Assembly: GCA_944371605.1 (NCBI GenBank)
Contig: CALVXU010000015.1
Coordinates: 9,686-73,685, forward strand
DNA length: 64,000 bases
Direction: 5' to 3'
Source: an uncultured Bacilli bacterium
GTDB taxonomy: Bacteria > Bacillota_I > Bacilli_A > RFN20 > CAG-288
Shown: positions 1 through 64,000 of the stretch, piece by piece
How positions within the stretch are numbered: the stretch's first letter is position 1
How the letters are laid out: each line of letters starts with the position of its first letter
The notes under the pieces: model-generated
Told to the model about the DNA's origin: nothing
The model's input: only the letters and a program-made list of their open reading frames with translations
Databases searched by the model: none
Translations under genes and position numbers: made by a program

Positions 1-567
1 GTGCATTTTGCAGCACCGCCATATACTTCACAAAAAGTTATCGACAAGATTCATGATTTATTAAAAGTATTGACTGATTATCAACCTAGCATCAAATTAT
101 ATATCGTTCCATTCACTGAATTAGAAAAAAGCATCTATGAAATTGCAGGCCCTAGCTATTGCGTGACTATCATGCGCCGAATGATGTTAAGAATCGCTGA
201 GAGATTAGCTTATCAACACAATTGCTTAGTCGTCTCTGGCGGTGAATCAATCGGTCAAGTAGCCTCCCAAACTCTTCATTCTATGAAAGTGATTGAAGAA
301 GTTGGTTCTTTGCCATTTATCAGACCGTTAGCCACTTATGATAAAACAGAAATTATCGCATTAGCTAAAAAGATTGGTACTTATGACATCTCCATAAGAC
401 CTTTTGAAGATTGTTGCACAATTTTCACATTGAAAGATCCGGTAACACATCCAAACTCCGAAAAAGTTAAAGAGATTGAAAGCAGATTAGATTATCAAAA
501 AATGATTTTAGATTGTGTAAAAAATGTTGAAGTCCAGTACATCACTGATGAGGAAGAAGAGTTTTAA
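1..567 (+). CDS. thiI: tRNA 4-thiouridine synthase ThiI, C-terminal part (5' end outside the window)
   Basis: The frame is open from position 1, so the leading GTG is only the window edge. The translation contains VVSGGESIGQVASQTLHSM and RPFEDCCTIF, collinear with the C-terminal half of ThiI-family proteins. Confidence 0.85.
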   Translation: MHFAAPPYTSQKVIDKIHDLLKVLTDYQPSIKLYIVPFTELEKSIYEIAGPSYCVTIMRRMMLRIAERLAYQHNCLVVSGGESIGQVASQTLHSMKVIEEVGSLPFIRPLATYDKTEIIALAKKIGTYDISIRPFEDCCTIFTLKDPVTHPNSEKVKEIESRLDYQKMILDCVKNVEVQYITDEEEEF

Positions 568-1213
568 CTAGCCATAAGGGCTTTACTTCAAAACTACTTT
601 TCTGCAATTTAGCTTCTTTAGGAAAAACCAGCTTATAAGCGTTCAGATACATTCTTTTAGCGATATCATCGCTATACTTTTTATCTCCTATGAGAGTTAG
701 TCCTAAAGAACTGATGGCGATTCTTATTTGGTTTCTTCGCCCAGTAAAGATTTCGATATCTAAAGCTGTCCCAATATTTATATAATTATTGGCTTTTATA
801 CTAGTGATCGCTTCTTTTCCAATCTTTTTATCTTTAGTCACAAACACTTGATGACTTTTGTTCATGGCTAAGTACTGTTTAACTAAATATTCTTTACCGA
901 GCGGGACTTTTTCTTTGACAACTGCTTCATAATATCGTTTGACAGCTCTAGATTCAAAAATAGATTGCAAACGTTCTTTGATAGAAAAAGATTTTGCAAA
1001 GATCAAAATACCTGAAGTATCAAAATCTAAGCGATGAACAATGAATAGATTTTCATGTCTAGCCATTTGTCTTTCTTTTAAAAAATGGTAAGCATTATAT
1101 GAAAAAGTCTTCTTATCATCGGTGCGTATGGTCAAAAGATGATAAGGCTTATAAATGACGATGATATCTTTATCTTCATATAAGATAGGGATTTCTAAAC
1201 GTTTTTTACTCAT
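542..1213 (-). CDS. RluA-family pseudouridine synthase
   Basis: Contains HRLDFDTSGILIFAK (RluA-type catalytic Asp motif) and the N-terminal ILYEDKDIIVIYKP. I moved the start from the track position 1252 to the ATG at 1213 (MSKKRLEIP...), because 1228-1250 forms a terminator hairpin for the upstream tRNAs. No clear SD is present, so the start is uncertain. Confidence 0.8.
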   Translation of the reverse strand: MSKKRLEIPILYEDKDIIVIYKPYHLLTIRTDDKKTFSYNAYHFLKERQMARHENLFIVHRLDFDTSGILIFAKSFSIKERLQSIFESRAVKRYYEAVVKEKVPLGKEYLVKQYLAMNKSHQVFVTKDKKIGKEAITSIKANNYINIGTALDIEIFTGRRNQIRIAISSLGLTLIGDKKYSDDIAKRMYLNAYKLVFPKEAKLQKSSFEVKPLWLVKTLLPHQ

Positions 1214-1227
1214 ATTGTTAAAGTAAC

Positions 1228-1250
1228 AAAAAAGCTCGACTTTGTCGAGC
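1228..1250 (-). terminator. Rho-independent terminator after the tRNA pair
   Basis: The minus strand reads GCTCGAC-AAA-GTCGAGC followed by TTTTTTG, a 7-bp GC-rich stem plus a T-run immediately 3' of the tRNA at 1267. Confidence 0.6.
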
Positions 1251-1266
1251 ATATTATCTTGTCAAT

Positions 1267-1340
1267 TGGATCAAACAGGACTTGAACCTGTAACGCCACG
1301 GTTATGGGCCGTGTACTCTAACCAATTGAGCTATTGATCC
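1267..1340 (-). tRNA. tRNA with CAU anticodon, Ile2 (lysidine)-like, with unusual C33
   Basis: The reverse complement GGATCAATAGCTCAATTGGTTAGAGTACACGGCCCATAACCGTGGCGTTACAGGTTCAAGTCCTGTTTGATCCA folds as a cloverleaf. Acceptor is GGATCAA/TTGATCC, D stem GCTC/GAGT, anticodon stem CACGG/CCGTG, loop CCCATAA, T stem ACAGG/CCTGT with loop TTCAAGT. G1-C72 is paired, so it is not an initiator. The anticodon arm resembles Firmicute tRNA-Ile2. The isotype (Ile2 versus Met) cannot be settled from sequence alone. Confidence 0.85.
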
Positions 1341-1349
1341 AAATATTAA

Positions 1350-1423
1350 TGGCTGTGAGGAGATTCGAACTCTTGACATATCGGGTATGAACCGAGCGCT
1401 CTAGCCAACTGAGCTACACAGCC
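1350..1423 (-). tRNA. tRNA-Met (CAU), elongator type
   Basis: The reverse complement GGCTGTGTAGCTCAGTTGGCTAGAGCGCTCGGTTCATACCCGATATGTCAAGAGTTCGAATCTCCTCACAGCCA folds as a cloverleaf. Acceptor is GGCTGTG/CACAGCC, D stem GCTC/GAGC, anticodon loop TTCATAC, T loop TTCGAAT. Confidence 0.85.
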
Positions 1424-1439
1424 AAATAACGCAAAAGAA

Positions 1440-1468
1440 ATATTACAAAATTCACGTTAAAAATGCAA
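1440..1468 (-). promoter_or_regulatory. Sigma-70-type promoter for the tRNA pair
   Basis: The minus strand reads TTGCAT, a 17-nt spacer, then TAATAT. The -10 element ends about 16 nt upstream of the first tRNA 5' end (1423). Confidence 0.5.
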
Positions 1469-1651
1469 GTGTTTTTCTTCTATTTTCAATTCTTACTTGA
1501 TTAAATTATAAAGATATTAGTAATTATCTGCATCTTTTTAAAATAATGCATGCATTATTTTAATATTCAATGGCCAGCTGGATTATTTTGTGTCGTATTT
1601 GATCCTGCCCTGACGAGACCTCATTTAACTATCAGTAGTTAAAACAATATA

Positions 1652-2485
1652 TTAATTGCCTTTTAAGGCCTCATCTTTAGAAATGCCTAAAATATAGTTA
1701 TCAAAAAGATATTTACTTCGAACAGAGATCTCTATAATGCACCCATCTATGCTGAACTCTTGTTCATCATGTTCTATCAATTTATTATCTTTTATTTCGG
1801 TGTAATAAGCAGTTTCATATGTTTTTACTGCGTATGGATCTTTAGTATTAGCTAATGAAGGTGCGTCATAAAATCGTATAAGCATTAAATCAATTGAAGT
1901 ATATCTTGATAATATTAAATCAAAATCAAAATTTTCTAAAACATTCCCAAAATATGATAATGGTATTAAATAGTCATAAGATGAATAATCCGTAAATTCT
2001 GTTGAAATAAATTTCACTTTGCTTTCATCAACAATTGGGACAGTTCGTAAAGCTCTGCCATTTCTAGTAAAGATAAGATATCCGTTGTTAAAATCTGATT
2101 CAGGATATAACATCCCGTCTTCATCTATTGAAAACGCAAAGCGCAAAAGATCTGCATATAACAGATTATCATCAACATCTAATGTCTCTTTTAGTGTATT
2201 ATAAGTTAGTTTTTTAAAGAAAGTATTAATATTATTACCAGTATATAATTCAGTATTATAGATATATTGTTGTTCATATAAATAATTAGAGACAGGGACA
2301 CCAACTCCAACACCTATAGAACTGATGATGACTACAATAACTAGCATCCAATATTTAAGTTTTGGAGAATGATGTGTTTTTTCACAATGTGGAAGATATA
2401 AGTAATGATATAACAAAAATATAACCGCTAATATTCCTATTGTGACTAATGGGAGCGCTATCCAAAAACTAGATGGTACATTCAT
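1652..2485 (-). CDS. Hypothetical membrane protein (two N-terminal TM helices)
   Basis: Long ORF with hydrophobic segments FWIALPLVTIGILAVIFLLY and YWMLVIVVIISSIGVGVGV. I moved the start from the track GTG (2494) to the ATG at 2485, which lies 5 nt downstream of GAGGTGA. I recognised no family. Confidence 0.6.
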   Translation of the reverse strand: MNVPSSFWIALPLVTIGILAVIFLLYHYLYLPHCEKTHHSPKLKYWMLVIVVIISSIGVGVGVPVSNYLYEQQYIYNTELYTGNNINTFFKKLTYNTLKETLDVDDNLLYADLLRFAFSIDEDGMLYPESDFNNGYLIFTRNGRALRTVPIVDESKVKFISTEFTDYSSYDYLIPLSYFGNVLENFDFDLILSRYTSIDLMLIRFYDAPSLANTKDPYAVKTYETAYYTEIKDNKLIEHDEQEFSIDGCIIEISVRSKYLFDNYILGISKDEALKGN

Positions 2486-2490
2486 AAAAT

Positions 2491-2601
2491 TCACCTCATT
2501 AAATTATCAGGCGAATCTACAAAAAACGATACCTGTTTATCAGAAAGACAAGAAAATAAAGATAACAATAATGCAAATAAACAAAAACTTGTTTTGAACA
2601 T
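2491..2601 (-). CDS. Possible 36-aa small ORF with a lipoprotein-like signal peptide (below the track threshold)
   Basis: ATG at 2601 is preceded by AAAGGTGAT 6 nt upstream. It translates to MFKTSFCLFALLLSLFSCLSDKQVSFFVDSPDNLMR, with a lipobox-like LFSC. Its TGA stop (2491-2493) lies inside the GAGGTGA SD of the downstream gene. Confidence 0.35.
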   Translation of the reverse strand: MFKTSFCLFALLLSLFSCLSDKQVSFFVDSPDNLMR

Positions 2602-2711
2602 AATATCACCTTTTCCTTTTCTATTTTAATTATAGAATTTTAATTTTTTTATGTCAAAAAAATATAACATGCCATAATAGACACATATAGAAATAAATAT
2701 AAATATATAAA

Positions 2712-2740
2712 TTGACCTAAAGTTAGGTTTAGGTTATAAA
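2712..2740 (+). promoter_or_regulatory. Sigma-70-type promoter upstream of the alcohol dehydrogenase gene
   Basis: TTGACC (2712-2717), a 17-nt spacer, then TATAAA (2735-2740). Confidence 0.45.
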
Positions 2741-2787
2741 ATATTTAATATAGGGAGGAAGTGTGAAATATCACACTGAAATAGAAC

Positions 2788-3948
2788 ATGAACTTTGATT
2801 TTACATTTTACAATCCGACAATAATTCATTTTGGAAAAAACAGTCTAAATGCCTTGCATGAAGAACTAAAAAAATATGGTCAGAATGTTTTGCTAGTCTA
2901 CGGAGGCGGTTCAATTAAACAAATCGGTGTTTATGATAAAGTTGTCAAAATTCTTAATGATGAAAGAAAAAATATTTTTGAATGCAGTGGAATCACTCCA
3001 AATCCTAAATTGACTGATATGCTCAGAGGAGTAAGAATGATTGAAGATCATCATATCGATTTGATTTTAGCTGTAGGAGGCGGTTCAGTCATCGATTGTG
3101 CTAAGGGCATGAGTGTCTCTGTTGGTATTAAAGATCCTTTTAAAACTCTATGGCTTGATCAAAAAGAAGTTACTAAAAATAACGTTCCTGTCGGCTCTAT
3201 TTTGACGATGGTCGGAACAGGAAGCGAGTTTAATGGTGGCAGTGTCATCACTGATGAAGAACATAAAATAAAGATAGGTCGTGTGTTTCCAAGTCACGTC
3301 AATCCAAAATTTTCAATTTTAAACCCTGAATTCACCTATACAGTAAGTGAATATCAAATGGTCAGTGGCATTTTTGATATCTTCTCACATCTAATGGAAC
3401 AATATTTTTCTGGTCAAGACGATAATGTCAGCGATTATTTGATAGAAGGCTTGATGAAAAGTTTGATAGTTTCTACCAAAAAAGCCTTGATTAATAAAGA
3501 AGATTACGAAGCGAGATCTAATATTATGTGGGCAGCTAGTTTAGCTTTAAATACACTGGTCGGAAAAGGAAAAGAACAAGATTGGGAAGTTCATAACATC
3601 GAACATCAACTCGGAGCATATACTGATTGTGCACATGGCATGGGATTAGCTGCGATTAGTGTTCCTTATTATCGCCATATTTACAAGTATGGTTTAGATA
3701 AATTTGTGAGATTTGCCAAAAACATTTGGAATGTTGACAGCAGCAATAAAACCAAAGAAGAAATTGCTTTAGCGGGAATTAAAGCTTTAGAAGATTTCAT
3801 CAAAGAATCTCATATGATCAGTCATATTAAAGATTTAGGTGCGACTGAAGAGATGCTAAAAGACATCGCTTATAGTTCGGCTGAATGGGGAGGATATAAA
3901 AAATTAACCCATGAAGAGATTTATGAGATATTAAAAGAGGCATACTAA
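2788..3948 (+). CDS. Iron-containing (group III) alcohol dehydrogenase, butanol-dehydrogenase-like
   Basis: 386 aa with LLVYGGGSIK, LAVGGGSVIDCAKG and the His-rich metal region (VHNIEHQLGAYTDCAHGMGLA) typical of Fe-ADH family proteins. Confidence 0.9.
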   Translation: MNFDFTFYNPTIIHFGKNSLNALHEELKKYGQNVLLVYGGGSIKQIGVYDKVVKILNDERKNIFECSGITPNPKLTDMLRGVRMIEDHHIDLILAVGGGSVIDCAKGMSVSVGIKDPFKTLWLDQKEVTKNNVPVGSILTMVGTGSEFNGGSVITDEEHKIKIGRVFPSHVNPKFSILNPEFTYTVSEYQMVSGIFDIFSHLMEQYFSGQDDNVSDYLIEGLMKSLIVSTKKALINKEDYEARSNIMWAASLALNTLVGKGKEQDWEVHNIEHQLGAYTDCAHGMGLAAISVPYYRHIYKYGLDKFVRFAKNIWNVDSSNKTKEEIALAGIKALEDFIKESHMISHIKDLGATEEMLKDIAYSSAEWGGYKKLTHEEIYEILKEAY

Positions 3949-4289
3949 CGAAAGTATTAATTTTGAAAGTGGTTTTTACACGTTCATGCATCTATTCTTT
4001 TATTATCGCGCTAAAATCTATCAACCTAAAAAACATCTATGATGCTTCTACATAGAAATCTTAGTGTGTTTACCTATGACTATTGTGCCATCGATATATT
4101 CGTATTCAAAAAAATAATAATTAGATTTAACTAAAATACTTAATATTGATTTGTTATATCGTTTCTACTTGGAATGATGATATAACAATGAAAACTTCTA
4201 AACAATGCGATCGGCTTATTATCTTCAATACACATATCAAATGCTGTAGTAGAATGACCTCTATTTTGCAAAATCCATACTACACAAAT

Positions 4290-4342
4290 AAAAAGCTGCC
4301 GTTTTTATAAGTTAACGTCAACTTATAAAAGTTGCAGCTTTT
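4290..4342. terminator. Long hairpin, probable bidirectional terminator
   Basis: AAAAGCTGC (4291-4299) pairs with GCAGCTTTT (4334-4342), and an inner palindrome TATAAGTT-AACGTC-AACTTATA lies between them. T-rich sequence follows on both strands. It sits 30 nt 3' of the minus-strand gene ending at 4374. Confidence 0.6.
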
Positions 4343-4373
4343 CTTTTATATATGGATTGTAATAATTAGTTGA

Positions 4374-5852
4374 TTAAAGAGTGATACCTTCGACATCAGA
4401 ACCAGAGATACGACCTTCAGAAATAGCAGTATTGATCAATGTTTTGAGTTCAGCATTCTCTGCTTCAGCGATAATAATAGTGTTTTCACCATAAATAGCT
4501 GTACCAACATTTCCTTCAAAAACGATGTCTTGCCAATCAGTGTCGTCATTTGTCATAGAATCGGTATCAACACAAGCTAAAGATGAACCGCCATCCCAAG
4601 TGCTAGTATTGTAAGTATTATTTAGGAATTTAATGTTATGTAAATCACCACATAAAGTGACTCCGCTGACACCGAAAGTAGTGTTGAATTCACTATTAGA
4701 AATGGTCACATTTGAAACAGGAGAAGATGGATTATCACCAATGCTAGCACCAGTCAAATTGATAGGTCTAGTTGTAGTGATGTGATCGATAGTGATGGAG
4801 CCAGTATTTCCGCCATCAACCCAAATCGAATGACCTAATTGATTTCCAGTACCTTTGAAAGTGACATTAGAAATCTCTACATCGCCAACACCAGGATGAA
4901 TATAAATACCAAGTGGTCTTGAGGAAGCATCAGGTGCATTATCAGTTCCTTCGATGACTACATTCTTAATAGTGACATCAGTGACACCATTAGATAAATC
5001 AAAACTGGTGTGAGTCCCAACAGAAGTCTTGAAAGTAGCACCATTACCATCGATGGTAACACCGCTCTTCATTTGAACAGGCTGATCGACGACAACGCTC
5101 GGAGATAAAGTGATGACATCTCCAGCTTCAGCTTCAGCATAAGCTTCTAAGAACTCTTCTTCAGTAGCGATAGGATATGTCGCTTCCTCAGTAGCTTGCT
5201 TTGCCCTCATGTTGAAGTCAATCTTGAAGTTTTGATTGATGAAATCATTACCTGCAGTAGGGAGCATATGAATACCTAAAGCTAAATAATGAGTCTGATG
5301 AGCCTGTAAAGTGGTATAAGCATTATCAGCTTCTCCTTGAACATAATGTTGTTCACTGAGTGGTAAAACACCCGTGAAGCTATGTAGCTCAGGATATTTA
5401 TCACCATAATCAGCAAAGCCGCTATCATCAGCAGCTGTCCATGAATTGAAGACAGAAGCTTCATCATTGATGCCATATGAATAAATCATTCCGAATTCGA
5501 AGGCTTCTTCTAAAGAAGTAGAACCAGTGAAATCATAGACATTGACATCGATCATATAATTTAAGGCATAGTCACCATTATTGGTGAACGCTAAATAGAC
5601 GATTTCATAATCATCAGGGCCCCAAAGTTTATCAGCATCAAATAATTTCACATCTTCAGCTTCAGCATTGATATATTCGCTAGTAGCGACATCATATTTC
5701 TTTAACTCTAAATCAAAGTTACCAGTTTTAATGTTGTTATCAACATTAGAAGCAGTATCAGTGAACCAAGCATAAGAGGTGCCAATCAAAGCACCAGCAC
5801 ATAAAACTAAACTAGCGGCACAAACGATTAAACCAGACTTTTTACCTTTCAT
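4374..5852 (-). CDS. Secreted TasA/camelysin-like protein with SipW-type signal peptide and C-terminal right-handed beta-helix repeats
   Basis: The N-terminus MKGKKSGLIVCAASLVLCAGALIGTSYAWFTDTASN...GNFDLEL matches the SipW-cognate signal/TasA pattern (GT.A.F.D....G..dL). The C-terminal half carries repeated beta-helix-like strands (TIDGNGATF, VTIKNVVIEG, VEISNVTFKG, VTISNSEF). I chose the start at the third ATG (5852), 8 nt after GGAGGT, which matches the paralog N-terminus. Confidence 0.75.
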   Translation of the reverse strand: MKGKKSGLIVCAASLVLCAGALIGTSYAWFTDTASNVDNNIKTGNFDLELKKYDVATSEYINAEAEDVKLFDADKLWGPDDYEIVYLAFTNNGDYALNYMIDVNVYDFTGSTSLEEAFEFGMIYSYGINDEASVFNSWTAADDSGFADYGDKYPELHSFTGVLPLSEQHYVQGEADNAYTTLQAHQTHYLALGIHMLPTAGNDFINQNFKIDFNMRAKQATEEATYPIATEEEFLEAYAEAEAGDVITLSPSVVVDQPVQMKSGVTIDGNGATFKTSVGTHTSFDLSNGVTDVTIKNVVIEGTDNAPDASSRPLGIYIHPGVGDVEISNVTFKGTGNQLGHSIWVDGGNTGSITIDHITTTRPINLTGASIGDNPSSPVSNVTISNSEFNTTFGVSGVTLCGDLHNIKFLNNTYNTSTWDGGSSLACVDTDSMTNDDTDWQDIVFEGNVGTAIYGENTIIIAEAENAELKTLINTAISEGRISGSDVEGITL

Positions 5853-6573
5853 TTTCATTACCTCCATTTGAATCGTTTTCTTTTTCTATACTTTTATTTT
5901 GTACTCTTTTTAATTCTTCAATTTCATTTTTAAGGCGCTTGTTTTCTTCTAATGCCTTATCTCTAGCATCAGCGATACTTTTTTTATCTGTACCTTTTTC
6001 CTTCCGATATTCTTTCAATAGGACGATAAAATAATAGCCGTTGATACCGATAAGACATACGAGCGGTAACAATATACAAGTGCAGTACCCTGTTGGTGAT
6101 TTCATGAATTCATAGAAATAACCACCTTCCGACCACTTTCCAGAATAAGTTCCTATGACATCACTAGCTAGACACGGATATTCATCATCTACGCCAGTAG
6201 CAAGTCCATAGGTGATATAAGCAGGCTGGTCATTATATGTTGTTTCTTCTCTGATACAATGAGTGATGGTCTCCCCATAAGTATCTGGATCTGAAGAGAT
6301 AAACGTGATGATAGTGCCAGGCATTAACTCCGTCTTTTCATCTTCATCTAAAGTCTTGACAAAGATGATATCTCCAGCATTGAAAGTGCCATGCATAGAA
6401 TCAGTTTGAATCGCATACATTTTATAACCGAATAATGAAGAGTTCTCTTTGCCGACGACAGTTATAGAAACGATGACAAAAACCACCATCAACAAGGTGA
6501 AAGCTAATACTAATCCAGTAAAAACTTTCGATACGATATTCAGAACTTTTTTTACTTTAACCGGGATAGACAT
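5842..6573 (-). CDS. sipW: Signal peptidase I, SipW (ER/archaeal) type, with C-terminal TM and coiled-coil tail
   Basis: QTDSMHGTFNAGDIIFVK (catalytic Ser box) and GETITHCIRE (His box), with one N-terminal TM and a second TM near residue 170. The gene sits between TasA-like genes, as in tapA-sipW-tasA operons. The start is ambiguous between the ATG at 6573 and the track TTG at 6588. Confidence 0.8.
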   Translation of the reverse strand: MSIPVKVKKVLNIVSKVFTGLVLAFTLLMVVFVIVSITVVGKENSSLFGYKMYAIQTDSMHGTFNAGDIIFVKTLDEDEKTELMPGTIITFISSDPDTYGETITHCIREETTYNDQPAYITYGLATGVDDEYPCLASDVIGTYSGKWSEGGYFYEFMKSPTGYCTCILLPLVCLIGINGYYFIVLLKEYRKEKGTDKKSIADARDKALEENKRLKNEIEELKRVQNKSIEKENDSNGGNENER

Positions 6574-6590
6574 CTTTTGACAAAACAAGA

Positions 6591-8015
6591 TTAATCAGTA
6601 GTTGTCTTCAAATATTCAACATCGGAACCAGTGATTTGGCCAGCATCAACAGCAGCGACAACTGCAGTTCTAGCATCATCGTTATAGAAGAAAAGCATTT
6701 CACCACTAGCATCTTCCTTTGATGGTTTATTACCTTCAAAAACAACATTTTCAAAACTCAAAGGATAGTCAGTGCTAAATCTAGCTAAACCAGCACTTGT
6801 GCCTTGATTATAAGTATTGTTTAAAACACTTAAGTTTTTGATATTACCAGTGATAGTCAAGCCGAATACATCCCAATAAGAATTTGTGAACGTATTGTTT
6901 TGGATAATAACATCGCTTAAGACTCCAACATTACCATGAATATTTATCGGTCTTTGGATAGTAGAATTTTGAATGACGACAGGGCCATTGGCAGTTCCAC
7001 CATTGATCCAAATAGAATGAGCCATGCTACTGCTGCTACCAGTAAATGTACAATTGTCAACGATTAATCCATTGGTATTAGATTCAGTAGTGATGGCATA
7101 TTTTTTATTGTTCCCTTGGCCGACAAAATTTATGCCAGAGATAGTCAAACTGCTTCCGGAAGTCATATAGAATCCATTTTCAGCTCCGACTTCAACTGTC
7201 GCACCATTACCAATGATAGTGACATCTTTTTCAATTCTAACTTCGTGAGTCAATTCAGCATCAGGCGATAAAGTTAAAACATCACCATCTTCTAAACTAG
7301 CAAGAGCTTCAGTTAATTCTTCATCACTAGCGATTAAAGATTCATCAGTGACTGGAGGGAATTCACCCTTCTTTTGCTTAGCAGCAACATTCATATCGAT
7401 TTGAATAGCTTCACCAAAATAATTGCTATCTAACTTTTCACCAGGTAAGTGAAGAGCGATAGCAAAGAAAATACGGTCTCCAGCACTTATTTCATAAGAG
7501 CCATTTTGGAAAACATGTCCAAAAGGTAAAGTGAAAGCCTCAGTGGAACCATTCCAACTTAAAAAGCTGTCCCAAGAATACTTAGTATAATTGCCATCTG
7601 CAGTGAGATCATAAGCATAATCCATGTTGATGGAAGATTCTAAGATATCACTCAAATGATATTCATCACCATCATCATTAGGCTCAGTGATGTTAAAATC
7701 TAAACGGAAATCTAAATCGATAGTTCCAGTATTGACTAATGATAAATAGGCGACTTGATATTCATCACCTTGCCAATTGGTTCCCTCAAAAAGATGAACA
7801 CCATCAGTGGAGCCATCAGCATTTTCGGCAGGGACATATTTATCTTGTTCAGAATCATACTTTTCTAATTCGATGCCAAAAGTACCAGCTTGAATGATGT
7901 TACCGTTATTAGAAGCTGAATCAGAAAACCAAGCATAAGAAGTGCCGATTAAAGCACCAGCGCTTAAAACAATAGAAGCAGCACAAGCAATAAGACTAAA
8001 TTTTTTACCTTTCAT
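6591..8015 (-). CDS. Secreted TasA/camelysin-like protein with C-terminal beta-helix repeats (paralog of 4374-5852)
   Basis: MKGKKFSLIACAASIVLSAGALIGTSYAWFSDSASN...GTFGIELEKYD. The C-terminal repeats are VTIIGNGATVEV, LTISGINFVG, LIVDNCTFTG, VIIQNNTFTN. It is collinear with the 4374-5852 product, including the C-terminal G.I(S/T)GSDVE. Confidence 0.75.
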   Translation of the reverse strand: MKGKKFSLIACAASIVLSAGALIGTSYAWFSDSASNNGNIIQAGTFGIELEKYDSEQDKYVPAENADGSTDGVHLFEGTNWQGDEYQVAYLSLVNTGTIDLDFRLDFNITEPNDDGDEYHLSDILESSINMDYAYDLTADGNYTKYSWDSFLSWNGSTEAFTLPFGHVFQNGSYEISAGDRIFFAIALHLPGEKLDSNYFGEAIQIDMNVAAKQKKGEFPPVTDESLIASDEELTEALASLEDGDVLTLSPDAELTHEVRIEKDVTIIGNGATVEVGAENGFYMTSGSSLTISGINFVGQGNNKKYAITTESNTNGLIVDNCTFTGSSSSMAHSIWINGGTANGPVVIQNSTIQRPINIHGNVGVLSDVIIQNNTFTNSYWDVFGLTITGNIKNLSVLNNTYNQGTSAGLARFSTDYPLSFENVVFEGNKPSKEDASGEMLFFYNDDARTAVVAAVDAGQITGSDVEYLKTTTD

Positions 8016-8074
8016 TTTGAATTGCCTCTTTTCTATAAATAATTAAACAACACGATCACCACTGCTTTAATAAT

Positions 8075-8683
8075 TTATTCAGGGATGACTTGAACAGCCG
8101 TCACACTGATATCAAAACTGAGATCTGCATTCATAGCTAGATTATTGCTAGAATCATTGATAAATTCAGCTTTGATAACAAATTCTTGCTCGCTATTAGG
8201 TGCGATTGGCGTCTCAAACGAAAAATCTTTTTCATCTAATGCGAACTTCTCCACTTCTTCTCCAACAGTCAGAGTGATTTCAATCTGCTCTTGTAAAGCT
8301 TGAGCACTAGCTTTGTCTTCACCAAGAACGATATCTAAAAAGCTGATAGAATAAGTGAAGGCGATATCTCCAGTATTTTTTAAAAGAAGAGTTGATTCTT
8401 GATACATCCCTGGTAAATAACCTGTGATGTCAAAAATACTGGATTCATCTTTGGTTAAGTCGACATTCACTTCATCACTATAGGGTACAAAAGCATTATT
8501 TTCGTACTTTAATCCACTGACCTTAGTTTCGTAAAGCTCAGCTTTTAATTCCCCGGCAACCAAATGATTGTTTGTTTCTGTTTGAGAATTAAAAAGAGCA
8601 TAAGTAGCTAAAACTAGTCCACCTGCACTCGCTCCTAAAACCAAAACAGAAGCTACAATGCCTAAGATGAGTCTCTTTTTCAT
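8075..8683 (-). CDS. TasA/camelysin-like secreted protein (short form)
   Basis: MKKRLILGIVASVLVLGASAGGLVLATYALFNSQTETNNHLVAGELKAELYE matches the SipW-type signal/TasA N-terminal pattern. The remainder looks beta-rich. Confidence 0.7.
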   Translation of the reverse strand: MKKRLILGIVASVLVLGASAGGLVLATYALFNSQTETNNHLVAGELKAELYETKVSGLKYENNAFVPYSDEVNVDLTKDESSIFDITGYLPGMYQESTLLLKNTGDIAFTYSISFLDIVLGEDKASAQALQEQIEITLTVGEEVEKFALDEKDFSFETPIAPNSEQEFVIKAEFINDSSNNLAMNADLSFDISVTAVQVIPE

Positions 8684-8829
8684 TTTTGCTCCTTTCTATG
8701 ATGTAATAACTTCTTCGTAAGAATCTTATACAAATCACTCTCTTTGAAAAGAATGATCAGTATCCAAATAAATGTCGCTAATAAGATGACTAAAAGGATT
8801 GGTAAATAAATAATTGCAATCTGTATCAT
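8680..8829 (-). CDS. 49-aa single-pass membrane protein (unannotated small ORF)
   Basis: ATG at 8829 lies 5 nt after GGAG, inside the TTGGAGTGA end of the upstream gene. It translates to MIQIAIIYLPILLVILLATFIWILIILFKESDLYKILTKKLLHHRKEQK. Its TGA overlaps the ATG of the next gene as ATGA (8680-8683), and it fills the otherwise empty 148-nt gap. Confidence 0.5.
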   Translation of the reverse strand: MIQIAIIYLPILLVILLATFIWILIILFKESDLYKILTKKLLHHRKEQK

Positions 8830-8831
8830 GC

Positions 8832-9299
8832 TCACTCCAATTTAAAAACCAAAGCAAAGTCTAACGCTTTCCCCATCGCACTATTATCAGTTTCTAGTGG
8901 TAAAGAATAGGAAATAGAAACTTGCAATTCATCTTCGATAACTGTTTTCAATTTATTATCAGTCAAATCTTTTAGTAAACCATTGTATTCAATCTCATCA
9001 TCAAGTAAGATTTCAGCGTTCAAAAAAGGAAGCAACCCTTGTTCATCTTTATAAATGAACTCGATTATTAAATCACTAGTGATAGAAGTATTTTTAACAT
9101 CATAATCAAATGTTTCTACTTTGCCAGGCACCATTCCTGTCAAAGAAACATCTAAGGATGTCGTATCATCATTTGGATTCAGTTCAATACCAAAGAAATC
9201 CTTTTGGGCCACTCGATAAAGGGCATATCCAGATACCCCACCGATAACTAATATAACAATTGCTGCAGAAACTAATAATGCCTTAATTAATTTTGACAT
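8832..9299 (-). CDS. Small secreted/membrane-anchored protein, first gene of the SipW/TasA-like operon
   Basis: N-terminal TM/signal SKLIKALLVSAAIVILVIGGVSGYALY followed by a beta-rich domain. Its size and position resemble the other TasA-like genes but the motif match is weaker. I moved the start to the ATG at 9299, 6 nt after GAGGTG. Confidence 0.55.
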   Translation of the reverse strand: MSKLIKALLVSAAIVILVIGGVSGYALYRVAQKDFFGIELNPNDDTTSLDVSLTGMVPGKVETFDYDVKNTSITSDLIIEFIYKDEQGLLPFLNAEILLDDEIEYNGLLKDLTDNKLKTVIEDELQVSISYSLPLETDNSAMGKALDFALVFKLE

Positions 9300-9559
9300 T
9301 AATATCACCTCATCTTGTTATGTCAATATTTTATTGACCCTCCCCATTTAATCAATAGTGATGTCGTCAATTAGAACTTTAAATGCATAAATTGTCATTT
9401 CGAGCAATACGTCTATTGATTATTAAATAAATTTACGTTATAATTTAAATAATATAATTTAAGAATAAATATTATATTTTTTATCAAAAAAACGATATAT
9501 AAAATAGCTGCATCATGTTTGAACCAAGCAGCTGGTTATCTATCATCACAAATCTTTGC

Positions 9560-9565
9560 TATAAT
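9560..9565 (+). promoter_or_regulatory. Extended -10 element (TGcTATAAT) upstream of the small FakA-like gene
   Basis: tttGCTATAAT gives a perfect TATAAT at 9560-9565 preceded by TGc, 21 nt upstream of the ATG at 9587. There is no convincing -35. Confidence 0.4.
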
Positions 9566-9586
9566 ATGAAAAAAACGGAGGCACAT

Positions 9587-9838
9587 ATGCTCGAATATCG
9601 TTATGACACTCAATTGCTTATCAATGGTGAAAATTTAGATGAAGAAGCAATCAATGAATACTTCACCAAAAATTTCAAAGGCGATTGTCTTTTAGCAGTT
9701 GGCGATGATAGATTGATCAAAATCCACTACCACACCAATGAACCATGGAAAGTATTAGAATACTGCCGAAGCCTAGGCGAAATATATGATATTGTCGTCG
9801 AAGATATGGACAGACAATCTCGAGGTTTAAAAGGATAA
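9587..9838 (+). CDS. Stand-alone homolog of the central domain of FakA/YloV (DAK2-fusion protein)
   Basis: The start ATG follows ACGGAGG. The product MLEYRYDTQLLINGE...GDCLLAVGDDRLIKIHYHTNEPWKVLEYCRSLGEIYDIVVEDMDRQ is collinear with the segment FGYCTQFLMQL...GNSIVCVSDGDLVKVHIHTLRPGNILTYAQQFGEFKMIKIDNMSEQ of the fakA gene at 62688-64000 in this same window. Confidence 0.7.
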   Translation: MLEYRYDTQLLINGENLDEEAINEYFTKNFKGDCLLAVGDDRLIKIHYHTNEPWKVLEYCRSLGEIYDIVVEDMDRQSRGLKG

Positions 9839-9843
9839 AAAAT

Positions 9844-9879
9844 AGCTAGTGACTTTAGGTCAATCCATCACTAGCTTTT
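9844..9879 (+). terminator. Rho-independent terminator
   Basis: AGCTAGTGA (9844-9852) pairs with TCACTAGCT (9868-9876) and is followed by TTT. Confidence 0.55.
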
Positions 9880-9965
9880 GGAGGTGGCAATAACTGCCTG
9901 TATAGACAAAGAGCTGTTAACTACGGTTAATATTATAAATGTTTTTAAAATCAATGCAAGTTAAA

Positions 9966-11489
9966 TCATTTCGTTTTTGATATGACTTCATTGATTTTTT
10001 TAATCAGTAATTGAACCGCAGGTGTCGAAGATAAGTTTTTATTTGGCAAAGCCCCTAAATAATAACCCAGGTGTCCATCTAATGGTAAAAGTTTATCATC
10101 TGGATATATGATGTAAAGCGAATCTACCGCATTTCTGATCAATTTGTCATTTTTAGTTTTAAAAGCGAATTGCACATAATCATCGATCATATCATCTAGA
10201 TAGCTTATTTTCTTATCATCGATCACCATCGGTAAAACATTCTTGCTGCTTCGATATTTCATCTCTAGAACAAAGGCGTTGATAAACTGATCATTTTCGA
10301 ATAATTCGATTGTGAAGTCTGGCCTATTCTTTCGACTATTGATGGTCACTAACTCATCATTGACATCTTCGCGATAATTTTTGATTATTGCATCATAATT
10401 AACAACAGCTTTGTAAGTTCCCATCAAATAGATAAGCGGCTTCATGCCAGGATGAAAATCCTCTAATCTTATATCAGCACTTCCTTCCATTTGAAAACCA
10501 CATTCTGACAAGACAGCATTGATGATGACAAGACCATATAGTTCATATAGAACAGAGGTTCTTTTTCTTTGATACACTTTAACTGCTTCTTTATTTAATA
10601 AAGCCTTATTAAAATTGTTGACTAAATGATAATCAGTATTATAAGCATATGAATAATTCATTCTCGTTTCTTTAACATTATTAAAAAATGGTTTGTTTCT
10701 AAATTCACATAATCTATCCAATAATTTTCTCATTATAATAAGACACTCAGTATATTCATTTTGCATATATGAATCATTGATATATTCGATAGCATTCTTC
10801 ATAGAAATGATGATATTCCTCAAAGAGTGTTTTAAACGTCTGTTATAACCAGTATCATAAGATAAAACCTTTTTAACTGAATAATATCCTTTGCGACTAG
10901 AGAATCGATTGTTTAAACGCTCAGTCTTATAATCTTGAACAGCTTTGCTTTGTGAGAGATAGTATTTCTTGCAGATGATTTTATCTGGATTTCGTTCTAT
11001 ACGAGATATCGCCTTTTGAATCTTCAAATCATATTCATTCAATATTCTTTTCAATCTGAGCAAATAATCATTTTCAACCCGTGAAAAATTGATTGTCAAA
11101 TGCTTTTGAAATCGTTCTAAAGCGCTGACTAATTCCACTAGATTTTGTTCGTCTTTTATGTTGGTAACAACTGAAAAACTAGAGACTTTGTCTAACGTAG
11201 AAGTCTTTAATTCATATGTTCCCGGCAGATAATAAAGATTGGGATATTGTGATGAAGAAATCAAAAATTTATCACCTGGTTTTAATAACAGAAAACTATC
11301 TTTAGTTTGCTTAACTTCTTTATCAAAGAAAGTTTCTGCTTCTAATAGCAAGTCTTCATCCCCAGTATTAGAGACATAGACTTCTTCGGTATCAGCAAAG
11401 AGGTCATCTTGTTGAAATGGTAAAAGAAATGTTCGCTCAGATAGTACTCTATTCGGAAAAGAAAATGTGATTTTAGCGCAAGAAGCCAT
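9966..11489 (-). CDS. McrC-like PD-(D/E)xK nuclease subunit (DUF2357/DUF524-like)
   Basis: The C-terminal region has RPDFTIELFEN...AFVLEMKYRS, a D...E.K nuclease motif. There is a 17-nt overlap with the upstream McrB-like ATPase gene. The pairing and gene order match McrBC-type systems. Confidence 0.6.
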   Translation of the reverse strand: MASCAKITFSFPNRVLSERTFLLPFQQDDLFADTEEVYVSNTGDEDLLLEAETFFDKEVKQTKDSFLLLKPGDKFLISSSQYPNLYYLPGTYELKTSTLDKVSSFSVVTNIKDEQNLVELVSALERFQKHLTINFSRVENDYLLRLKRILNEYDLKIQKAISRIERNPDKIICKKYYLSQSKAVQDYKTERLNNRFSSRKGYYSVKKVLSYDTGYNRRLKHSLRNIIISMKNAIEYINDSYMQNEYTECLIIMRKLLDRLCEFRNKPFFNNVKETRMNYSYAYNTDYHLVNNFNKALLNKEAVKVYQRKRTSVLYELYGLVIINAVLSECGFQMEGSADIRLEDFHPGMKPLIYLMGTYKAVVNYDAIIKNYREDVNDELVTINSRKNRPDFTIELFENDQFINAFVLEMKYRSSKNVLPMVIDDKKISYLDDMIDDYVQFAFKTKNDKLIRNAVDSLYIIYPDDKLLPLDGHLGYYLGALPNKNLSSTPAVQLLIKKINEVISKTK

Positions 11490-13380
11490 AGGTTAAGAAT
11501 TCCTTCTTCTTATTGGCAATCTCTTTCATAGAGAGTTCAAAATCTGAAATATCACTATATTTTTTTAAAAAAGTAACCAATTCTCCTTCTTTAGCACTAT
11601 AACCTAATAATTCCTTTAGGCTATCACTTTCGCCTCTGATTCTTTCTAAAATAGTTTGCTTGAACGCATAGTCAAAAGCCTGTGAACCAGTGAAATTATC
11701 CGAGTGTTTTGCGCAATTCAAATAGATAGCAATATTTTTTATCGTTCGATAGGATATACCAAAATGATAATCTTTTTGTCTTAATAATTCGTCTAATTCA
11801 TCGAAAAAATCTAATTGCTTATCATCGAAGAAGTTCCAATAATTAAACGTGGTGAAGTCCCGGTCTCCAAGGAGAGTTTTTAGTTCTTGATTATTGCTAT
11901 AAGAGATTTTTTTGTTCTCTCCTTGTTCCAAGATATCTTTTTTTGCTTGTGCGAATTTAGCTTTTGATAGATGGATGATAAAAGAACGATCGATCAGTCT
12001 ATCAGAAAGACTAGTTGTTGTCTCATCGACATTAATAGTTCCGATAAAGATGATATTAGTTCCTAATTTGATGACTGGCGGATAACATTTGCCATTTAAA
12101 CATTTGTTTGGTTCAGTCGTGTCTTCTAGAGAATAAAGTCTCAAATACCTTTCATTTGGATCTCTTTCAAGCACTGATAAAAATGGTGCAAACCAATGTT
12201 CGACTTGAGCTAAGTTCATCTCTTCAAATAACACCAAATGCATCAATTCAGGATGATTGTTAGCATGGATAAGAAAGTCAGTAAAACCAGTTTGTGATGG
12301 ATGGTAAATATGGTCATTTGGACTATAATAGCCCAAAAGATCGGTAGGATCAGTATAGCTAGGATAAATCGGTAAAAACAAAAAAGTCTTATCTCGCTCT
12401 GTCAAATTAAAAAAGTGAGCATATTCTAATGGCAATCTTGTTTTCCCGGTTCCAGACATACCAGCTAAAATCGTCAAAGAACCGCTCTTGATGCAAGAAT
12501 GAAAATTATAAATATCACTCTTTGAGTAATGAAGATTAACTTGTTCTAAATGAGTGCTTAAATCATCTAAAATTTGTTCCTCTTTATCCATCATAGCTTT
12601 CTTAGCTAAGAGTTTTTCAGGATTTTCAGCTATAAAAGAACTACTATTCTGTGAGAAGCATTTGATGACCATCTCTTTTGAAAAAAATCTTCGAGTTTTT
12701 TTGCCAACAGAATAGAGGCCACCATTTTTCTCTAATTGATATGTGATAAATTTAGTCTCGATAATTTTATCGTCAGCTAATTTGACTGTTCGGTAATCGA
12801 CTTTTTGAAGCTCAACTTTAAGAAGCTTATTTCCACCATCCAAATAAACCGGCAAGTCAAAGTAATCATTATTCCAATCATCGATGATGATCGGCTGATG
12901 TTGTTTGAGTAGTTTTTCTTTATTAGGACTGATTTGTGGCAGTAAAAAGAAAGAAGTAAAACGCGAATTATCTAATTTTTCTAAAGTGATACGTGTATTT
13001 ATTTTCTTTGAAATAAGTATTTTATCATTAGAATTCATCAATTCATATTTAGGGATAAAAGCTACAAAAGCATCTTTAAGACTATTATAAATATAGTTAG
13101 CTCTTTCCTCCAAATCAGAATATCTGCTTTTGTTAGTTCCCAAACATTTCAAAATAAAATCATCATAGCAATAATAAAAGGATTCACTATCATTAGAAGT
13201 ACGATAACACAAATCATCGTTTTCTTTGATTAATAACGGTTCATCAGATAACGCAGAAAAATAAACGCTGACAGCTGGCACTTTGATATCATTTTTAATT
13301 TCTACTCTCACTAGCTTAGCCAAAATATGATATTGCTGCTTGTTCAATATCTCTATTTGTTCTTGTAAAGTTTCATTCAT
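11473..13380 (-). CDS. McrB-like AAA+ (AAA_5) NTPase with a long N-terminal domain of unknown specificity
   Basis: Walker A LAGMSGTGKTRL. Walker B and the McrB-type signature LVLFEEMNLAQVEHWFAPFLSVLE (compare DEiNRa...f..ll.llE). Downstream FIGTINVDETT and SDRLIDRSF (sensor/arginine region). Confidence 0.7.
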   Translation of the reverse strand: MNETLQEQIEILNKQQYHILAKLVRVEIKNDIKVPAVSVYFSALSDEPLLIKENDDLCYRTSNDSESFYYCYDDFILKCLGTNKSRYSDLEERANYIYNSLKDAFVAFIPKYELMNSNDKILISKKINTRITLEKLDNSRFTSFFLLPQISPNKEKLLKQHQPIIIDDWNNDYFDLPVYLDGGNKLLKVELQKVDYRTVKLADDKIIETKFITYQLEKNGGLYSVGKKTRRFFSKEMVIKCFSQNSSSFIAENPEKLLAKKAMMDKEEQILDDLSTHLEQVNLHYSKSDIYNFHSCIKSGSLTILAGMSGTGKTRLPLEYAHFFNLTERDKTFLFLPIYPSYTDPTDLLGYYSPNDHIYHPSQTGFTDFLIHANNHPELMHLVLFEEMNLAQVEHWFAPFLSVLERDPNERYLRLYSLEDTTEPNKCLNGKCYPPVIKLGTNIIFIGTINVDETTTSLSDRLIDRSFIIHLSKAKFAQAKKDILEQGENKKISYSNNQELKTLLGDRDFTTFNYWNFFDDKQLDFFDELDELLRQKDYHFGISYRTIKNIAIYLNCAKHSDNFTGSQAFDYAFKQTILERIRGESDSLKELLGYSAKEGELVTFLKKYSDISDFELSMKEIANKKKEFLTYGFLR

Positions 13381-14176
13381 AGTCTTCTTCCTCTAAACTA
13401 GCATATAGATAAATGGAGACTGCAATTTTTTTCATCTTTTCTACATTTTTATCAGCGACTGCTTCTTCGATTTTTTGTATCAAATCCTCTCTTTGAGGTT
13501 GCTTGATCTTAGAAGGGATATCATTCAAAAGTGTTCGTATTTTCTCTTTTAAATTTTCATATTTTGTCTTATATGAATTCAATTGATTAGTCAAATCATT
13601 AATCTTCTGATTGAGAGACGAATTGCTCTTTCTGAGCTCTTCTAGCTTTTTGCTGTCAGCCTCAGTGCTCGTCTCTTTGTTGCTTTCTTCACTGACTTCT
13701 TCTAATCCATCTTCTCGATGGATATAATCATTTTTAACTTTTAAGAAGTCTTCTTCAGAAACCGATAGACTGAAAAGTTTTTTAAGCAAAAATTTTATAT
13801 ACGGATGTGGTGTTTCTAAACGGTCGATATATTCGTACTTACCTTGATTACTAAGCTTAGCAAATTCTTGACCAGGCCTTTCTTTGCGCATTTTAGAGTT
13901 GATTTTATTAGCGAAGATTTCTAATACTTTATCTCTATTTTTAGCATTGGGATCAAATAATATATTTTCACAAAATGAAGTGGCTTTTTTTGAATTATCT
14001 TTTTTATTTTTGTCGATCGTTTCTTGATCTAATTTACAATATGGTATCTTTTTAAATTCTGGCAGTTTATAAAGTTTTCTTATAATACTTTTTAATTTTT
14101 CAATCCCTATATAGTCTGTTAAAGCTGACAAATCGTCTTTATCAAAATTTAATAAATTATCAATCTCTTGCGACAT
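13373..14176 (-). CDS. Hypothetical protein with C-terminal coiled coil, McrBC-like operon gene 2
   Basis: ORF with an 8-nt overlap onto the McrB-like gene. The C-terminal half is heptad-rich (KLEELRKSNSSLNQKINDLTNQLNSYKTKYENLKEKIRTL). I recognised no family. Confidence 0.5.
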   Translation of the reverse strand: MSQEIDNLLNFDKDDLSALTDYIGIEKLKSIIRKLYKLPEFKKIPYCKLDQETIDKNKKDNSKKATSFCENILFDPNAKNRDKVLEIFANKINSKMRKERPGQEFAKLSNQGKYEYIDRLETPHPYIKFLLKKLFSLSVSEEDFLKVKNDYIHREDGLEEVSEESNKETSTEADSKKLEELRKSNSSLNQKINDLTNQLNSYKTKYENLKEKIRTLLNDIPSKIKQPQREDLIQKIEEAVADKNVEKMKKIAVSIYLYASLEEEDYE

Positions 14177-14474
14177 CTTTAAATTCCTCCATTAAATCAT
14201 CTGAAAATACCTTAGTAGATATATATGGAACAGCATTGAATTCCTTGTCGATAAAAAAACATTCATCATTCATCTTTACAAAAAAAGATATGAATTTTCC
14301 TTTTGTCCATTGTGGTAATTTAAACTCAAAATCCTGTTTGACTTCATCATCAAATAAAAGCGATTCATCACATTTTAATATCACATGCAAACTAGGCAAC
14401 TCATTCAAACATGAATAATCTATTTGCGCTAATCCTTTAGTAATAGTAAAAATTCTTTTATTAAAATCATTCAC
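14160..14474 (-). CDS. Hypothetical small protein, McrBC-like operon gene 1
   Basis: GTG start 9 nt after GGAGGG, and a 17-nt overlap with the next gene. I recognised no family. Confidence 0.5.
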   Translation of the reverse strand: MNDFNKRIFTITKGLAQIDYSCLNELPSLHVILKCDESLLFDDEVKQDFEFKLPQWTKGKFISFFVKMNDECFFIDKEFNAVPYISTKVFSDDLMEEFKDVARD

Positions 14475-14497
14475 AATAAGAATCCCTCCATATAAAA

Positions 14498-14506
14498 ATT
14501 ATATCA
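14498..14506 (-). promoter_or_regulatory. Extended -10 promoter element (TGaTATAAT) for the McrBC-like operon
   Basis: The minus strand reads aagTGaTATAATttttatatGGAGGGattcttattGTG. The TATAAT is perfect with an upstream TG, about 24 nt before the start codon. The -35 is weak. Confidence 0.5.
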
Positions 14507-14590
14507 CTTGATTTCAGCTATAACTTAAATACAAACTCAGCTGAATATTCAAAATAATGGAAGATAAAGATTGAATAATTTAAGTAAAAA

Positions 14591-14619
14591 TGTTAAAAAA
14601 CAAATCTTTATGCTACAAT
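14591..14619 (+). promoter_or_regulatory. Promoter of the DUF2188-like gene
   Basis: TGTTAA (14591-14596), a 17-nt spacer, then TGcTACAAT (-10 at 14614-14619), followed by AGAGGTGA and ATG. Confidence 0.45.
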
Positions 14620-14638
14620 TAATAAAAGAGGTGATAAA

Positions 14639-14875
14639 ATGGCAGAAGTGATTGAGGAAGAAAAGAAAAGAGCAGCTAAAAAGATGTACCATATTGCCAA
14701 AAGAGAAGATGGCAAATGGCAAGTAAAGTTTGCTGGTGGAAGCAAAGCTATCAAATTATTTAATACTAAAGCTGAAGCTGTCGCTTATACTGAAAATATG
14801 GCTACTAATCAAGACGCTGGAGTTTTAATTCATCCTTCTAAAGGGAAAAATAAAGGAAGATTTAGTAACAAGTAG
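14639..14875 (+). CDS. DUF2188-like small protein
   Basis: YHIAKREDGKWQVKFAGGSKAIKLFNTKAEAVAYTENMATNQDAGVLIHPSKG follows the DUF2188 pattern (hV.p...gW.vk..g..ra...f.tk.eAi..A...A......l.iH...G). Confidence 0.65.
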   Translation: MAEVIEEEKKRAAKKMYHIAKREDGKWQVKFAGGSKAIKLFNTKAEAVAYTENMATNQDAGVLIHPSKGKNKGRFSNK

Positions 14876-14906
14876 TCATCATTATTTTAGCTTATCTATT
14901 GTACTT

Positions 14907-14946
14907 AAAAAGCCTGATCATCTTTTGAATGTATCAGGCTTTTTTA
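14907..14946 (+). terminator. Rho-independent terminator
   Basis: AGCCTGAT (14911-14918) pairs with ATCAGGCT (14933-14940) and is followed by TTTTT. Confidence 0.65.
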
Positions 14947-14972
14947 ATTGTTTTAAGATAAAGATTACTATC

Positions 14973-15012
14973 AATTCTTGAACTGATATCTTTTATCATC
15001 AGCTCAAGAATT
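14973..15012. terminator. 15-bp stem-loop between convergent genes (possible terminator)
   Basis: AATTCTTGAACTGAT (14973-14987) pairs with ATCAGCTCAAGAATT (14998-15012) at 14 of 15 positions. TT follows on the plus strand, and there is no T-run on the minus strand. Confidence 0.35.
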
Positions 15013-15038
15013 TTAGCATCATGCAATTAACAAATTCG

Positions 15039-15398
15039 TTATTGATCAAGTTTGACGACGACTGTTTCTTTCTTAGTATGTAATACATTATAAAGAATTG
15101 GGACAACAAAAAGAGTGCAGAAAGAAACGACAAGTTTAAATAAGACTAAACTAGCTGGTTTGAACATGTGCCATTTCTTTGTTCTAGTCTTTTTTTGTAA
15201 TGTGGCCTCATTTTCGGTTTTAGATTTAACTTTATAACCATTTCTTTCGTAAACATCAATAACACTTTCAAATTCTGCTAAGCTTTTTGTGACTTTAGTT
15301 GAACTAGACATATCATTATCCTCCGATATAAAAATTTTACTTGCATCCCCCCCCCAATTAAAGTCAATACTATTATTAAAAAACATCGAGTCACTCAT
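15039..15398 (-). CDS. Hypothetical protein with C-terminal TM helix; contains a G8 tract
   Basis: 119-aa ORF with a C-terminal hydrophobic segment ASLVLFKLVVSFCTLFVVPILY. Codons 14-17 (N-W-G-G-D) are encoded by aat-tgg-ggg-ggg-gat. I recognised no family. Confidence 0.45.
   Translation of the reverse strand: MSDSMFFNNSIDFNWGGDASKIFISEDNDMSSSTKVTKSLAEFESVIDVYERNGYKVKSKTENEATLQKKTRTKKWHMFKPASLVLFKLVVSFCTLFVVPILYNVLHTKKETVVVKLDQ
15347..15354 (-). repeat. G8 (C8 on the plus strand) homopolymer inside a coding sequence
   Basis: Direct reading gives ttgcatCCCCCCCCaatt at 15347-15354. Confidence 0.9.
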
Positions 15399-15704
15399 AT
15401 TTTGACTAATTCTATAAACTGCTTTTTAGTCATATAAAACACAAAAAATAAGCAAAAATTGTTGATAAATAACTGTGCATTTATATTCGTTTTAATTCTT
15501 GCTTTTATAAATTCAAAATATAATTGTCTATCATAATAAATGTAAGCAAATATAGATTAGCAGGTGAATAGATTTGGCTTTTCAGCACCGTCAATTCATA
15601 AACAGCAATTAATTTGAGCTATATGTTCTCATCACAAATACGCGATATCATTCAATATCTAAAAACTGCATTTATCACCGCTATAAATATCTCAATCAAA
15701 AGAA

Positions 15705-17528
15705 TCAATTTTTAATTGAGATATAACTGATATTACCATTTGTATGTGTGACTTTATAATAGAACTGAGCTAAATTAGTCCTAGTGAGAAATTCGATATT
15801 TTTAACTGAAGTATCTAAATTTAAGCCACGATTTCTGCTAAAAGAATAGCCGGTATAAAGAATTGTCCCTGTTGTATCCAATAGCAATGAGCACTGGTTG
15901 AAAGCATCCATAAACTTTCTGCTAAAGCGAGCATTTTCAAATTTTTCATTTGTGCTACTCACTTTTGATGTGACTTTGATTTCATCACTACTGGTCTCGA
16001 CTGCAGCTAGTAAATTATCTTTCGAATTATAAGTATCAAAGCGAGTGACACCAACATATCTTGTAGATAAGTCACCTATGATGTCATCAGAAGATTCATT
16101 GACATAATGATAATAACCAATTTTATCCTTATAAACAAAATTTTGTTCTGAATAAGTTTCGATTGAAGCAAAGCCATTACTCAATGGTTTACTTTCTAAA
16201 ATATAATCAGGTCTAGAAAAGAACGATTGTTTTTTACCATTACAATAAAATAAAAGTCCATCACCAGTCACATCATTGATTCCGATCATATTGCCTTCTC
16301 CAGCACAAGAGACCGAATAATAAGTATTCAATGAATTTGGAGATATCTCTTCAGTTTCTCCATCAGTCTCTTCTCCATCTTCAGAAGAAGAATTTAAAAA
16401 TGATTTGATATCTCCTGAACCTGTTATGGTAAAGGTATAAGAATTTTCTTCATCAACAGTTCCATCAGATTTTAATTTGAATCCAATGAATGAACTGCTA
16501 GCTAAAGATTTATGAGCCACGTGCCACCAAGTCGGTTTATGATATGAATAAGAAACATTCGCATCTAAGCTATTAAAAGTGACAGGAACATATTGTCGCA
16601 AATTAGTTTTTCCATCATCATTGAGGACAAACATCTCGCTTCTCACTATTCCTAATTTTGTATCATTACCTGTCGCTAAAACACATAGCGCTTTTTTGGT
16701 CGGAAGAACAAGGTATTGAACATTCTCACAATCTAAAAGTTTTTGTGAGAAACAATCGGTCGAAAGAATTTCATATTCCTTTTTATTGTCGTCGTCATCA
16801 TAAAAGATAGCTACGCCATTTTGATAAACAACACGATTCTGTCTATCAATATTATCCGTGTATGTCATAGATATATAATCATTAGTATATATGAAATCCA
16901 CCAAAGAAGCATCTTCATATGAAGATTTAGTCAATTCGTAATAAATAGGAAAGCCAGAATTACTATTTATGTTTGATTTTGTTTTTAGATAATAATCATC
17001 TTCTGGACCCGGATCATCATGATTGATAATCTGGGCGTTGATGGTATAACTATTAGTTATAGATATGGAAACATCAGAGAGATTTTCAAATGTAACTCCT
17101 AAATCGACACCTGTTGTTGTATAAAGAGCATAGTTATCCCCTAAGTCAATAGCTGCAAATGGCATATCATCATATATGTGAATAGGTTCATCTGAATATG
17201 GAACAGTCGTGAGATAACTTCTGCTTGTAATAGTATCGCCTAACAAGTAAATATCAACCGTATCTCCATGAGCTATATAACAAAAGCGAGAATAATTTAC
17301 ACCATCGTATTTAGGAAATTGTAAATCTTCAAAATATGAGTTGCTGACAATTGTTGGGGCACCTAAATTTGCATTTCCATTAAAGTCGAAGAAAGAGCCA
17401 TAACTATAAGAACTCTCAACTATATCAGTGTAATCTCTATCATGATAAGAATAACCTGGCGAGTCAAACAAACAAGATGTCAATAATAGTACTGATAAAG
17501 CACAAGGAATAATTGCAATTTTTTTCAT
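15705..17528 (-). CDS. Lipoprotein, last gene of the ESCRT-III/Vps4-like operon
   Basis: MKKIAIIPCALSVLLLTSCLF has a signal peptide with lipobox LLTSC. The 607-aa product is Ser/Thr/Tyr/Asp-rich and looks beta-rich and extracytoplasmic. It begins 18 nt after the preceding gene. Confidence 0.7.
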   Translation of the reverse strand: MKKIAIIPCALSVLLLTSCLFDSPGYSYHDRDYTDIVESSYSYGSFFDFNGNANLGAPTIVSNSYFEDLQFPKYDGVNYSRFCYIAHGDTVDIYLLGDTITSRSYLTTVPYSDEPIHIYDDMPFAAIDLGDNYALYTTTGVDLGVTFENLSDVSISITNSYTINAQIINHDDPGPEDDYYLKTKSNINSNSGFPIYYELTKSSYEDASLVDFIYTNDYISMTYTDNIDRQNRVVYQNGVAIFYDDDDNKKEYEILSTDCFSQKLLDCENVQYLVLPTKKALCVLATGNDTKLGIVRSEMFVLNDDGKTNLRQYVPVTFNSLDANVSYSYHKPTWWHVAHKSLASSSFIGFKLKSDGTVDEENSYTFTITGSGDIKSFLNSSSEDGEETDGETEEISPNSLNTYYSVSCAGEGNMIGINDVTGDGLLFYCNGKKQSFFSRPDYILESKPLSNGFASIETYSEQNFVYKDKIGYYHYVNESSDDIIGDLSTRYVGVTRFDTYNSKDNLLAAVETSSDEIKVTSKVSSTNEKFENARFSRKFMDAFNQCSLLLDTTGTILYTGYSFSRNRGLNLDTSVKNIEFLTRTNLAQFYYKVTHTNGNISYISIKN

Positions 17529-17546
17529 CGTTCAATCCCTCCCCCT

Positions 17547-20500
17547 CTATAGTCCTGGATAATAGAAATTATATAGTAGTCCCATATAATCCTCTTTACT
17601 CATCATGAACTCGACTGCTAAAACTATTGGAACAATAATTCCTGCGATAGCAAATACTGAATTGACTGGATTTCTAAATTTGATGATGTGCGGATGATTG
17701 ACTAAATAGACTAATCCCATCAAAATAGTAGCTGCTAAAGGTAAATATTCAATCAATTTATAATCTGTCTGCACCATGAGATCTTCGAATAGATACACAA
17801 ATGGTATAGCTGCAAAAATTATTGTGAATATAATCGGAATAACTTTTGCCTTGATTCCGTTCCCTGAAAAAATCATCCAAGCGATACCTAGTGGTATAAC
17901 AATGAAAAGGTTGATATACGCATTAGCCATGCCGACGTTGACATGATTAAAATTGAGAAGAGTAAAAGCAAAGGAAGCGAGGATAGCAAAAATAGCATAG
18001 ACGATAGAAGAAGCTTTAAAGTAAGTGGCTGAGAGAGAGGACATGCTCTTTTTCTTATACCTGCCTATAACATTATTAGATTTTTGCTCAGTGGCTGTAC
18101 TTATTTTCGTTTTATACTTACTCAAGATATCAAAAAAGACATATTGTAGACTATCAAATTTCTTACCATTATATTTTCCAGAGCTGAGAGAAGCTAAGAA
18201 CTCAAATGACTCTTCTTTTGTGTTCTCGAAGAGAGTGAGATGAATTTTTTGAATCTCTTTCAAAGTTTTAATAATATTCTTTTTCTCATATTTAATACTC
18301 GCGATAGCAATATCTTGCCACACTTTATGAAAGTCTTTATTCAATGCTTGTGAAGAAGTTATTCTATTCGCTTTGATCAAGTCAGCATTCTTCTCATCTT
18401 CCTTTTGGCTCATAGAAATGATGTTATTATATTCATCTTCAGATTTACCAGTAGTATAATCAGCATTTTCTCCTAACAATAATAAGCCGAAATTGGTTTT
18501 GATGTGCAAAGCTGCTTTCAAATTGATCCAATAAGTCTCACTCGTATCTAATTGTAAAGCGATGAGTTTACCTATGAGTTCCTTAGCATTTTCAAACTTG
18601 CCAATCCATAGATTTCTTTCAGCAAAATCAGTGACAATAGTGTAATAATAATCATTAAATACATCATCGTCCATATATTCTTTAGCATTTGGTAAAATAG
18701 CTAAAACGTTGTTGAATAACAAATAAGCATTTTTACTTTTTTCTCTTAAATACTTAGTGCATAATTCAACGATAGTATTGACATAATTACCTTTAGAATT
18801 ATTGATTTTATAGCCACCTTTTAACATCATTTCAATGGTATTATTAACTTCTGATGGTTTATCAAGAATTTTAACTAAATCAGCATTATTAGAGATTTTA
18901 AACTTCACTAAAAGCTTGTTCCATAATGCAGTCGGATCAGCTTGGAATAACTCTAAAGCTTTATTTTGATATTTGATAGACGAATCAAATTTGCTAACTT
19001 TTCTGAATGCTGACGCGACCTGATCATAATAGCCGATGACTTTATTAGCACCACCGATAGTTAAAACATCATAGATAGCATCACTCATCTTATCCACATC
19101 TTCTACCAAATTCGAATATTTATTATTCTTACTATTAGAAGCGGCTATATGAGTCACAATAGCATTTTGTAGACTATAAGTGATATTTAGCTCATCTTTT
19201 TCATCAATATAACTCAATAAAAACTTATAAAGAGGTATCACATGGACAAATTGTTTAGAATCAGCAGAGTATTTAAGCTGTTCTTTTAAAATGTTGAGTT
19301 TTTCTTTGACATATTCCTCTGGTGCAAAAGAGAAGCATTTCCCTAAAACATCATTCAAGGTTTTCTCATTTAAACTAAAGGCAGTAGTAGACAACCCCAT
19401 CGTCGATGAGTTTTCATCTGCGACTCCATTATAAAGCAAATATAAGCACCAATATGCCTCATAATATTTGTTATTTTTTGCTGTTAAATCTCTTAAAGTT
19501 TTTTCAGCTGATTTACGATATTCAGCAGCTCTCTTCAATTTATTTTTGATTGTAAACGTGACCATCGATCGCATTTTTTCTTTAGCAGAGTCTAAAAGAA
19601 CTGCTTCATCAGCTGGGATGACAATCTTTTCTTTTGAGCCACCTAAAATAGTTTTTTCAATCTTTTTTTCGACGACTTGAATCGGTTTAATCTCGACTTT
19701 AATTTCTTTCTTTTTAACTTTAAACCCGACATTTCTTTGAATAGCCGACTTTAAGATTGCTTGCAAATTGTTATAAAATTGAGGATTGTATTGAAGAGCT
19801 TGCAATTTCTTTAGTTTTGCAGGGAATTGACTGATGTCAACCTTATTAGTGATGACTGGAACAAGAGCTAAGGCTGGATCTTCTTCTCTTCTTTTCAAAT
19901 ATCTCGACCACTCATTTTGAACCCATGGCTGAGTGATATAATCAACCTCATCAGTACAGATTAAAAGAAATACAGGAGCTGTCGATAAAGCATGATAAAT
20001 AATCGGTTCATATTCAGCACCGACTTTTTGCTTTAACGTCTCTTCCGAATAAAATACACGATATCCAGCCGCAGTCAAATTTTCATAAATATCTTTAGCT
20101 ACTTTGTCATCGGCAGTATAACCCTTGCCATCTAATGTGCGCACTTTTAATGATATAAAAATGTCATAAGGATCTTCTGAAGATAGCTTTTCATAAGCCA
20201 ATGAACGAATGTCTTCAAGTTCTTCAGCGCTCGCACGATAATTATCTGCTTGCTTACCTTTAGCATAGTTCAATGCTTGAATCAAGTTAGAATCTTCTAA
20301 ACAATTTCTGTCTGAGAGTCTATTTAAAGTTGGCTTATGGGTGGCATTACCATCTTCATCGACATATAAAATGCCATAATCACAAAGGAATTTTTGAAAA
20401 TATAATTCAGCTAAAATGTTTGTGTTATTCTTTTCATCATTTTTATATTTTACAATCAAATCATCAATATATTCTTCGCATTCTTCAAATTGCAATCTAT

Positions 20501-20663
20501 TTCTTTTTTCATACACACGTTGGATTTTTTCAGTCACATCGGCGTCAAAAGATATGACCGGAAATTCTCTATGACAATAGCTGCATTCAACAACACCATT
20601 GCTGACATCAGTGGACTGTATAGGCGCACCACAATAACTACAGGTCAAGTCTAACACTTCCAT
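17547..20663 (-). CDS. Zinc-ribbon / TIR-like domain / helical-repeat / 5-TM membrane protein
   Basis: N-terminal CSYCGAPIQ...CSYCHREF (CxxC...CxxC). The TIR-like block is YDIFISLKVRTLDGKGYTADDKVAKDIYENLTAAGYRVFYSEETL...VFLLICTDEVDYITQPWVQNEWSRYL (compare TIR_2: vFiSy...a..l...L...G..vf.d....G......i..al..a.v.l.l.s....S.Wv..E). About 550 aa of helical sequence follows. The C-terminal approximately 190 aa holds five hydrophobic helices. I set the start at the ATG at 20663, 8 nt after GGGGAGG; the track TTG is at 20669. Confidence 0.65.
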   Translation of the reverse strand: MEVLDLTCSYCGAPIQSTDVSNGVVECSYCHREFPVISFDADVTEKIQRVYEKRNRLQFEECEEYIDDLIVKYKNDEKNNTNILAELYFQKFLCDYGILYVDEDGNATHKPTLNRLSDRNCLEDSNLIQALNYAKGKQADNYRASAEELEDIRSLAYEKLSSEDPYDIFISLKVRTLDGKGYTADDKVAKDIYENLTAAGYRVFYSEETLKQKVGAEYEPIIYHALSTAPVFLLICTDEVDYITQPWVQNEWSRYLKRREEDPALALVPVITNKVDISQFPAKLKKLQALQYNPQFYNNLQAILKSAIQRNVGFKVKKKEIKVEIKPIQVVEKKIEKTILGGSKEKIVIPADEAVLLDSAKEKMRSMVTFTIKNKLKRAAEYRKSAEKTLRDLTAKNNKYYEAYWCLYLLYNGVADENSSTMGLSTTAFSLNEKTLNDVLGKCFSFAPEEYVKEKLNILKEQLKYSADSKQFVHVIPLYKFLLSYIDEKDELNITYSLQNAIVTHIAASNSKNNKYSNLVEDVDKMSDAIYDVLTIGGANKVIGYYDQVASAFRKVSKFDSSIKYQNKALELFQADPTALWNKLLVKFKISNNADLVKILDKPSEVNNTIEMMLKGGYKINNSKGNYVNTIVELCTKYLREKSKNAYLLFNNVLAILPNAKEYMDDDVFNDYYYTIVTDFAERNLWIGKFENAKELIGKLIALQLDTSETYWINLKAALHIKTNFGLLLLGENADYTTGKSEDEYNNIISMSQKEDEKNADLIKANRITSSQALNKDFHKVWQDIAIASIKYEKKNIIKTLKEIQKIHLTLFENTKEESFEFLASLSSGKYNGKKFDSLQYVFFDILSKYKTKISTATEQKSNNVIGRYKKKSMSSLSATYFKASSIVYAIFAILASFAFTLLNFNHVNVGMANAYINLFIVIPLGIAWMIFSGNGIKAKVIPIIFTIIFAAIPFVYLFEDLMVQTDYKLIEYLPLAATILMGLVYLVNHPHIIKFRNPVNSVFAIAGIIVPIVLAVEFMMSKEDYMGLLYNFYYPGL

Positions 20664-20665
20664 TT

Positions 20666-22105
20666 TCAATTCCTCCCCTTCAGTTTAAATTCAGGCATCT
20701 TTACTTTTTTAAACTCACTATCTAATAGGCATAGTTGATTTTTAATATCTTGTCTCATCCTAATAGCTCTCGAGAGACAATATTTATCGAACAAATCCAA
20801 GTCCACATCTGATACTTTGCGATAATGCGGGAATAAGATTTTCAAATACGCTGTCGCTATTCTCTTCACCGCACTGATATCACGAGTGTCACCATCAACT
20901 TCTTCTAAAAGTTCGTCGACCAAATGATCATAAACAGAATCGTTTCTAAAAAGATGTAGCATCTCAGTAAAATACTCACTGTTTAAAGATAAACCAGTCA
21001 CTTTCATCGACTCGCTCATCCGAGGAATGTCCCAACCACGAATGAAGCCATGAATACGATCTAATAAAGCCGAATCTCTAAAAATCATCGGCAGTTCAGA
21101 AAACATATCGACATTAGTATCCATATCAGCTTCTTTGATATTTCCTAAAAAAACCATTCCAGCATCAGCGATAGTCTTTTTAGTGCCAACAGCAAATTCA
21201 CCATTTTCTAGATATCCTTTCAATGCTCCTTGCATCTCATTCATATCTGGAAAACGAATGGTTTTTATCTCATCTAAAGCGACAACATCATAATTACCGA
21301 TGAGTCCGACCATATGATAGCGCATATCATAAAACAGCTTGGCTCTAGTCATCACACCACCAGAATTGAGCCATACATATTTAGATAAGCGAGAAAAAAC
21401 ATATGATTTTCCAGTCCCCTTCGGTGCCAGTTCAATCAGATTAAGACGCTTTTGAGCGAAAGGTAAAAGTCGAGAAATCATTGTCAGTCGTTCTTCTTCA
21501 TCAGCAAAAGAAGAAGCATTATAATCCATCGCACCCAAAACTAATTCAATCCATTCTTCGATAGAAAATTCTTTTCTGATATTACAAAAGTAATTCGCAT
21601 CTAATCTGTATGGCTTAAAGGCAGTAAACTTCTTAAGATTTATCTTTCTTAAAGTTTTTTTGCCTTGCACGTATTCCATTTTATTCAGAGTGACAACTCC
21701 CCAAAATTCACTATCTAAAGAAACTTTTTCTTCCTTGATTTTTTCCCATGCAAAATCAGATACAACAGTCGAATCAAAATCGACATCTAAATCCGGCATA
21801 GCAAAGGAAACATATCCTTCAGTGAGATTGATATTGATTTTTAATTTTGCTAAAAAAGTTATAGTACCAGAATTCAAAATAATCTCATCTAATAACAGCG
21901 GCCACGAAGTTTTATCCGGAATCAATTCCTTGACTTTTTCAGCTATCAAATTGATGTCATAAGTTCCGTCTTGATTAGCGTATTTTTTAACGATGTAATC
22001 ACGGATAAAAGCAGGAAGCGATAAAGAAGCGAAGAGTGAAGAAGCTTCTTTTTTATATAAAGACATCGGTTCAAAAAACTGTTGTAATTTTTCTTGAGTA
22101 CTCAT
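20666..22105 (-). CDS. BrxL-N-terminal / TIGR02688-like P-loop ATPase (no Lon-protease domain)
   Basis: Walker A LIELAPKGTGKSYVFS and Walker B YDVVALDEIK. The N-terminal region (LPAFIRDYIVKKY...KVKELIPDK...FLAKLKININLTEGYVSFAMPDL...FWGVVTL) is collinear with my recollection of the BrxL N-terminus (VPVYVLEYLLGMY...VK.IL..NYVRPDE...VIDKVTVKLNEK.D.YEA.L.NLG...GGIWC). At 479 aa it matches the TIGR02688 size class rather than full BrxL. Confidence 0.6.
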   Translation of the reverse strand: MSTQEKLQQFFEPMSLYKKEASSLFASLSLPAFIRDYIVKKYANQDGTYDINLIAEKVKELIPDKTSWPLLLDEIILNSGTITFLAKLKININLTEGYVSFAMPDLDVDFDSTVVSDFAWEKIKEEKVSLDSEFWGVVTLNKMEYVQGKKTLRKINLKKFTAFKPYRLDANYFCNIRKEFSIEEWIELVLGAMDYNASSFADEEERLTMISRLLPFAQKRLNLIELAPKGTGKSYVFSRLSKYVWLNSGGVMTRAKLFYDMRYHMVGLIGNYDVVALDEIKTIRFPDMNEMQGALKGYLENGEFAVGTKKTIADAGMVFLGNIKEADMDTNVDMFSELPMIFRDSALLDRIHGFIRGWDIPRMSESMKVTGLSLNSEYFTEMLHLFRNDSVYDHLVDELLEEVDGDTRDISAVKRIATAYLKILFPHYRKVSDVDLDLFDKYCLSRAIRMRQDIKNQLCLLDSEFKKVKMPEFKLKGRN

Positions 22106-22106
22106 A

Positions 22107-23576
22107 TTAAATTCCTAAATCATTTTCTTCGATCGGAGAAGAAATCTTAATCATGAATGAACATACTACATTTTTATCGAAAACATCCACTTGATATTCA
22201 CCTGCTTTTTCAATCTTAAAAAGATTGCTCTTATAATTTTTGATATCTTTAGTAGTAGCTACTTTTTGCCCATTCACAGAAATATAAATTGAATCATGTT
22301 GACCGCTTAGATAAAACTCAACCTGATAAAGATTTGTAGGACTATAGTCAAGTTCTCTATTCTTAACTATCAGTTCTTCATCAAGCGGAATATCTTGCTT
22401 AACACGGTTGTTTAGTGATTGTGTAGAAACATCATGAAGAGTCTTTTGAGAGCTATCGACTCCAGCATATTTTTCATATTCTTTAATATCTTTGATGTCG
22501 ATGTGTTTCCTAATTTCATCTGCCTCTCTGATAAAGTCTGCCATAGTGATATTGACAATCGTGTCACCTTTAAACGAAGCTACTAATGCGCGTTCTTTGG
22601 CTTTATCACATAAAAGGAACATATCAGCTCCAGAAAAATTATCAGTTATAGCCGCTAATTGATTAATGTCAACATCAGAATCCAAAGGTAATTTACTTAC
22701 ATTCTTAATAAGCATTCTTTTTCTTTCTTCATAATTTGGTAGTCTGATATAAATCTTTGTAGAAAAGCGGCCACTTCTTAATGCAGCACTATCAATACTC
22801 CAAGGTTTATTAGTAGAACCTAATAACAACAGATTAGGATTCTTTCCTGTGAAGCCATCAATCTGCTGTAAAAATTCATTTACACGGCGATCGTTATGTA
22901 TATCTAGACCGCGTGAGGCGAATAGAGTATCCATCTCATCGATGAAAATGATGCTTCTTTCATCTTTGCCTACAGCCTCAAATAATGAAGCGATATTTTT
23001 TTCAGATTCTCCAACCCACTTAGAAACAATATCAGATGAACGGACTAGATAAAACTTAGCTTTCACTTCATGGGCAACTGCTTTCGCTAACATCGTTTTA
23101 CCAGTGCCAGGCGGGCCATATAACAAAACTCCGCCACCGCTTTGTTTCTGATAAATCTTATATTTTTCTGGATACATCAAAGGATAGATCATGGCGATCT
23201 TTATCTCTTCTTTCGCCTCATCTAAACCGATGATATCATCGAATGAAACGTCTGGTGCTTCAGTGCATTGCCATATTTTTTTATCATCATCGCTATTAGC
23301 TTTATTTTTAATACCATTTGCTTTGTTTGTAGGAGCACGAGATGTATTCATGTTTTCTAATGTTAAATCATCAGCATATTTGACAAGTCTATTGGCTTTT
23401 TCTATCCGGGCTTTTTTTAATTCAGTTGTGGAAGATTTGCTCGCTAAAAGCAACTGCTGAGCAGCTAAATAATAATTGCGCTTAGCAAGATCAAGATTAC
23501 CATTAGCTTCATATTGTTTGGCTAAACGAAGATAATGGTCATATTTGTCCATTAAAAAGCTAACATTATTACCCAT
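22107..23576 (-). CDS. MIT-domain AAA+ ATPase of the Vps4/katanin/spastin (meiotic) clade, with an extra C-terminal beta-rich domain
   Basis: The N-terminus YLRLAKQYEANGNLDLAKRNYYLAAQQLLLASK...KARIEKANRLVKYADDL is MIT-like. The AAA core is VLLYGPPGTGKTMLAKAVAHE, SSDIVSKWVGESEK (compare Vps4 SSDLVSKWMGESEK), IIFIDEMD, GSTNKPWSIDSAALRSGRFSTKIYIRLP (compare Vps4 [25 protein letters not shown]). Confidence 0.8.
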   Translation of the reverse strand: MGNNVSFLMDKYDHYLRLAKQYEANGNLDLAKRNYYLAAQQLLLASKSSTTELKKARIEKANRLVKYADDLTLENMNTSRAPTNKANGIKNKANSDDDKKIWQCTEAPDVSFDDIIGLDEAKEEIKIAMIYPLMYPEKYKIYQKQSGGGVLLYGPPGTGKTMLAKAVAHEVKAKFYLVRSSDIVSKWVGESEKNIASLFEAVGKDERSIIFIDEMDTLFASRGLDIHNDRRVNEFLQQIDGFTGKNPNLLLLGSTNKPWSIDSAALRSGRFSTKIYIRLPNYEERKRMLIKNVSKLPLDSDVDINQLAAITDNFSGADMFLLCDKAKERALVASFKGDTIVNITMADFIREADEIRKHIDIKDIKEYEKYAGVDSSQKTLHDVSTQSLNNRVKQDIPLDEELIVKNRELDYSPTNLYQVEFYLSGQHDSIYISVNGQKVATTKDIKNYKSNLFKIEKAGEYQVDVFDKNVVCSFMIKISSPIEENDLGI

Positions 23577-24156
23577 TGAGTTTTTCCTGTAGTTTCTTAT
23601 CTAAATCAGCAAGAGATGCCTCGACATCATCCTTTTTGCCGTCTTGATTAATTTCTTCATTTATTAAAGACATGATTTCATCATTAGAAATATTACTGGC
23701 TTCAGAGACATTAGAGAATGAATCTTTAGAATCATCTAAAAACAGTTCCATTCTCTCTTGTTGTTTTTCAGTAGAAGCCATCGCTAAGCTGAATTGCTTA
23801 GAGACTTGTGCGAATTGCTTGTCATCTGTGAGTTTGACCATATCCTTAGAAAGAGAAGACATTCCATTCAAAAATTCAGACGTGGTTTGCAACATATCTT
23901 TCAAAGAGACCATGATTTCAAAATTGATTTTCATCTCACGAATCTTTTTCTCTTGTGCTAATGCACTTTTTAAAGCAGAAATCGCTAAAGATAGCTCATT
24001 ATCTAAGCCATGCAGCTTAGCTTCTTTAGCTTTTTCAATATAAATCTGTTTTTGCTCTTCTAACTTCTTCAATTGTTTCGTCATTTGAGCGATAGTTTTC
24101 TTCAAGGTTAACTTTTTTTCAAATTCTTTTTCTTCCTTACTTTTAAATATTGACAT
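23569..24156 (-). CDS. ESCRT-III (CHMP/Snf7)-like coiled-coil protein with C-terminal MIM-like helix
   Basis: 195 aa with a basic N-terminal half, an acidic C-terminal half and a long helical hairpin pattern. It is collinear with CHMP2-type proteins; for example, FAQVSKQFSLAMASTEKQQERMELFLDD aligns with LPQIQKIMMEFERQAEIMDMKEEMMNDAIDD. The C-terminus ASLADLDKKLQEKLNG resembles the MIM1 motif (CHMP2A ADLEERLKNLRR). Confidence 0.6.
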   Translation of the reverse strand: MSIFKSKEEKEFEKKLTLKKTIAQMTKQLKKLEEQKQIYIEKAKEAKLHGLDNELSLAISALKSALAQEKKIREMKINFEIMVSLKDMLQTTSEFLNGMSSLSKDMVKLTDDKQFAQVSKQFSLAMASTEKQQERMELFLDDSKDSFSNVSEASNISNDEIMSLINEEINQDGKKDDVEASLADLDKKLQEKLNG

Positions 24157-24727
24157 CTTGAGACTCCTCTTTCATATCTGATGAACTATTAGGTAAATCA
24201 TCACTTTCTTCAAACATCGCTAAAAGTTGATCATCGCTTTCATTGACCCCGTATATCTTATCATCTGGAGTATAAGACGCATTGACTTCATTAAAGACAT
24301 CATCAGCACTAGTCATAATCTCTTCACTCTTCACTTTAGTCTGCAATGCGCCATTCAAAAATTTAGCAAGGTTCTTTTGATCTGATAATAAATCCTGCAA
24401 AGATACATCTGAAGCAGCTTTAATAAAATCTTTATCGTCTAAAGCATCTTTAAGCTTTTTCAAAAGTTGTAAATTATAGAGCAAGTATAATGAACGTTGG
24501 ACTAAAGTTTGACGATCTTTTTTTAACGCTTCTATCTTCTTTGCATATAGAAGTCTAATATCACGATTCTTCTCTACTTTGCCTTTTTCTAATAGAGCTT
24601 GTTCTTCACGTGATTTTTGAATTATCTGCTCTTCAAGTGCTTGTTCACGATTATCTAATTCGATGATAGCATCAACAACTTCTTCACGTTTAAGCTTTTT
24701 AAATTTATTCTTCTTAAACGGCCACAT
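24143..24727 (-). CDS. ESCRT-III (Snf7)-like coiled-coil protein
   Basis: 194 aa with a basic N-terminus (MWPFKKNKFKKLKREE). It follows a Snf7-like pattern: ai.eL...e.LE....k.eee...L...G.....r....aKk.e.Lkk....l......l.n.q. The C-terminal tail is acidic (DDQLLAMFEESDDLPNSSSDMKEESQD). Its start overlaps the upstream stop in TGATG. Confidence 0.55.
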   Translation of the reverse strand: MWPFKKNKFKKLKREEVVDAIIELDNREQALEEQIIQKSREEQALLEKGKVEKNRDIRLLYAKKIEALKKDRQTLVQRSLYLLYNLQLLKKLKDALDDKDFIKAASDVSLQDLLSDQKNLAKFLNGALQTKVKSEEIMTSADDVFNEVNASYTPDDKIYGVNESDDQLLAMFEESDDLPNSSSDMKEESQDVNI

Positions 24728-25095
24728 CAGAATTTTTCCTCTTTAGTATCAATAGTAGTGACCAAGTTCTTTCTTTTCGTGATTGCTAATTTTAAATCAT
24801 TGATGCAGGAGATCAGCTTTTCACTAGCAAAATCAGTTTTTTTCAAGCACTTATTAACTTCAATCATCAAATCACCAATAGTGTTTTGGATATTTCTATC
24901 TGCCTTTTCACTATCAGCACGTGGGATGAGATATTTGATTTCCTCTCTCAAAGTTTTTAATTCCTTAGAAAGGTTGTCGTCTTTTCCTTCGACTAAATCA
25001 ACTAAAATATTCATCGAAGAAAGCATCTCAGAGATGCGATTCTTTGACTTAACCTCATCTTTATATGCAGAATTTTTATTTTTAAAAAAGAACAT
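24727..25095 (-). CDS. Small helical protein of unknown family (operon gene 2)
   Basis: An ORF of about 122 aa, predicted helical by composition. I moved the start to the ATG at 25095, 8 nt after GGAGG; the track start at 25110 contains the SD itself. Confidence 0.5.
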   Translation of the reverse strand: MFFFKNKNSAYKDEVKSKNRISEMLSSMNILVDLVEGKDDNLSKELKTLREEIKYLIPRADSEKADRNIQNTIGDLMIEVNKCLKKTDFASEKLISCINDLKLAITKRKNLVTTIDTKEEKF

Positions 25096-25119
25096 TTCCT
25101 TTTCCTCCAATCAATTCAA

Positions 25120-26235
25120 TCATCGAAGTTTTTGTCCACAATTAGGACAGAAGAGAGCATTTTCTGGAACACGAGCATGACAAGAAGGACACACACCATC
25201 TTCGATCAACTTAGTACCATCATTAGGACAGAACTTCATATTCCCACCAAATTTATTATGACAAGTGGGACAGACCATAGTGATAGAATGGGAACCAGAA
25301 ACAGGTTTAGCATTAGGAACTGATTTATTTCCATCTGTAGGCCATCCTAAAATTTTTAAAACATCATAATACTTATCAATATCTGAACTTTGTAAATCAT
25401 GTAAAATTTTCTCTCTTTCAAAGTTCTTATCATCTAATCTTTCTAATTCGGCGGCTATTTCCTTTGCATCTTTTTTCTCTTGCTCTTTATCTTTTAATTC
25501 TTTACGTCGTTTTTCGAGAGCTTGAATTTCAACCTCACTCGGAGAGATATTGCCGATAGTGAATGAGCAAACTTCTAAGCCATAATCATCACTGAACATC
25601 TGATTGATCTGTGTCTTAATATTTTCTGCGATATCTAATTTATATAAAGTTATTTCTTCAAAAGGAATATGTTTTTCCTTGAGCGTTTTATAAATATTAG
25701 GTTCAATGATAGATAAAAGTCTTTGCAATAAACGGATTTGTAAATCAGAGATTGTAAAATTCTTATCTGCTCCAACTAATTCTTGATAGAATTTTTGAGA
25801 ATTCTTTACACGTACTTCAAATTCACCAAATGCTCTCACATGAACCAAAATATCAGTAGCTTCATCGCGGAATGCGAAAGGCGTGCTAGTTCCCCATTTC
25901 ACAAGCAATCTAGCTGTTTTAGAAATAAAAACTAAATCAACTGAACAAGCACCTACTTTTCTAGCACTGAAAATTCCTTTTTTATAGTCAAATATCGGAT
26001 ATCTTCCGCCTTGTAAAACGTTCATCAGCATCCCGTCTTTCACAAACACCACTTCATGCGTTTGTGGAACAATAATTTCAGCTTCTGGATTTAAAACATC
26101 TGCTTGAAATCTCCAGAAAAGTGAATTGTTATCACCTTCAAATTTGATTTCTTTTAGATTTTTTAAATCCTTCTTATTCTTCTCATTGATCGAATCATCA
26201 TTGTTATTCAAATTAAACACACTTCTTTTTGCCAT
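25120..26235 (-). CDS. SPFH/Band-7-like protein with C-terminal double zinc ribbon (YdjI / COG4260-like)
   Basis: SLFWRFQADVLNPEAEIIVPQTHEVVFVKDGMLMNVLQGGRYPIF and LVFISKTARLLVKWGT fit the YdjI/virion-core-like SPFH family. The C-terminus CPTCHNKFGGNMKFCPNDG...CPSCHARVPENALFCPNCG holds two zinc ribbons. I moved the start to the ATG at 26235, 6 nt after GGGGGT. Confidence 0.7.
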   Translation of the reverse strand: MAKRSVFNLNNNDDSINEKNKKDLKNLKEIKFEGDNNSLFWRFQADVLNPEAEIIVPQTHEVVFVKDGMLMNVLQGGRYPIFDYKKGIFSARKVGACSVDLVFISKTARLLVKWGTSTPFAFRDEATDILVHVRAFGEFEVRVKNSQKFYQELVGADKNFTISDLQIRLLQRLLSIIEPNIYKTLKEKHIPFEEITLYKLDIAENIKTQINQMFSDDYGLEVCSFTIGNISPSEVEIQALEKRRKELKDKEQEKKDAKEIAAELERLDDKNFEREKILHDLQSSDIDKYYDVLKILGWPTDGNKSVPNAKPVSGSHSITMVCPTCHNKFGGNMKFCPNDGTKLIEDGVCPSCHARVPENALFCPNCGQKLR

Positions 26236-26520
26236 AGTGTACCCCCATACACACATATTTTATTTATTATATTAGAAAAAAAGTATACACACAATTAAAA
26301 ATATGTAACTTTAGTAGAATCCTAGTATAAAAATTCTCATTTTCAAATTTTACTAACTAAATGTTCCTAATGCTAAAATTAAATACTAAAAAACATAACC
26401 CATGTTGAATAAAATCTGAAAATTTGCATATATGATTGTGTGCCTACATATTACGTTTCGACATAGTAATCACTGTAATTATTTTTATCATGTAAAGTTT
26501 TAGAAGCTTACTGCTTAATT

Positions 26521-28218
26521 TTACAAAAGTTTGAGTACTGACAAAAAATCATCTAACTTAATAAAATTGACATCATGTTTGATTTTTTCTTTTAAGAAAC
26601 GACTTTCATCTTCATCTTTACAAATTAAAATATCAACATCTTTAGTTTCCAAAGCCAAAATATACCCTTGAGATTCAATTCTCTTACAAAGATCAATACA
26701 ATCTAAATCAGATTTTTGAACATCATTAGAAAAGGCGAATCTTTTACCTATAAATTTTGGATCGGATAATATTGTCTTATATTTTTCATCGCTCTTTCTT
26801 TCTCTTCTCAACTTGTCAAAAGGCTTTTCGATTACTCCTTTAAGCCTCGAAATATATTCCCTTAGTTTTCTTTCATCTGCGTTTAATTTTGTGACTTCAA
26901 TATCCCACTTGCTAGTAATTATGCATTCTAGACCAGCTTGCCTAATTAAATCCCCTAGCAACAACTTAGAATTAAAATGCTTCTCAATTAAATACTTTAA
27001 AGCAAGCATCGTAGCCATGGCATCATAAGAGGCTTCATGAAAATTGATATTTTTTGTTTCATCCTCAGGAAGATATTTTTTAACTATTGCTTCAAGTCCT
27101 CCACTCTCTTTTAATAACTGTTTAAAGAGAATATGAACATCTATAGCAAAAATATCCAATGGATTATTTCCATATCTCCTATAAGAATAATCAAGATAAT
27201 CAAAATCGTTTTTGACATCAAATCCAAAAATCAATATATCTTTTTGATTAAAAAGATAGTTAATATAATCGATATAATAATCAAACTCAGGGGCTTTTCT
27301 ATATATTTCGTAGTTATCTTTTTCGTACCTTAAATGAAGGTCTTTTTGATTTTTTCTACCAATGAGAGCAAAATTATAATTTCTCCCATTGCCAGGATTG
27401 ATTATGTATTCACCTCTCATTGGTCTCTGAAAATTTGATGTGACTATAGTCCAACCAAACTCACATATTTTACCTTCGTCGTTAAAACAGTTAGCACATT
27501 CCGTATCAAAAAAGATATATCGTTTTACATTATTCCAATTAGTATTATTAAAAATGTTCTCCTTTACTTGTTTTGACTTGAGCTTTACATATTCTTTTTT
27601 AAAGCTATTAGACGAAGTTGTATAGCACCATGATGAAAAGATATCCTTTGATAAGCATTCACTTAACGTAAATCTGTATTCATTACATATTTTTTCAAAA
27701 ACTTTAAAAGCTAATAAAGCATTAGTCTTTGAATAATGTTCTTTAATCTTAATAACATCATCATTTTTCGGAAAAAGATTATTTATTGCGTTACTTAAAG
27801 ATGGTATGACAAGTTTCTTCTTAGTAATTCTATAGAAAGTTTGTACATCAAAAGCTTTTATATTAATGTCGATTAACTCATATCTTTTACAATCAGATGA
27901 TATGTAAAATAAATCATTCTTAATATCCCAACCCATTACTTGGTTTTCAGGGTTAGTGAGCAACGACTTAATTTTTTCATAATAGTAGGGGAATTTATTT
28001 TGTTTCCTATAAAACTCATAATCATTTTCAAAGTGAGCAAGTTCAATTTTTCTTTCAACAACATCAGAAAAATCTTCATTTTCACCAGGATTGATGAAAA
28101 AATTGCCTTCTTCAATAATCTGAAAAGAATCATTAACAAGTACATAGCCAAATTGAGCAATTTTAGGTTGAATGTTATGTTTATTAGCCACTTCACAATC
28201 TATAAATAATAAATTCAT
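26521..28218 (-). CDS. Tandem DEDDh (DnaQ-like) 3'-5' exonuclease domains plus a C-terminal BRCT-like region
   Basis: Domain 1 has LLFIDCEVAN (ExoI), MGWDIKNDLFYI (ExoII) and EHYSKTNALLAF, where ExoIII has N in place of the usual D. Domain 2 has IFFDTECANC, FGFDVKNDFDYL and FHEASYDAMATMLAL, an intact H-x4-D. The tail is FIGKRFAFSNDVQKSDLDCIDLCKRIESQGYILALETKDVDILIC. Confidence 0.65.
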   Translation of the reverse strand: MNLLFIDCEVANKHNIQPKIAQFGYVLVNDSFQIIEEGNFFINPGENEDFSDVVERKIELAHFENDYEFYRKQNKFPYYYEKIKSLLTNPENQVMGWDIKNDLFYISSDCKRYELIDINIKAFDVQTFYRITKKKLVIPSLSNAINNLFPKNDDVIKIKEHYSKTNALLAFKVFEKICNEYRFTLSECLSKDIFSSWCYTTSSNSFKKEYVKLKSKQVKENIFNNTNWNNVKRYIFFDTECANCFNDEGKICEFGWTIVTSNFQRPMRGEYIINPGNGRNYNFALIGRKNQKDLHLRYEKDNYEIYRKAPEFDYYIDYINYLFNQKDILIFGFDVKNDFDYLDYSYRRYGNNPLDIFAIDVHILFKQLLKESGGLEAIVKKYLPEDETKNINFHEASYDAMATMLALKYLIEKHFNSKLLLGDLIRQAGLECIITSKWDIEVTKLNADERKLREYISRLKGVIEKPFDKLRRERKSDEKYKTILSDPKFIGKRFAFSNDVQKSDLDCIDLCKRIESQGYILALETKDVDILICKDEDESRFLKEKIKHDVNFIKLDDFLSVLKLL

Positions 28219-28221
28219 TAT

Positions 28222-28986
28222 TTAATTTCTATTTTCCTTATAATCTTTGTTCTTTTTTATAACAGCTTCTAGTAATTTAGGAGTTACACATTTTTCTTTT
28301 GCTTGCTTTACAATTGACGAAATATCTTTTGGAAGACAGCTTCCTCCATATCCTCTATTATTCTTATAGACAAAAGTATGACTTGAACCAATTCTAGGAT
28401 CTGCAATCCAAATTTCTCTAGCTTTGTTATATGAAACTCCTAGTTTTTGACAAATATCATACATCTCATTGCAAAAAATCACTTTAGTTGCTAAATATGC
28501 ATTTTCCATGTACTTAGCCATTTCGACAGTATCACTATCTCCTTGATATATTTTTACATTTGAATTAATAACACTTTGGTAAACTTCAATAGCCATATCA
28601 ATTGCATCTTGTTCGCCACCAAAAGATAGCCAAGAACGATCAGATAAATTGGCAAAAGGATGCGCAACAGTTTCACCATAATATTCAGGTTGAAAAACTA
28701 TCTTCTTATGGTATTTATTGACCATCTCTTTTGTAAAACCAACTTTAACAGTTGAACGTAAAATAAGCACTGGACATGAGCACATAGAAATTACTTCTTC
28801 AACTGCTGAAGTATCACAACTCCCATCCTCATTCATAGGCGTAGGAACACAAATAAAAGCAGCATCGCATTTATTAATTTCTTCCATACTTCCTATGTTT
28901 TTGAATTTATCATATAACACTGCTTCTTTAAAAAGATTACTCATTGCAGTTCCAACATGTCCCACTCCAACAATTCCAACTTTCAT
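28222..28986 (-). CDS. UDP-glucose/GDP-mannose dehydrogenase-family protein lacking the C-terminal UDP-binding domain
   Basis: MKVGIVGVGHVGTAM (Rossmann GxGxxG), FICVPTP and the catalytic Cys box GYGGSCLPKD. At only about 254 aa it is short. The start ATG at 28986 overlaps the TAA of the upstream giant gene in TAATG; the track start at 29001 contains the GGAGG. Confidence 0.7.
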   Translation of the reverse strand: MKVGIVGVGHVGTAMSNLFKEAVLYDKFKNIGSMEEINKCDAAFICVPTPMNEDGSCDTSAVEEVISMCSCPVLILRSTVKVGFTKEMVNKYHKKIVFQPEYYGETVAHPFANLSDRSWLSFGGEQDAIDMAIEVYQSVINSNVKIYQGDSDTVEMAKYMENAYLATKVIFCNEMYDICQKLGVSYNKAREIWIADPRIGSSHTFVYKNNRGYGGSCLPKDISSIVKQAKEKCVTPKLLEAVIKKNKDYKENRN

Positions 28987-31900
28987 TATTTTTTCCTCCA
29001 TTTAATTCCATGATATTTTTTTGTATACAAGTTAAGATATTTAGATAATAAATTGATAACTTCATCCACATTATTAGCTGAGTAAATACAATCTTCTAGT
29101 ATGGCTGGATATCTAATTCTGTCATCTAGTTTTCGACCTGCTAGTTTCTTTCCATATCCATCAACATTATTAAATGCAATTATCAATTTATACTTTTGCC
29201 AAGCCATAGCCATTTCAGATAAAGTGCCAGCACCACCACCAATAACAACTACAGCATTTGCATCAACTACTAGACCATTTCGTAATAAATCAAGCCCAGT
29301 TGGCACGACAACATCAGCGAAATTATTCGCTTCTTCAGTATTAGTTGATGGAATAATAGCTATCGTTGAACCTTTTCTATATTTTGGAGATGATCTAGCT
29401 CCTTTAAAGACTGCTTCCATTACTCCACCTAAGCCGCCAGTTTGAATGTTATATCCTAGTTCTGCCAATTTTTTACCTAGTTCAAAAGCGGTTTTGTATT
29501 TTGTTGAATTATCTAAAACTGATCCGTCTCCTATTACAGCAACAGTTGGATATTGGCTTAATATTTCAGCTCTACTTAATAACCATTTTTGCATTTTTTG
29601 TTGAAAATTATCTTTATAAATGCCTAGTTTATTTTTACTTTCATCAGGCAAATCAAATAGATAAATTTGTTCTTTTATAAAAGCTGGTGAATAAGCGTGT
29701 TCAATTATTGGAAGCATCATTGCATAATCAGTTCTAATATCTATATATTGGCTGTCTTTCATTAAATTATCTTGAATAAATTCACATAGATAGCGCCTAA
29801 AACATTTAGGACGGAGCCATATATTATCTCCATTCCTTTCCCAACTATTTTTAAATGAAACTAAATCATATTTTTTTAATGGCTTATCTAGTCTAAAGCA
29901 GTTACCAATAGTAACATCATTACCACTATCAAATTTTTCTTTAATAATACTCAAAGCATCGTTTCTAATGAGAGCATCATCACTATCAATGTTGATAATT
30001 ATACTTTTTGGATTAATGCAAATATGCTTATAAAAGAATTCAAAGTTTGCCAAAGAGCCAACTCTGGTCTCGTTTTTAATATAAATAATTTTATCTTTCC
30101 AAATAGGTGAATAAGTTGCTAGCATTCTAATATATTCACTTGATGAAATATTAGTTGAATTATCATCTATATATACAATTTGAAAATTACTAAAACTTTG
30201 CATTTCTAAAGAATCAAATAATCTTTTTAGTTTAATTGTTGGTGTATTTCTTCCCCTAATGAAAACAACTACTTCTTTTGTTGTTTGAGGTATCCATTGA
30301 TAAGACTCGCATAAGTTAACATTATCTAATTGAATTAATGGAACAAACCTATTTTCAACTTGTCTTCTAACTATACTTATAAAATTCTTAACTTTCTTAG
30401 TTTCATTTTCTGGATGTATGAAAAATAAATGATTTGAAATTAGTCTTAGTGATTCCACTTTATTTAAAGATTTATCTAAAGCACGATTCCAACTATCTTT
30501 TAGAACACCATCTATAAGTTCATTATCTAATGGTAACTTTGTGCTTAACCTCTTTAAATCAATAAATGACGATCTAACTTCAGTTCTATTTGAAAGTATA
30601 GGGCTTCCATTTCTGTTATGAGCTATGCTTAAGGATAAAGTTAAAGCATTATTCTTTTTCAGAATATTTAAAGCCTCAGATAGACTTTCCTTACCATCAT
30701 TAAAATAAATTATGTCAGAATCTGTTTGGAAAGCGTATCTTGTTTTGCAAGATTCAAAACCATTTAAGATTGCTAATAGATTTTGTCCGTTTACACTATG
30801 TGCATCAATTGATTTTAATGAAAAATACTTTTTATAAAGTAAATAATCTTTAGGCAAATCTAATGATACAACTCTATCAATATAGCCATCATCTTTAAGA
30901 CGGCTAATTTCAGCTTTAAACTTTTCTATATTATCTTCATCATATCTACGTACTCTTTTCACATTTTCAATATCAATAGTCAAAATTCTTTCGGCAAATA
31001 CATCTTTTCTTTCTAATTGGGAAACAATATGCTTAACATTATCATAAATAGTATTAGCTTCCATTGAATTAGCTTTAACTATTAAAGTGCAATCAGTTAA
31101 AATATTTTTATTAGATTTATAACAATCAAAAATCAAATGTTCTCCGATAAAAGAGAGCGAAGATGTGTCTATTCCCTTATCTTCATATACCGCTTCAATA
31201 TTAAAGCCATATTTATTTAATAATCTTTCATAATAAGCTAGCGGTCGATGATATTCCTCTCTTTTTCCATAAATAGTAACTTTTTTATACAAAGAGCTTT
31301 TTTCATATTTACCATCATAATTTTTAATTGAAGTTACAGTATGATTTACATTATCAAAAAAAGGATTACAAATACTTAAAATAAATCTCCCATCATTTAA
31401 AACTAATTGATTAATTTTACTTAAAATAAAGTCATTGGTTTTATTATCAGTACAGCAAAGCACTTTATTGCAATTTACAAAATCAAAAATACGCTCTACA
31501 TTATTAATATCATCAATAACAGTAACTTTATTAGACGCTCTTTCATTTATTGTTTTTTTATCTATATCAAAAACATATGTGTTAAATTTATCAGCGATGG
31601 CATTAGCTATTCTACATTTTCCTGCACCATAATCTAAAACGCTGCTAGGATGATGACTATTTATTAAACTTAAAATGATTGGGTCATGAGTCTGTTCTTT
31701 TCTTTTATCATTTATTAAATCGTAAAATACATCTAGAGCATAATTAAATGCTTTATTTTCTTCTTGATAACTTTTAGAAATTAGAATTCTAAATTGATGT
31801 TTGTTGAGATTTGAAAACTTAATCATTTGATAGCAACGCTCAACACTCTTTTTATAATCTTTTTCGCTATAAGATACGATATCTCTTCCTAAATCTACAT

Positions 31901-34409
31901 AGATAAACTCATTATTAGATATTAATATATTTTCTTTTTTAAAGTTGTTTATCACTAATCCATGAAGCCTAAGTTCATTTAAAAAATGAGCTAATTCTTT
32001 AGCATATCCACCTTCATATTTTTTAAAATTAATAATCGTGTCATAAGAACAATACGCATAATCTAGTGCATCATTGAACCTTATATTCTTAGGAAGCTCA
32101 GTGATATCATTTAGTTTGCTAATTATTGATTTGAAAAAGTTCAAATTATCTTTTTTAAAAAACACTTTATATGTTCTATTAGTGGAACTATAAACGGCTC
32201 CTTCTAATCCATACCCAAGTAAAATAGGATTATCACAGCCACATTTATTACTAAGAAAGTTTTGTATCTTTTCTAATTCGTCTTTTTTCTCATCTAAAGC
32301 GATATATGATCTCAATTCCTCAAAACCAGTATTAACAAATGAAATATCACTTAGTTCTTTTATTTTTCTTATAAAATTATAAACAAGTTCATCATTTTCT
32401 AAGTGCTTAAAACCTTCTTCATTTAGTATTTCTAGTAAGCCAATAACTCTAAAGTAACTAATAGCAAATTTAATTGTTCTATTCTTTATTGATTTAATAA
32501 ATTCAGAATAAAAATTCGTTCTTGATAAAAAATCCTCTTTTGTAATAGCTGATATCATTGAATAACCTAAAATATCTAGGGCTTCTTTTTTAATTTCTTT
32601 ATCTAAATCAAAGTCATAAGTAAATCTATTTTGAAACAAACTAAAAGTTGAGCCTATTATTTTATATCCTTTTTTCTTAGCTAAAATTATCCAAAGACTA
32701 TCTCCACGTCTTGAAATACAATCATTAATCTTTATTGAAAAATTAGGAACAAGAAGTAAATTTCTATTTAAGAAAAGTGTATTTCCACCCCTTCTAATAG
32801 GTTTAAAATCGCTAATGGGACATTCAAATAACGGTCTACTAACTGCTTTGCCACCTAAAACATCTTTTAAAGAACAATTTTCAATTAATGGAAATGGAGT
32901 TTCGTTACATGTATTTCCTTCATTTGAAAATGAATAATAATAGTCTTTTTTGTAGTAAAGTTGTTCTTGCGATAGTTTGTTTTTACCAAGCTTTTTTGAA
33001 TAAACATAATCTAATAAAGTGTTTCTTATAGTAGATAAAGCAGGTATTGGTGCATCTCCTGAATAGCTTCCAACAACTGCATCAGCCTTATTAAAATAAC
33101 TAGAAACAAATCCTTTTATATCAGCTTTCTTAATCTTAAATTTACCATTTTCTCTATAAATAGAAGATAATTGCATATCTTCATCTAAAACATAAACAAT
33201 GTCGCCATTTTGAGTATTTTTATATGCAAAATATTGAAGAATACTTCTAGCAACAGATATCTCATTTACCATTCCTTTTTTAGGAAAATTATCAGAAACG
33301 AATTTATCAAAATAATTAGTTTCTACAAGCTTTTTTGCTTTTTTTAATGATAATATAGAAAATTCAATGCCTGTTTCACTTAAAATATTGTTTATTTCAT
33401 CTAAGTCAGAACCTCTTTCAAAATTAGCAAAGACAATTATCTTTTTACTTGGATAATCTGCTTCACAAATATCATTAATTAGTCTTTTTGCATAATTAAT
33501 ATCCGTTGTAATAAATGAAAAACATAATCTTGGAAAATAATCTAAATATGTATATTTAATATTACTATCTAATTCATTAAAACTTGTGTTTTTTTCTAAC
33601 AAATTTAAAAGCTCTGCTTCATTTGTTATACCTGACAAAAGTTTAACTCTGTTGAAAAATGCTCTCTTAACATCATCAATCATAAGAGAACCGTATTTAT
33701 AATAAAATTTAGCCAAAGATATCTTTTTGCTTTCTTTATTATTTGTTAACCTTTCTCTTGAGTTTGATGCATCAATTTCAACTAAATATTTATCTACTAC
33801 GCTTATGTTTGGGTTAAGCATTAATAGTCTAGTAAATAAATCACGATCAGTAGTTGAATCCATATTCTCATCAAAGCATCCAGCTTTCAGCAATATCGAA
33901 AATTTAACAAAAGTGTTAGAACCTTGAATATGTGGATTACCTTTTAGAAAAGAATAAATGCTCAATTCATGAGGGATAGTAAGCTGAAAACATTTCTCAT
34001 CAGTATGATAGTTTAAGCCACATACAACAATATCAGTTTTGTTAGTCTTTGAATTCCAACATTCTCTTAAATAGTCTTTATGCCAAATATCATCATCATC
34101 TAAAAATGCAATAAATAGATTATTTAGATTATATTGATTATCAAAAGCATATTTAGCAAAAACTTCTTCTATAGCCGAATTTAAATTACCAGCATAATTA
34201 TGAGAGTATTTATCTTTTAAAAAATGAAAACCAAATTTAGAGCAAAGAGTTCTTTCAATACTTTCATTCTCATTAGAAGAATCACTAGCGACAAAAACAT
34301 CTAATGGTTTTTTTGTTTGTAATGATATAGATTCTAATGCATTGTTTAAAAGCTCGACTCTGTTCTTAGTAGCAACAACAACAATAATCCCTTCTTTTTC
34401 GGTTAGCAT
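28986..34409 (-). CDS. 1807-aa multidomain protein: GT-A glycosyltransferases, kinase-like domain, class I methyltransferase, C-terminal LOG/TIGR00725-like domain
   Basis: The N-terminal GT2 has IIVVVATKNRVELLNNALESISLQT...FLDDDDIW. A second GT-A-like region has IVYVLDEDMQ. The kinase-like block is at about nt 31800-32260 (LLGYGLEGAVYSS, YKVFFKK, HGLVINNFKKENILI, YVDLGRD). The SAM methyltransferase motif I is VLDYGAGKCRIA (about nt 31613-31640). A further GT2 has VVVFIRGRN...IVYIDDNS...NIDSDDAL (about nt 29700-30275). The LOG-like domain has VAVIGDGS...TGGLGGVMEA...VVIGGGAGTLSEMAMAW (about nt 28989-29560). Confidence 0.7.
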   Translation of the reverse strand: MLTEKEGIIVVVATKNRVELLNNALESISLQTKKPLDVFVASDSSNENESIERTLCSKFGFHFLKDKYSHNYAGNLNSAIEEVFAKYAFDNQYNLNNLFIAFLDDDDIWHKDYLRECWNSKTNKTDIVVCGLNYHTDEKCFQLTIPHELSIYSFLKGNPHIQGSNTFVKFSILLKAGCFDENMDSTTDRDLFTRLLMLNPNISVVDKYLVEIDASNSRERLTNNKESKKISLAKFYYKYGSLMIDDVKRAFFNRVKLLSGITNEAELLNLLEKNTSFNELDSNIKYTYLDYFPRLCFSFITTDINYAKRLINDICEADYPSKKIIVFANFERGSDLDEINNILSETGIEFSILSLKKAKKLVETNYFDKFVSDNFPKKGMVNEISVARSILQYFAYKNTQNGDIVYVLDEDMQLSSIYRENGKFKIKKADIKGFVSSYFNKADAVVGSYSGDAPIPALSTIRNTLLDYVYSKKLGKNKLSQEQLYYKKDYYYSFSNEGNTCNETPFPLIENCSLKDVLGGKAVSRPLFECPISDFKPIRRGGNTLFLNRNLLLVPNFSIKINDCISRRGDSLWIILAKKKGYKIIGSTFSLFQNRFTYDFDLDKEIKKEALDILGYSMISAITKEDFLSRTNFYSEFIKSIKNRTIKFAISYFRVIGLLEILNEEGFKHLENDELVYNFIRKIKELSDISFVNTGFEELRSYIALDEKKDELEKIQNFLSNKCGCDNPILLGYGLEGAVYSSTNRTYKVFFKKDNLNFFKSIISKLNDITELPKNIRFNDALDYAYCSYDTIINFKKYEGGYAKELAHFLNELRLHGLVINNFKKENILISNNEFIYVDLGRDIVSYSEKDYKKSVERCYQMIKFSNLNKHQFRILISKSYQEENKAFNYALDVFYDLINDKRKEQTHDPIILSLINSHHPSSVLDYGAGKCRIANAIADKFNTYVFDIDKKTINERASNKVTVIDDINNVERIFDFVNCNKVLCCTDNKTNDFILSKINQLVLNDGRFILSICNPFFDNVNHTVTSIKNYDGKYEKSSLYKKVTIYGKREEYHRPLAYYERLLNKYGFNIEAVYEDKGIDTSSLSFIGEHLIFDCYKSNKNILTDCTLIVKANSMEANTIYDNVKHIVSQLERKDVFAERILTIDIENVKRVRRYDEDNIEKFKAEISRLKDDGYIDRVVSLDLPKDYLLYKKYFSLKSIDAHSVNGQNLLAILNGFESCKTRYAFQTDSDIIYFNDGKESLSEALNILKKNNALTLSLSIAHNRNGSPILSNRTEVRSSFIDLKRLSTKLPLDNELIDGVLKDSWNRALDKSLNKVESLRLISNHLFFIHPENETKKVKNFISIVRRQVENRFVPLIQLDNVNLCESYQWIPQTTKEVVVFIRGRNTPTIKLKRLFDSLEMQSFSNFQIVYIDDNSTNISSSEYIRMLATYSPIWKDKIIYIKNETRVGSLANFEFFYKHICINPKSIIINIDSDDALIRNDALSIIKEKFDSGNDVTIGNCFRLDKPLKKYDLVSFKNSWERNGDNIWLRPKCFRRYLCEFIQDNLMKDSQYIDIRTDYAMMLPIIEHAYSPAFIKEQIYLFDLPDESKNKLGIYKDNFQQKMQKWLLSRAEILSQYPTVAVIGDGSVLDNSTKYKTAFELGKKLAELGYNIQTGGLGGVMEAVFKGARSSPKYRKGSTIAIIPSTNTEEANNFADVVVPTGLDLLRNGLVVDANAVVVIGGGAGTLSEMAMAWQKYKLIIAFNNVDGYGKKLAGRKLDDRIRYPAILEDCIYSANNVDEVINLLSKYLNLYTKKYHGIKWRKK

Positions 34410-34563
34410 AATAAAACCTCTAGCTTGATAAGTGTAGAATAATAATGTACTTATTCACCTCTACTTAAAAATAGAGCAAAATAACACGCCGTTTTGCCCT
34501 AAATAAAAATCATAATTTTGTCCTAATCATTATCACAAAGTAACAAAATTCCACCTACTAAGC

Positions 34564-34716
34564 TTACAAAACTTTAAAACCAACACTAAGAGTTTTCTCA
34601 CCTTTATAAGCTTTATACACGCTTACTGTCATCGGAATACACCAACATAATGGAATAAGTAACCATCCCATTCCAATAGTACATAACAAGCATAAAATAA
34701 ATGCTGCTAATTTCAT
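34564..34716 (-). CDS. 50-aa small membrane protein (unannotated, below the track threshold)
   Basis: ATG at 34716 lies 7 nt after GGGAGAG. It translates to MKLAAFILCLLCTIGMGWLLIPLCWCIPMTVSVYKAYKGEKTLSVGFKVL. It sits directly downstream of the G8-containing promoter and upstream of the giant gene on the same strand. Confidence 0.5.
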   Translation of the reverse strand: MKLAAFILCLLCTIGMGWLLIPLCWCIPMTVSVYKAYKGEKTLSVGFKVL

Positions 34717-34751
34717 TGTTTCAACTCTCCCTATAAATAAAATTCGTTTTT

Positions 34752-34778
34752 ATTTTACCCCCCCCTAGGAAAAGTCAA
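34752..34778 (-). promoter_or_regulatory. Sigma-70-type promoter with a G8 homopolymer in the spacer
   Basis: The minus strand reads TTGACT (34778-34773), tttcctaGGGGGGGG as a 15-nt spacer, then TAAAAT (34757-34752). The ATG at 34716 lies 35 nt downstream of the -10. Confidence 0.5.
34758..34765 (-). repeat. G8 (C8 on the plus strand) homopolymer in an intergenic promoter spacer
   Basis: Direct reading gives attttaCCCCCCCCtagga at 34758-34765. Confidence 0.9.
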
Positions 34779-35083
34779 GAGTTTTCGATGATCATAGCAC
34801 TATTTCGTCATCATCTTATAGTCAAGTTTATATCTAGTAAACGTTGCATAGCCAATAATAGTAGCTGCTATATCGTTTATTCTTTTTAAGCTATAATTCT
34901 GTTTTGATAGTTGAATACTAATAAATATTCTAATAATAAAAGCAATAAAAAATTCGTATTTATTAGAGACGTTCAAAAACACTTATATCATTTAAATAAC
35001 ATCAATAATTAGATAAGTCTACTCTTTCATCTTTAGGCAGATACAAGACGTAATCTTACAAAGTGCCAATTTATCATATAAAT

Positions 35084-35114
35084 AAAAAGTCTGAGCACTA
35101 TTTGAGTGTCAGAC
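35084..35114 (-). terminator. Rho-independent terminator after rpoC and tRNA-Gly
   Basis: The minus strand reads GTCTGACAC-tcaaata-GTGCTCAGAC (9 bp with one bulge) followed by TTTTTATTTAT. Confidence 0.6.
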
Positions 35115-35129
35115 ATGTTTTTGTAAACA

Positions 35130-35200
35130 AGCAGCCAACGGGAATCGAACCCGCATATACAGCTTGGGAAGCTATCGTTCTACCACTGAACTATGGCTGC
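35130..35200 (-). tRNA. tRNA-Gly (CCC anticodon)
   Basis: The reverse complement GCAGCCATAGTTCAGTGGTAGAACGATAGCTTCCCAAGCTGTATATGCGGGTTCGATTCCCGTTGGCTGCT folds as a cloverleaf. Acceptor is GCAGCCA/TGGCTGC, D stem GTTC/GAAC, anticodon stem ATAGC/GCTGT, loop TTCCCAA, T stem GCGGG/CCCGT with loop TTCGATT. The discriminator U is typical of bacterial Gly. No CCA is encoded. Confidence 0.8.
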
Positions 35201-35238
35201 AAGAAGGGCTATAGCCTAATGGCTATAACCCATATGTT

Positions 35239-38200
35239 TTACTTAAAGAGCTGATTGACGTCTTTTTCTTCCTCTGGCTCATCAAAACCGGGAAGAGGAA
35301 CGATACCAGTACCAGCCGGAATAAGCTTACCGATCATAACGTTTTCTTTCAAGCCCTTGAGATAATCAACCTTTCCTTTGATAGCAGCGTCGGTGAGAAC
35401 ACGAGTGGTCTCCTGGAAGGAAGCAGAGCTTAAGAAACTCTCAGTATCTAAAGCAGCTTTAGTGATGCCCATGACGATCGGACGTCCGACAGCAGGATTA
35501 CCAGCGTGAGCTAAGATCTTTCTATTCTTCTCAGTGAATTCGATCAAAGAAACCTTTTGGCCAGGAAGCATATCAGTATTGCCAGAGTTGATGATCAATA
35601 AGCGATTAGTCATCTGTTTGACGATGATCTCAAGATGCTTATCAGCGATTGAGATACCGTTAGAAGAATACACAGCCTCAACTTCTTTGATCAAATAGTT
35701 TCTGACAGTAGCTAAGTCTGTGCAATCTAACAAGTCTTTCGGGTTGATATGGCCCTTAGTTAAGGCTTGACCAGCACGAACTTCTTGGCCTTCAGTGACA
35801 GCAGGAACGGAGTTCGGATAAGAAGTAAAAGTCTTTTCTTCTAATTCATTAGTGATGACAAAGACATGTCTTAATCCTTGTTCAGTTATCTTGCTGACGA
35901 CACCTCTAATAGTGGTGATCAAAGCTAAGTCTTTTGCCTTAGGATTTCTGACTTCCAAAAGCTCTTGGACACGTGGTAAACCGGTAGTGATATCTTTCTG
36001 ACCAGCAACACCACCAGTGTGGAAGTTCTTCAAAGTGAGCTGAGTACCAGGTTCACCGATAGATTGAGCAGCCATGATACCGACAGTATCACCGATAGTA
36101 GCGAGCTTGCCAGTAGCCAAATTACGGCCGTAGCAATGGACACAAACACCATCAGTAGATTCACAGGTGAGAACCGAACGAATCTCAACTTCAGTGATGC
36201 CAGCTTTGATGATCTTGCTAGCGATATCTTCATCGATGAGTTTGTTGCCTTCGATGATGACTTCACCAGTCTGCGGATCGATGACATCTCTCATGGAGAA
36301 ACGTCCGACTAAACGATCATACAAGGATGCGATGAGCTCATTATTGTCATCGCGTAATTCCTTAACGATGATTCCTCTATCACAATGGCAATCTTCTTCA
36401 CGGATGACCATGTTGTGAGAAACATCGACTAATCTTCTAGTCAAATAGCCAGAATCAGCAGTCTTCAAAGCAGTATCTGAACCATTCTTTCTCGTACCAT
36501 GAGTAGAAGTGAAGTATTCCGAGACAGAAAGACCATCAGCATAGCAAGAAGTGACAGGAACTTCGATAGCTCTACCAGTAGAGTCAAGCATACATCCTTT
36601 CATACCGATGAGCTGCATATAGTTATCTTTCGAGCCTCTAGCACCTGATTCCATCATCATAAACATCGGGTTTCTAGGAGCGGATTTCATACGTGAAGCT
36701 AAGAGATCGGCAATAGGTCCATCTTTTAACTTGTTCCAATAGTCGATAACGGCATTATGTCTTTCTTCTTCAGTATAGAAACCTAATTCGAAGTCATTAG
36801 AAATTTGAGCAATTCTTTGACGGCCTTGCTCGTAGAGCTTGTTTCGGCCATCCAAAGGTTTCATATCATCTAATGAGATAGTCAAACCAGATTTAGTACA
36901 GTAGTCGAATCCTTGGTTCTTGAAGAGATCCATGATATGAGCGGTTTCGACAGCTCCGTACTTACGGAAGACGAAATCCATCATGGTTTGGATGCCCTTC
37001 TTATCGATAGGTGAACGCAAAGGTCTAGTATGAGCATATTCTTTCATCGGATCGAAATCATCACCTTCGTGGAATTTACCAGAAGCGATGCAAGCATCAT
37101 AAGCTTGCTTGACAGTGACAAAGAAAGAATCTGGAGTTTTGACAAAATTATCTGAATATTCTTTCTTAGCGTTTTTATCGCCGATGATAGAGAAATTGAT
37201 ATATGGGAAATCTGAAGGGAAGATAGAGTTGAAAATCAACTTACCGACAGTCGTGAACAGATACGCTTTCTCTTGTTCAGGAGTTAAGCATGTCTTGCCT
37301 AAAGATCTTCCAGGAACATAAATTCTGGTTCTCAAAGACAATAATCCATTTTGATAAGCGAGGATAGCAGTGTTAGGATCAGAAAACACTTTTCCTTCAT
37401 ATTTCTTATAGCTGCGGAATTTCTCAGCCATCTCAAAATCATTGCGCTTTTCATAATAGGTGGCATACATCTCATCGATGCTCCAGTTGTCCTCAAGAGT
37501 CAAGTAATAGTTACCGAAGATCATATCTTGTGAAGGAACACAGATCGGTTTACCATCAGAAGGCTTCAAGATGTTACGATTAGCTAACATCAAAGACATG
37601 GCTTCAGCCTGCGCCTGACGAGAAAGCGGCACGTGAACAGCCATCTGGTCACCATCAAAGTCCGCATTAAAACCAGGGCAAACTAATGGGTGTAAGCGGA
37701 TAGCTTTACCATCGATAAGAATCGGACGGAAAGCTTGAATACCTAAGCGGTGCAAAGTAGGAGCACGGTTTAACAAAACCGGATGATTTTTGGCGATGAC
37801 ATCGATAGCATCATAAACACGAGGATCTTCTCTAGCGATGAGTTCATCGGCTTGGCGTTGAGAAGTGACACCCGAGTCTTTATCGGTGAGCAAATAATGA
37901 GCGATGAAAGGACGGAAGAGTTGAACAGCCATCTCACGAGGCAAACCGCACTCATCCATATTGAGCTCAGGGCCGACAGCGATGACAGAACGACCAGAAT
38001 AGTCGACTCTCTTACCTAAAAGGTTTTGATGGAAACGACCTTGTTTACCTTTTAATGTAGAAGATAAAGATTTAAGAACGTTACCAGAAGAAGAAGCAGA
38101 AGGCTTATTACGACGATCATTATCAATCAATGCATCGACAGCTTCTTGAAGCATACGTTTTTCATTGATCATGATGACGTTAGGAGCATGCTCCTCTTGT

Positions 38201-39162
38201 TCACGTTTCAAACGATTATTCTTGATGATGACTTGACGATATAAATCGTTCAAATCAGAAGTGGCATATCTACCACCATCGAGTTGCATCATCGGACGTA
38301 AATCCGGTGGGATGACAGGTAAAACAGTCAAAACCATCCATTCGGGTTTGATATTGGAATTCTTAAAAGATTCCAAAACCTCTAAACGTTTGATGGCTTT
38401 GATTCTCTTTTGATTCTTATCACCGCTAGATTCTTTCAAATCAGCAGTGACATCTTTGATTTCTTTATCAAGATCGATTTCTTTCAAAAGTTTCAAAACT
38501 GCTTCAGCACCAATTCCAAAACTAGCGCCTAAATAACGGCTGACAAATTTTGAAATAGTGAAGAAGTCAAAAGGTTGATTACGCTTTTTACTCAAGGCGA
38601 TGAAGGTCTGGGCTTTGACATAATCAGACTCGCCTTCTTGTACTAAGCCAGCTTCCAAAATTTCTTTTTCAATGACAGAAGATAACACTTCACGGCCAGC
38701 TTTTTCATCTAAAACTTGGCGATAGGTCAAAATCTTGGAAATACCAGGATTGGTGACGATATGGGAAACGAAGTAGACGACTTCTTCTAATTGTTTAGGA
38801 GCGATGCCTAAAACCAATCCCATCTTCGAAGGAGCGCCTTTGACATACCAAATATGAGTGCATGGAAAAGCTAAGTTGATATAGCCCATTCGTTCACGTC
38901 TAACAGCTTTCATCGTCACTTCCACACCGCATTTTTCACAGACTTTACCGATGTAAGAAGCTTTCTTATAGCGTCCGCAATGACATTCATAGTCTTTGAC
39001 AGGACCAAAAATCTTTTCGCAGAAAAGGCCATCTGGTTCAGGTTTTTGAGAACGATAGTTGATGGTTTCAGGCTTAGTGACTTCTCCTCGGCCCCAAGAA
39101 CGAATCTCTTCTGGGCTAGCTAATCCGATTTTAATGGATTTTAATTTATTGAGATCAAACAT
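35239..39162 (-). CDS. rpoC: DNA-directed RNA polymerase subunit beta'
   Basis: 1307 aa with NADFDGDQMAVHVPL (catalytic Mg site), the zinc-binding CHCGRYKK...CEKCGVEV, and an overall collinear beta' sequence. Confidence 0.98.
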   Translation of the reverse strand: MFDLNKLKSIKIGLASPEEIRSWGRGEVTKPETINYRSQKPEPDGLFCEKIFGPVKDYECHCGRYKKASYIGKVCEKCGVEVTMKAVRRERMGYINLAFPCTHIWYVKGAPSKMGLVLGIAPKQLEEVVYFVSHIVTNPGISKILTYRQVLDEKAGREVLSSVIEKEILEAGLVQEGESDYVKAQTFIALSKKRNQPFDFFTISKFVSRYLGASFGIGAEAVLKLLKEIDLDKEIKDVTADLKESSGDKNQKRIKAIKRLEVLESFKNSNIKPEWMVLTVLPVIPPDLRPMMQLDGGRYATSDLNDLYRQVIIKNNRLKREQEEHAPNVIMINEKRMLQEAVDALIDNDRRNKPSASSSGNVLKSLSSTLKGKQGRFHQNLLGKRVDYSGRSVIAVGPELNMDECGLPREMAVQLFRPFIAHYLLTDKDSGVTSQRQADELIAREDPRVYDAIDVIAKNHPVLLNRAPTLHRLGIQAFRPILIDGKAIRLHPLVCPGFNADFDGDQMAVHVPLSRQAQAEAMSLMLANRNILKPSDGKPICVPSQDMIFGNYYLTLEDNWSIDEMYATYYEKRNDFEMAEKFRSYKKYEGKVFSDPNTAILAYQNGLLSLRTRIYVPGRSLGKTCLTPEQEKAYLFTTVGKLIFNSIFPSDFPYINFSIIGDKNAKKEYSDNFVKTPDSFFVTVKQAYDACIASGKFHEGDDFDPMKEYAHTRPLRSPIDKKGIQTMMDFVFRKYGAVETAHIMDLFKNQGFDYCTKSGLTISLDDMKPLDGRNKLYEQGRQRIAQISNDFELGFYTEEERHNAVIDYWNKLKDGPIADLLASRMKSAPRNPMFMMMESGARGSKDNYMQLIGMKGCMLDSTGRAIEVPVTSCYADGLSVSEYFTSTHGTRKNGSDTALKTADSGYLTRRLVDVSHNMVIREEDCHCDRGIIVKELRDDNNELIASLYDRLVGRFSMRDVIDPQTGEVIIEGNKLIDEDIASKIIKAGITEVEIRSVLTCESTDGVCVHCYGRNLATGKLATIGDTVGIMAAQSIGEPGTQLTLKNFHTGGVAGQKDITTGLPRVQELLEVRNPKAKDLALITTIRGVVSKITEQGLRHVFVITNELEEKTFTSYPNSVPAVTEGQEVRAGQALTKGHINPKDLLDCTDLATVRNYLIKEVEAVYSSNGISIADKHLEIIVKQMTNRLLIINSGNTDMLPGQKVSLIEFTEKNRKILAHAGNPAVGRPIVMGITKAALDTESFLSSASFQETTRVLTDAAIKGKVDYLKGLKENVMIGKLIPAGTGIVPLPGFDEPEEEKDVNQLFK

Positions 39163-39177
39163 TCTATCCTGACCTCC

Positions 39178-42100
39178 TTAGTTGTTCTCATCTTCGTCAT
39201 CATAACTATCTTCAGTTTCATAATGACTCTCTTCCTCTTCGATGAGAGGTTCTTCATCTAAATGAGCGTTTCTAGCTCTTTCCATCTCTAATTGTTCTTC
39301 GTGCTTTGTATCATAGTTAGCGATGTCGTGATGAATCTTGCGAGAGCTGCGCTCAGCTTCTTCGGCAATAGTGTTCATATTGATCTCTTGATTCTTATCA
39401 TCGAAGAGAGTGACATCGATAGCTAAGCCTTGTAATTCTTTGATCAAAACTCGAGTGGATTCTGGCATATTTGGCTTGGGTATCGGATTGCCCTTTAAGA
39501 TAGCTTCATAGGTTTGGTTACGTCCGACCATATCATCAGATTTGATGGTGAGCATCTCTTGTAAAGTATGAGCAGCGCCATAAGCTTCTAAGGCCCAAAC
39601 TTCCATTTCACCGAATCTCTGACCACCATTTTGAGCTTTTCCACCCAAAGGTTGTTGAGTGACTAAAGAATAAGGACCGATAGCACGGGCATGTAATTTA
39701 TCTTCGACCATGTGATCGAGTTTAATCATATACATGACACCGACAGCGATACGAGAATCGAATCTTTCACCGGTCTGACCATCATATAAAACAGTCTTAC
39801 CATCCGCATCGATGTGAGCTTTATCCATGAATTGAGCAATCTCTTCATTGGTAGCACCATCAAAGACCGGAGTGGATACTTTGATACCTAACTTTTGGCA
39901 AGCCAAACCTAATTGGACTTCCAAAACTTGACCGATATTCATACGTGATGGGACACCCATCGGAGAGAGAAGAATATCAATCGGTGTGCCATCTGGCATA
40001 TATGGCATATCTTCAACAGGTAAAATCTTAGATATGACGCCTTTGTTACCATGACGACCAGACATCTTATCACCGATTTGAATCTTTCTCTTTTGAACGA
40101 CGTACACTTTGATGCTCTCTAAAACATCAGGTGGTAATTCATCACCTTTAGAACGGCTGAAAGTCTTGACATCTAAGACGATACCTTCACCACCATGAGG
40201 AACTCTCAAAGAAGAATCTTTATCTTCATCGCTCTTAGAAGAGAAGATAGATTTGAGCAAATGATCATTGTTGGTTTCAGTGACTTCACCTTTAGGAGTG
40301 ACTTTGCCGACTAAGATATCGCCTTCTTTGACTTCAGCGCCAGGGATGACGACACCGCGTTCATCTAAATAGGCTTTTCTTTCCTCAGAAAGATTGGGGA
40401 CATCACGAGTGAATTCTTCATCACCGAGTTTAGTCTTTCTTCTATCGACTGAATATTCTTCGATGATGATATTAGTGAACAAATCTTTAGAAACGCATCT
40501 TTCAGAAATCAAAATAGCGTCTTCATAGTTATAACCATGCCAAGTGGTGAAAGCGATGAGAACATTTTGCCCTAAAGCGAGTTCACCATTTTCCATCGAA
40601 GGACCATCGGCGATGATCGCATCTCTCTTAACATGTTCTCCGACTTTGACAATCGGAGTTTGATTGATGCAAGTTCTCTTATTAGAACGGATATATTTTC
40701 TTAAATTATAAGTGTGTTCTTGATTATCATCGTCATGCTTGAGAATGATCTTTTTAGAATCGACATAAGTGACGATACCATCAGCAACAGCTAATAAAGC
40801 ATCGCCTGAATCGTGAGCGATCTTGTCTTCTAAACCGGTTCCGACATAAGGAGCATGAGGAGATAATAATGGCAAAGCTTGTCTTTGCATGTTAGATCCC
40901 ATCAAAGCTCTCTTACCATCATCATTTTCAAGGAACGGAATACAAGCAGCAGCGATAGAAACGATCTGTTTTGGTGATGCATCGATCAAATCGATCTCAT
41001 CTCTTTTAGCAGTGATATATTCACCGTTTTGACGAGCTGAAACAATCTCATCAAGAATCTCACCATCGTGACTGATATTTAAAGCAGCTTGAGCGATGAT
41101 GTGATTTCTCTCGCCATCAGCTGTGAGCCATTGGACATGTTCAGGATTATTGTCGATGATATGTTTGTGAACAGGACGATAAGGAGTCTCGATAAATCCG
41201 TATTCATTGATACGAGCATAGCAGGCTAAATTGCTGATAAGACCGATGTTTTGACCTTCAGGAGTCTCGATAGGACAGATACGTCCATAGTGAGTAGGAT
41301 GAACGTCACGAACAGCTGAAGAAGCTCTATCTCTAGTGAGACCGCCTCTTCCTAAAGCGGAAAGACGACGCTTATTTGTCAGCTCAGCTAAAGGATTAGT
41401 CTGATCCATAAATTGAGCTAAAGAATCAGAGTTGAAGAATTGGTTCACAGCGCTCGTCAAGGATTTGATATTGATCAAAGAAGGGATGGTCAGCTGAGTG
41501 AGATCAGATGTAGACATACGATCATGAATGGTTCTCTTCATCTTAGCTAAACCGACTCTGAACTTGTCTTGAATGAGTTCACCGACGCAACGAACACGTT
41601 TGTTGCCTAAATGATCAGTATCATCAACTTCACCGATACCATCAGTGAGATTTAACATATATGAAAGAGAAGCGACGATATCAGGGATGGTGATATAAGT
41701 CTCGGTGATATTTAAATCAGTTCCGATGATATGGATGATTTTATCTGACCCATTCGGATCTTTAACTTTAACAATATTTACTTTGTTATGAGTGTCCAAT
41801 TGAGTGTTGCAAGACAGATAGATAGTATGGGTGTCATTATCCTCGAAGAAATGTTCATTTTTGAGTTTGAGAACATCATCGATAGAGAGACGATGTCCCT
41901 CGGGATAGACCACTTCTCCATCTTTGCTGATCAAATCTTCAGCTAATATTTGATATGGTAAACGATTATAAATGCCTAATTTTTCATGAATCTTAAAACG
42001 TCCTGCTCTAGCTAAATCATAATGTTCATTTTCAAAGAAACGTTGCTTGAGCAAGTTAGTAGCCGAATCGATAGTATATGGTTCTCCAGGACGAAGCTTA

Positions 42101-42963
42101 GTGAAGATTTCACCGATAGCTTTAGACGAACGTCTAGAAGCAGTAAATCTAGTATCGATAGGTGTCTTTTCAATCGCTTTGTTCAAGAAATCATTGTCAC
42201 CAAAAAGACCTTTGATGCCAGTCACACTAGCGACATTACCATCTTCATCAAATGCGACTTGATCTTCTAGCTCTTCGCCATCAGAAACAAGACCGATAGC
42301 GCGGAGAAGAGTGAGCGCAGAAACTTTCTTTTGTTTATCGATACGAACTGATAAGAAATCACGAGAATCAGTTAAAAACTCTAACCAGATACCGCGAGAA
42401 GGAATGATATCAGAGCCATAAACGATGGTGCTATCATTCTTCAAATCATTATCGGTTTTCTTTAAAACAGCTTCATCAATTTTTTTGGAGACATAAGCAC
42501 CAGGCGAACGGACTAATTGAGAAGCGATGCATTTTTCAGATCCGTTGACGATGAAAGTTCCTGATGGAGTCATCCAAGGAAAATCACCCATAAAAATCTT
42601 ATCTTCGATGATTGTTCCATCTGGATGCTTTAATAAAAGTTTGACATGTAATGGTGCGCAATAAGTCAAAGCTGATACTTTGCACTCAAAATAATCATGC
42701 TTCGGTTTGCCCCATTCACAAGAGACATAGTCCAATTCAGCGACTTGATCAGTGTCGATCAAATGTGCGCGGGAGTCCTTATTACTAAAGACTGGGAATA
42801 CGTCTTTAAAGACTTCATTGACACCTTCTTCAACAAACCACTTGAAAGACTTTAATTGAATATCACAAAGATTAGGAAGTGGAACAGAAGAAAAGGTTTT
42901 AGAAAGGTCAATACGACCATTCTCAGTAAGTTTGTATTGGCTCAAATCTAAAGTTTCGCCCAT
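39178..42963 (-). CDS. rpoB: DNA-directed RNA polymerase subunit beta
   Basis: 1261 aa with GRHGNKGVISKILPVEDMPY and FGEMEVWALEAYGAA, located immediately upstream of rpoC. The C-terminal tail is acidic (EEESHYETEDSYDDEDENN). Confidence 0.98.
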   Translation of the reverse strand: MGETLDLSQYKLTENGRIDLSKTFSSVPLPNLCDIQLKSFKWFVEEGVNEVFKDVFPVFSNKDSRAHLIDTDQVAELDYVSCEWGKPKHDYFECKVSALTYCAPLHVKLLLKHPDGTIIEDKIFMGDFPWMTPSGTFIVNGSEKCIASQLVRSPGAYVSKKIDEAVLKKTDNDLKNDSTIVYGSDIIPSRGIWLEFLTDSRDFLSVRIDKQKKVSALTLLRAIGLVSDGEELEDQVAFDEDGNVASVTGIKGLFGDNDFLNKAIEKTPIDTRFTASRRSSKAIGEIFTKLRPGEPYTIDSATNLLKQRFFENEHYDLARAGRFKIHEKLGIYNRLPYQILAEDLISKDGEVVYPEGHRLSIDDVLKLKNEHFFEDNDTHTIYLSCNTQLDTHNKVNIVKVKDPNGSDKIIHIIGTDLNITETYITIPDIVASLSYMLNLTDGIGEVDDTDHLGNKRVRCVGELIQDKFRVGLAKMKRTIHDRMSTSDLTQLTIPSLINIKSLTSAVNQFFNSDSLAQFMDQTNPLAELTNKRRLSALGRGGLTRDRASSAVRDVHPTHYGRICPIETPEGQNIGLISNLACYARINEYGFIETPYRPVHKHIIDNNPEHVQWLTADGERNHIIAQAALNISHDGEILDEIVSARQNGEYITAKRDEIDLIDASPKQIVSIAAACIPFLENDDGKRALMGSNMQRQALPLLSPHAPYVGTGLEDKIAHDSGDALLAVADGIVTYVDSKKIILKHDDDNQEHTYNLRKYIRSNKRTCINQTPIVKVGEHVKRDAIIADGPSMENGELALGQNVLIAFTTWHGYNYEDAILISERCVSKDLFTNIIIEEYSVDRRKTKLGDEEFTRDVPNLSEERKAYLDERGVVIPGAEVKEGDILVGKVTPKGEVTETNNDHLLKSIFSSKSDEDKDSSLRVPHGGEGIVLDVKTFSRSKGDELPPDVLESIKVYVVQKRKIQIGDKMSGRHGNKGVISKILPVEDMPYMPDGTPIDILLSPMGVPSRMNIGQVLEVQLGLACQKLGIKVSTPVFDGATNEEIAQFMDKAHIDADGKTVLYDGQTGERFDSRIAVGVMYMIKLDHMVEDKLHARAIGPYSLVTQQPLGGKAQNGGQRFGEMEVWALEAYGAAHTLQEMLTIKSDDMVGRNQTYEAILKGNPIPKPNMPESTRVLIKELQGLAIDVTLFDDKNQEINMNTIAEEAERSSRKIHHDIANYDTKHEEQLEMERARNAHLDEEPLIEEEESHYETEDSYDDEDENN

Positions 42964-43062
42964 ATTATTACCTCTGTCGTTTTCTTCCGCAAAAAGCGCG
43001 GACTTCTAGCGTTGTTTAAGGATTTAAATAAAGTTTTTATAAACTCCTTATAGACAACTAAT

Positions 43063-43089
43063 CCCACCCCATCAAAATGACAGGGTGGG
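43063..43089 (-). promoter_or_regulatory. GC-rich stem-loop in the rplL-rpoB intergenic region (possible attenuator or processing site)
   Basis: CCCACCC (43063-43069) pairs with GGGTGGG (43083-43089) around a 13-nt loop, and no T-run follows. Partial terminators or processing sites at this position are known in other bacteria. Confidence 0.35.
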
Positions 43090-43118
43090 TGATGAAATTC
43101 TAAAAAGCAATACTACGG

Positions 43119-43490
43119 TTATTTGATTTCGACTTCGGCGCCAGCAGCTTCAAGTTGCTTTTTGATGTCTTCAGCAGCGGCAGGAGAAATCTTCTCTTTG
43201 ATAGGAGCTGGAGCACCATCAACGATCTTCTTAGCATCCATTAAGCTTAAGCCAGTGATAGCGACGACAGCCTTGATGACAGGGATCTTAGCAGAACCGA
43301 AGGACTTGAGAATAACGGAGACTTCAGAAGGTCCTTCAGCAGCTTTAGCACCGCCAGCGGCAGGAGCAGCAACAGCGGCAGCAGCCTTGACACCAAATTC
43401 TTCTTCAATAGCATGGACAAGATCCATGATTTCAACTAAGTTCATCTCCTTAAGACCGGCGATGACATCTTCTTTAACGAGTTTAGCCAT
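43119..43490 (-). CDS. rplL: 50S ribosomal protein L7/L12
   Basis: MAKLVKEDVIAGLKEMNLVEIMDLVHAIEEEFGV, an Ala-rich hinge, and a C-terminal KIPVIKAVVAITGLSLMDAKKIVDGAP. Confidence 0.97.
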   Translation of the reverse strand: MAKLVKEDVIAGLKEMNLVEIMDLVHAIEEEFGVKAAAAVAAPAAGGAKAAEGPSEVSVILKSFGSAKIPVIKAVVAITGLSLMDAKKIVDGAPAPIKEKISPAAAEDIKKQLEAAGAEVEIK

Positions 43491-43532
43491 TTTAATTTTC
43501 CTCCAATTAATGGTATTTGACGACAGACGACA

Positions 43533-44024
43533 TTAAGCTGAGGCTTTTTCGCCAGCAGCCTTAAGGGTAAGAGCGAACATAACGAGTGGTGATTGTAATG
43601 TGGAAAGTAAGCTTGCAAGAGCGTTGCTCTTGGTTCCGATAGGAGCCAATTCAGCTAACTTAGCTTCATCGCAATAGCTTCCACCGATCATACCGCCTTT
43701 GATGACGAATTGCTTATGAGCTTCTTTGAAGTCATTGAGAACCTTTAAGCCAGCTCCTTCTTCAGCAGAAGTGACTAAAGCGCTAGGTCCTTTTAAGCAA
43801 GCGTCTAATTCAGAAAGGCCATCTTCATCGATAGCTTTCTTCATGAGTGCATTCTTTTGCACTGTGAGCTTAGCTCCAGCCTCTTTAAGGCTCTTGCGTA
43901 AGCTGTTGATCTCAGCGACAGGTAAGCCAGAGTAAGAAACGATGATAGCGGAATGAGAAGCCTTTAAAATCTCGTTGAGTTTGCTAACAGTTTCTTTCTT
44001 TTGGGCTAAGATCTGTTGATTCAT
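43533..44024 (-). CDS. rplJ: 50S ribosomal protein L10
   Basis: MNQQILAQKKETV...IVSYSGLPVAEINSLRKSLKEAGAKLTVQKNALMKKA. I moved the start to the ATG at 44024, preceded by AAAGGAGGTGA. Confidence 0.95.
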   Translation of the reverse strand: MNQQILAQKKETVSKLNEILKASHSAIIVSYSGLPVAEINSLRKSLKEAGAKLTVQKNALMKKAIDEDGLSELDACLKGPSALVTSAEEGAGLKVLNDFKEAHKQFVIKGGMIGGSYCDEAKLAELAPIGTKSNALASLLSTLQSPLVMFALTLKAAGEKASA

Positions 44025-44187
44025 GCTTTCACCTCCTTTTTTGTGAATAAGTATGGTGTATGTTAACAATATACGTTCAGATTACTTCATAACCTCGGTA
44101 ACAAATTGAGCTTGAAATTATATGTTATTAAGCAGTTACTGTCTTAGGTATATTGGAACACCTTAAATAGATAGGAAATAGATGGGA
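44025..44187 (-). promoter_or_regulatory. Candidate L10 (rplJ) autoregulatory leader
   Basis: A 163-nt untranslated gap between rplA and rplJ on the same strand. Firmicutes carry a structured L10 leader at this position. I did not verify the fold. Confidence 0.3.
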
Positions 44188-44871
44188 TTAAAGAGAAACT
44201 TTGATACCAGGACCATAAGTAGAAGCGATGGTGCAAGAGATGATGAAGGTACCTTTAACAGAAGCCGGACGGACTCTATTGACAGCTTCAATGATAGCTT
44301 TGAGGTTATCAGCTAAAGTTTTAGCATCAAAACTAGCTTTACCAAAATTGATAGCTAAATTGCCGTCTTTATCATTACGATAAGAAATCTTACCGTTTTT
44401 AATCTCTTTGATAGCAGAAGCGATATCAGGGGTGACTGTACCAGTCTTAGGGTTAGGCATCAAGCCTTTAGGACCTAAAACTCTACCCATTCTACCTAAT
44501 AATCCCATCATATTAGGGGTAGCGACAATCACATCGAAATCAAACCAGTTTTCTTTAGAGATTTTGTCGAGCATATCTTGTTGACCGACATAATCTGCTC
44601 CAGCGCTCTTAGCAGCTTCAACTTTATCAGTGATAGCTAAGATTCTCTTGGTTTTTCCATTTCCATGAGGGAGAACAATAGTTCCTCTTAATTGTTGATC
44701 AGCTTGTTTAGGATCGATATTGAGATTAAAACTGACATCGATAGATTCATCAAATTTAGCAGTGGCAGTCTTTTTAACTAATTCACAAGCTTCGTCAATA
44801 GAATATTTTTTAGTTTTATCAACTAGCTTTAAGCTAGCAGCGTATTTTTTTGCTAATTTCTTCATGGTCAT
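44188..44871 (-). CDS. rplA: 50S ribosomal protein L1
   Basis: LRGTIVLPHGNGKTKRILAI and GPKGLMPNPKTGTVT. The start may instead be the ATG at 44865 (MKKLAKKY), 8-9 nt after AAGGAGA. Confidence 0.96.
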   Translation of the reverse strand: MTMKKLAKKYAASLKLVDKTKKYSIDEACELVKKTATAKFDESIDVSFNLNIDPKQADQQLRGTIVLPHGNGKTKRILAITDKVEAAKSAGADYVGQQDMLDKISKENWFDFDVIVATPNMMGLLGRMGRVLGPKGLMPNPKTGTVTPDIASAIKEIKNGKISYRNDKDGNLAINFGKASFDAKTLADNLKAIIEAVNRVRPASVKGTFIISCTIASTYGPGIKVSL

Positions 44872-44879
44872 TCTCTCCT

Positions 44880-45311
44880 TTAGTCATCGATGGCGATGCC
44901 CATAGATTTAGCAGAACCTTCGATACATCTCATAGCAGCTTCAATTGAATCAACGTTAAGGTCTTTGAGCTTATATTCAGCGATCTTTCTGACTTCATCT
45001 CTCTTGACATGACCAACGATCTGCTTTGGAGTGCCTCCGTGATCAGGACCTTTACGACCTTTTTCAATACCAGCAGCCTTCAAAAGAAGATAAGTGACAG
45101 GAGTGGTTTTAAACTCCATATCAAAAGTGCGATCTTCATAAATGGTAAGAACGCATGGGACAATTTCGCCTTTGCGATCAGCAGTCTTCATGTTAAATTC
45201 TTGACAGAATTTACCGCCGATACCAAAAGGACCGAGTTTTTGTCCTAATTTCGCGGGGTTAGCACCTCCGCCTTCAGCTCTGATGATCAGAACTCTAGTG
45301 ACTTTTTTCAC
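44880..45311 (-). CDS. rplK: 50S ribosomal protein L11
   Basis: GTG start 8 nt after GGAGG. The product has FCQEFNMKTADRKGEIVPCVLTIYEDRTFDMEFKTTPVTYLLLKAAG. The gene lies upstream of rplA. Confidence 0.93.
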   Translation of the reverse strand: MKKVTRVLIIRAEGGGANPAKLGQKLGPFGIGGKFCQEFNMKTADRKGEIVPCVLTIYEDRTFDMEFKTTPVTYLLLKAAGIEKGRKGPDHGGTPKQIVGHVKRDEVRKIAEYKLKDLNVDSIEAAMRCIEGSAKSMGIAIDD

Positions 45312-45416
45312 GATGAATTCCTCCTTTATTGAATTCCGTGTGTGGTTTTACCAGTTGTCAAGGCTTCCCACATCTTGTTAGAGCATAAAAAATGCATAAT
45401 ATGCCTAACCTAAGAA

Positions 45417-45445
45417 ATTATAATGATAGGATGAATAAGTTGCAA
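45417..45445 (-). promoter_or_regulatory. Sigma-70 promoter of rplK-rplA
   Basis: The minus strand reads TTGCAA (45445-45440), a 17-nt spacer, then TATAAT (45422-45417). A leader of about 100 nt follows, containing GTGGGAAGCC...CCAC, a possible L1-binding mimic that I did not verify. Confidence 0.55.
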
Positions 45446-45462
45446 GGTTTTTTAAAACTTTC

Positions 45463-45491
45463 TTGAAAAACATATTATCTAGTGGTATATT
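45463..45491 (+). promoter_or_regulatory. Sigma-70 promoter of rplS (divergent from the rplK promoter)
   Basis: TTGAAA (45463-45468), a 17-nt spacer, then TGgTATATT (-10 at 45486-45491, with an extended TG). Confidence 0.55.
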
Positions 45492-45497
45492 AACCAA

Positions 45498-45586
45498 TGC
45501 TTTAAAAGCTTACCTGTGGTCCGCTAGGGGCGTCACTACCTATGAACATAGGGACAACACAATTATTTCCAAAGGAGAAAGCACTT
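45498..45586 (+). promoter_or_regulatory. Candidate L19 (rplS) leader
   Basis: About 90 nt of 5' UTR between the promoter and the AAAGGAGA SD, with local hairpins such as CCTATG-AA-CATAGG. An L19 leader is known in Bacilli. I did not verify the fold. Confidence 0.3.
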
Positions 45587-46057
45587 ATGAACAAAAACTT
45601 AGTTCAAGAGATCACTGCTACTCAGATCAGACACGACATCCCTGATTTCATCACTGGTGATACCATCAGAGTCATGGTCACCATCCGTGAAGGAAACAAA
45701 GAAAGACAACAAGCTTTTGAAGGCGTTGTCATCTCTACTAAAGGCAGTGGCTCAAATAAGACCTTCATCGTCAGAAAAGATTCTGCTGGTGTTGGCGTTG
45801 AAAGAAACTTCTTTGTCAACTCCCCCATCATCTCTTCTATCTCAGTCATCAAGCATGGTAAAGTCAGAAGAAAGAAGCTTTATTATTTAAGAGACAGAAA
45901 AGGTAAAGCTGCTCGTCTTGAAGAAATTATCCGCAAAGACAAAATCGCTGCTAATTTAGCTGCGACTAAGACCAATGCTGACAAGAAAAAAGCTGCCAAT
46001 AGAGAAAAAGCTAAAGCAGCAAAAGAAGCTAAGGCTGAAGAAGTCAAAGCTGACTAA
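45587..46057 (+). CDS. rplS: 50S ribosomal protein L19 with a Lys/Ala-rich C-terminal extension
   Basis: MNKNLVQEITATQIRHDIPDFITGDTIRVMVTIREGNKERQQAFEGVVIS. I moved the start to 45587, after AAAGGAGA. About 40 extra C-terminal residues are present (KKKAANREKAKAAKEAKAEEVKAD). Confidence 0.95.
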   Translation: MNKNLVQEITATQIRHDIPDFITGDTIRVMVTIREGNKERQQAFEGVVISTKGSGSNKTFIVRKDSAGVGVERNFFVNSPIISSISVIKHGKVRRKKLYYLRDRKGKAARLEEIIRKDKIAANLAATKTNADKKKAANREKAKAAKEAKAEEVKAD

Positions 46058-46107
46058 TAACTAAATCGTTTTCTTATTTATACTTGAATTTAAAAAAAGT
46101 GACAAAC

Positions 46108-46142
46108 TAAAGCTGAACCCTAAAAATGGTTCAGCTTTTTTT
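46108..46142 (+). terminator. Rho-independent terminator of rplS
   Basis: AGCTGAACC (46111-46119) pairs with GGTTCAGCT (46128-46136) and is followed by TTTTTT. Confidence 0.7.
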
Positions 46143-46164
46143 CATAATCTAATATCTGAGCAAT

Positions 46165-46192
46165 AAAAAACTGCTATCGACATCGATAGCAG
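46165..46192 (-). terminator. Rho-independent terminator of the lipoprotein cluster
   Basis: The minus strand reads CTGCTATCGA-TG-TCGATAGCAG followed by TTTTTTATTG, 28 nt 3' of the stop at 46220. Confidence 0.6.
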
Positions 46193-46219
46193 TTCTCAGT
46201 TCAATAAAATAGAATATTT

Positions 46220-47653
46220 TTAATCGAAGGTGGCCTCTGATATAGCTTCTAAAGCAAATTCAGGAATTTCAGTAGAATTTATATCAGAAAGAGTATAAGT
46301 TATGACAGTTTCACCAGTTCCGATGTCAGCGCCGACTTCAACTTTATCAATCGCCTTTTTATCTGATGTCAAATAAACTACGCAAGAAAGAGTAGAAGTG
46401 CTTAAAACATCAGAATGGACACCATCAAACCCATTGTCAAAATATTGACCGATCCAAGAAGTGATGCTCGGCTCGACTTCATAAGTCAAATCACCAGTTT
46501 TTCTAAAGAGAGCCGCAGATAATTGACCAAAGCTAGGCCCATTATCAATGAAAGAATCTTTGACTAATTGTTGAGTATCAGAAAGCATAGCCGGGACAAA
46601 ACCTAATTCGATCAAATCATACATAAATCCGTAATATTTTCCATCTCTAGGATTCTTCTTGGAGAGATAATCATAGTCATCTCCATCAGTGTAAAATTCA
46701 TTCGGATGTTTATCAGCTCTTTGATGGAAGAAAATAGCATCTTGAGTGAAATAACCGGTCGTATCGCTCGGCTCAAAGGCAGAAAATGAATCCCCAAACT
46801 GCTTTCTATAAGTAAAGGAAGTAGCATTATCTAAACATTTGAACGCTTCCGCCAATTCAGGATTGTCATTTTCAAACGGGGTCAAATGTTCGATTTTAGT
46901 CAGTTCACCAAAATCAGAATATGTGATTGTGACAGAGGTCTTACGAACGTAAGAACTCGTCTCATAATCTGGCATCACAAATTTGATTTCTTTAAGCGCA
47001 TCTTGTTCATCAGTAGTAATGATAGCGTCTGTAACCATATTGGTTCCGCTCAATGCATAAGACTCTAATAAGAATTCAGCCTTGTCACTACTCAAATGGA
47101 AATTGCCATCATCTCCGAGTGTCAAATCGCTCTCTTCGATATAGTCCCATGGATTAGAGAAATTATTAGCGAATGAGAGAGGAGTGTAAATAGCAGTGGT
47201 CTCATCATAATCAGAGGCATAAGCAGTAGTGACGGTATTATCTGGATTCATCGATTCAATCAAAGCTAAACCAGTGCCTTCTTCTTCAAAAACTCTCGAA
47301 GTTTGAACATTATATTCAGTGATAGTAGATTCGATGATTTCGCCAGTTTGGTTATCGACGTTAAAATGAGTAGAATAGCCGCTAGTAGAATATGCTCTTT
47401 CACCATTATCATAAGAATAAGCGAAATCTAAAGAGTGATCGATTCCTAATCCGACAGCACCAGTACTAGTATTTCTGGGATATGTTGTTCTATTAGTCTG
47501 TTCGACATGAGCACGATGATTGACATGTTTTACGCTAGCTAATAATCTGCTTTGAGCGGTTTGAGGTCCGCCAGAAGAATTAGCATTTTCATCACAAGAA
47601 ATTAAAGTTGAAGATAATAATAAAGGTATGATCAATACTATTTTTTTGTTCAT
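46220..47653 (-). CDS. Lipoprotein (paralog family with 47676-48968)
   Basis: MNKKIVLIIPLLLSSTLISCDEN has lipobox LISC. It shares the block F.NPW.YI...D......L....KA.FLLE.Y with the next gene. Confidence 0.7.
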   Translation of the reverse strand: MNKKIVLIIPLLLSSTLISCDENANSSGGPQTAQSRLLASVKHVNHRAHVEQTNRTTYPRNTSTGAVGLGIDHSLDFAYSYDNGERAYSTSGYSTHFNVDNQTGEIIESTITEYNVQTSRVFEEEGTGLALIESMNPDNTVTTAYASDYDETTAIYTPLSFANNFSNPWDYIEESDLTLGDDGNFHLSSDKAEFLLESYALSGTNMVTDAIITTDEQDALKEIKFVMPDYETSSYVRKTSVTITYSDFGELTKIEHLTPFENDNPELAEAFKCLDNATSFTYRKQFGDSFSAFEPSDTTGYFTQDAIFFHQRADKHPNEFYTDGDDYDYLSKKNPRDGKYYGFMYDLIELGFVPAMLSDTQQLVKDSFIDNGPSFGQLSAALFRKTGDLTYEVEPSITSWIGQYFDNGFDGVHSDVLSTSTLSCVVYLTSDKKAIDKVEVGADIGTGETVITYTLSDINSTEIPEFALEAISEATFD

Positions 47654-47675
47654 AAGCGCTCCTTTCTATAAGCTC

Positions 47676-48968
47676 TCAATATTCAACATAACTGGGTAAA
47701 ACAGTGCTTGTATAATCAGTGACAGAAACGGTTAAGGTAACCGGTGTGACTGAATAGTCATAAGTGCTAGATAAAGCAGTAACACGACCATCTTGCACCT
47801 TGACATAGCCTGATAAACCGATTGTGTCAAAGCCTTGTAAGACTGGAATCATAAGCTCACAAGCACCAGTGCCAACACTATCAGGAATCAATGAATAAAT
47901 TCCGTCGGAGACTTCACCAAATAAGGCAGTGTTGATTGAGCCGCTGAATACACCTGGCAAAAGAGCACTGATATCTTCTAAATAACCGCTGCGAGTCCAA
48001 CTATTTGTGGATTCATTATAAGTGAAAGCTGAATAACGAGCCATGGCTGTTTCATATCTGAGAAGCATATCACCAGTCGCAACAGACTTTTGTATACCAC
48101 TGTGAACAAACACATAATCATCAGTCGAATAGATTGTGAAAGGCACCGCTAAGGCAGATGAAGTCATGGTCATAGTGAAATTACTGCCTAAATTACCAAT
48201 AGCAGTCTCTAACTCTGGGTTAGAATTAGTGCTAGGAGATAAATGACGTAAATCAGTCTCACCATATTTATACGAAAGAGTCATGTCGATATGGGATGTG
48301 CTTTCGATAAAAGATCCATCAGATGAACCTTGTCCTCTGACTAAATCAGCTACTGTGATATCGATGCCAGTCGGTAATCCTTGTTCGTCAATAATTAGTC
48401 TCGCCTCAGCAACACCTCTTTCAATTCCAAAGTATGTCTCTAAAAGGAAAGAAGCCTTATGAGTATCTAATATCAAATCATCAGAAATATCATCAGCACT
48501 GATATAATTCCAAGGATTTCTAAAATATTTCGAATAAGCAATCGGCAAACCGACACCAGTATCTATAATCGTATGAGTTTCAACAGTATTATCAGCTTTT
48601 AATGTTTCATAATAGGCATAATTATCATCGCCTTTGTAATAAATAGTAGAAGAGGTATCATCAAAAAATCTGACAGCTTCCACATGTGAACCATCTTCCT
48701 CAACAATATAGCCATAGTCTCTTGTCACTTCATAGGTATCAGTCGAATTCAAATACTGCATATCTTGGCTATCATAAGTGATAGTTTCAGTATATGAGGC
48801 ATCGACTGTGACTAATCCTCTCAATGCTTCAATAATTGTTTCTTGGGAAGTGGTAGAAGCAGCAGCTTTAGAAGCAGCATAAACTGTTTGTGTGCTATCA
48901 GCACCATGGAACACCGATAAGCCTAATGCTACTAAGCTCAAAGAAATAAACGAATAATTCAATCTCAT
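47676..48968 (-). CDS. Secreted surface protein (paralog of 46220-47653)
   Basis: Signal peptide MRLNYSFISLSLVALGLSVFHG. The block YFRNPWNYISADDISDDLILDTHKASFLLETYFG parallels NFSNPWDYIEESDLTLGDDGNFHLSSDKAEFLLESYAL. I moved the start to the ATG at 48968, 8 nt after AAGGAGG. Confidence 0.65.
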   Translation of the reverse strand: MRLNYSFISLSLVALGLSVFHGADSTQTVYAASKAAASTTSQETIIEALRGLVTVDASYTETITYDSQDMQYLNSTDTYEVTRDYGYIVEEDGSHVEAVRFFDDTSSTIYYKGDDNYAYYETLKADNTVETHTIIDTGVGLPIAYSKYFRNPWNYISADDISDDLILDTHKASFLLETYFGIERGVAEARLIIDEQGLPTGIDITVADLVRGQGSSDGSFIESTSHIDMTLSYKYGETDLRHLSPSTNSNPELETAIGNLGSNFTMTMTSSALAVPFTIYSTDDYVFVHSGIQKSVATGDMLLRYETAMARYSAFTYNESTNSWTRSGYLEDISALLPGVFSGSINTALFGEVSDGIYSLIPDSVGTGACELMIPVLQGFDTIGLSGYVKVQDGRVTALSSTYDYSVTPVTLTVSVTDYTSTVLPSYVEY

Positions 48969-48981
48969 ATGTCGTTCCTCC

Positions 48982-50481
48982 TTAGACACCTATACGATCT
49001 AAGACGTCTAAACATTCAGCGATATTTTCATCGGCTCTCAAATCAGTCGTGCCAAACGCATCAAAATAAGTAGTTGTAGTATTGATATCGCCTGATTGTG
49101 TTTGATAAGTCAAAGCAAAGACAGGTTTATCAGGATCATTCAAATCAATTGTCAATGATGAGAAACCAAAATTATAGCTGCTATCACTAGTATAGGTTGG
49201 TTGCACATGCGATAAATAATCACCTACACCAAAGAGAACATCTAAAACTGAAAAACCAAATCTATAATCAAGATAAGGGAAATTAGCTAAGTCAAAAGTA
49301 TAGACTTTGCTATTCGAATCATAAGTAAAGAATGCTGGGCTGAGCATATCCATACGTGGTAAAGCGCTAGTTAATGTCTCATAATAATCAGCTCCGATGA
49401 TACCAGAAAATTCTGAATCTGGTGACACAGCATATCCATAATAGGCATCTAGGCTTGTTTGATCTTCATCATTCAAATAGATAGTTCCGAATTTTAGACC
49501 AGTATATGTGCGTCCTTGATCAGCATCTGTCAATTCATAATTAGAGAACATGTAATTGAGATGTTCGGTGTCTTCCAATGCTCCAGCAGCATCAAAGTCA
49601 TAATAATTGTTATAAGTTGTTTGTTTAGTTTGAACACCATGTTCTCCCATATCAATGCTTTGAGTAAAATTACCACCTAATAACTTAGTCTCTAAATTGT
49701 CTAATGCGTTAGACAATGCCAAATACTCTTCGCTTTCTTCGCCTAAAGATGATGTCATCGGGGCTAGATCAGCAACAGAATCAAGATGAGAAAACTCAGC
49801 ATCTATCTTTTCATACACACCACCAAATTTATCAGCAGTCACCAAATAAAAGGACATCGATAAAGGTGTACCTGTCATATCAGTTACAACATTTAAATCT
49901 TTTATATATTGTTGTTTAGTGGTGATATCCCAGCTAAACGAATCAAAAGATTGGAAATTATTTAAAAAGTCATTTAAAACATAACCGAGACCGATGTCAT
50001 TAGCAGTATAAACCAATTGTCCTTCCGACTCGGTGACATCAAAGGAAGAGGCGATGCGACTAGCAGTTGTCATCGTCGCAAAAGGACCAGAAAAATAATT
50101 TCTAAAATTGACTGGTGATTGTTCAGTATCAACAACGCTCGTTGAAGTGACTTCATTACTGATGGTCAAAGTATCTAAAATTGTATAATTGTTTTGATTG
50201 CGATAATGATTCGAAGACACCAATGCTCCTGTCGAAGTGTAAATTGAAATATTGAGATGTGAATCGTCAGTTTCGGTCACCATGCGATATTCAGCATCTG
50301 AATAGCTTGAAGTGATTGAACTTTCTAATGAATATGCTCCAGAAAAGAATTCAGCGAGAGCAGAATTTTGACTAGCATAATCACTAGCAGCATTTAAGCT
50401 TGGTGAAGCGAGTGTAACATTTTGTCCACTAACGCCGAGAAGCAAAGGGACAAATAAAGAAATAAATTTTACTTTTTTCAT
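48982..50481 (-). CDS. Secreted protein, distantly related to the two downstream paralogs
   Basis: Signal peptide MKKVKFISLFVPLLLGVSG. The composition is Ser/Thr/Asp/Tyr-rich and the gene is part of the operon. I recognised no catalytic motif. Confidence 0.6.
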   Translation of the reverse strand: MKKVKFISLFVPLLLGVSGQNVTLASPSLNAASDYASQNSALAEFFSGAYSLESSITSSYSDAEYRMVTETDDSHLNISIYTSTGALVSSNHYRNQNNYTILDTLTISNEVTSTSVVDTEQSPVNFRNYFSGPFATMTTASRIASSFDVTESEGQLVYTANDIGLGYVLNDFLNNFQSFDSFSWDITTKQQYIKDLNVVTDMTGTPLSMSFYLVTADKFGGVYEKIDAEFSHLDSVADLAPMTSSLGEESEEYLALSNALDNLETKLLGGNFTQSIDMGEHGVQTKQTTYNNYYDFDAAGALEDTEHLNYMFSNYELTDADQGRTYTGLKFGTIYLNDEDQTSLDAYYGYAVSPDSEFSGIIGADYYETLTSALPRMDMLSPAFFTYDSNSKVYTFDLANFPYLDYRFGFSVLDVLFGVGDYLSHVQPTYTSDSSYNFGFSSLTIDLNDPDKPVFALTYQTQSGDINTTTTYFDAFGTTDLRADENIAECLDVLDRIGV

Positions 50482-50482
50482 A

Positions 50483-51985
50483 TTATGCCGCTCTCCTTAA
50501 TGTGATTTTTGCACTATTGTTCTCGATAGAATCAATGGTGAAGATGATTCCTAATTTAGGTCCATTGGAGCCATCACCATCAAAACGGAAATCTTCGTAA
50601 AAGCCTTCGATGATGCTTTCAGTACCGAATGAATCTCCCGCCTTAAACAAGTCATCATCTGTAAAACTGATGGCTGAATCAGTCATATATCGATTATCAG
50701 CCTTTTGACTGAGTAATGAAACTAAAGCGTAATTTTGATCTATTCCATATGTATATAAAGGATTAGTAGAAGAGTTCGAATACGCATAAGTGTACTGAGA
50801 ATCAGTATATTCTGTCTCGCCAATAAACGGATAATAATATCCATCATTTCTTCTGGCTAAACGAGAATCGACTTTATAAACTTTAACTCCAGCAGAATCA
50901 GTTAATTCTAACATTAAGTATTCACCAAAAATACCTGTTTGCGCATATGAAAGAATCACTGAATCACCACGTTCTAAAGTTATTTCTTTATCTGTGGTCA
51001 AATCAGATGGAGTATAAATCTCTGGATTTATCCATCCTAACTGATATTTGCTGAAAGGATTGTGGTCTTCGCCTTCGGCTCCTTCCATGATATCTGTGCC
51101 ACCTAAAGGAGCTCGATATTTTGCCTCTCCATCTTCATCGCTATATCCGGTTTGATCAAAGTAATAATCTAAACCTAGAGCACGTCCTACTTCTTTAATA
51201 TATTGTTTTTGATCATGTTCATCATCAACTTTAGCAGTGGTCCAAGTCATAGAATTAACTTCTGAGATAGGACTGAGATAGGTGCTTTCACTGAAGAAAC
51301 TCGATAGAACATCATCATAAGAGGAATTTAAAATCCAAGAATTGTAACTCCAAGAATAAGCGATTACTAAATTATCGATTTTTCCATCATCATCAGAATC
51401 AAAATCGTGTGAATAATACGTCTCTGTTTCCACAAACAAATACTGATAAATATAATCAGTGATTTCACTGATGACTGCATCATTTCCTTGATTAGCGGCA
51501 GCTAAAACATAAGTTGCAAAATCTTTTGGTAATCTCACTACTGGTGAAACAACTCCATCGAGTGATAATTGCTCATCAGAAGAAGTGTCATAAAAAGATT
51601 TAACACTATCGCTTGCGCCAAAATAAGCTTGCTCGAGCTCCTCTCTCTGCTCGCTAGTGATGAGCTCATTTTCAGTAGCACTCCCTTCATCAGCGATTAA
51701 AAACTCAACAGGTACAACTAAGATATTAGCTTGTCCTTTTTGAGGTAAAGCGTTTTGGCCAGAAGACTTTCTCATCATCCCCAATTCCGTCAGTTCTCCA
51801 GCAGGATTTTTTACGCTTGGTTGTTTAGCATCAGCCAATGCATTATCTCCAGGCTGCCAATTGGGATCATATGGTTTAGCACTTGAATTAGAAGAATTTG
51901 ATGTCGAAGAAGTACCTGTACATCCTGACACTAAAGTCAAAAGTAATAAAAATGAGGTGAAACCTACATATTTAATATTTTTCAT
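50483..51985 (-). CDS. Lipoprotein with an M6 (immune inhibitor A)-like fold but no HExxH motif
   Basis: Lipobox LVSGC. NILVVPVEFLIADEG, SVKSFYDTSSDEQLSLDGVV and DSDDDGKIDNLVIAYSW are collinear with M6 peptidases. At the position of the zinc motif (HEfGH.LGLpDlYd) the sequence is KEVGRALGLDYYFD. Confidence 0.55.
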   Translation of the reverse strand: MKNIKYVGFTSFLLLLTLVSGCTGTSSTSNSSNSSAKPYDPNWQPGDNALADAKQPSVKNPAGELTELGMMRKSSGQNALPQKGQANILVVPVEFLIADEGSATENELITSEQREELEQAYFGASDSVKSFYDTSSDEQLSLDGVVSPVVRLPKDFATYVLAAANQGNDAVISEITDYIYQYLFVETETYYSHDFDSDDDGKIDNLVIAYSWSYNSWILNSSYDDVLSSFFSESTYLSPISEVNSMTWTTAKVDDEHDQKQYIKEVGRALGLDYYFDQTGYSDEDGEAKYRAPLGGTDIMEGAEGEDHNPFSKYQLGWINPEIYTPSDLTTDKEITLERGDSVILSYAQTGIFGEYLMLELTDSAGVKVYKVDSRLARRNDGYYYPFIGETEYTDSQYTYAYSNSSTNPLYTYGIDQNYALVSLLSQKADNRYMTDSAISFTDDDLFKAGDSFGTESIIEGFYEDFRFDGDGSNGPKLGIIFTIDSIENNSAKITLRRAA

Positions 51986-52176
51986 GTCTCCTCCTTATAA
52001 AAACTCATATAGTTAAAGTCTTTATTAATAAAATATCAAGAGAATAAAGAGGATAGATGCTAAGAAAGAATAATGTTAGGGCTTTCATATATCAAAATAA
52101 AATATTTTTTTAAAAAAGCAGTAAACAAAATCAGTAAAAACTTTTATACTTTCCACATATCCACGGGAGGTGTTTT

Positions 52177-53742
52177 ATGAAAAAACTAATATGTTTATTG
52201 TCAATCGTATCACTTGTCTCGTTAGTAGCTTGTGATACCGATTCAAGTTCTAATTCGGTAAGTCAGCCATCGTCTCCTATAAGCACTACTGATCCAGATA
52301 ACCCTAGCTCGTCAACAAGTGAACCTGATGTTCCGACAACATATCCGGATGAATTAAAAGATTTGCACGCATTATTAAATGCTAGTTATGAATCATTGCA
52401 ATCCTCTATCACTTCTCTTTCTTATACAATAACAGCGCCTAGCATATCTGATGGTGAAACAACTGACACGACTCATTATAGCTTCGCCTTAAATCAAAGA
52501 CTCGAAGAAAGATATGATGAAAATCAAGAATTAGAAGAGTCGAGATATTATGCTATCAATAATGATTTATTTTATGATGTGACTGCCGATGCTTCTGGAA
52601 ATATATCAGAGGCGAGTCGCAAAAAACTCACTGATGAAGCTGTCAGTCCTAACGATATTTTTTATAATCAATCGATTGATAGAGATAGTGCAGAGAATAG
52701 CGTATCCCCAGACTTGCTAAATACTTTATATGAATTCCAAGCATTATTGCTCCCAGAAAATAATAAAGATTTGCTAACATCTTCTTATGAATTGTTTGAA
52801 ACAGATGGCGGTTATACTGTATTAGCAAACGCTTATGTCTCAAGAACAGAAACAACTTATAATTATTGGGATATCACCGCTGAATTAGATGATCAATTTC
52901 ATTTAACATATTTTCTTGTCTATCGCTATAATTCTATCTCTTCAGAAAACTGGGACTCCGATGAGAATAAGCCATTAGATACCAGCTCTTTATCTCAAAC
53001 AAGTTTAACTCTAGAAAACATAACATATGGGGAATTAACAGAAAAAAGTCCTTTGTTAGAAAATTATGACACAGGTTTTATTTCTCAAGTCAATGAAGCG
53101 AATGTTCAATTCGGTCCTTTAAATGACATGGGAACAGGAATTGGACAAGTTCATACAGAACCACAAATCGGTGACATCGTTGTAGTCGATCAAAGTTCTT
53201 TAGACGTTTTACCTGCTGATGCTATTGATATGGATACTTTGGTGATAACTGATTCTTCTAATGAAGAGGTCATCGCTTTTACAAATGATGATATGAGTGG
53301 AAGATGTTTTTGGACAGTGCTTGCTAATGGCGACACAACCTTGACCATCGGTAACGCGGCTGATGAAAATTTATATACATTGGATTTGACTGTTGAAGCG
53401 GTTGCTGAACAATCTTCTTATGAACTATTTAACTTAACTGATGGTGGTATGACATTTACAATTACTGCTAATAAAAATGAAATCGCAACTGCATCTGCCG
53501 CAGTGACTAATGAAAATGGTGAGCCGGTAAATGGTCCTTTTGTACTCGATGAATGGGGATATATTTCCGCCGGATTCAACTACACAATTTCAAACACACA
53601 AGTGGTTTCAATGTTCTCTATTATGGAAGATGACAATCCTGACGACTATATGGTTACTATAGAAGTATTGGCTGGTAGTCAAGAAGGTATGGCTACAATC
53701 ACAGTAGGACAATTTACAAACATATATGTAATCGTTCAATAA
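52177..53742 (+). CDS. Lipoprotein
   Basis: MKKLICLLSIVSLVSLVACDTDSS has lipobox LVAC, followed by a Ser/Pro/Thr-rich linker. I recognised no family. Confidence 0.7.
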   Translation: MKKLICLLSIVSLVSLVACDTDSSSNSVSQPSSPISTTDPDNPSSSTSEPDVPTTYPDELKDLHALLNASYESLQSSITSLSYTITAPSISDGETTDTTHYSFALNQRLEERYDENQELEESRYYAINNDLFYDVTADASGNISEASRKKLTDEAVSPNDIFYNQSIDRDSAENSVSPDLLNTLYEFQALLLPENNKDLLTSSYELFETDGGYTVLANAYVSRTETTYNYWDITAELDDQFHLTYFLVYRYNSISSENWDSDENKPLDTSSLSQTSLTLENITYGELTEKSPLLENYDTGFISQVNEANVQFGPLNDMGTGIGQVHTEPQIGDIVVVDQSSLDVLPADAIDMDTLVITDSSNEEVIAFTNDDMSGRCFWTVLANGDTTLTIGNAADENLYTLDLTVEAVAEQSSYELFNLTDGGMTFTITANKNEIATASAAVTNENGEPVNGPFVLDEWGYISAGFNYTISNTQVVSMFSIMEDDNPDDYMVTIEVLAGSQEGMATITVGQFTNIYVIVQ

Positions 53743-53754
53743 TCAAATTCGCAT

Positions 53755-53790
53755 AAGCCTGTTAAGTAAAAAAGCTTGACAGGCTTTTTT
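53755..53790 (+). terminator. Rho-independent terminator
   Basis: AAGCCTGT (53755-53762) pairs with ACAGGCTT (53779-53786) and is followed by TTTT. Confidence 0.65.
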
Positions 53791-53804
53791 CTTTCATCTA
53801 TACT
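53776..53804 (+). promoter_or_regulatory. Sigma-70 promoter of rpsP, overlapping the preceding terminator
   Basis: TTGACA (53776-53781), a 17-nt spacer, then TATACT (53799-53804). AGGAGG lies at 53821-53826 and the ATG at 53835. Confidence 0.55.
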
Positions 53805-53834
53805 TTAAAAGCTACAATTTAGGAGGCAATAAAA

Positions 53835-54110
53835 ATGGTTAAAATTAGATTAGCTAGAATCGGTAGAACTAGCCTTCCCACTTATAGAATCGTCGTCAGC
53901 GACTCTCGCAGAACTCCTAGCTCTGAATGCTTAGCTGATTTAGGACACTTTGATCCAAATAGTGAGAAATTAGTCGTCAATGAAGAAGAAGCTCTCAAAT
54001 GGTTAGGCTATGGTGCTGTTCCTTCTGATTCAGTCAAAACTCTTTTAAAGAAATCTGGCGTTTACGAAAAATTCTTAGCTAGTAAAACTAAGAAAACTGG
54101 AGCAAAGTAA
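53835..54110 (+). CDS. rpsP: 30S ribosomal protein S16
   Basis: MVKIRLARIGRTSLPTYRIVVSDSRR. Confidence 0.96.
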   Translation: MVKIRLARIGRTSLPTYRIVVSDSRRTPSSECLADLGHFDPNSEKLVVNEEEALKWLGYGAVPSDSVKTLLKKSGVYEKFLASKTKKTGAK

Positions 54111-54112
54111 AC

Positions 54113-54409
54113 ATGGAATACGGAACTAACCTCGACCTCACTGAGGACATCCGCTCACTTGTTGAGCCCTTGGTTAGCAATCCTGAAGTTCTCACCATTG
54201 AGAGAATGGATAAACCAGAGAATCTCAACAAGAAAGAACAAAATTATCTTATCCTTTGTGAAAAGCAAGATTTAGGAAAGTTGATCGGCCGTCATGGCGT
54301 CATTTCTGATTCCATTAGAACGCTTCTCAATGTTTCCACAAAAAATATGAGAAAAAAGATTCACCTTCGTTTTGAATCTTTAGAAGATTTCAAAAAGACT
54401 GAGGAATAA
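54113..54409 (+). CDS. KH-domain RNA-binding protein (YlqC/UPF0109-like)
   Basis: LVEPLVSNPEVLTIE...DLGKLIGRHGVISDSIRTLL (KH GxxG-like loop), in the conserved position between rpsP and rimM. Confidence 0.8.
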   Translation: MEYGTNLDLTEDIRSLVEPLVSNPEVLTIERMDKPENLNKKEQNYLILCEKQDLGKLIGRHGVISDSIRTLLNVSTKNMRKKIHLRFESLEDFKKTEE

Positions 54410-54456
54410 AATGTGGGGAGCATCAGCTCCCCTCTTTTTCTCTAAAGGAGAATAAT

Positions 54457-54951
54457 ATGGCAGTTAAAAAAATCGGACATATCGTAAACACATTTGGAAT
54501 AAAAGGCCAACTGAAAGTATCTGTATCATCTTCTACTCCAGATAAAAGATTTGCTGTTGGCAAAGAAATTTTAATCAAAGACACAAATGGTGTAGAACAA
54601 ACATATAAAATTAAATCTTTTTTCTTAAAAAATCCCAAAATTGCCATCATAGGCTTAGAGGGATTTGATGATATCAATCAAATAGAATGGATGGTTGATC
54701 ATGATATTCTAGCAACTGTGAGAGCACCTAAAGGCACTTTCTTTTATGATGACTTAGTCGGTATGAAAGTATTCGATAATGACAACAAGGAGATTGGCAT
54801 AGTGTCAAATGTTGTTAAAATGCCGGCTGGCGACTACTTACTGGTCGATAAATACTATATTCCTTTCCAATTAGATCGATTTATCGAAAGTGTAGATAAA
54901 ATAAAAAAGTGTATCAAATTAACTGCGCTCGGCACTGAAACCTGCAAATGA
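54457..54951 (+). CDS. rimM: 16S rRNA processing protein RimM
   Basis: IGHIVNTFGIKGQLKV... plus a PRC-barrel C-terminus. The start follows AAAGGAGA. The TGA stop overlaps the trmD ATG. Confidence 0.9.
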   Translation: MAVKKIGHIVNTFGIKGQLKVSVSSSTPDKRFAVGKEILIKDTNGVEQTYKIKSFFLKNPKIAIIGLEGFDDINQIEWMVDHDILATVRAPKGTFFYDDLVGMKVFDNDNKEIGIVSNVVKMPAGDYLLVDKYYIPFQLDRFIESVDKIKKCIKLTALGTETCK

Positions 54952-55730
54952 TGATAATCAAGATATTGACTCTTTTTCCTGACTTTTATGCTAATTTTTT
55001 GTCATCATCGATAATTGGACGAGCTATCTCTAAAAAAATAGTCAAATTTCAAATCATTAATATTCGAGATTATTCTTTAGATAAAAATCATCGTGTTGAT
55101 GATCATCCAATCGGTGGTGGAGCTGGGCTTATCATGAGATTAGAACCATTAGTGGATTGCTTAAGAAACAACACTTCTTCATCTACACATAAAATATTTT
55201 TAGGTCCTAAAGGAAAAACATATAAACAGGAAGATGCGGTCAGATTAGCTAAACTAAAAGAAATCTGTCTGATTTGCGGACATTATGAAGGTGTTGATAG
55301 CCGTTTTGAAAAGTATTACGATGAAGAGATTTCATTAGGTGATTTCATCATGACTGGTGGCGAAATCGCCAGCCTTGCTATCGCTGATAGTGTAGTCCGT
55401 TTATTAGAAGGTGCGATAAATCACGATTCCATCTCTGAAGAAAGTTTTAATGATGGCTTATTAGAATATCCACAATACACTTATCCTAAAGAATATGAAG
55501 GAATGAAAGTCCCTCCTATTCTATTTTGTGGAAATCACGAAATAATTAAAGAGTATCGTCATAAAGAAGCTTTAAAAGAAACATTTAAAAAGCGTCCCGA
55601 TTTATTAAAAACATATCGTTATGATAAAAAAGATCAAGAAATCATCCAAAAACTGAAAGATGGAAAAGAACTTGATCTGAGTAAAAAAGAAGAAAAAGCC
55701 TTACAAGCCGGGCATAAATTTATCAAATAA
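54948..55730 (+). CDS. trmD: tRNA (guanine37-N1)-methyltransferase
   Basis: IKILTLFPDFY, DDHPIGGGAGLIMR, LICGHYEGVDSR, GDFIMTGGEIASLAIADSVVRL. Confidence 0.95.
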   Translation: MMIIKILTLFPDFYANFLSSSIIGRAISKKIVKFQIINIRDYSLDKNHRVDDHPIGGGAGLIMRLEPLVDCLRNNTSSSTHKIFLGPKGKTYKQEDAVRLAKLKEICLICGHYEGVDSRFEKYYDEEISLGDFIMTGGEIASLAIADSVVRLLEGAINHDSISEESFNDGLLEYPQYTYPKEYEGMKVPPILFCGNHEIIKEYRHKEALKETFKKRPDLLKTYRYDKKDQEIIQKLKDGKELDLSKKEEKALQAGHKFIK

Positions 55731-55770
55731 ATGCTATATCAGTGCTAGATACACTGATATAGCATTTTTT
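55730..55770. terminator. Bidirectional terminator between the convergent trmD and ffh genes
   Basis: AATGCTATATCAGTG (55730-55744) pairs with CACTGATATAGCATT (55752-55766). TTTT follows on the plus strand and A-run/T-rich sequence on the minus strand. Confidence 0.7.
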
Positions 55771-57106
55771 ATTTACGCCCAAATCTTGACATCAACATCG
55801 GATTATTTTTCATCATCGTCATTTGCTTTTTCATATTTTCAAATGATTCAATCAGTTTAGTGACTTCACTAGGCGTCGATCCGGAGCCATGAGCGATTCT
55901 CAATTTACGACTCGATTTGATGATATTCGGGCTTCTTCTCTCTTCTCTAGTCATCGAATTGATGATCACTTCTGTCTTTTTTAATAACGCCTGAGCCTGC
56001 TCCATCTGTTCTTCTGACAGTTTTGGAACTCCAGGCAGCATGCGCATGATTTTTCCAAGCGGGCCCAATTTATTCATCTGTTTCATGATAGATAGCATAT
56101 CTGTGAGATCAAATTGACCATTCATCATTCGGCGAGAAGTCTTTTCAGCTTGTTTTTCGTCCAATTTTGCTTGGACTTCTTCAACAAGTGAAACGATGTC
56201 TCCCATTCCGAGAATTCTAGACGCCATTCGATCAGGATGGAAGTTTTCCAAATCTTCCATTTTTTCACCAACACCAGCATATTTGATTGGCAAACCCGTC
56301 ATCTTCTTGATAGATAAAGCGGCGCCACCACGAGAATCACCATCTAGCTTAGTCATAATCAAGCCGGTGATTTTAATTGTTTGTGAAAAAGTCAAAGCGA
56401 CATTTGTGGCATTTTGACCGACCATCGCATCAACAGTCAACAAAGTTTCATCAACATGAACAGTCGATTGAATATCTTTTAATTCCTGCATCAATTTTTC
56501 ATCGATTTCCAAACGACCTGCTGTATCCAAAATCAAAATATCATATTTTTCTTTAACAGCTTTTTCATAAGCGGCTTTTGCAATCTGTGGCGGCAAAGTT
56601 CCAGATCTATCAAAATAAGTGTCAATCGCAGGATCACATTTCAATCCCAAATTGATCAATTGATCAATAGCAGCTGGACGATAGATATCTAAAGCGCCTA
56701 ATAAGATTCTCTTATGATTTTTTCGCTCAAATAAATTTCCTAATTTAGCAGCAGAAGTGGTTTTACCAGTTCCTTGCAAACCTACCATCATAATCACCGT
56801 CGGTTTGCCATCCAAACGAAAACAAATATCATTGTCCCCTGCGCCGAGCAATGTTTCCATTTTATCATGGACAATTTTAACGACCATATCACCTGGAGAG
56901 ACTTTATTCAAAACCTTTTGACCGATGGCCTCTTCTTTAACTTCAGAAATAAAACCACTGACAACACTATAATTAACATCAGCTTCAAGAAGAGCTCTTC
57001 TCACTTCTTGGAGCATATCATCCATATTTTTTTCAGTTAATGTCGCTTGCCCGCGTATTTTTTTTATAATTCCAGATAAGCGATCTCCAAGTGCCTCAAA
57101 TGCCAT
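55769..57106 (-). CDS. ffh: Signal recognition particle protein Ffh
   Basis: MAFEALGDRL, GLQGTGKTTSAAKL, DTAGRL, TKLDGDSRGGAALS, and a Met-rich M domain. I moved the start to the ATG at 57106, 8 nt after AAAGGAGA. Confidence 0.96.
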   Translation of the reverse strand: MAFEALGDRLSGIIKKIRGQATLTEKNMDDMLQEVRRALLEADVNYSVVSGFISEVKEEAIGQKVLNKVSPGDMVVKIVHDKMETLLGAGDNDICFRLDGKPTVIMMVGLQGTGKTTSAAKLGNLFERKNHKRILLGALDIYRPAAIDQLINLGLKCDPAIDTYFDRSGTLPPQIAKAAYEKAVKEKYDILILDTAGRLEIDEKLMQELKDIQSTVHVDETLLTVDAMVGQNATNVALTFSQTIKITGLIMTKLDGDSRGGAALSIKKMTGLPIKYAGVGEKMEDLENFHPDRMASRILGMGDIVSLVEEVQAKLDEKQAEKTSRRMMNGQFDLTDMLSIMKQMNKLGPLGKIMRMLPGVPKLSEEQMEQAQALLKKTEVIINSMTREERRSPNIIKSSRKLRIAHGSGSTPSEVTKLIESFENMKKQMTMMKNNPMLMSRFGRK

Positions 57107-57431
57107 ATTCAATTTCTCCTTTTATTTCTTCTAATATTTTCTTTTGAACATCAGTGATATTATCATCGTCTAATTCACTGAATAAATATCTCAGTTTTTT
57201 TAATCTCTGATATAGTTGTAATTTATTTTCATATTCGATGAGAGCCTTTTCTCCATCATGTAAAGAATCATAAATAGCGGTTTTGGAAACACACTCATTT
57301 TTAGCGATTTCACTATATGATAAATCATCTAAATAAAAAGATTCCATACGTCTATAAACTACTTCGGTGAGTAATTTTCCATATATGACTAATAAATTTC
57401 CGATATCTTCTTTAGTGAGGTTCTCTGCCAT
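57096..57431 (-). CDS. ylxM: YlxM/UPF0122 helix-turn-helix protein
   Basis: YLDDLSYSEIAKNECVSKTAIYDSL (sigma-70 region-4-like HTH), in the conserved position upstream of ffh. Confidence 0.85.
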   Translation of the reverse strand: MAENLTKEDIGNLLVIYGKLLTEVVYRRMESFYLDDLSYSEIAKNECVSKTAIYDSLHDGEKALIEYENKLQLYQRLKKLRYLFSELDDDNITDVQKKILEEIKGEIEYGI

Positions 57432-57433
57432 AA

Positions 57434-57685
57434 TTAAAAAATCAAAAAACTAAAACAATCTATCAATAATAAAATTATTGCTGAAGATAAAAACCTTTGC
57501 CAAAATTCCTTAGTGACAAAACAGCGCTTTTTATCATTAGCTAAAAGAATGGCAAATATAAAAGCGATGACCAAACTAGAAATGATCTGTGCCAAATAAT
57601 AATTAGGAAAAATGGCGCTGATAACAAAAGAGACAACCATATTGATAAAAAAGCAAATAACAAAAGAAATTATAAAAAAGCTCAT
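57434..57685 (-). CDS. Small membrane protein (3 predicted TM helices)
   Basis: An 83-aa hydrophobic ORF lying between ftsY (4-nt overlap) and ylxM (2-nt gap). Confidence 0.5.
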   Translation of the reverse strand: MSFFIISFVICFFINMVVSFVISAIFPNYYLAQIISSLVIAFIFAILLANDKKRCFVTKEFWQRFLSSAIILLLIDCFSFLIF

Positions 57686-58920
57686 TTATCATTCTCCTTT
57701 CCAATCAATAAGCCATACAAGTATTTGTCTAAATCAAATTCTTCTAAATCATCCATTTTTTCTCCGAGACCGATAAAGCGCACAGGAAGACCCAATCTAT
57801 GTCGGATTGATAAGATTATACCACCTTTACTAGTACCATCCATTTTTGTGACAACAATGCCAGTGAGAGGAGCACTAGTCAAGAATACCAAAGCTTGATC
57901 AATTCCATTTTGACCGGTATTAGCATCAAGAACTAAAAGAGCTTCGTGCGGAGCATCCGGTATCACTTTATGAATGACTCTAACCATCTTGCTCAACTCA
58001 TCCATCAATGCTTTTTTATTTTGCAAGCGGCCAGCAGTGTCGATAAATATCAAATCATATTTATCTTCAAGACCCTTTTTTAATGCATCATAGCAAAGTG
58101 AAGCGGGATCAGACTGCGGTTTAGATATGATATCTACACCAACACGTTTTGCCCAAATCTCTAATTGCTCAACTGCACCTGATCTAAAAGTATCAGCGGC
58201 AACTAATAAAATCTTCTTTCCACGATTTTTATATTTATATGCCAATTTAGCGATAGTAGTAGTTTTACCAGAGCCATTGACTCCACAAATAAAAACTACT
58301 GTCGGACCATTTTTAGCGAAGTTTAAATCAGTAGAAAAGCTATCTCCATCGTTAGCATAGCTGATGAATAATTTATCGATTAATATATCATTGACTTCAT
58401 CTGGCGGAACATCTTTGTCAGTTGCTATTTGTGAGATTTCTTTTAAAACATCAACTATGATGTCATAGCTGACATCAGCTTCAAACAAAATAGCTTCTAA
58501 CGCATCTAAATACTCTTTATTAACTTTTCGATGAGAATGAGCTAATCTATTCAACTTATCAGTAAAACCTAAACGAGATTTATCTAAGCCAGCGACATAT
58601 TTAGTGACTGCTTTTTTAGTCTCTTCCGTCTCAACTACAACTTCTTTTTTGATTTCTTCATGAGATTTTATTTCGATTTGTTTAGGACGATTTTTTATAG
58701 CTTCCTCTTCCGCTTTTTTTAAATCATCAGGACAGGGGTTTTTAACCACTTGTCCAAAATCTCCGATCACTTGAACAGGCTTGTCAATTTGTTGCTGGAT
58801 TTTTTCAGCTTTCTTTTGCTGGATTTGTTCACGTCTATCAGTTTCTGCATCGATTATTTTTTGTTCTTCTTCAGCAGAATGTTTACCGAATTTTCTCTTT
58901 AAAAAAGAAATGAGCCCCAT
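57682..58920 (-). CDS. ftsY: Signal recognition particle receptor FtsY
   Basis: GVNGSGKTTTIAKLA, DTAGRLQNK, TKMDGTSKGG. I moved the start to the ATG at 58920, 5 nt after AGGTGA. Confidence 0.95.
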   Translation of the reverse strand: MGLISFLKRKFGKHSAEEEQKIIDAETDRREQIQQKKAEKIQQQIDKPVQVIGDFGQVVKNPCPDDLKKAEEEAIKNRPKQIEIKSHEEIKKEVVVETEETKKAVTKYVAGLDKSRLGFTDKLNRLAHSHRKVNKEYLDALEAILFEADVSYDIIVDVLKEISQIATDKDVPPDEVNDILIDKLFISYANDGDSFSTDLNFAKNGPTVVFICGVNGSGKTTTIAKLAYKYKNRGKKILLVAADTFRSGAVEQLEIWAKRVGVDIISKPQSDPASLCYDALKKGLEDKYDLIFIDTAGRLQNKKALMDELSKMVRVIHKVIPDAPHEALLVLDANTGQNGIDQALVFLTSAPLTGIVVTKMDGTSKGGIILSIRHRLGLPVRFIGLGEKMDDLEEFDLDKYLYGLLIGKENDK

Positions 58921-58921
58921 A

Positions 58922-59617
58922 TCAATCACCTACCTTCTTTCTCAAAGCATCATTAGCCGCATTGATTTCAGCTTCTTTGATTGTTCTTCCTTCACCAATA
59001 CCTAAAATTTGATCAGACACCTTAGCATGGACTTGAAACTTAACATCAAAGGAATTCAAGTTTTTTTGGGAGACAACCACGTAATTGATTTTAGTTCCCA
59101 ATAATTCTTGCAAAGCTCCTTTGCTATCTAAATGTTTTGCATGATCAGCTGCAGTTTTTAAAAGCGGCTTATATATTTCAAATAACACTTGACGGCATTT
59201 CTCATATCCTTGATCGAGATAAATAGCGCCTAGAAAAGCTTCAAAGACGTCTTCATCAATATGCTTATGAAATCTTATATTATCTTTTTCACCTATAGAG
59301 TATCGCACATGTTCTGCTAAGTGAAATGTCTGTTCTGAAAAATAAGTCAGTGTTTCACCATTGACAAGTGCTGAACGCATTTTTGATAATTGACCTGAGT
59401 TAGCTTGAGGATATTCCTCAAACAAAAAGTCAGCAATAACCATGTCTAGAATCGAATCACCTAAAAACTCCAAACGATCATAATTAGAAGAATTTTTATG
59501 TTCATTAGTATATGATGCATGTGTTAAAGCTTCTTGATATAATTCAATTTTTTGTGGGATAAGATGAAATTGACTTAAAATTTTAACAATTTCCTCATTG
59601 AAGGATTTATTCGACAT
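58922..59617 (-). CDS. rnc: Ribonuclease III
   Basis: YDRLEFLGDSILD (RNase III signature), plus a C-terminal dsRBD (KGALQELL...GEGRTIKEAEINAANDAL). Confidence 0.95.
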   Translation of the reverse strand: MSNKSFNEEIVKILSQFHLIPQKIELYQEALTHASYTNEHKNSSNYDRLEFLGDSILDMVIADFLFEEYPQANSGQLSKMRSALVNGETLTYFSEQTFHLAEHVRYSIGEKDNIRFHKHIDEDVFEAFLGAIYLDQGYEKCRQVLFEIYKPLLKTAADHAKHLDSKGALQELLGTKINYVVVSQKNLNSFDVKFQVHAKVSDQILGIGEGRTIKEAEINAANDALRKKVGD

Positions 59618-60593
59618 AAAAAGCCTCAGTTATTTTCTTAACAATGTTACTATCTACCATTTTCTTAGCAACTTTTATAGCGTTATAAAATGCATATGCA
59701 TTTGAATTTCCATGTGCTTTAACTACTACGCCATTAATTCCTAATAAGATAGATCCACCATACTTACGATAATCCATGGTGTCTTTAATTAGTTTAAAAC
59801 CAGATCTAGCAAACAAATAACCTATCTTGGTAAATAAGCTATGTTTAAATGCGTCCTTAATCATTTGATTCATCATACTAGCGACGCCTTCAGTCGCTTT
59901 CAAAAAAACATTGCCAGTAAAGCCGCTGGTGATAATGATGTCATGACTGCCATCTAAAACATTTCTAGCTTCGCAGTTTCCTTCAAAGCCTGGGAAACTT
60001 CTTTCTTTTAATAAATTATATGCTTGAACTATTTCTTCAGTGCCCTTACCTTCCTCAACACCATTTGATAAAAGATAAGTTTTAGGGTTTGATACCTTTA
60101 GCACCTCTTGTGAGTAAATTCTTCCAAGTTTAGCAAAAGTGTATAAATCTTCAGGAGTATTAACATTATTAGCACCGATATCAAGAATCACGCAAGCTTT
60201 ATCTTTAATACGAGTCGGGAAAGGCGCACAAATACCTGCACGGGTGACACCAGGAATGTTTCTCAATAAGAAAGTAGATCCGATGATAGCACCGCCAGTA
60301 GAACCAGCTGTGACAACACAATCCGCCTTTTGATCTTTGACTGCACTTAATGCCTTATATAATGACGAATCCTTTCGACGCAAAAAATCTAATGGTTTTA
60401 TTTCCATAGGAATAACATCAGAAGTCTCAACAATCGTAACTCTATCAAGCCCATCAAATAAGCTCTCAAGTCTAGTTTTATCTCCAAAAGCAAGAATCTT
60501 ATCTGTGCTTTCAGATAAATATTGTTTTACTGACTTGGCAAGTTCTTCACAGCCAAAGTCTGACCCCATCATATCAATAGCAATTATCGCCAT
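59607..60593 (-). CDS. plsX: Phosphate acyltransferase PlsX
   Basis: MAIIAIDMMGSDFG, VVTAGSTGG, GNCEARN, GSILLGINGVVVKAHG. Confidence 0.93.
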   Translation of the reverse strand: MAIIAIDMMGSDFGCEELAKSVKQYLSESTDKILAFGDKTRLESLFDGLDRVTIVETSDVIPMEIKPLDFLRRKDSSLYKALSAVKDQKADCVVTAGSTGGAIIGSTFLLRNIPGVTRAGICAPFPTRIKDKACVILDIGANNVNTPEDLYTFAKLGRIYSQEVLKVSNPKTYLLSNGVEEGKGTEEIVQAYNLLKERSFPGFEGNCEARNVLDGSHDIIITSGFTGNVFLKATEGVASMMNQMIKDAFKHSLFTKIGYLFARSGFKLIKDTMDYRKYGGSILLGINGVVVKAHGNSNAYAFYNAIKVAKKMVDSNIVKKITEAFYVE

Positions 60594-60673
60594 ATAAAAC
60601 CTCGTTTTTTCACTAAAATATCATACCAAATTACAGCCATAGATAAAATCAAAATAAGCAGCAATAAACACGA

Positions 60674-62650
60674 TTATACTAAGTAAGTCGTTTTTTTCTT
60701 GGCTATATCTTCTAATAATAGAGCATTTTCTTTCTCATTAGGATTTTCTATGATTTCTATCGCATCATTCTTAGCACACTTAAATATCTCAATGTCTTTG
60801 ACAAAATTACAAACTTTTAGCTCACTTTTTCCAGATTGATTTTCTCCACCATATGAGCCAGTTCCTCTTTGTTCCATATCAAATTGAGCAATTGTCAGCC
60901 CATCTAAATTATCACAAAGAAATTGTAATTTTGCTTTGCTATCCTTATCGTCGCCATCATAAATCATAAGAGCTAATGCAAACTCACCCGAACGACCTAT
61001 TCTACCTCGCAATTGATGCAATGTAGATAGTCCAAAATAATTAGCATCATATACAATGAGGAGGCAAGCCTTTGAAACATCAATACCAACTTCAATGACT
61101 GTAGTAGAGACTAATATTGGCTTCTGTCCTGATAAAAAAGTTTGATATATTTTGTCTTGTTCTTCTTTTTTTATTTTTCCATGTAATAATTGGCATTTAT
61201 CTCTACCATAACGTAATGCCATATCTTCATAGATAGCATTGACATTAGAACTATTGTTGTTTCCGGTTTCTATTTTTGGAGCAACAATAAAAATCTGACG
61301 ACCAACAGCTAAAGCTTTTTTTATTGCCTTATCAATGATTACATCAGTAGATCTTACTAATAATGTCTTAACATTTCTTATGCCTTGTGGAAAAGTTTCT
61401 AGCAAAGAGACATCAATATCTGAATTGATTATTTGAGAAAGTGTTCGCGGTATAGGAGTGGCTGACATCATCAGCAAATCAGCTCCTTGTCCTTTTTTTA
61501 GCAACTCAGCACGTTGATCAACACCAAATAATTGCTGCTCATCAATAATCACGAGTCCTAATCGAGCAAAATGAATATAACTAGATAAAGAAGCATGAGT
61601 GCTAAACAAAAGATCTATTGTTCCTTTAGATAAATCAACCATAATCTGCTTCTTATCTTTAGCAGAAGTACTTCCAGCCAAAAAAGAAATATTAATCGGA
61701 ATATTTTTAAATATTTTTTGAGCATTTTCAAAATGCTGTCGCGCAAGTTCATAAGTAGGAGCAACATATACAGTTTGTTTTTTTCTTAGAAAATTTCCAT
61801 AGCATGCTAAAAAACTAACGATTGTTTTACCAGTCCCAACATCTCCTTGTAACAATCGATACATAACACGATCTCGTTCTAAATCTAAAATAATATCTTT
61901 AATCGCTGTATTTTGATCCTTTGTCAATTTATATGGCAGTTTTGATACAAAATCATTAATTTTTTTATGATCAATCGAGGTCGCTTGGCGTTTTATATTA
62001 TTAGCCTTCTTTTTAATAAGCAATGCATTAATGCAATATTCTAATGCTTCTTTATATTTAAAAGTTTTTAACCCTTGTTTTAACACTTCACCATTCATTG
62101 GAAAATGAACATGTTTCAAAGAAGTATATTCATCCAATAAATGATATTTAGCTACATATTTATGAGGAATTAAAGATTTAAAGCCGATTGACTTAGAAAA
62201 AGGAGAGCATAGCTCTCTTTTCAAAAAATTGACAAAATAAGAATTAGAAACTCCTTTGGGAAGTGAATATACCGGCTTGATTCCCGAAATAGCAGCTATC
62301 GAATCTAAATCATAAATCGAGTTCACAACATAAACATGTCTTGCAGATGAATAATATAATACAAATAACAGGGATTCATTTTTAATAAGCTTATTTAAAT
62401 AAAATACCTGATTAATAATTAAGCACGAAACATTTTTATTAGATGTAAAAAGATTGAATCTAATTAAGCCATTACCTCTATTAATTCGTTGAATCTTTGA
62501 TGGTACACCGATATAGACTAATCGTTGACCATCAACAGGATTCAAACAAAAAGGAGTAACTTCTATTTTTTCATATTTAGATGGAAAATTGTATAGTATT
62601 TCTTCCATAGATGAAGCATGAAACGCTTCTTTAAATTCATTGATATTCAT
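60674..62650 (-). CDS. recG: ATP-dependent DNA helicase RecG
   Basis: LQGDVGTGKT, VIIDEQQLFG, MSATPIPRTL, QLRGRIGRS, and an N-terminal wedge region. Confidence 0.93.
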   Translation of the reverse strand: MNINEFKEAFHASSMEEILYNFPSKYEKIEVTPFCLNPVDGQRLVYIGVPSKIQRINRGNGLIRFNLFTSNKNVSCLIINQVFYLNKLIKNESLLFVLYYSSARHVYVVNSIYDLDSIAAISGIKPVYSLPKGVSNSYFVNFLKRELCSPFSKSIGFKSLIPHKYVAKYHLLDEYTSLKHVHFPMNGEVLKQGLKTFKYKEALEYCINALLIKKKANNIKRQATSIDHKKINDFVSKLPYKLTKDQNTAIKDIILDLERDRVMYRLLQGDVGTGKTIVSFLACYGNFLRKKQTVYVAPTYELARQHFENAQKIFKNIPINISFLAGSTSAKDKKQIMVDLSKGTIDLLFSTHASLSSYIHFARLGLVIIDEQQLFGVDQRAELLKKGQGADLLMMSATPIPRTLSQIINSDIDVSLLETFPQGIRNVKTLLVRSTDVIIDKAIKKALAVGRQIFIVAPKIETGNNNSSNVNAIYEDMALRYGRDKCQLLHGKIKKEEQDKIYQTFLSGQKPILVSTTVIEVGIDVSKACLLIVYDANYFGLSTLHQLRGRIGRSGEFALALMIYDGDDKDSKAKLQFLCDNLDGLTIAQFDMEQRGTGSYGGENQSGKSELKVCNFVKDIEIFKCAKNDAIEIIENPNEKENALLLEDIAKKKTTYLV

Positions 62651-62687
62651 AAAAATAAAAGGCTAGATATAATCTAACCCTAAAAAT

Positions 62688-64000
62688 TTACTCAACGGAA
62701 ACAAAGAAACTATAGACAGGCTGTTGTCCATCTTCAATAGATATATCACAAGAATCACTATATCTCGCTTTAACTAGGTCAGTTACCATTGTTCGCTCAT
62801 CATCAGTGATATCTTGACCACAAATAATAGTGATAATAGAAGTGTCATCATCAATCATTTTAGATAATAGATCCATCAAGGTATTAATTTTATGTTTATG
62901 GCAGCAGACTATTTTCTTACCAGTGATGCCCATGAATTTATCTTTTTCAACAGTGACTCCATCAATGGTTGTATCTTTTATTGCATAAGTTATTTCGCCA
63001 GACTTAACAGCTGAAATATTATCTAACATAGAAGACTCATTTTCAGAAACTGTGGATGTTGGATTAAAGACCATGCAAGCAACCAATCCTTCAGGAATAG
63101 TTTTTGTCGGTATAACTTTTATATTGTATTCATCTTGTAATAGCTCAGCTGCTTGATTAGCTGCCATAATAATATTGCCATTATTAGGGAATAAAAAAAC
63201 ATTTTTGGCATTGGCATGTTTTATTGCTTCAACAAAATCAGCGGTAGAAGGATTCATAGTTTGACCGCCACTAACAATAAGACAATCAGAAGATAATGAA
63301 GTAAACAGCTTCTCTATTCCGCTTCCAACAGCAACAGTTATTAAAGCATATTCTCTTTTTTCTTTTGGCGCAGCTGTTAATACCTTAATTTTATCTTCTT
63401 CTGAAGAATATGATTCACTTTGTTTGTTATTCTTTTGATCTTCTAGAAGAAGTTCTTCATGTTGCTCAGACATATTATCGATTTTAATCATCTTAAACTC
63501 ACCAAATTGTTGAGCATATGTCAAAATATTTCCTGGGCGAAGCGTATGGATATGGACCTTAACTAAGTCTCCATCAGAAACACAAACAATAGAGTTGCCA
63601 TGAGCTTCTAAAACAGCTTTAAATTTCTTTTCATTATATGATTTTTTATCTTCTGGCAAATGCTTTTGATCAGGTAATTGCATCAAAAATTGTGTGCAAT
63701 AGCCAAATTCCTCGTGTTTAAATTTAGCTTGAACAGAGCCATGCTCAGCAGAAGGCTTGCTAGGGATATATGGTTCAGTATTCTCAGTAACTGAAGGCAT
63801 GTTTTTTTCTACTATTTCATTATGTAAAGCTTTAGCAAAGCCCTCAAGAATCTTACATAAACCTGCACCACCACTATCGACAACACCAACCTCTTTTAAA
63901 ACAGGTAACAAATCTGGCGTATGAGCAAGGGATTTTTGAGCTTCATCAAAAATAATATCCAAACATTGATCGATTGGCATATCTTTTTCAACTACATCGT
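62688..64000 (-). CDS. fakA: Fatty-acid kinase subunit FakA / DAK2-domain protein YloV (N-terminus outside the window)
   Basis: The frame is open to the window end. It contains GVVDSGGAGL (DAK2 domain), the central EFGYCTQF...VKVHIHT segment and a C-terminal DegV-like half. The gene sits upstream of recG, as in Bacillus (yloV-recG). Confidence 0.88.
   Translation of the reverse strand, partial: DVVEKDMPIDQCLDIIFDEAQKSLAHTPDLLPVLKEVGVVDSGGAGLCKILEGFAKALHNEIVEKNMPSVTENTEPYIPSKPSAEHGSVQAKFKHEEFGYCTQFLMQLPDQKHLPEDKKSYNEKKFKAVLEAHGNSIVCVSDGDLVKVHIHTLRPGNILTYAQQFGEFKMIKIDNMSEQHEELLLEDQKNNKQSESYSSEEDKIKVLTAAPKEKREYALITVAVGSGIEKLFTSLSSDCLIVSGGQTMNPSTADFVEAIKHANAKNVFLFPNNGNIIMAANQAAELLQDEYNIKVIPTKTIPEGLVACMVFNPTSTVSENESSMLDNISAVKSGEITYAIKDTTIDGVTVEKDKFMGITGKKIVCCHKHKINTLMDLLSKMIDDDTSIITIICGQDITDDERTMVTDLVKARYSDSCDISIEDGQQPVYSFFVSVE

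What the first reader, a model, noticed from the sequence alone, without database searches (positions are those of the whole stretch)
20666..22105. BrxL-like ATPase lacking the Lon-protease domain, embedded in the ESCRT-like operon
Seen in sequence:
- The 479-aa product has Walker A LAPKGTGKSYVF and Walker B VVALDEIK.
- Its N-terminal approximately 200 residues follow the same order of conserved blocks that I recall from the BREX protein BrxL: LP.F.(R/E)(D/E)Y..., VKE.I(P)..., a beta-hairpin-rich segment, then the P-loop.
- The length matches the stand-alone TIGR02688 class rather than full-length BrxL, so there is no C-terminal Lon-like domain.

Established knowledge: BrxL is a ring-forming, DNA-associated AAA+ protein of type I BREX. 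TIGR02688 proteins are sporadically distributed and uncharacterised.

Inference: its presence ties the operon to nucleic-acid sensing or defence rather than housekeeping membrane maintenance. Two different ring ATPases in one operon is unusual.
Basis: partly seen in the sequence, partly recalled or inferred. Interest (0 to 1): 0.7.

Follow-up and report, generated by a model that had tools for sequence, protein, structure and literature searches.

The report
Short BrxL inside bacterial ESCRT-TIR cassette
A DNA-encircling ATPase known from the BREX type 4 phage-defence system forms its own branch here inside a conserved bacterial gene cassette that pairs archaeal/eukaryote-style membrane-remodelling proteins (Vps4-like ATPase, ESCRT-III-like protein, SPFH scaffold) with a TIR immune-type enzyme; I found no description of this combination, and it is probably an anti-phage system.

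Summary
Window 20666-22105 (minus strand) encodes a 479-aa short BrxL. It scores 388 bits on TIGR02688 (cutoff 329), has BrxL_N and BrxL_ATPase domains with intact Walker A/B, and has no Lon-like C-terminal domain.

This class is no longer uncharacterised: it is the BrxL of type 4 (phosphorothioate) BREX. No BREX-4 partner occurs anywhere in the 64-kb window.

The gene sits in a tightly packed, conserved cassette:
- an SPFH protein with zinc ribbons
- a small helical protein
- a ~195-aa coiled-coil protein
- an ESCRT-III-like protein
- a Vps4/CdvC-like AAA ATPase with an MIT-like N-terminus
- short BrxL
- a zinc-ribbon/TIR protein with C-terminal membrane helices

Of the 80 species-representative loci most similar to this protein, 69 are BREX-4, 8 carry this cassette, 2 are truncated and 1 has another context. 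Cassette BrxLs form a separate clade (bootstrap 100/100).

The Vps4-like ATPase ends in a DUF7862-like beta-domain, which is also the C-terminus of BREX-4 PglZ. In both systems this is the gene directly upstream of brxL. Five BrxL-less versions of the cassette lack the domain, so it is a candidate BrxL-docking module.

Best reading: an undescribed membrane-associated defence system that borrowed the BREX DNA-ring ATPase. Function is inferred, not shown.

The parts
20666..22105 (-). Short BrxL (BrxL-s), 479 aa. BrxL_N (aa 10-141; described in the literature as sigma-HTH-like plus OB-like) followed by an MCM-like AAA+ domain (aa 156-469). No Lon-like C-terminal domain.
   Evidence: TIGR02688 388 bits, above cutoff 329. 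Pfam BrxL_N and BrxL_ATPase. PADLOC BrxL 578 bits. 8EMC E 2.7e-44. Belongs to a separate cassette-specific clade, bootstrap 100/100.
21395..21430 (-). Walker A of BrxL-s, LAPKGTGKSYVF (aa 226-237).
   Evidence: K229-S234 are invariant in a 30-sequence alignment that spans both clades.
21263..21286 (-). Walker B of BrxL-s, VVALDEIK (aa 274-281). E279 aligns with the Walker B DE of Acinetobacter BrxL; the paper reports that the Walker B mutant E280Q abolishes restriction.
   Evidence: PMC10164562.
22107..23576 (-). Vps4/CdvC-like AAA ATPase, 489 aa. MIT-like three-helix bundle, a linker, a classical AAA domain with lid, C-terminal helices, a linker, then a beta-sandwich.
   Evidence: The best NCBIfam model is CdvC (205 bits, E 1.4e-60, aa 13-370 against profile 12-364/370; below the equivalog cutoff). 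Pfam AAA and AAA_lid_3. Vps4_C is detected in 8 of 10 orthologues, best E 1.1e-7. AF2 pLDDT 80. M. sedula Vps4 gives TM 0.88-0.89, rmsd 2.4.
23367..23564 (-). MIT-like N-terminal three-helix bundle of the AAA (aa 5-70).
   Evidence: AF2 helices 5-24, 28-46 and 51-70 with pLDDT about 90. The N-terminal profile hits MIT domains only weakly (2MPK E 0.07; Vps4B MIT E 1.7-7.6). Precomputed Pfam MIT (PF04212) is recorded on relatives P0300 and P0310. The CdvC model alignment starts at aa 13.
22137..22379 (-). DUF7862-like C-terminal beta-sandwich of the AAA (aa ~400-480). Candidate BrxL-s docking domain.
   Evidence: Pfam DUF7862 24.2 bits, E 3.4e-5, below the GA of 27. An HMM of BREX-4 PglZ C-termini hits only this region in cassette loci (E 8e-7 to 0.02). 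The reciprocal HMM hits only the C-termini of BREX-4 PglZ (down to E 2e-10). AF2 pLDDT about 87. The domain is absent from all five BrxL-less cassettes.
23569..24156 (-). ESCRT-III-like protein ('snfB'), 195 aa. N-terminus MSIFKSK..., five helices, acidic tail, and a C-terminal amphipathic helix resembling an MIM1 motif (family consensus D-x-E-L-E-x-L-x-K-K).
   Evidence: Pfam Snf7 is hit weakly by 5 of 11 family members (best E 0.001). AF2 gives helices 7-48, 52-107, 112-149, 158-172 and 175-194, pLDDT 67. The top Foldseek PDB hits are CdvB, CHMP2A-CHMP3, CdvB2 and CHMP1B (prob 0.77-0.97), but E is 0.08-0.5. The family has 618 clusters, all unannotated.
24143..24727 (-). Second conserved ~195-aa coiled-coil protein ('snfA'). 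Basic/hydrophobic N-terminus MWPFKKNKFKKLKR and a conserved C-terminal motif IYG-x4-DDQLLAMFE. An ESCRT-III fold is not demonstrated.
   Evidence: Conserved in every cassette variant. No Snf7 or PspA signal in Pfam or PDB profile searches. hhalign against snfB is not significant.
24727..25110 (-). Small helical protein, 127 aa (TTG start). Its position is conserved but its sequence is fast-evolving.
   Evidence: A 112-160-aa ORF occupies the same slot in all loci. BLAST similarity is found only in L001-L005, L012 and L017.
25120..26256 (-). SPFH/Band-7 protein (YdjI-type Band_7_1) with a coiled coil and C-terminal double zinc ribbon, 378 aa. No predicted TM helix.
   Evidence: Pfam Band_7_1 87.7 bits, Zn_Ribbon_1 and DZR. 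Conserved as the first cassette gene. Maximum KD19 is 1.42.
17547..20669 (-). Zinc-ribbon / helical / TIR / variable region / 5-TM protein, 1040 aa. Presumed effector or sensor.
   Evidence: Pfam TIR_2 42.5 bits, aa 186-295. The N-terminal ~310 aa are conserved in all orthologues and the C-terminal regions are variable. Five hydrophobic segments lie at aa 889-1025.
19770..20174 (-). TIR domain (aa ~166-300). The beta-A motif is YDIFISLK (aa 168-175). The catalytic-position Glu is E253, in PWVQNEW.
   Evidence: The Glu of the NEW motif is present in 10 of 10 aligned orthologues. Coordinates. Assignment of this Glu to the catalytic 'W-x-x-E' position rests on my own knowledge of TIR NADases.
17595..18005 (-). 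C-terminal membrane anchor of the TIR protein (five predicted TM helices).
   Evidence: Kyte-Doolittle 19-residue means of 1.94-2.57.
26257..26520 (-). 264-nt intergenic region upstream of the SPFH gene. Likely the promoter region of the operon.
   Evidence: Three minus-strand promoter-like sites at 26376-26347, 26346-26319 and 26309-26282. These are consensus matches only, and the region-wide count does not exceed the shuffles.

Best explanation
The gene encodes a short BrxL, the ring-forming, dsDNA-encircling MCM-like AAA+ ATPase of type 4 BREX. It belongs to a distinct evolutionary branch that has left BREX and become a fixed component of a seven- to eight-gene, membrane-associated cassette of Bacillota.

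The cassette core also exists without BrxL. It consists of:
- an SPFH-zinc-ribbon scaffold
- a small helical protein
- two ~195-aa coiled-coil proteins, at least one of them ESCRT-III-like
- a Vps4/CdvC-like ATPase with an MIT-like N-terminus
- a zinc-ribbon-TIR protein, usually membrane-anchored

Proposed mechanism:
1. Inferred: BrxL-s is tethered to the Vps4-like hexamer through the DUF7862-like beta-domain that this ATPase carries only when BrxL-s is present. BREX-4 PglZ carries the same domain at its C-terminus.
2. Inferred: BrxL-s lacks the Lon-like domain that joins two rings tail to tail in long BrxL, so that face is free for the partner.
3. Inferred: BrxL-s loads ATP-dependently on invading DNA near the membrane. 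This engages the Vps4-like ATPase, which remodels the ESCRT-III/SPFH assembly through its MIT-like domain and the C-terminal MIM-like helices.
4. Inferred: remodelling releases or activates the TIR protein, which depletes NAD+ or makes a signal, giving abortive infection.

Shown here: family membership, domain content, intact ATPase motifs, conservation and clade structure, the shared domain, and its perfect co-occurrence with BrxL-s.

Inferred: the physical docking, DNA as the trigger, TIR as the effector, and a defence role.
For: Family and motifs:
-.

Not BREX:
- No BrxP, BrxC, PglZ-4 or 67-aa homologue anywhere in the 64-kb window (tblastn). Pfam and PADLOC scans of the neighbours agree.

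Conserved cassette in different flanks:
- L001-L006, L008-L014, L016, L017 and L060.
- The genes are tightly packed.

Dedicated clade:
- NJ tree, and 100/100 bootstrap support for the cassette | BREX-4 split. The two truncated loci fall in the cassette clade.

Vps4-like ATPase:
- CdvC is the best NCBIfam model, and its alignment spans the MIT-like N-terminus to the C-terminal helix.
- Vps4_C is found in 8 of 10 orthologues.
- AF2 and Foldseek support the fold.

ESCRT-III-like protein:
-.

Shared DUF7862-like domain:
- Reciprocal HMM hits fall only on the C-terminus of the gene directly upstream of brxL-s in both systems.
- L007's 753-aa protein is confirmed as BREX-4 PglZ.
- Co-variation: every cassette locus with BrxL-s has the domain (16 fetched loci, about 11 distinct, plus the window). 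Five BrxL-less cassettes (L090, L092-L095) lack both the domain and BrxL-s.

Conflict-system flavour:
- The TIR catalytic-position Glu is conserved in 10 of 10 orthologues.
- The C-terminal regions of the TIR protein are hypervariable.
- Add-ons are interchangeable: an HtrA-like protease in 6 of 8 species-level loci, a cytidine deaminase in L093, and a second TIR protein in L095.
- The window copy lies in a low-GC stretch (0.26-0.35, against 0.40 for rpoBC) next to tRNA-Gly, with other defence-like genes nearby.

Literature:
- Long BrxL encircles dsDNA through its N-terminal and ATPase domains. Its C-terminal domain only dimerises rings. Only the Walker B mutant loses restriction (PMC10164562).
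- Type 4 brxL is not needed for DNA modification (PMC12914056).
Against: - No experiment bears on this cassette, and none of its proteins except BrxL matches a validated defence protein. The IetA hit is generic AAA similarity.
- ESCRT-III assignment is statistically weak. Foldseek E is 0.08-0.5, Pfam Snf7 E is at best 1e-3, and the AF2 pLDDT is 67.
- The second coiled-coil protein shows no ESCRT-III signal at all.
- The MIT assignment rests on a predicted three-helix bundle and weak profile hits.
- The window protein's own DUF7862 score (24.2 bits) is below Pfam's threshold.
- Docking of DUF7862 on BrxL-s is inferred from gene order and co-occurrence only.
- Many flanks are housekeeping genes (ftsAZ, sigma factors, tRNA synthetases). 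Only a minority of 75 flanking ORFs hit PADLOC models, some through generic ATPase similarity, so a defence-island signal is modest.
- SPFH/ESCRT-III pairs elsewhere (B. subtilis ydjFGHI) are stress-response genes rather than immune genes.
Confidence: 0.55

Rival explanations
1. BrxL-s is a co-located but mechanistically independent module. It would be a stand-alone DNA-directed restriction or 'backup' factor that rides with the ESCRT-like/TIR cassette as neighbouring defence genes do, without physical coupling to the Vps4-like ATPase.
For: The ESCRT-like/TIR core exists and is presumably functional without BrxL-s (L090, L092-L095). The position of brxL-s relative to the TIR and protease genes permutes. 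Defence genes commonly cluster.
Against: BrxL-s of this clade was never seen outside the cassette in the loci sampled. The split from BREX-4 has 100/100 support. The genes are tightly packed. The Vps4-like ATPase gains a PglZ-4-type C-terminal domain exactly when BrxL-s is present. No short BrxL in the sample stands alone with a clear context, except L059, which I did not examine.
Confidence: 0.15
2. The cassette is a membrane-stress or repair system, an elaborated PspA/YdjI-type module, and not immunity. BrxL-s would act as a general AAA+ remodeller and TIR as a metabolic or signalling enzyme.
For: The SPFH protein is the YdjI type (Band_7_1 plus zinc ribbon) that recruits PspA in B. subtilis (PMC11188069 and PMC11237479). 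ESCRT-III superfamily proteins repair membranes. Several loci sit among housekeeping genes.
Against: Distribution is patchy and lineage-jumping, with different flanks each time. The BrxL N-terminal DNA-binding domains are retained. TIR, deaminase and protease add-ons are typical of conflict systems. The C-termini of the TIR protein are hypervariable. No PspA Pfam signal was found.
Confidence: 0.15
3. The cassette traffics DNA. An ESCRT-III/Vps4 machine would bud membrane vesicles and BrxL-s would load or thread DNA into them, as in ESCRT-dependent DNA-carrying vesicles of Sulfolobus. This would serve gene transfer or a mobile element.
For: The archaeal ESCRT-vesicle precedent is cited in PMC7619361. 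BrxL is a dsDNA-encircling ring (PMC10164562). A phage integrase lies near one BrxL-less variant (L093).
Against: No recurrent integrase, relaxase or replication genes flank the cassette. There is no snfB homologue on 72,556 plasmids. The conserved TIR protein has no obvious role in export. Most variants lack BrxL altogether.
Confidence: 0.08
4. Chance adjacency: an orphan brxL left over from a decayed BREX-4 locus that happens to lie next to an unrelated operon.
For: The protein is 45-50% identical to BREX-4 BrxL.
Against: The same arrangement recurs in at least 11 distinct loci from Anaeroplasmataceae, Christensenellales and several Clostridia lineages. There is a dedicated clade, 1-4-nt junctions with both neighbours, and no BREX-4 remnants in the window.
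Confidence: 0.02

Closest known systems
Type 4 BREX BrxL (short BrxL, NCBIfam TIGR02688; brxP-brxC-pglZ-brxL loci)
   Same: Same architecture: BrxL_N plus an MCM-like AAA+ domain and no C-terminal domain. Same length (~475 aa) and 45-50% identity. The Walker A/B, sensor and Arg positions are invariant across both groups. In both systems the upstream gene ends in a DUF7862-like domain.
   Different: No PAPS-reductase BrxP, BrxC, PglZ-4 or the conserved 67-aa downstream ORF. A separate clade with 100/100 bootstrap. The partner is a Vps4-like ATPase instead of PglZ. The downstream gene is a TIR protein.
Type 1 BREX BrxL (TIGR02653; Acinetobacter BrxL, PDB 8EMC/8EMH)
   Same: Homologous N-terminal and ATPase regions (E 2.7e-44, aa 19-461). 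By homology it is a DNA-dependent ring ATPase that binds dsDNA in its pore (PMC10164562).
   Different: It lacks the ~200-residue Lon-like domain that mediates tail-to-tail ring dimerisation (PMC10164562). No PglX, PglZ or BrxA/B/C is nearby.
Archaeal ESCRT systems (CdvB/CdvC; the 'Meth_adaptin' type with an SPFH, coiled-coil and zinc-ribbon protein; Makarova et al. 2024, PMC11188069)
   Same: A Vps4/CdvC-like MIT-AAA ATPase next to ESCRT-III-like proteins and an SPFH-zinc-ribbon protein.
   Different: [quoted passage not shown] It has no CdvA, ESCRT-I/II or adaptin-like genes. It has TIR, BrxL-s, protease or deaminase add-ons. The CdvC model score is far below the equivalog cutoff (205 against 650 bits).
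Bacillus subtilis ydjFGHI (PspA with the SPFH-zinc-ribbon protein YdjI)
   Same: A Band_7_1 SPFH domain with C-terminal zinc ribbons, encoded next to ESCRT-III-superfamily proteins (PMC11237479, PMC11188069).
   Different: No PspA-type protein was detected. It has a Vps4-like ATPase, TIR and BrxL-s. There is no YdjG/YdjH.
TIR-based bacterial defence systems (for example Thoeris ThsB, TIR-STING, TIR-NLR)
   Same: A TIR domain with the conserved catalytic-position Glu, fused to variable repeat or sensor regions.
   Different: There are no PADLOC hits to ThsA/ThsB or any other known TIR system. The TIR is preceded by a zinc ribbon and helical domain and followed by TM helices. Its partners are ESCRT-like proteins.

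Membership tests
BrxL, short class (NCBIfam TIGR02688) | Whole-protein HMM score above the curated equivalog cutoff. | tested here: met
   388.3 bits against a cutoff of 329.3, full-length alignment.
BrxL, short class (NCBIfam TIGR02688) | BrxL N-terminal domain followed by a BrxL/MCM-like AAA+ domain with intact Walker A/B. | tested here: met
   Pfam BrxL_N (aa 10-141) and BrxL_ATPase (aa 156-469). GTGKS and DE motifs are invariant. Alignment to 8EMC.
BrxL, short class (NCBIfam TIGR02688) | Absence of the Lon-protease-like (or HKD) C-terminal domain. | tested here: met
   The protein ends at aa 479. TIGR02653 aligns only to profile positions 4-460 of 675. The PDB alignment stops at residue 458 of 679.
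BrxL (function) | Forms hexameric or heptameric rings, binds dsDNA, and has DNA-dependent ATPase activity. | not testable with these tools
   Inferred from homology to Acinetobacter BrxL (PMC10164562).
BREX type 4 system | Adjacent brxP (PAPS reductase), brxC and type-4 pglZ. | tested here: not met
   No homologue in the 64-kb window by tblastn at E<=1e-3. There are no PglZ, PAPS_reduct or BrxC hits on neighbours in Pfam or PADLOC. By contrast, 69 of 80 related loci have them.
BREX type 1 system | PglX methyltransferase, PglZ, BrxA, BrxB, BrxC and long BrxL. | tested here: not met
   PADLOC and Pfam scans of all ORFs between 4.3 and 35 kb found none. The BrxL is the short form.
ESCRT-type system (Vps4 plus ESCRT-III) | Vps4: a classical AAA domain with the Vps4 C-terminal helix. 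| tested here: met
   Pfam AAA and AAA_lid_3. Vps4_C in 8 of 10 orthologues, E down to 1.1e-7. The CdvC model is the best NCBIfam hit and aligns to profile position 364 of 370. Vps4 structure TM 0.88-0.89. Caveats: Vps4_C is not listed among the window protein's own Pfam hits, and p97 D2 scores almost as well.
ESCRT-type system (Vps4 plus ESCRT-III) | Vps4: an N-terminal MIT domain. | tested here: inconclusive
   A confident AF2 three-helix bundle at aa 5-70. Only weak profile hits to MIT domains (E 0.07-7.6). Pfam MIT is recorded on two relatives. The CdvC alignment starts at aa 13.
ESCRT-type system (Vps4 plus ESCRT-III) | ESCRT-III subunit: a helical hairpin plus helices 3-5, an acidic tail and an MIM. 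| tested here: inconclusive
   For snfB: Pfam Snf7 in 5 of 11 members (E>=1e-3). The five-helix AF2 model has as its best PDB matches CdvB, CHMP2A/3 and CHMP1B, but E is 0.08-0.5. For snfA there is no signal.
PspA/YdjI membrane-stress module | A PspA/IM30 family protein next to an SPFH-zinc-ribbon protein. | tested here: not met
   The SPFH Band_7_1 plus zinc-ribbon protein is present, but no PspA_IM30 hit was listed for either coiled-coil family at E<=10.
Thoeris or other named TIR defence systems | TIR protein (ThsB-like) with a cognate effector (ThsA with SIR2 or TM, plus SLOG). | tested here: not met
   No PADLOC hit for the TIR protein or its neighbours other than BrxL and generic AAA.
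TIR NADase superfamily | TIR fold with a catalytic Glu. | tested here: met
   Pfam TIR_2 42.5 bits. The Glu of the W-x-x-N-E-W motif is conserved in 10 of 10 orthologues. Enzymatic activity is not testable here.

The most novel reading that the evidence does not exclude
This would be the first bacterial ESCRT machine (Vps4 plus ESCRT-III plus an SPFH scaffold), working as an immune system. A BREX-derived DNA-ring ATPase would be bolted onto Vps4 through a dedicated docking domain (DUF7862). Detection of incoming foreign DNA at the membrane would then be converted into ATP-driven membrane or ESCRT-III remodelling and TIR activation. The same docking domain on BREX-4 PglZ would reveal how BrxL is wired to the BREX effector.
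Probability: 0.3. Interest if true: 0.9.

Novelty: new variant of a known kind. Interest (0 to 1): 0.72.

Why it matters
1. Recent reviews state that Vps4-like ATPases, and systems combining Vps4 with ESCRT-III, are absent from bacteria (PMC7619361, PMC11188069). This cassette has hundreds of distinct relatives in gut and rumen Bacillota, and it looks like such a system. Its polymorphic TIR, deaminase and protease add-ons point to immunity rather than housekeeping.

2. How BrxL contributes to BREX restriction is unresolved. The same C-terminal domain sits on the two different proteins encoded just upstream of short brxL: PglZ-4 in BREX-4 and the Vps4-like ATPase here. It disappears when BrxL is absent. 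This gives a concrete, testable hypothesis for how the BrxL ring is coupled to effectors.

3. It shows that a BREX component is a portable module reused outside BREX. It also links DNA sensing, membrane remodelling and NAD+ chemistry in one operon, echoing eukaryotic ESCRT roles in membrane repair during cell-death immunity.

Tried and rejected
- **BREX membership.** I asked whether the locus is a BREX system or a decayed one. It is not: there are no BREX-4 or BREX-1 partners in the window.
- **The 607-aa ORF downstream (15705-17528).** It lies 18 nt after the TIR gene, but it is absent from all related loci and carries a lipoprotein signal. I do not count it as part of the cassette.
- **Paralogy of the two ~195-aa proteins.** hhalign gave probability 0.5-0.6%.
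- **Second coiled-coil protein (snfA) as ESCRT-III or PspA.** No support in Pfam or in a PDB profile search.
- **snfB profile against PDB sequences.** Only spurious hits. The ESCRT-III signal comes only from weak Pfam hits and a fold search.
- **PADLOC IetA/TRIP13 hits on the AAA.** I judged these to be generic AAA similarity.
- **Plasmid carriage.** The ESCRT-III-like protein has no match in PLSDB. The best plasmid BrxL-s hit is a BREX-4 locus in Methanosphaera.
- **Defence-island enrichment.** A PADLOC scan of 75 flanking ORFs gave scattered hits only (MzaA, MADS, DrmC, PDC-M26A and others) with no baseline, so I treat it as weak.
- **Source organism.** Cluster look-up returned no names.
- **Literature.** Nine full-text searches found no paper describing this cassette.


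Full report
**1. Observation**

The ORF is real and sits at the stated coordinates, on the minus strand. It runs 20666-22105, starts with ATG and encodes 479 aa. The quoted motifs are present: Walker A LAPKGTGKSYVF at aa 226-237 and Walker B VVALDEIK at aa 274-281.

It passes the curated NCBIfam threshold for TIGR02688 (388.3 bits against 329.3; E 4e-116) along its whole length. The long-BrxL model TIGR02653 reaches only 195.7 bits (cutoff 628) and aligns to profile positions 4-460 of 675, so the Lon-like third is missing.

Other scores agree. Pfam finds BrxL_N (aa 10-141) and BrxL_ATPase (aa 156-469). PADLOC's 482-aa BrxL model gives 578.6 bits. The solved Acinetobacter BrxL (8EMC) matches at E 2.7e-44 over aa 19-461.

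**2. What the family is**

The statement that TIGR02688 proteins are uncharacterised is out of date. NCBIfam now names the model 'BREX system Lon protease-like protein BrxL'.

[quoted passage not shown] In a gut Bacteroides type 4 system, brxL was not needed for phosphorothioate modification (PMC12914056).

For long BrxL, cryo-EM shows rings around dsDNA held by the N-terminal and ATPase domains. The Lon-like domain only joins two rings tail to tail. Only the Walker B mutant loses restriction (PMC10164562).

**3. The window locus is not BREX**

No homologue of BrxP, BrxC, type-4 PglZ or the small ORF that follows brxL in BREX-4 loci occurs anywhere in the 64 kb (tblastn). Pfam and PADLOC scans of the surrounding ORFs find no BREX component.

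**4. Survey of relatives**

A profile scan of one genome per GTDB species found at least 590 loci encoding relatives. The 80 most similar were fetched with 10-kb flanks. I BLASTed their ORFs against the window's neighbours and against a reference BREX-4 locus: L007, Clostridium bowmanii, whose 753-aa protein is confirmed as BREX-4 PglZ at 408 bits.

The 80 loci divide as follows:

| Context | Loci |
|---|---|
| BREX-4 | 69 |
| The window's cassette | 8 |
| Truncated at the contig edge | 2 |
| Another context (L059), not examined | 1 |

Metagenomic contigs carrying closer relatives (52-67% identity) show the same cassette in entirely different flanks.

In a neighbour-joining tree all cassette BrxLs, including the two truncated loci, form one clade separate from all BREX-4 BrxLs. 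The split has 100/100 bootstrap support. Mean identity is 0.54 within the cassette clade, 0.69 within BREX-4 and 0.50 between them.

The 80 loci are the ones most like the window protein. The cassette type is therefore a small minority of the family as a whole.

**5. Anatomy of the cassette (all minus strand, in transcription order)**

- **25120-26256: SPFH protein.** It is the YdjI type (Band_7_1) with a coiled coil and double zinc ribbon.
- **24727-25110: small helical protein.** Its position is conserved but its sequence evolves fast.
- **24143-24727: 'snfA'.** This conserved 194-aa coiled-coil protein has a basic/hydrophobic N-terminus and a conserved IYG...DDQLLAMFE motif. No ESCRT-III or PspA signal could be obtained.
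- **23569-24156: 'snfB'.**
  - Five of 11 family members give weak Pfam Snf7 hits (best E 0.001).
  - An AF2 model (pLDDT 67) has the five-helix ESCRT-III layout.
  - Its best PDB fold matches are CdvB, CHMP2A-CHMP3, CdvB2 and CHMP1B. Probabilities are 0.77-0.97 but E-values are 0.08-0.5.
  - The family consensus starts MGLFKSK and ends in an amphipathic D-x-E-L-E-x-L-x-K-K helix. From my own knowledge these resemble ESCRT-III N-termini and the MIM1 motif.
- **22107-23576: AAA ATPase.**
  - Its best NCBIfam model is archaeal CdvC/Vps4 (205 bits, E 1.4e-60, aa 13-370 against profile 12-364/370; below the equivalog cutoff).
  - Eight of 10 orthologues hit Pfam Vps4_C (best E 1.1e-7).
  - AF2 (pLDDT 80) predicts a confident N-terminal three-helix bundle, a classical AAA module, and a C-terminal beta-sandwich behind a disordered linker.
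  - Metallosphaera Vps4 superposes at TM 0.88-0.89 and rmsd 2.4 A. p97 D2 is nearly as good.
  - MIT identity is only weakly supported by sequence.
- **20666-22105: BrxL-s.**
- **17547-20669: TIR protein.**
  - From the N-terminus it has a zinc ribbon, a helical region, a TIR domain and a variable region, and it ends in five predicted TM helices.
  - The Glu of the W-x-x-N-E-W motif (E253) is conserved in 10 of 10 orthologues.
  - Only the first ~310 residues are conserved. The remainder varies in length (678-1588 aa overall) and content.

Gene junctions are overlaps of 1-14 nt or gaps of at most 9 nt. A 264-nt intergenic region with promoter-like sites precedes the SPFH gene.

In 6 of the 8 species-level cassette loci an HtrA-like serine protease without PDZ domains is inserted near brxL-s. 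The window lacks it. The position of the TIR gene permutes: first, before brxL-s, or after it.

**6. A domain shared with BREX-4 PglZ**

Pfam gave a sub-threshold DUF7862 hit at the C-terminus of the window AAA (aa 418-477, 24.2 bits). DUF7862 is the C-terminal domain of the BREX-4 PglZ of L007.

Two reciprocal tests support the link:
- An HMM built from the last 130 residues of 52 BREX-4 PglZ proteins hit only the C-terminal ~80 residues of the Vps4-like ATPases among all ORFs of the cassette loci (E 8e-7 to 0.02).
- An HMM from the last 95 residues of the cassette ATPases hit, outside its own family, only C-termini of BREX-4 PglZ ORFs that end just before brxL (L069 2e-10, L038 8e-8, L028 3e-6 and about 15 more). 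It also hit the truncated ORF upstream of brxL in L015.

In both systems the protein encoded immediately 5' of short brxL therefore ends in the same beta-domain.

**7. The core exists without BrxL, and then the domain is gone**

Relatives of the Vps4-like ATPase come in three forms:
- ~480-530 aa with the C-terminal domain
- ~380 aa without it
- ~700 aa with two AAA modules

Five loci of the latter two kinds (L090, L092, L093, L094, L095) retain the SPFH-zinc-ribbon protein, the small protein(s), snfA, snfB, the AAA and a large zinc-ribbon/TIR-like protein. None of them has BrxL-s or a DUF7862-like domain.

Every locus with the domain has BrxL-s: 16 fetched loci, about 11 distinct, plus the window. 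This co-variation is the main argument that the domain couples BrxL-s to its partner.

The BrxL-less variants add other conflict-type parts. L093 has a cytidine deaminase between snfB and the AAA and a phage integrase nearby. L095 has two TIR proteins and a trypsin-like protease.

**8. Mechanism**

Shown: a member of the dsDNA-ring BrxL family with intact ATPase motifs; a dedicated clade; fixed membership in a cassette with a Vps4-like ATPase, at least one ESCRT-III-like protein, an SPFH scaffold and a TIR protein with the catalytic-position Glu and TM helices; and the shared, co-varying C-terminal domain.

Inferred:
1. DUF7862 docks on BrxL-s, plausibly on the face that long BrxL uses for its Lon-like domain.
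2. BrxL-s reports or engages foreign DNA close to the membrane.
3. The Vps4-like ATPase, recruited through MIT-MIM-type contacts, remodels the coiled-coil/SPFH assembly.
4. This licenses the membrane TIR protein to consume NAD+ or make a signal, aborting infection.

I put about 0.6-0.65 on a defence or conflict role, about 0.4-0.5 on physical coupling of DUF7862 to BrxL-s, and less on the exact order of events.

**9. Rivals**

- BrxL-s as an independent co-located restriction factor (0.15).
- A membrane-stress or repair module of the PspA/YdjI type (0.15).
- DNA export through ESCRT-made vesicles (0.08).
- Chance adjacency or a BREX remnant (0.02; refuted).

**10. Novelty and literature**

Nine full-text searches found no description of this cassette.

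The relevant statements in the literature are:
[quoted passage not shown] They also describe archaeal 'Meth_adaptin' loci with an SPFH, coiled-coil and zinc-ribbon protein (PMC11188069).
- A 2025 review says a Vps4-like ATPase 'appears absent in bacteria' (PMC7619361).
- The PSP survey notes only sporadic Vps4-like transfers to bacteria in which snf7 is displaced. It also notes the PspA-YdjI association (PMC11237479).
- The BREX survey restricts BrxL to BREX types 1 and 4 (PMC12839542).

The protein itself is a new sub-branch of a known family. The system around it appears undescribed. The snfB family alone has 618 clusters at 90% identity, all unannotated. I rate the finding 'new variant of a known kind', and give the bolder reading (a bacterial ESCRT-based immune machine) separately as the novel case.

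**11. Limits**

- ESCRT-III and MIT assignments are weak statistically, and snfA is unassigned.
- The window protein's own Vps4_C and DUF7862 signals are sub-threshold and rely on family-level evidence.
- The survey of BrxL-less variants covers five loci.
- The defence-island signal in the flanks is modest.
- The literature library is incomplete.
- The source organism is unknown. Relatives are gut and rumen Bacillota and Anaeroplasmataceae.

Noticed in passing
window 28986-34409 (-): A giant 1807-aa ORF combines two GT2 glycosyltransferase domains, a methyltransferase-like region and a C-terminal SLOG (LDcluster4) domain. It lies in the lowest-GC part of the window (0.26). SLOG domains are nucleotide-ligand sensors often linked to TIR systems, but this gene is not conserved next to the cassette elsewhere.
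   Followed up: partly
window 26521-28218 (-): A 565-aa protein with a DEDDh 3'-5' exonuclease-like region (PADLOC 'DEDDh, Cas-associated', E 1.3e-11) sits directly upstream of the cassette. tblastn shows a weak internal or adjacent repeat at 27829-28344.
   Followed up: no
window 9966-13380 (-): A 635-aa AAA_5 protein hits the PADLOC candidate system model PDC-M26A (E 1.6e-38). An overlapping 507-aa ORF lies downstream. This is possibly a second defence candidate in the same low-GC stretch.
   Followed up: no
window ~9000-35200: This stretch has low GC (0.26-0.35) compared with 0.40 for rpoB/rpoC (35239-42963). It is bounded by tRNA-Gly(CCC) at 35130-35200 and looks like a genomic island holding the cassette and other defence-like genes.
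   Followed up: partly
window 15705-17528 (-): A 607-aa ORF lies 18 nt downstream of the TIR gene. It has a lipoprotein signal peptide (…LLLTSC) and no family hits, and it is absent from all related cassettes.
   Followed up: partly
window 28222-29001 (-): A 259-aa ORF carries only part of a UDP-glucose/GDP-mannose dehydrogenase (a partial N-terminal hit plus the central domain). Its start overlaps the end of the 1807-aa ORF. It may be a truncated or fused gene.
   Followed up: no
L018-L089 (BREX-4 loci), e.g. L007 11437-11640: A conserved ~67-aa ORF immediately follows brxL in nearly all BREX-4 loci sampled (37-60% identity). I did not see it mentioned among the BREX-4 components described in the papers read.
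   Followed up: partly
L093 7515-7979; L095 4789-7368, 10144-13801: BrxL-less versions of the ESCRT-like cassette carry other effector-like genes. L093 has a cytidine deaminase (dCMP_cyt_deam_1/MafB19-deam) between snfB and the AAA and a phage integrase nearby. L095 has two TIR proteins, a double-AAA Vps4-like protein and a trypsin-like protease.
   Followed up: partly
L090 8293-12060; L094 9176-12910; L093 9150-12998: In the ~380-aa-AAA variants the downstream ~1250-aa protein keeps the zinc-ribbon/helical N-terminal region of the TIR protein family (HMM E 6.6e-30). In L090, whose sequence I read, it lacks the NEW motif and has TM segments and a Gly-rich repeat C-terminus. This suggests a degenerate TIR or a different effector.
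   Followed up: partly
L059 (Synergistaceae MAG) 9974-11437: This short BrxL falls in the BREX-4 clade, yet has neither BREX-4 nor cassette neighbours within 10 kb. It may represent a third context.
   Followed up: no
window 1266-1424 (-): Two tandem tRNA-Met(CAT) genes lie 7 nt apart.
   Followed up: no

What the first reader, a model, noticed from the sequence alone, without database searches (positions are those of the whole stretch)
25120..26235. YdjI-like SPFH protein with a double zinc ribbon as the first gene, paralleling the Bacillus pspA-ydjGHI operon
Seen in sequence:
- The product combines an SPFH/Band-7-like core (FWRFQADVLNPEAEIIVPQTHEVVFVKDGMLMNVLQGGRYPIF...LVFISKTARLLVKWGT) with a charged coiled-coil linker.
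- Two C-terminal zinc ribbons follow (CPTCHNKF...CPNDG; CPSCHARV...CPNCG).

Established knowledge: in B. subtilis the ESCRT-III-superfamily protein PspA is co-transcribed with ydjG (zinc ribbon), ydjH (membrane) and ydjI (SPFH plus Zn ribbon). YdjI helps localise PspA.

Inference: the operon here keeps the SPFH, Zn-ribbon and membrane-protein logic. It replaces PspA with Snf7-like subunits and adds a Vps4-like motor. This suggests an evolutionary bridge between Psp-type and ESCRT-type organisations.
Basis: partly seen in the sequence, partly recalled or inferred. Interest (0 to 1): 0.6.

Follow-up and report, generated by a model that had tools for sequence, protein, structure and literature searches.

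The report
SPFH scaffold gene of bacterial ESCRT-TIR cassette
This gene encodes a soluble membrane-scaffold (SPFH) protein with two zinc ribbons; it is a fixed part of a mobile gene cassette in uncultured gut bacteria that also carries ESCRT-III-like and Vps4-like membrane-remodelling genes and a membrane-bound TIR immune-type protein, and it is a cousin, not the counterpart, of Bacillus YdjI.

Summary
Window 25120-26235 (-) encodes a 371-aa protein with a PF13421 (Band_7_1) SPFH domain (E 1e-24), a conserved helical linker and two C-terminal zinc ribbons, the first a Cys3-Asp variant. Its model (pLDDT 82.5) matches HflK/C, stomatin, flotillin and prohibitin. It has no membrane anchor, like YdjI.

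The gene is not a variable neighbour. In every related locus with enough flank (about 13) it sits beside a large protein with an N-terminal zinc ribbon and C-terminal transmembrane helices, which carries a Pfam TIR hit wherever I scanned it except L007. In 11 of them a ~115-aa protein and two ~195-aa helical proteins also follow, one of them ESCRT-III-like by fold ranking. A MIT/Vps4-like ATPase follows in 9 of the 10 whose contig reaches that far. BrxL, a trypsin-like protease and a lipoprotein vary.

Trees put all cassette-linked proteins in one clade (support 99). The one YdjG/YdjH-linked protein I could identify falls outside it (19% identity). The cassette has no TPM (YdjH-like) protein and no PspA.

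So the gene is YdjI-like at family level and in logic, but it is not an orthologue. The "evolutionary bridge" reading is not supported. An SPFH-ESCRT link was already noted in archaea (Makarova 2024).

The parts
25120..26235 (-). SPFH-double-zinc-ribbon gene (371 aa; an alternative upstream ATG at 26256 would give 378 aa)
   Evidence: ORF; PF13421 1.1e-24, DZR 1.3e-7; SPFH fold; start supported by an SD-like GGGGG and by homologue N-termini
25507..26115 (-). SPFH (Band_7_1) domain, about aa 41-243
   Evidence: Pfam match covers aa 48-250 of the 378-aa reading; model strands and helices with pLDDT about 90; HflK/C, stomatin and flotillin fold matches
25348..25536 (-). Charged helical linker (aa 234-296) holding the clade-specific motif ELERL-DK-FER...KYYxVLKILGW
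   Evidence: Helices H234-269, H271-284, H286-296; nearly invariant A257, E265, D269, R274, L278, L281, K288, Y289, V292, K294; an HMM of this segment hits 72/105 cassette-side proteins and 0/111 on the other side
25216..25272 (-). Zinc ribbon 1, CPTC...FCPNDG (Cys3-Asp variant)
   Evidence: Columns C322, C325, C336, G340 invariant in 30 homologues; position 339 is Asp in the window and its five closest relatives, and Cys in the others
25135..25191 (-). Zinc ribbon 2, CPSC...FCPNCG
   Evidence: C349, C352, C363, C366, G367 invariant; Zn_Ribbon_1 5.8e-9
26257..26520 (-). 264-bp AT-rich spacer upstream of the SPFH gene; candidate promoter region
   Evidence: Three sigma-70-like matches on the minus strand (26376-26347, 26346-26319, 26309-26282), no more than chance gives; upstream genes differ in every homologous locus
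24727..25110 (-). Small helical protein (127 aa) that follows the SPFH gene in 11 of about 13 related loci (missing in L007; not found by BLAST in L021)
   Evidence: 9-nt gap after SPFH; homologues of 111-145 aa in L001, L003, L005, L008, L010, L011, L013, L015, L016, L022, L023; no Pfam family
24143..24727 (-). Helical protein E3a (194 aa); ESCRT-III-like status not shown here
   Evidence: Conserved in cassettes; no Snf7 signal by sequence; not significantly related to E3b
23569..24156 (-). Helical protein E3b (195 aa), probably ESCRT-III-like
   Evidence: Model pLDDT 80 with helices 7-48, 52-110, 113-146, 158-194; top 8 PDB fold hits are CdvB/CdvB2, CHMP2A has TMt 0.66, but E-values are 0.2-1; Snf7 PF03357 weak in 2 of 6 orthologues; collinear CHMP2A profile hit at E 1.3
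22107..23576 (-). MIT-AAA ATPase, Vps4/CdvC-like (489 aa)
   Evidence: NCBIfam CdvC is the best family at 1.4e-60, below its cut-off; Sulfolobus Vps4 4lgm at 2.6e-51; MIT PF04212 at E 0.0064, below its cut-off; Vps4_C above its cut-off in the L005 and L010 orthologues
20666..22105 (-). Short BrxL-like ATPase (479 aa); variable cassette member
   Evidence: TIGR02688 4e-116, above its cut-off; PADLOC BrxL 2.7e-174; absent from L001, L005, L010
17547..20669 (-). Zinc-ribbon-TIR-helical-5TM protein (1040 aa); the constant partner of the SPFH gene
   Evidence: TIR_2 1.1e-10; N-terminal CxxC...CxxC and 5 C-terminal TM segments, the same layout in every related locus; present in all loci with enough flank
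15705..17528 (-). Lipoprotein (607 aa), last gene of the packed block in this branch
   Evidence: Lipobox LLLTSC; 34% identical to the 597-aa last gene of L001, E 2e-101; no Pfam family

Best explanation
The gene encodes a soluble, self-assembling SPFH scaffold of the PF13421 family. A helical stalk and two zinc ribbons follow the SPFH domain. It is a dedicated subunit of a mobile, operon-like cassette and usually the first gene in it.

Its obligatory partner is the large zinc-ribbon-TIR-multi-TM protein. I infer that this partner holds the scaffold on the cytoplasmic face of the membrane, as YdjG/YdjH do for YdjI in Bacillus subtilis. On that platform the scaffold would concentrate the small helical proteins (the 127-aa protein, E3a and the ESCRT-III-like E3b). 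The MIT-AAA Vps4-like ATPase would then remodel or disassemble their polymers.

Because the cassette carries TIR, and variably BrxL and a trypsin-like protease, and because it sits in island-like, changing genomic places, the whole is most likely a conflict system. That could be anti-phage defence, or a response to membrane damage coupled to a TIR output, rather than housekeeping envelope maintenance.

Shown here: the fold and domains, the lack of an anchor, the conserved gene linkage and the separate clade. Inferred: oligomerisation, docking on the TIR-TM protein, recruitment of the ESCRT-III-like proteins, and the defence role.
For: - Domains and fold.
- No hydrophobic segment in the SPFH protein, whereas all partner proteins have 3-7 C-terminal TM segments and an N-terminal zinc ribbon.
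- Gene linkage in the window, L001, L003, L005, L008, L010, L011, L013, L015, L016, L021, L022, L023 and L007.
  - The SPFH/ZnR-TM pair is present in all of them.
  - The small protein and the E3a/E3b pair are present in 11 of about 13.
  - The AAA ATPase is present in 9 of the 10 of these whose contig reaches that far.
- Genes in the window are packed with gaps or overlaps of 1-18 nt.
- All cassette-linked proteins form one clade: FastTree 99, IQ-TREE SH-aLRT 99. This includes the deep 28%-identical P0119.
- The conserved linker is specific to that clade.
- E3b is ESCRT-III-like by fold ranking. The ATPase is Vps4/CdvC-like.
- Precedent: YdjI is soluble, needs YdjG/H for membrane foci and binds PspA (PMC8581546). 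SPFH proteins form membrane cages (PMC10936438, citing Ma 2022).
- Island-like setting: an integrase next to L011, a different upstream gene in every locus, and an AAA_5 gene pair and a DEDDh exonuclease flanking the cassette in the window.
Against: - No interaction, localisation or phenotype data exist for any member.
- PADLOC has no model for the SPFH, small, E3a, E3b or TIR-TM proteins, so the defence role rests on guilt by association.
- Two loci (L007, L021) keep SPFH, a trypsin-like protease and the ZnR-TM protein without the ESCRT-like or ATPase genes. The scaffold therefore does not need them.
- The ESCRT-III assignment of E3b rests on non-significant E-values. E3a has no such signal.
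- No relatives were found in phage, plasmid or viral-contig collections.
- No RNA data were found, so co-transcription is untested.
Confidence: 0.55

Rival explanations
1. The scaffold serves mainly as a cage or regulator of the membrane effector (the ZnR-TIR-TM protein and, where present, the trypsin-like protease), in the way HflK/C encloses FtsH. It would keep the effector silent until triggered. It would have no direct contact with the ESCRT-III-like proteins, which would be a separate add-on module.
For: - The SPFH/ZnR-TM pair, often with a trypsin-like protease, is the only invariant part, and it persists without the ESCRT-like or AAA genes in L007 and L021.
- The best fold matches are HflK/C in complex with the FtsH protease.
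- Band-7 domains coupled to trypsin-like domains are reported in conflict systems (PMC7159879).
Against: - In 11 of about 13 loci the small helical protein and the E3 pair follow the SPFH gene directly or within the block.
- L007's protein is nested among cassette-bearing lineages, so the reduced form looks like a loss.
- The YdjI-PspA precedent shows a direct SPFH/ESCRT-III-superfamily contact (PMC8581546).
Confidence: 0.25
2. One reading: the gene is the YdjI counterpart of a Psp-type envelope-stress operon in which PspA was replaced by Snf7-like proteins and a Vps4 motor was added. On this view it is an evolutionary intermediate between Psp and ESCRT organisations, acting in housekeeping membrane repair.
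For: - Same Pfam family and architecture as the YdjG/YdjH-linked protein. That B. subtilis YdjI itself belongs to PF13421 is from my own knowledge.
- A zinc-ribbon membrane partner recalls YdjG; pairwise E is 4e-4 over 49 residues.
- ESCRT-III-like proteins stand where PspA would.
Against: - It lies in a separate clade from the YdjG/YdjH-linked protein, with 19% identity.
- There is no TPM/YdjH and no PspA, and the linker is different.
- The cassette is rare, patchy and in changing locations, with TIR, BrxL and protease genes. That profile fits a mobile conflict module.
- The zinc-ribbon similarity is generic.
Confidence: 0.1
3. The SPFH protein is a sensor rather than a scaffold. Its exposed zinc ribbons would recognise a phage or membrane-damage cue and switch on the TIR protein.
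For: - The zinc ribbons are the most conserved residues, and a flexible segment (aa 301-315, pLDDT below 50) holds them away from the stalk.
- The first ribbon diversifies (Cys3-Asp in one branch, a single ribbon in P0119).
Against: Sensors in defence systems usually vary fast, whereas this protein is the best-conserved small component. No ligand or target is suggested by any search.
Confidence: 0.1

Closest known systems
YdjI (SamI) of the Bacillus subtilis pspA-ydjGHI (samGHI) operon
   Same: Both are cytosolic SPFH proteins with a C-terminal zinc ribbon and no membrane anchor. Both are encoded with a zinc-ribbon membrane protein and with ESCRT-III-superfamily proteins. YdjI is shown to bind PspA and to need YdjG/H for membrane foci (PMC8581546; bioRxiv 10.64898/2026.02.06.704340). 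The shared Pfam family (PF13421) is from my own knowledge for YdjI itself.
   Different: - Separate clade, with 19% identity to the YdjG/YdjH-linked proxy P0244.
- Two ribbons and a conserved helical linker here, against YdjI's low-complexity stretch (PMC8581546).
- No TPM/YdjH and no PspA.
- The partner carries a TIR domain, and a Vps4-like ATPase is present.
- B. subtilis YdjI itself could not be fetched for direct alignment.
SPFH-coiled-coil-zinc-ribbon protein of archaeal 'Meth_adaptin' ESCRT loci (Methanosalsum zhilinae WP_013898576.1; Makarova et al. 2024, PMC10936438)
   Same: An SPFH protein with coiled-coil and zinc-ribbon parts, encoded beside ESCRT-III and Vps4 genes. The authors already drew the YdjI/PspA parallel.
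   Different: It is archaeal, and its locus holds adaptin-appendage, GOLD and ProX genes, not TIR, BrxL or trypsin. The authors matched its SPFH to CDD cd3405 (cd03405), which from my own knowledge is an HflC-type model rather than the YdjI type. Recruitment may therefore be independent.
Cage-forming SPFH proteins: HflK/C, stomatin, flotillin, prohibitin
   Same: SPFH domain followed by a long helix; these are the best structural matches.
   Different: Those proteins have an N-terminal TM segment or hairpin and no zinc ribbons. Oligomer formation is untested here.
Archaeal/eukaryotic ESCRT-III plus Vps4 (CdvB/CdvC; CHMP-VPS4)
   Same: The cassette holds a MIT-AAA ATPase whose best family is CdvC and at least one protein whose best fold matches are CdvB and CHMP2A.
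   Different: All sequence scores are below family cut-offs. The cassette is bacterial, mobile and tied to TIR and BrxL. A 2025 review states that a Vps4-like ATPase appears absent in bacteria (PMC7619361). Ravi et al. 2024 saw Vps4 transfers to bacteria, but with Snf7 displaced (PMC11237479).

Membership tests
PF13421 Band_7_1 / COG4260-type SPFH with C-terminal zinc ribbon | Significant full-length match to the PF13421 profile | tested here: met
   E 1.1e-24, 87.7 bits against a cut-off of 24, profile positions 5-206 of 211
PF13421 Band_7_1 / COG4260-type SPFH with C-terminal zinc ribbon | SPFH fold | tested here: met
   Model pLDDT 82.5; HflK/C, stomatin, flotillin and prohibitin are the top PDB folds, E down to 9e-8
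PF13421 Band_7_1 / COG4260-type SPFH with C-terminal zinc ribbon | C-terminal zinc ribbon(s) | tested here: met
   DZR 1.3e-7 and Zn_Ribbon_1 5.8e-9; Cys columns invariant in 30 homologues, with ribbon 1 a Cys3-Asp variant
YdjI/SamI orthologous group (ydjGHI module) | Soluble protein with no hydrophobic anchor | tested here: met
   No segment above the hydropathy threshold; YdjI is described as lacking an anchor (PMC8581546)
YdjI/SamI orthologous group (ydjGHI module) | Encoded with a YdjG-like (two zinc ribbons plus a C-terminal TM) and a YdjH-like (TPM domain) membrane protein | tested here: not met
   No TPM_phosphatase hit in any cassette protein. The partner is a ZnR-TIR-5TM protein that resembles YdjG only in topology. 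The YdjG/H-type context is seen in L019.
YdjI/SamI orthologous group (ydjGHI module) | Linked to a PspA/IM30 gene | tested here: not met
   No PF04012 hit among the cassette proteins. The rest of the window was not scanned exhaustively.
YdjI/SamI orthologous group (ydjGHI module) | Groups phylogenetically with YdjG/H-linked proteins | tested here: not met
   The cassette clade (support 99) excludes P0244, which sits in a group of 73 rows (FastTree) or 19 rows (IQ-TREE subsample), each supported at 100 and on a long branch. B. subtilis YdjI itself was not available.
YdjI/SamI orthologous group (ydjGHI module) | Binds an ESCRT-III-superfamily protein and recruits it to the membrane | not testable with these tools
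   Needs two-hybrid, pull-down or imaging experiments
Cage-forming membrane SPFH proteins (HflK/C, stomatin, flotillin) | N-terminal TM segment or membrane hairpin | tested here: not met
   The N-terminus is polar (MAKRSVFNLNNNDDSINEKNKK...) and there is no TM segment
Cage-forming membrane SPFH proteins (HflK/C, stomatin, flotillin) | SPFH domain followed by long wall-forming helices | tested here: met
   Helices 234-296 follow the SPFH domain; 250-300 columns align to HflK/C and stomatin
Cage-forming membrane SPFH proteins (HflK/C, stomatin, flotillin) | High-order ring or cage oligomer | not testable with these tools
   No multimer prediction or experiment was available
Known anti-phage defence system components (PADLOC-DB 2.0) | Match to a defence-system protein model | tested here: not met
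   The SPFH protein has no PADLOC hit. Only the AAA protein (IetA-like, 5.4e-37) and BrxL (2.7e-174) match.

The most novel reading that the evidence does not exclude
Bacteria of a few uncultured gut lineages would carry a true ESCRT-type machine: an SPFH platform, ESCRT-III-like filaments and a Vps4-like motor, wired to a membrane TIR enzyme as an immune device. The SPFH ring, docked on the TIR-TM protein, would mark a membrane patch (for example a phage entry or damage site). It would nucleate ESCRT-III-like polymers that seal or shed that patch, while TIR signals or depletes NAD+. The SPFH/ESCRT-III partnership would then be a recurring design principle, seen in Bacillus (YdjI-PspA), in methanogens (Meth_adaptin) and here.
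Probability: 0.3. Interest if true: 0.85.

Novelty: new variant of a known kind. Interest (0 to 1): 0.62.

Why it matters
SPFH scaffolds and ESCRT-III-superfamily polymers have been linked experimentally only once in prokaryotes (YdjI-PspA), and by gene context once more in archaea. Here a third SPFH subfamily is locked into a cassette with ESCRT-III-like and Vps4-like genes. This one is phylogenetically separate from the YdjG/H-linked type, and from what I could tell it also differs from the archaeal type.

This suggests that 'SPFH platform plus ESCRT-III polymer' is a recurring functional unit. The cassette is a compact seven-to-eight-gene bacterial system in which to test how the platform nucleates the polymer.

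It also bears on the statement in recent reviews that bacteria lack a Vps4-type ATPase, and it ties membrane remodelling to a TIR immune-type output. I found no published description of this combination in five full-text searches.

Tried and rejected
YdjI did not surface among the top 150 representatives or in the profile word search. All ten cluster look-ups were uncultured metagenome proteins. I used the YdjG/YdjH-linked Vagococcus elongatus protein P0244 as a proxy. The 13-sequence one gave 6 genome loci and 9 metagenome loci.\n- Plasmids gave only distant SPFH hits (Ralstonia and others, 22-29% identity over half the protein). Phages and viral contigs gave nothing. There is thus no sign that the cassette is phage- or plasmid-borne.\n- Sequence searches of E3a and E3b against the PDB, singly and as profiles, gave nothing significant. 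E3a versus E3b, and the 127-aa protein versus either, are not significantly related by hhalign.\n- Homology between the zinc ribbon of the TIR protein and YdjG's ribbons was considered. Pairwise E is 4e-4 on a 49-residue Cys motif, which I judged generic and not evidence of common descent.\n- The promoter scan found no more sites than shuffled sequence does, and no minus-strand terminator upstream of the SPFH gene.
Full report
**1. What is at the coordinates**

The ATG at 26235 is the likelier start. A GGGGG run lies 7-11 nt upstream, and homologues begin MAKK/MSKK at the aligned position. This gives a 371-aa protein.

Pfam finds PF13421 Band_7_1 (E 1.1e-24, almost the whole profile), the general Band_7 family (6e-8), DZR (1.3e-7) and Zn_Ribbon_1 (5.8e-9). 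An AlphaFold2 model built on 30 homologues has mean pLDDT 82.5. Its best PDB fold matches are HflK/C, stomatin, flotillin and prohibitin, with E from 9e-8 to 1e-4 over 250-300 aligned columns.

After the SPFH domain come three helices (234-296), a disordered stretch (301-315) and two zinc ribbons. Ribbon 2 is a classical CxxC...CxxC. Ribbon 1 reads CPTC...FCPNDG, so Asp stands where most relatives have the fourth Cys. The five closest homologues share this change. The protein has no hydrophobic segment.

**2. The neighbourhood**

Eight minus-strand genes are packed with gaps or overlaps of 1-18 nt:
- the SPFH protein;
- a 127-aa helical protein;
- two helical proteins of 194 and 195 aa (E3a, E3b);
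- a 489-aa AAA ATPase;
- a 479-aa short BrxL;
- a 1040-aa protein with an N-terminal zinc ribbon, a TIR domain and five C-terminal TM segments;
- a 607-aa lipoprotein.

The ATPase's best NCBIfam family is CdvC (1.4e-60, below its cut-off). Its best single-domain PDB hit is Sulfolobus Vps4 (2.6e-51). Its N-terminus gives a weak MIT match (E 0.0064), and the orthologues in L005 and L010 pass the Vps4_C cut-off.

E3b gives weak Snf7 hits in 2 of 6 orthologues and a collinear CHMP2A profile hit at E 1.3. Its model (pLDDT 80, four long helices) has CdvB/CdvB2 as its eight best fold matches and CHMP2A at TMt 0.66, all with non-significant E-values. I rate E3b as probably ESCRT-III-like. E3a shows no such signal by sequence and is not demonstrably a paralogue of E3b.

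**3. Is the SPFH gene a fixed member or a variable neighbour?**

I examined homologues from 73% down to 27% identity, in their contigs.

| Locus | Identity | Gene order |
|---|---|---|
| L001 | 73% | SPFH, small, E3a, E3b, AAA, TIR-TM, lipoprotein |
| L003 | 60% | same order as the window, without the lipoprotein |
| L005 | 43% | SPFH, small, TIR-TM, trypsin-like protease, E3a, E3b, double AAA with Vps4_C |
| L010 | 39% | SPFH, small, E3a, E3b, AAA, trypsin, 1487-aa TIR protein (TIR_2 7e-9) |
| L008 | 37% | SPFH, small, E3a, E3b, AAA, trypsin, BrxL, TIR-TM |
| L011 | 27-28% | full cassette beside a phage-type integrase; this SPFH has a single ribbon |
| L016 | 41-42% | full cassette, but TIR-TM precedes SPFH (Anaeroplasmataceae MAG) |
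| L013, L015, L022, L023/24 | 57-72% (to nearest reference) | partial or full cassettes |
| L007, L021 | 30%, 40% | only SPFH, a trypsin-like protease and the ZnR-TM protein |

Every large partner protein begins with a CxxC...CxxC ribbon and ends with 3-7 TM segments. All that I scanned carry a Pfam TIR hit except L007's.

The SPFH/ZnR-TM pair is therefore invariant. The small protein and the E3 pair are present in 11 of about 13 loci. BrxL, trypsin and the lipoprotein vary. The upstream gene differs in every locus, so SPFH starts the conserved block everywhere except L016.

**4. Relation to YdjI**

A profile search returned a named Vagococcus elongatus protein, P0244. Its gene is followed by a protein with two zinc ribbons and a C-terminal TM segment, and then by a TPM_phosphatase protein. 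Ravi et al. (PMC11237479) describe these as the YdjG and YdjH architectures.

The window protein is 19% identical to P0244 (E 2e-9). In a 216-sequence FastTree and a 63-sequence IQ-TREE (LG+C20), all nine cassette-type contexts fall on one side of a branch supported at 99. On the other side lie P0244, a reverse-transcriptase-linked member (L020), solo Erysipelotrichaceae genes and others. P0244 sits there in a long-branched group supported at 100.

An HMM of the conserved linker (ELERL-DK-FER...KYYxVLKILGW) hits 72 of 105 cassette-side proteins and none of 111 on the other side. The HMM was built from clade members, which favours that outcome. The cassette has no TPM protein and no PspA.

The gene is thus a member of the PF13421 SPFH-zinc-ribbon family and works in a YdjI-like setting: no anchor of its own, a zinc-ribbon membrane partner, and ESCRT-III-superfamily neighbours. 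It is a paralogous subfamily, not the YdjI orthologue.

**5. Mechanism**

Established knowledge:
- YdjI is soluble, needs YdjG/H to form membrane foci, and binds PspA (PMC8581546).
- SPFH proteins form ring or cage oligomers on membranes.
- Vps4 disassembles ESCRT-III polymers through MIT-MIM contacts.

Inference: the SPFH protein assembles on the cytoplasmic membrane face through the ZnR-TIR-TM protein. It forms the platform on which the small helical proteins polymerise, and the ATPase recycles them.

TIR, BrxL, trypsin-like proteases, the changing locations, an adjacent integrase and flanking defence-like genes in the window (DEDDh exonuclease, an AAA_5 pair) point to a conflict system.

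The main rival is that the scaffold chiefly cages or regulates the TIR-TM or protease effector, as HflK/C does for FtsH. The reduced loci L007 and L021 favour it. However, L007's protein is nested among cassette-bearing lineages, so its reduced form looks like a loss.

**6. Comparison with the literature**

- Makarova et al. 2024 (PMC10936438) described archaeal 'Meth_adaptin' ESCRT loci that encode an SPFH-coiled-coil-zinc-ribbon protein, and they explicitly drew the YdjI/PspA parallel. Their table matches that SPFH to CDD cd3405. From my own knowledge this is an HflC-type model rather than the YdjI type, which would suggest independent recruitment. I could not test the sequence.
- Ravi et al. 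2024 (PMC11237479) reported PspA-band-7 links, and Vps4 transfers to bacteria in which Snf7 is displaced.
- A 2025 review says a Vps4-like ATPase appears absent in bacteria (PMC7619361).
- Five full-text searches found no description of an SPFH-ESCRT-like-Vps4-like-TIR cassette in bacteria.

**7. Distribution**

Genome hits are MAGs labelled uncultured Bacilli, Clostridiaceae and Anaeroplasmataceae. The sequencing runs that hold the window's locus and have a named source are chicken-gut or gut metagenomes. No phage, plasmid or viral-contig relatives were found.

**8. Verdict**

The SPFH gene itself is a new variant of a known kind. Its value lies in anchoring an apparently undescribed bacterial cassette and in showing a third, separate SPFH/ESCRT-III pairing.

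Earlier notes of this scan on the neighbouring genes (e1-2889639 to e1-2889643) pointed the same way. I re-derived the parts I rely on.

Noticed in passing
window 24727-25110, 24143-24727, 23569-24156 (N-termini), and orthologues in L001-L016: All three small helical proteins start with a similar short motif: M-x-(F/W/I)-F-K-x-K (MFFFKNKN, MWPFKKNK, MSIFKSKE), conserved across loci. It may be a shared membrane-binding (H0-like) or docking peptide. hhalign aligned only this motif between the 127-aa protein and E3a.
   Followed up: partly
L020:4764-8882: A distant PF13421 SPFH protein (345 aa) in a Lachnospiraceae MAG lies between a reverse transcriptase (RVT_1, 400 aa) and a 607-aa metallophosphoesterase/5'-nucleotidase protein. 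This is a possible RT-based conflict module using the same scaffold family.
   Followed up: partly
L015:9971-11087: In one MAG the SPFH gene of an otherwise intact cassette is split into two overlapping ORFs of 101 and 302 aa. This is either a frameshift pseudogene or an assembly error.
   Followed up: no
window 15705-17528: The 607-aa lipoprotein with no Pfam family is the last gene of the packed block. It has a 34%-identical counterpart (E 2e-101) at the same place in L001 and L015. L007 has an unrelated lipoprotein there. This is an extracellular component of the cassette with unknown role.
   Followed up: partly
window 9966-13380: Just downstream of the cassette lie a 635-aa AAA_5 (McrB-like) protein and an overlapping 507-aa protein without a family. 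This may be a McrBC-like restriction pair, which would fit a defence island.
   Followed up: no
L018:7001-8197: A ~400-aa SPFH-double-zinc-ribbon gene is common in Erysipelotrichaceae (indexed in 145 blocks of the collection) and stands alone, without cassette, YdjG/H or PspA neighbours. A choloylglycine hydrolase gene lies next to it, and also next to the cassette in L003/L004; this is probably coincidence.
   Followed up: no
L009:10001-13860 and L017:9914-16632: More distant SPFH-zinc-ribbon genes have different partners. In L009 these are a separate 277-aa zinc-ribbon protein and a 556-aa TM protein. In L017 they are a YidD-like protein, a DUF5050 protein and a TPR/Listeria-Bacteroides-repeat protein. 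The 'zinc-ribbon partner plus membrane protein' theme recurs in split form in L009.
   Followed up: partly
L029:132-3008: A 958-aa ORF in a human-gut contig begins with about 50 residues that are 58% identical to the N-terminus of cassette-type SPFH proteins. This may be a fusion or a mis-assembly.
   Followed up: no
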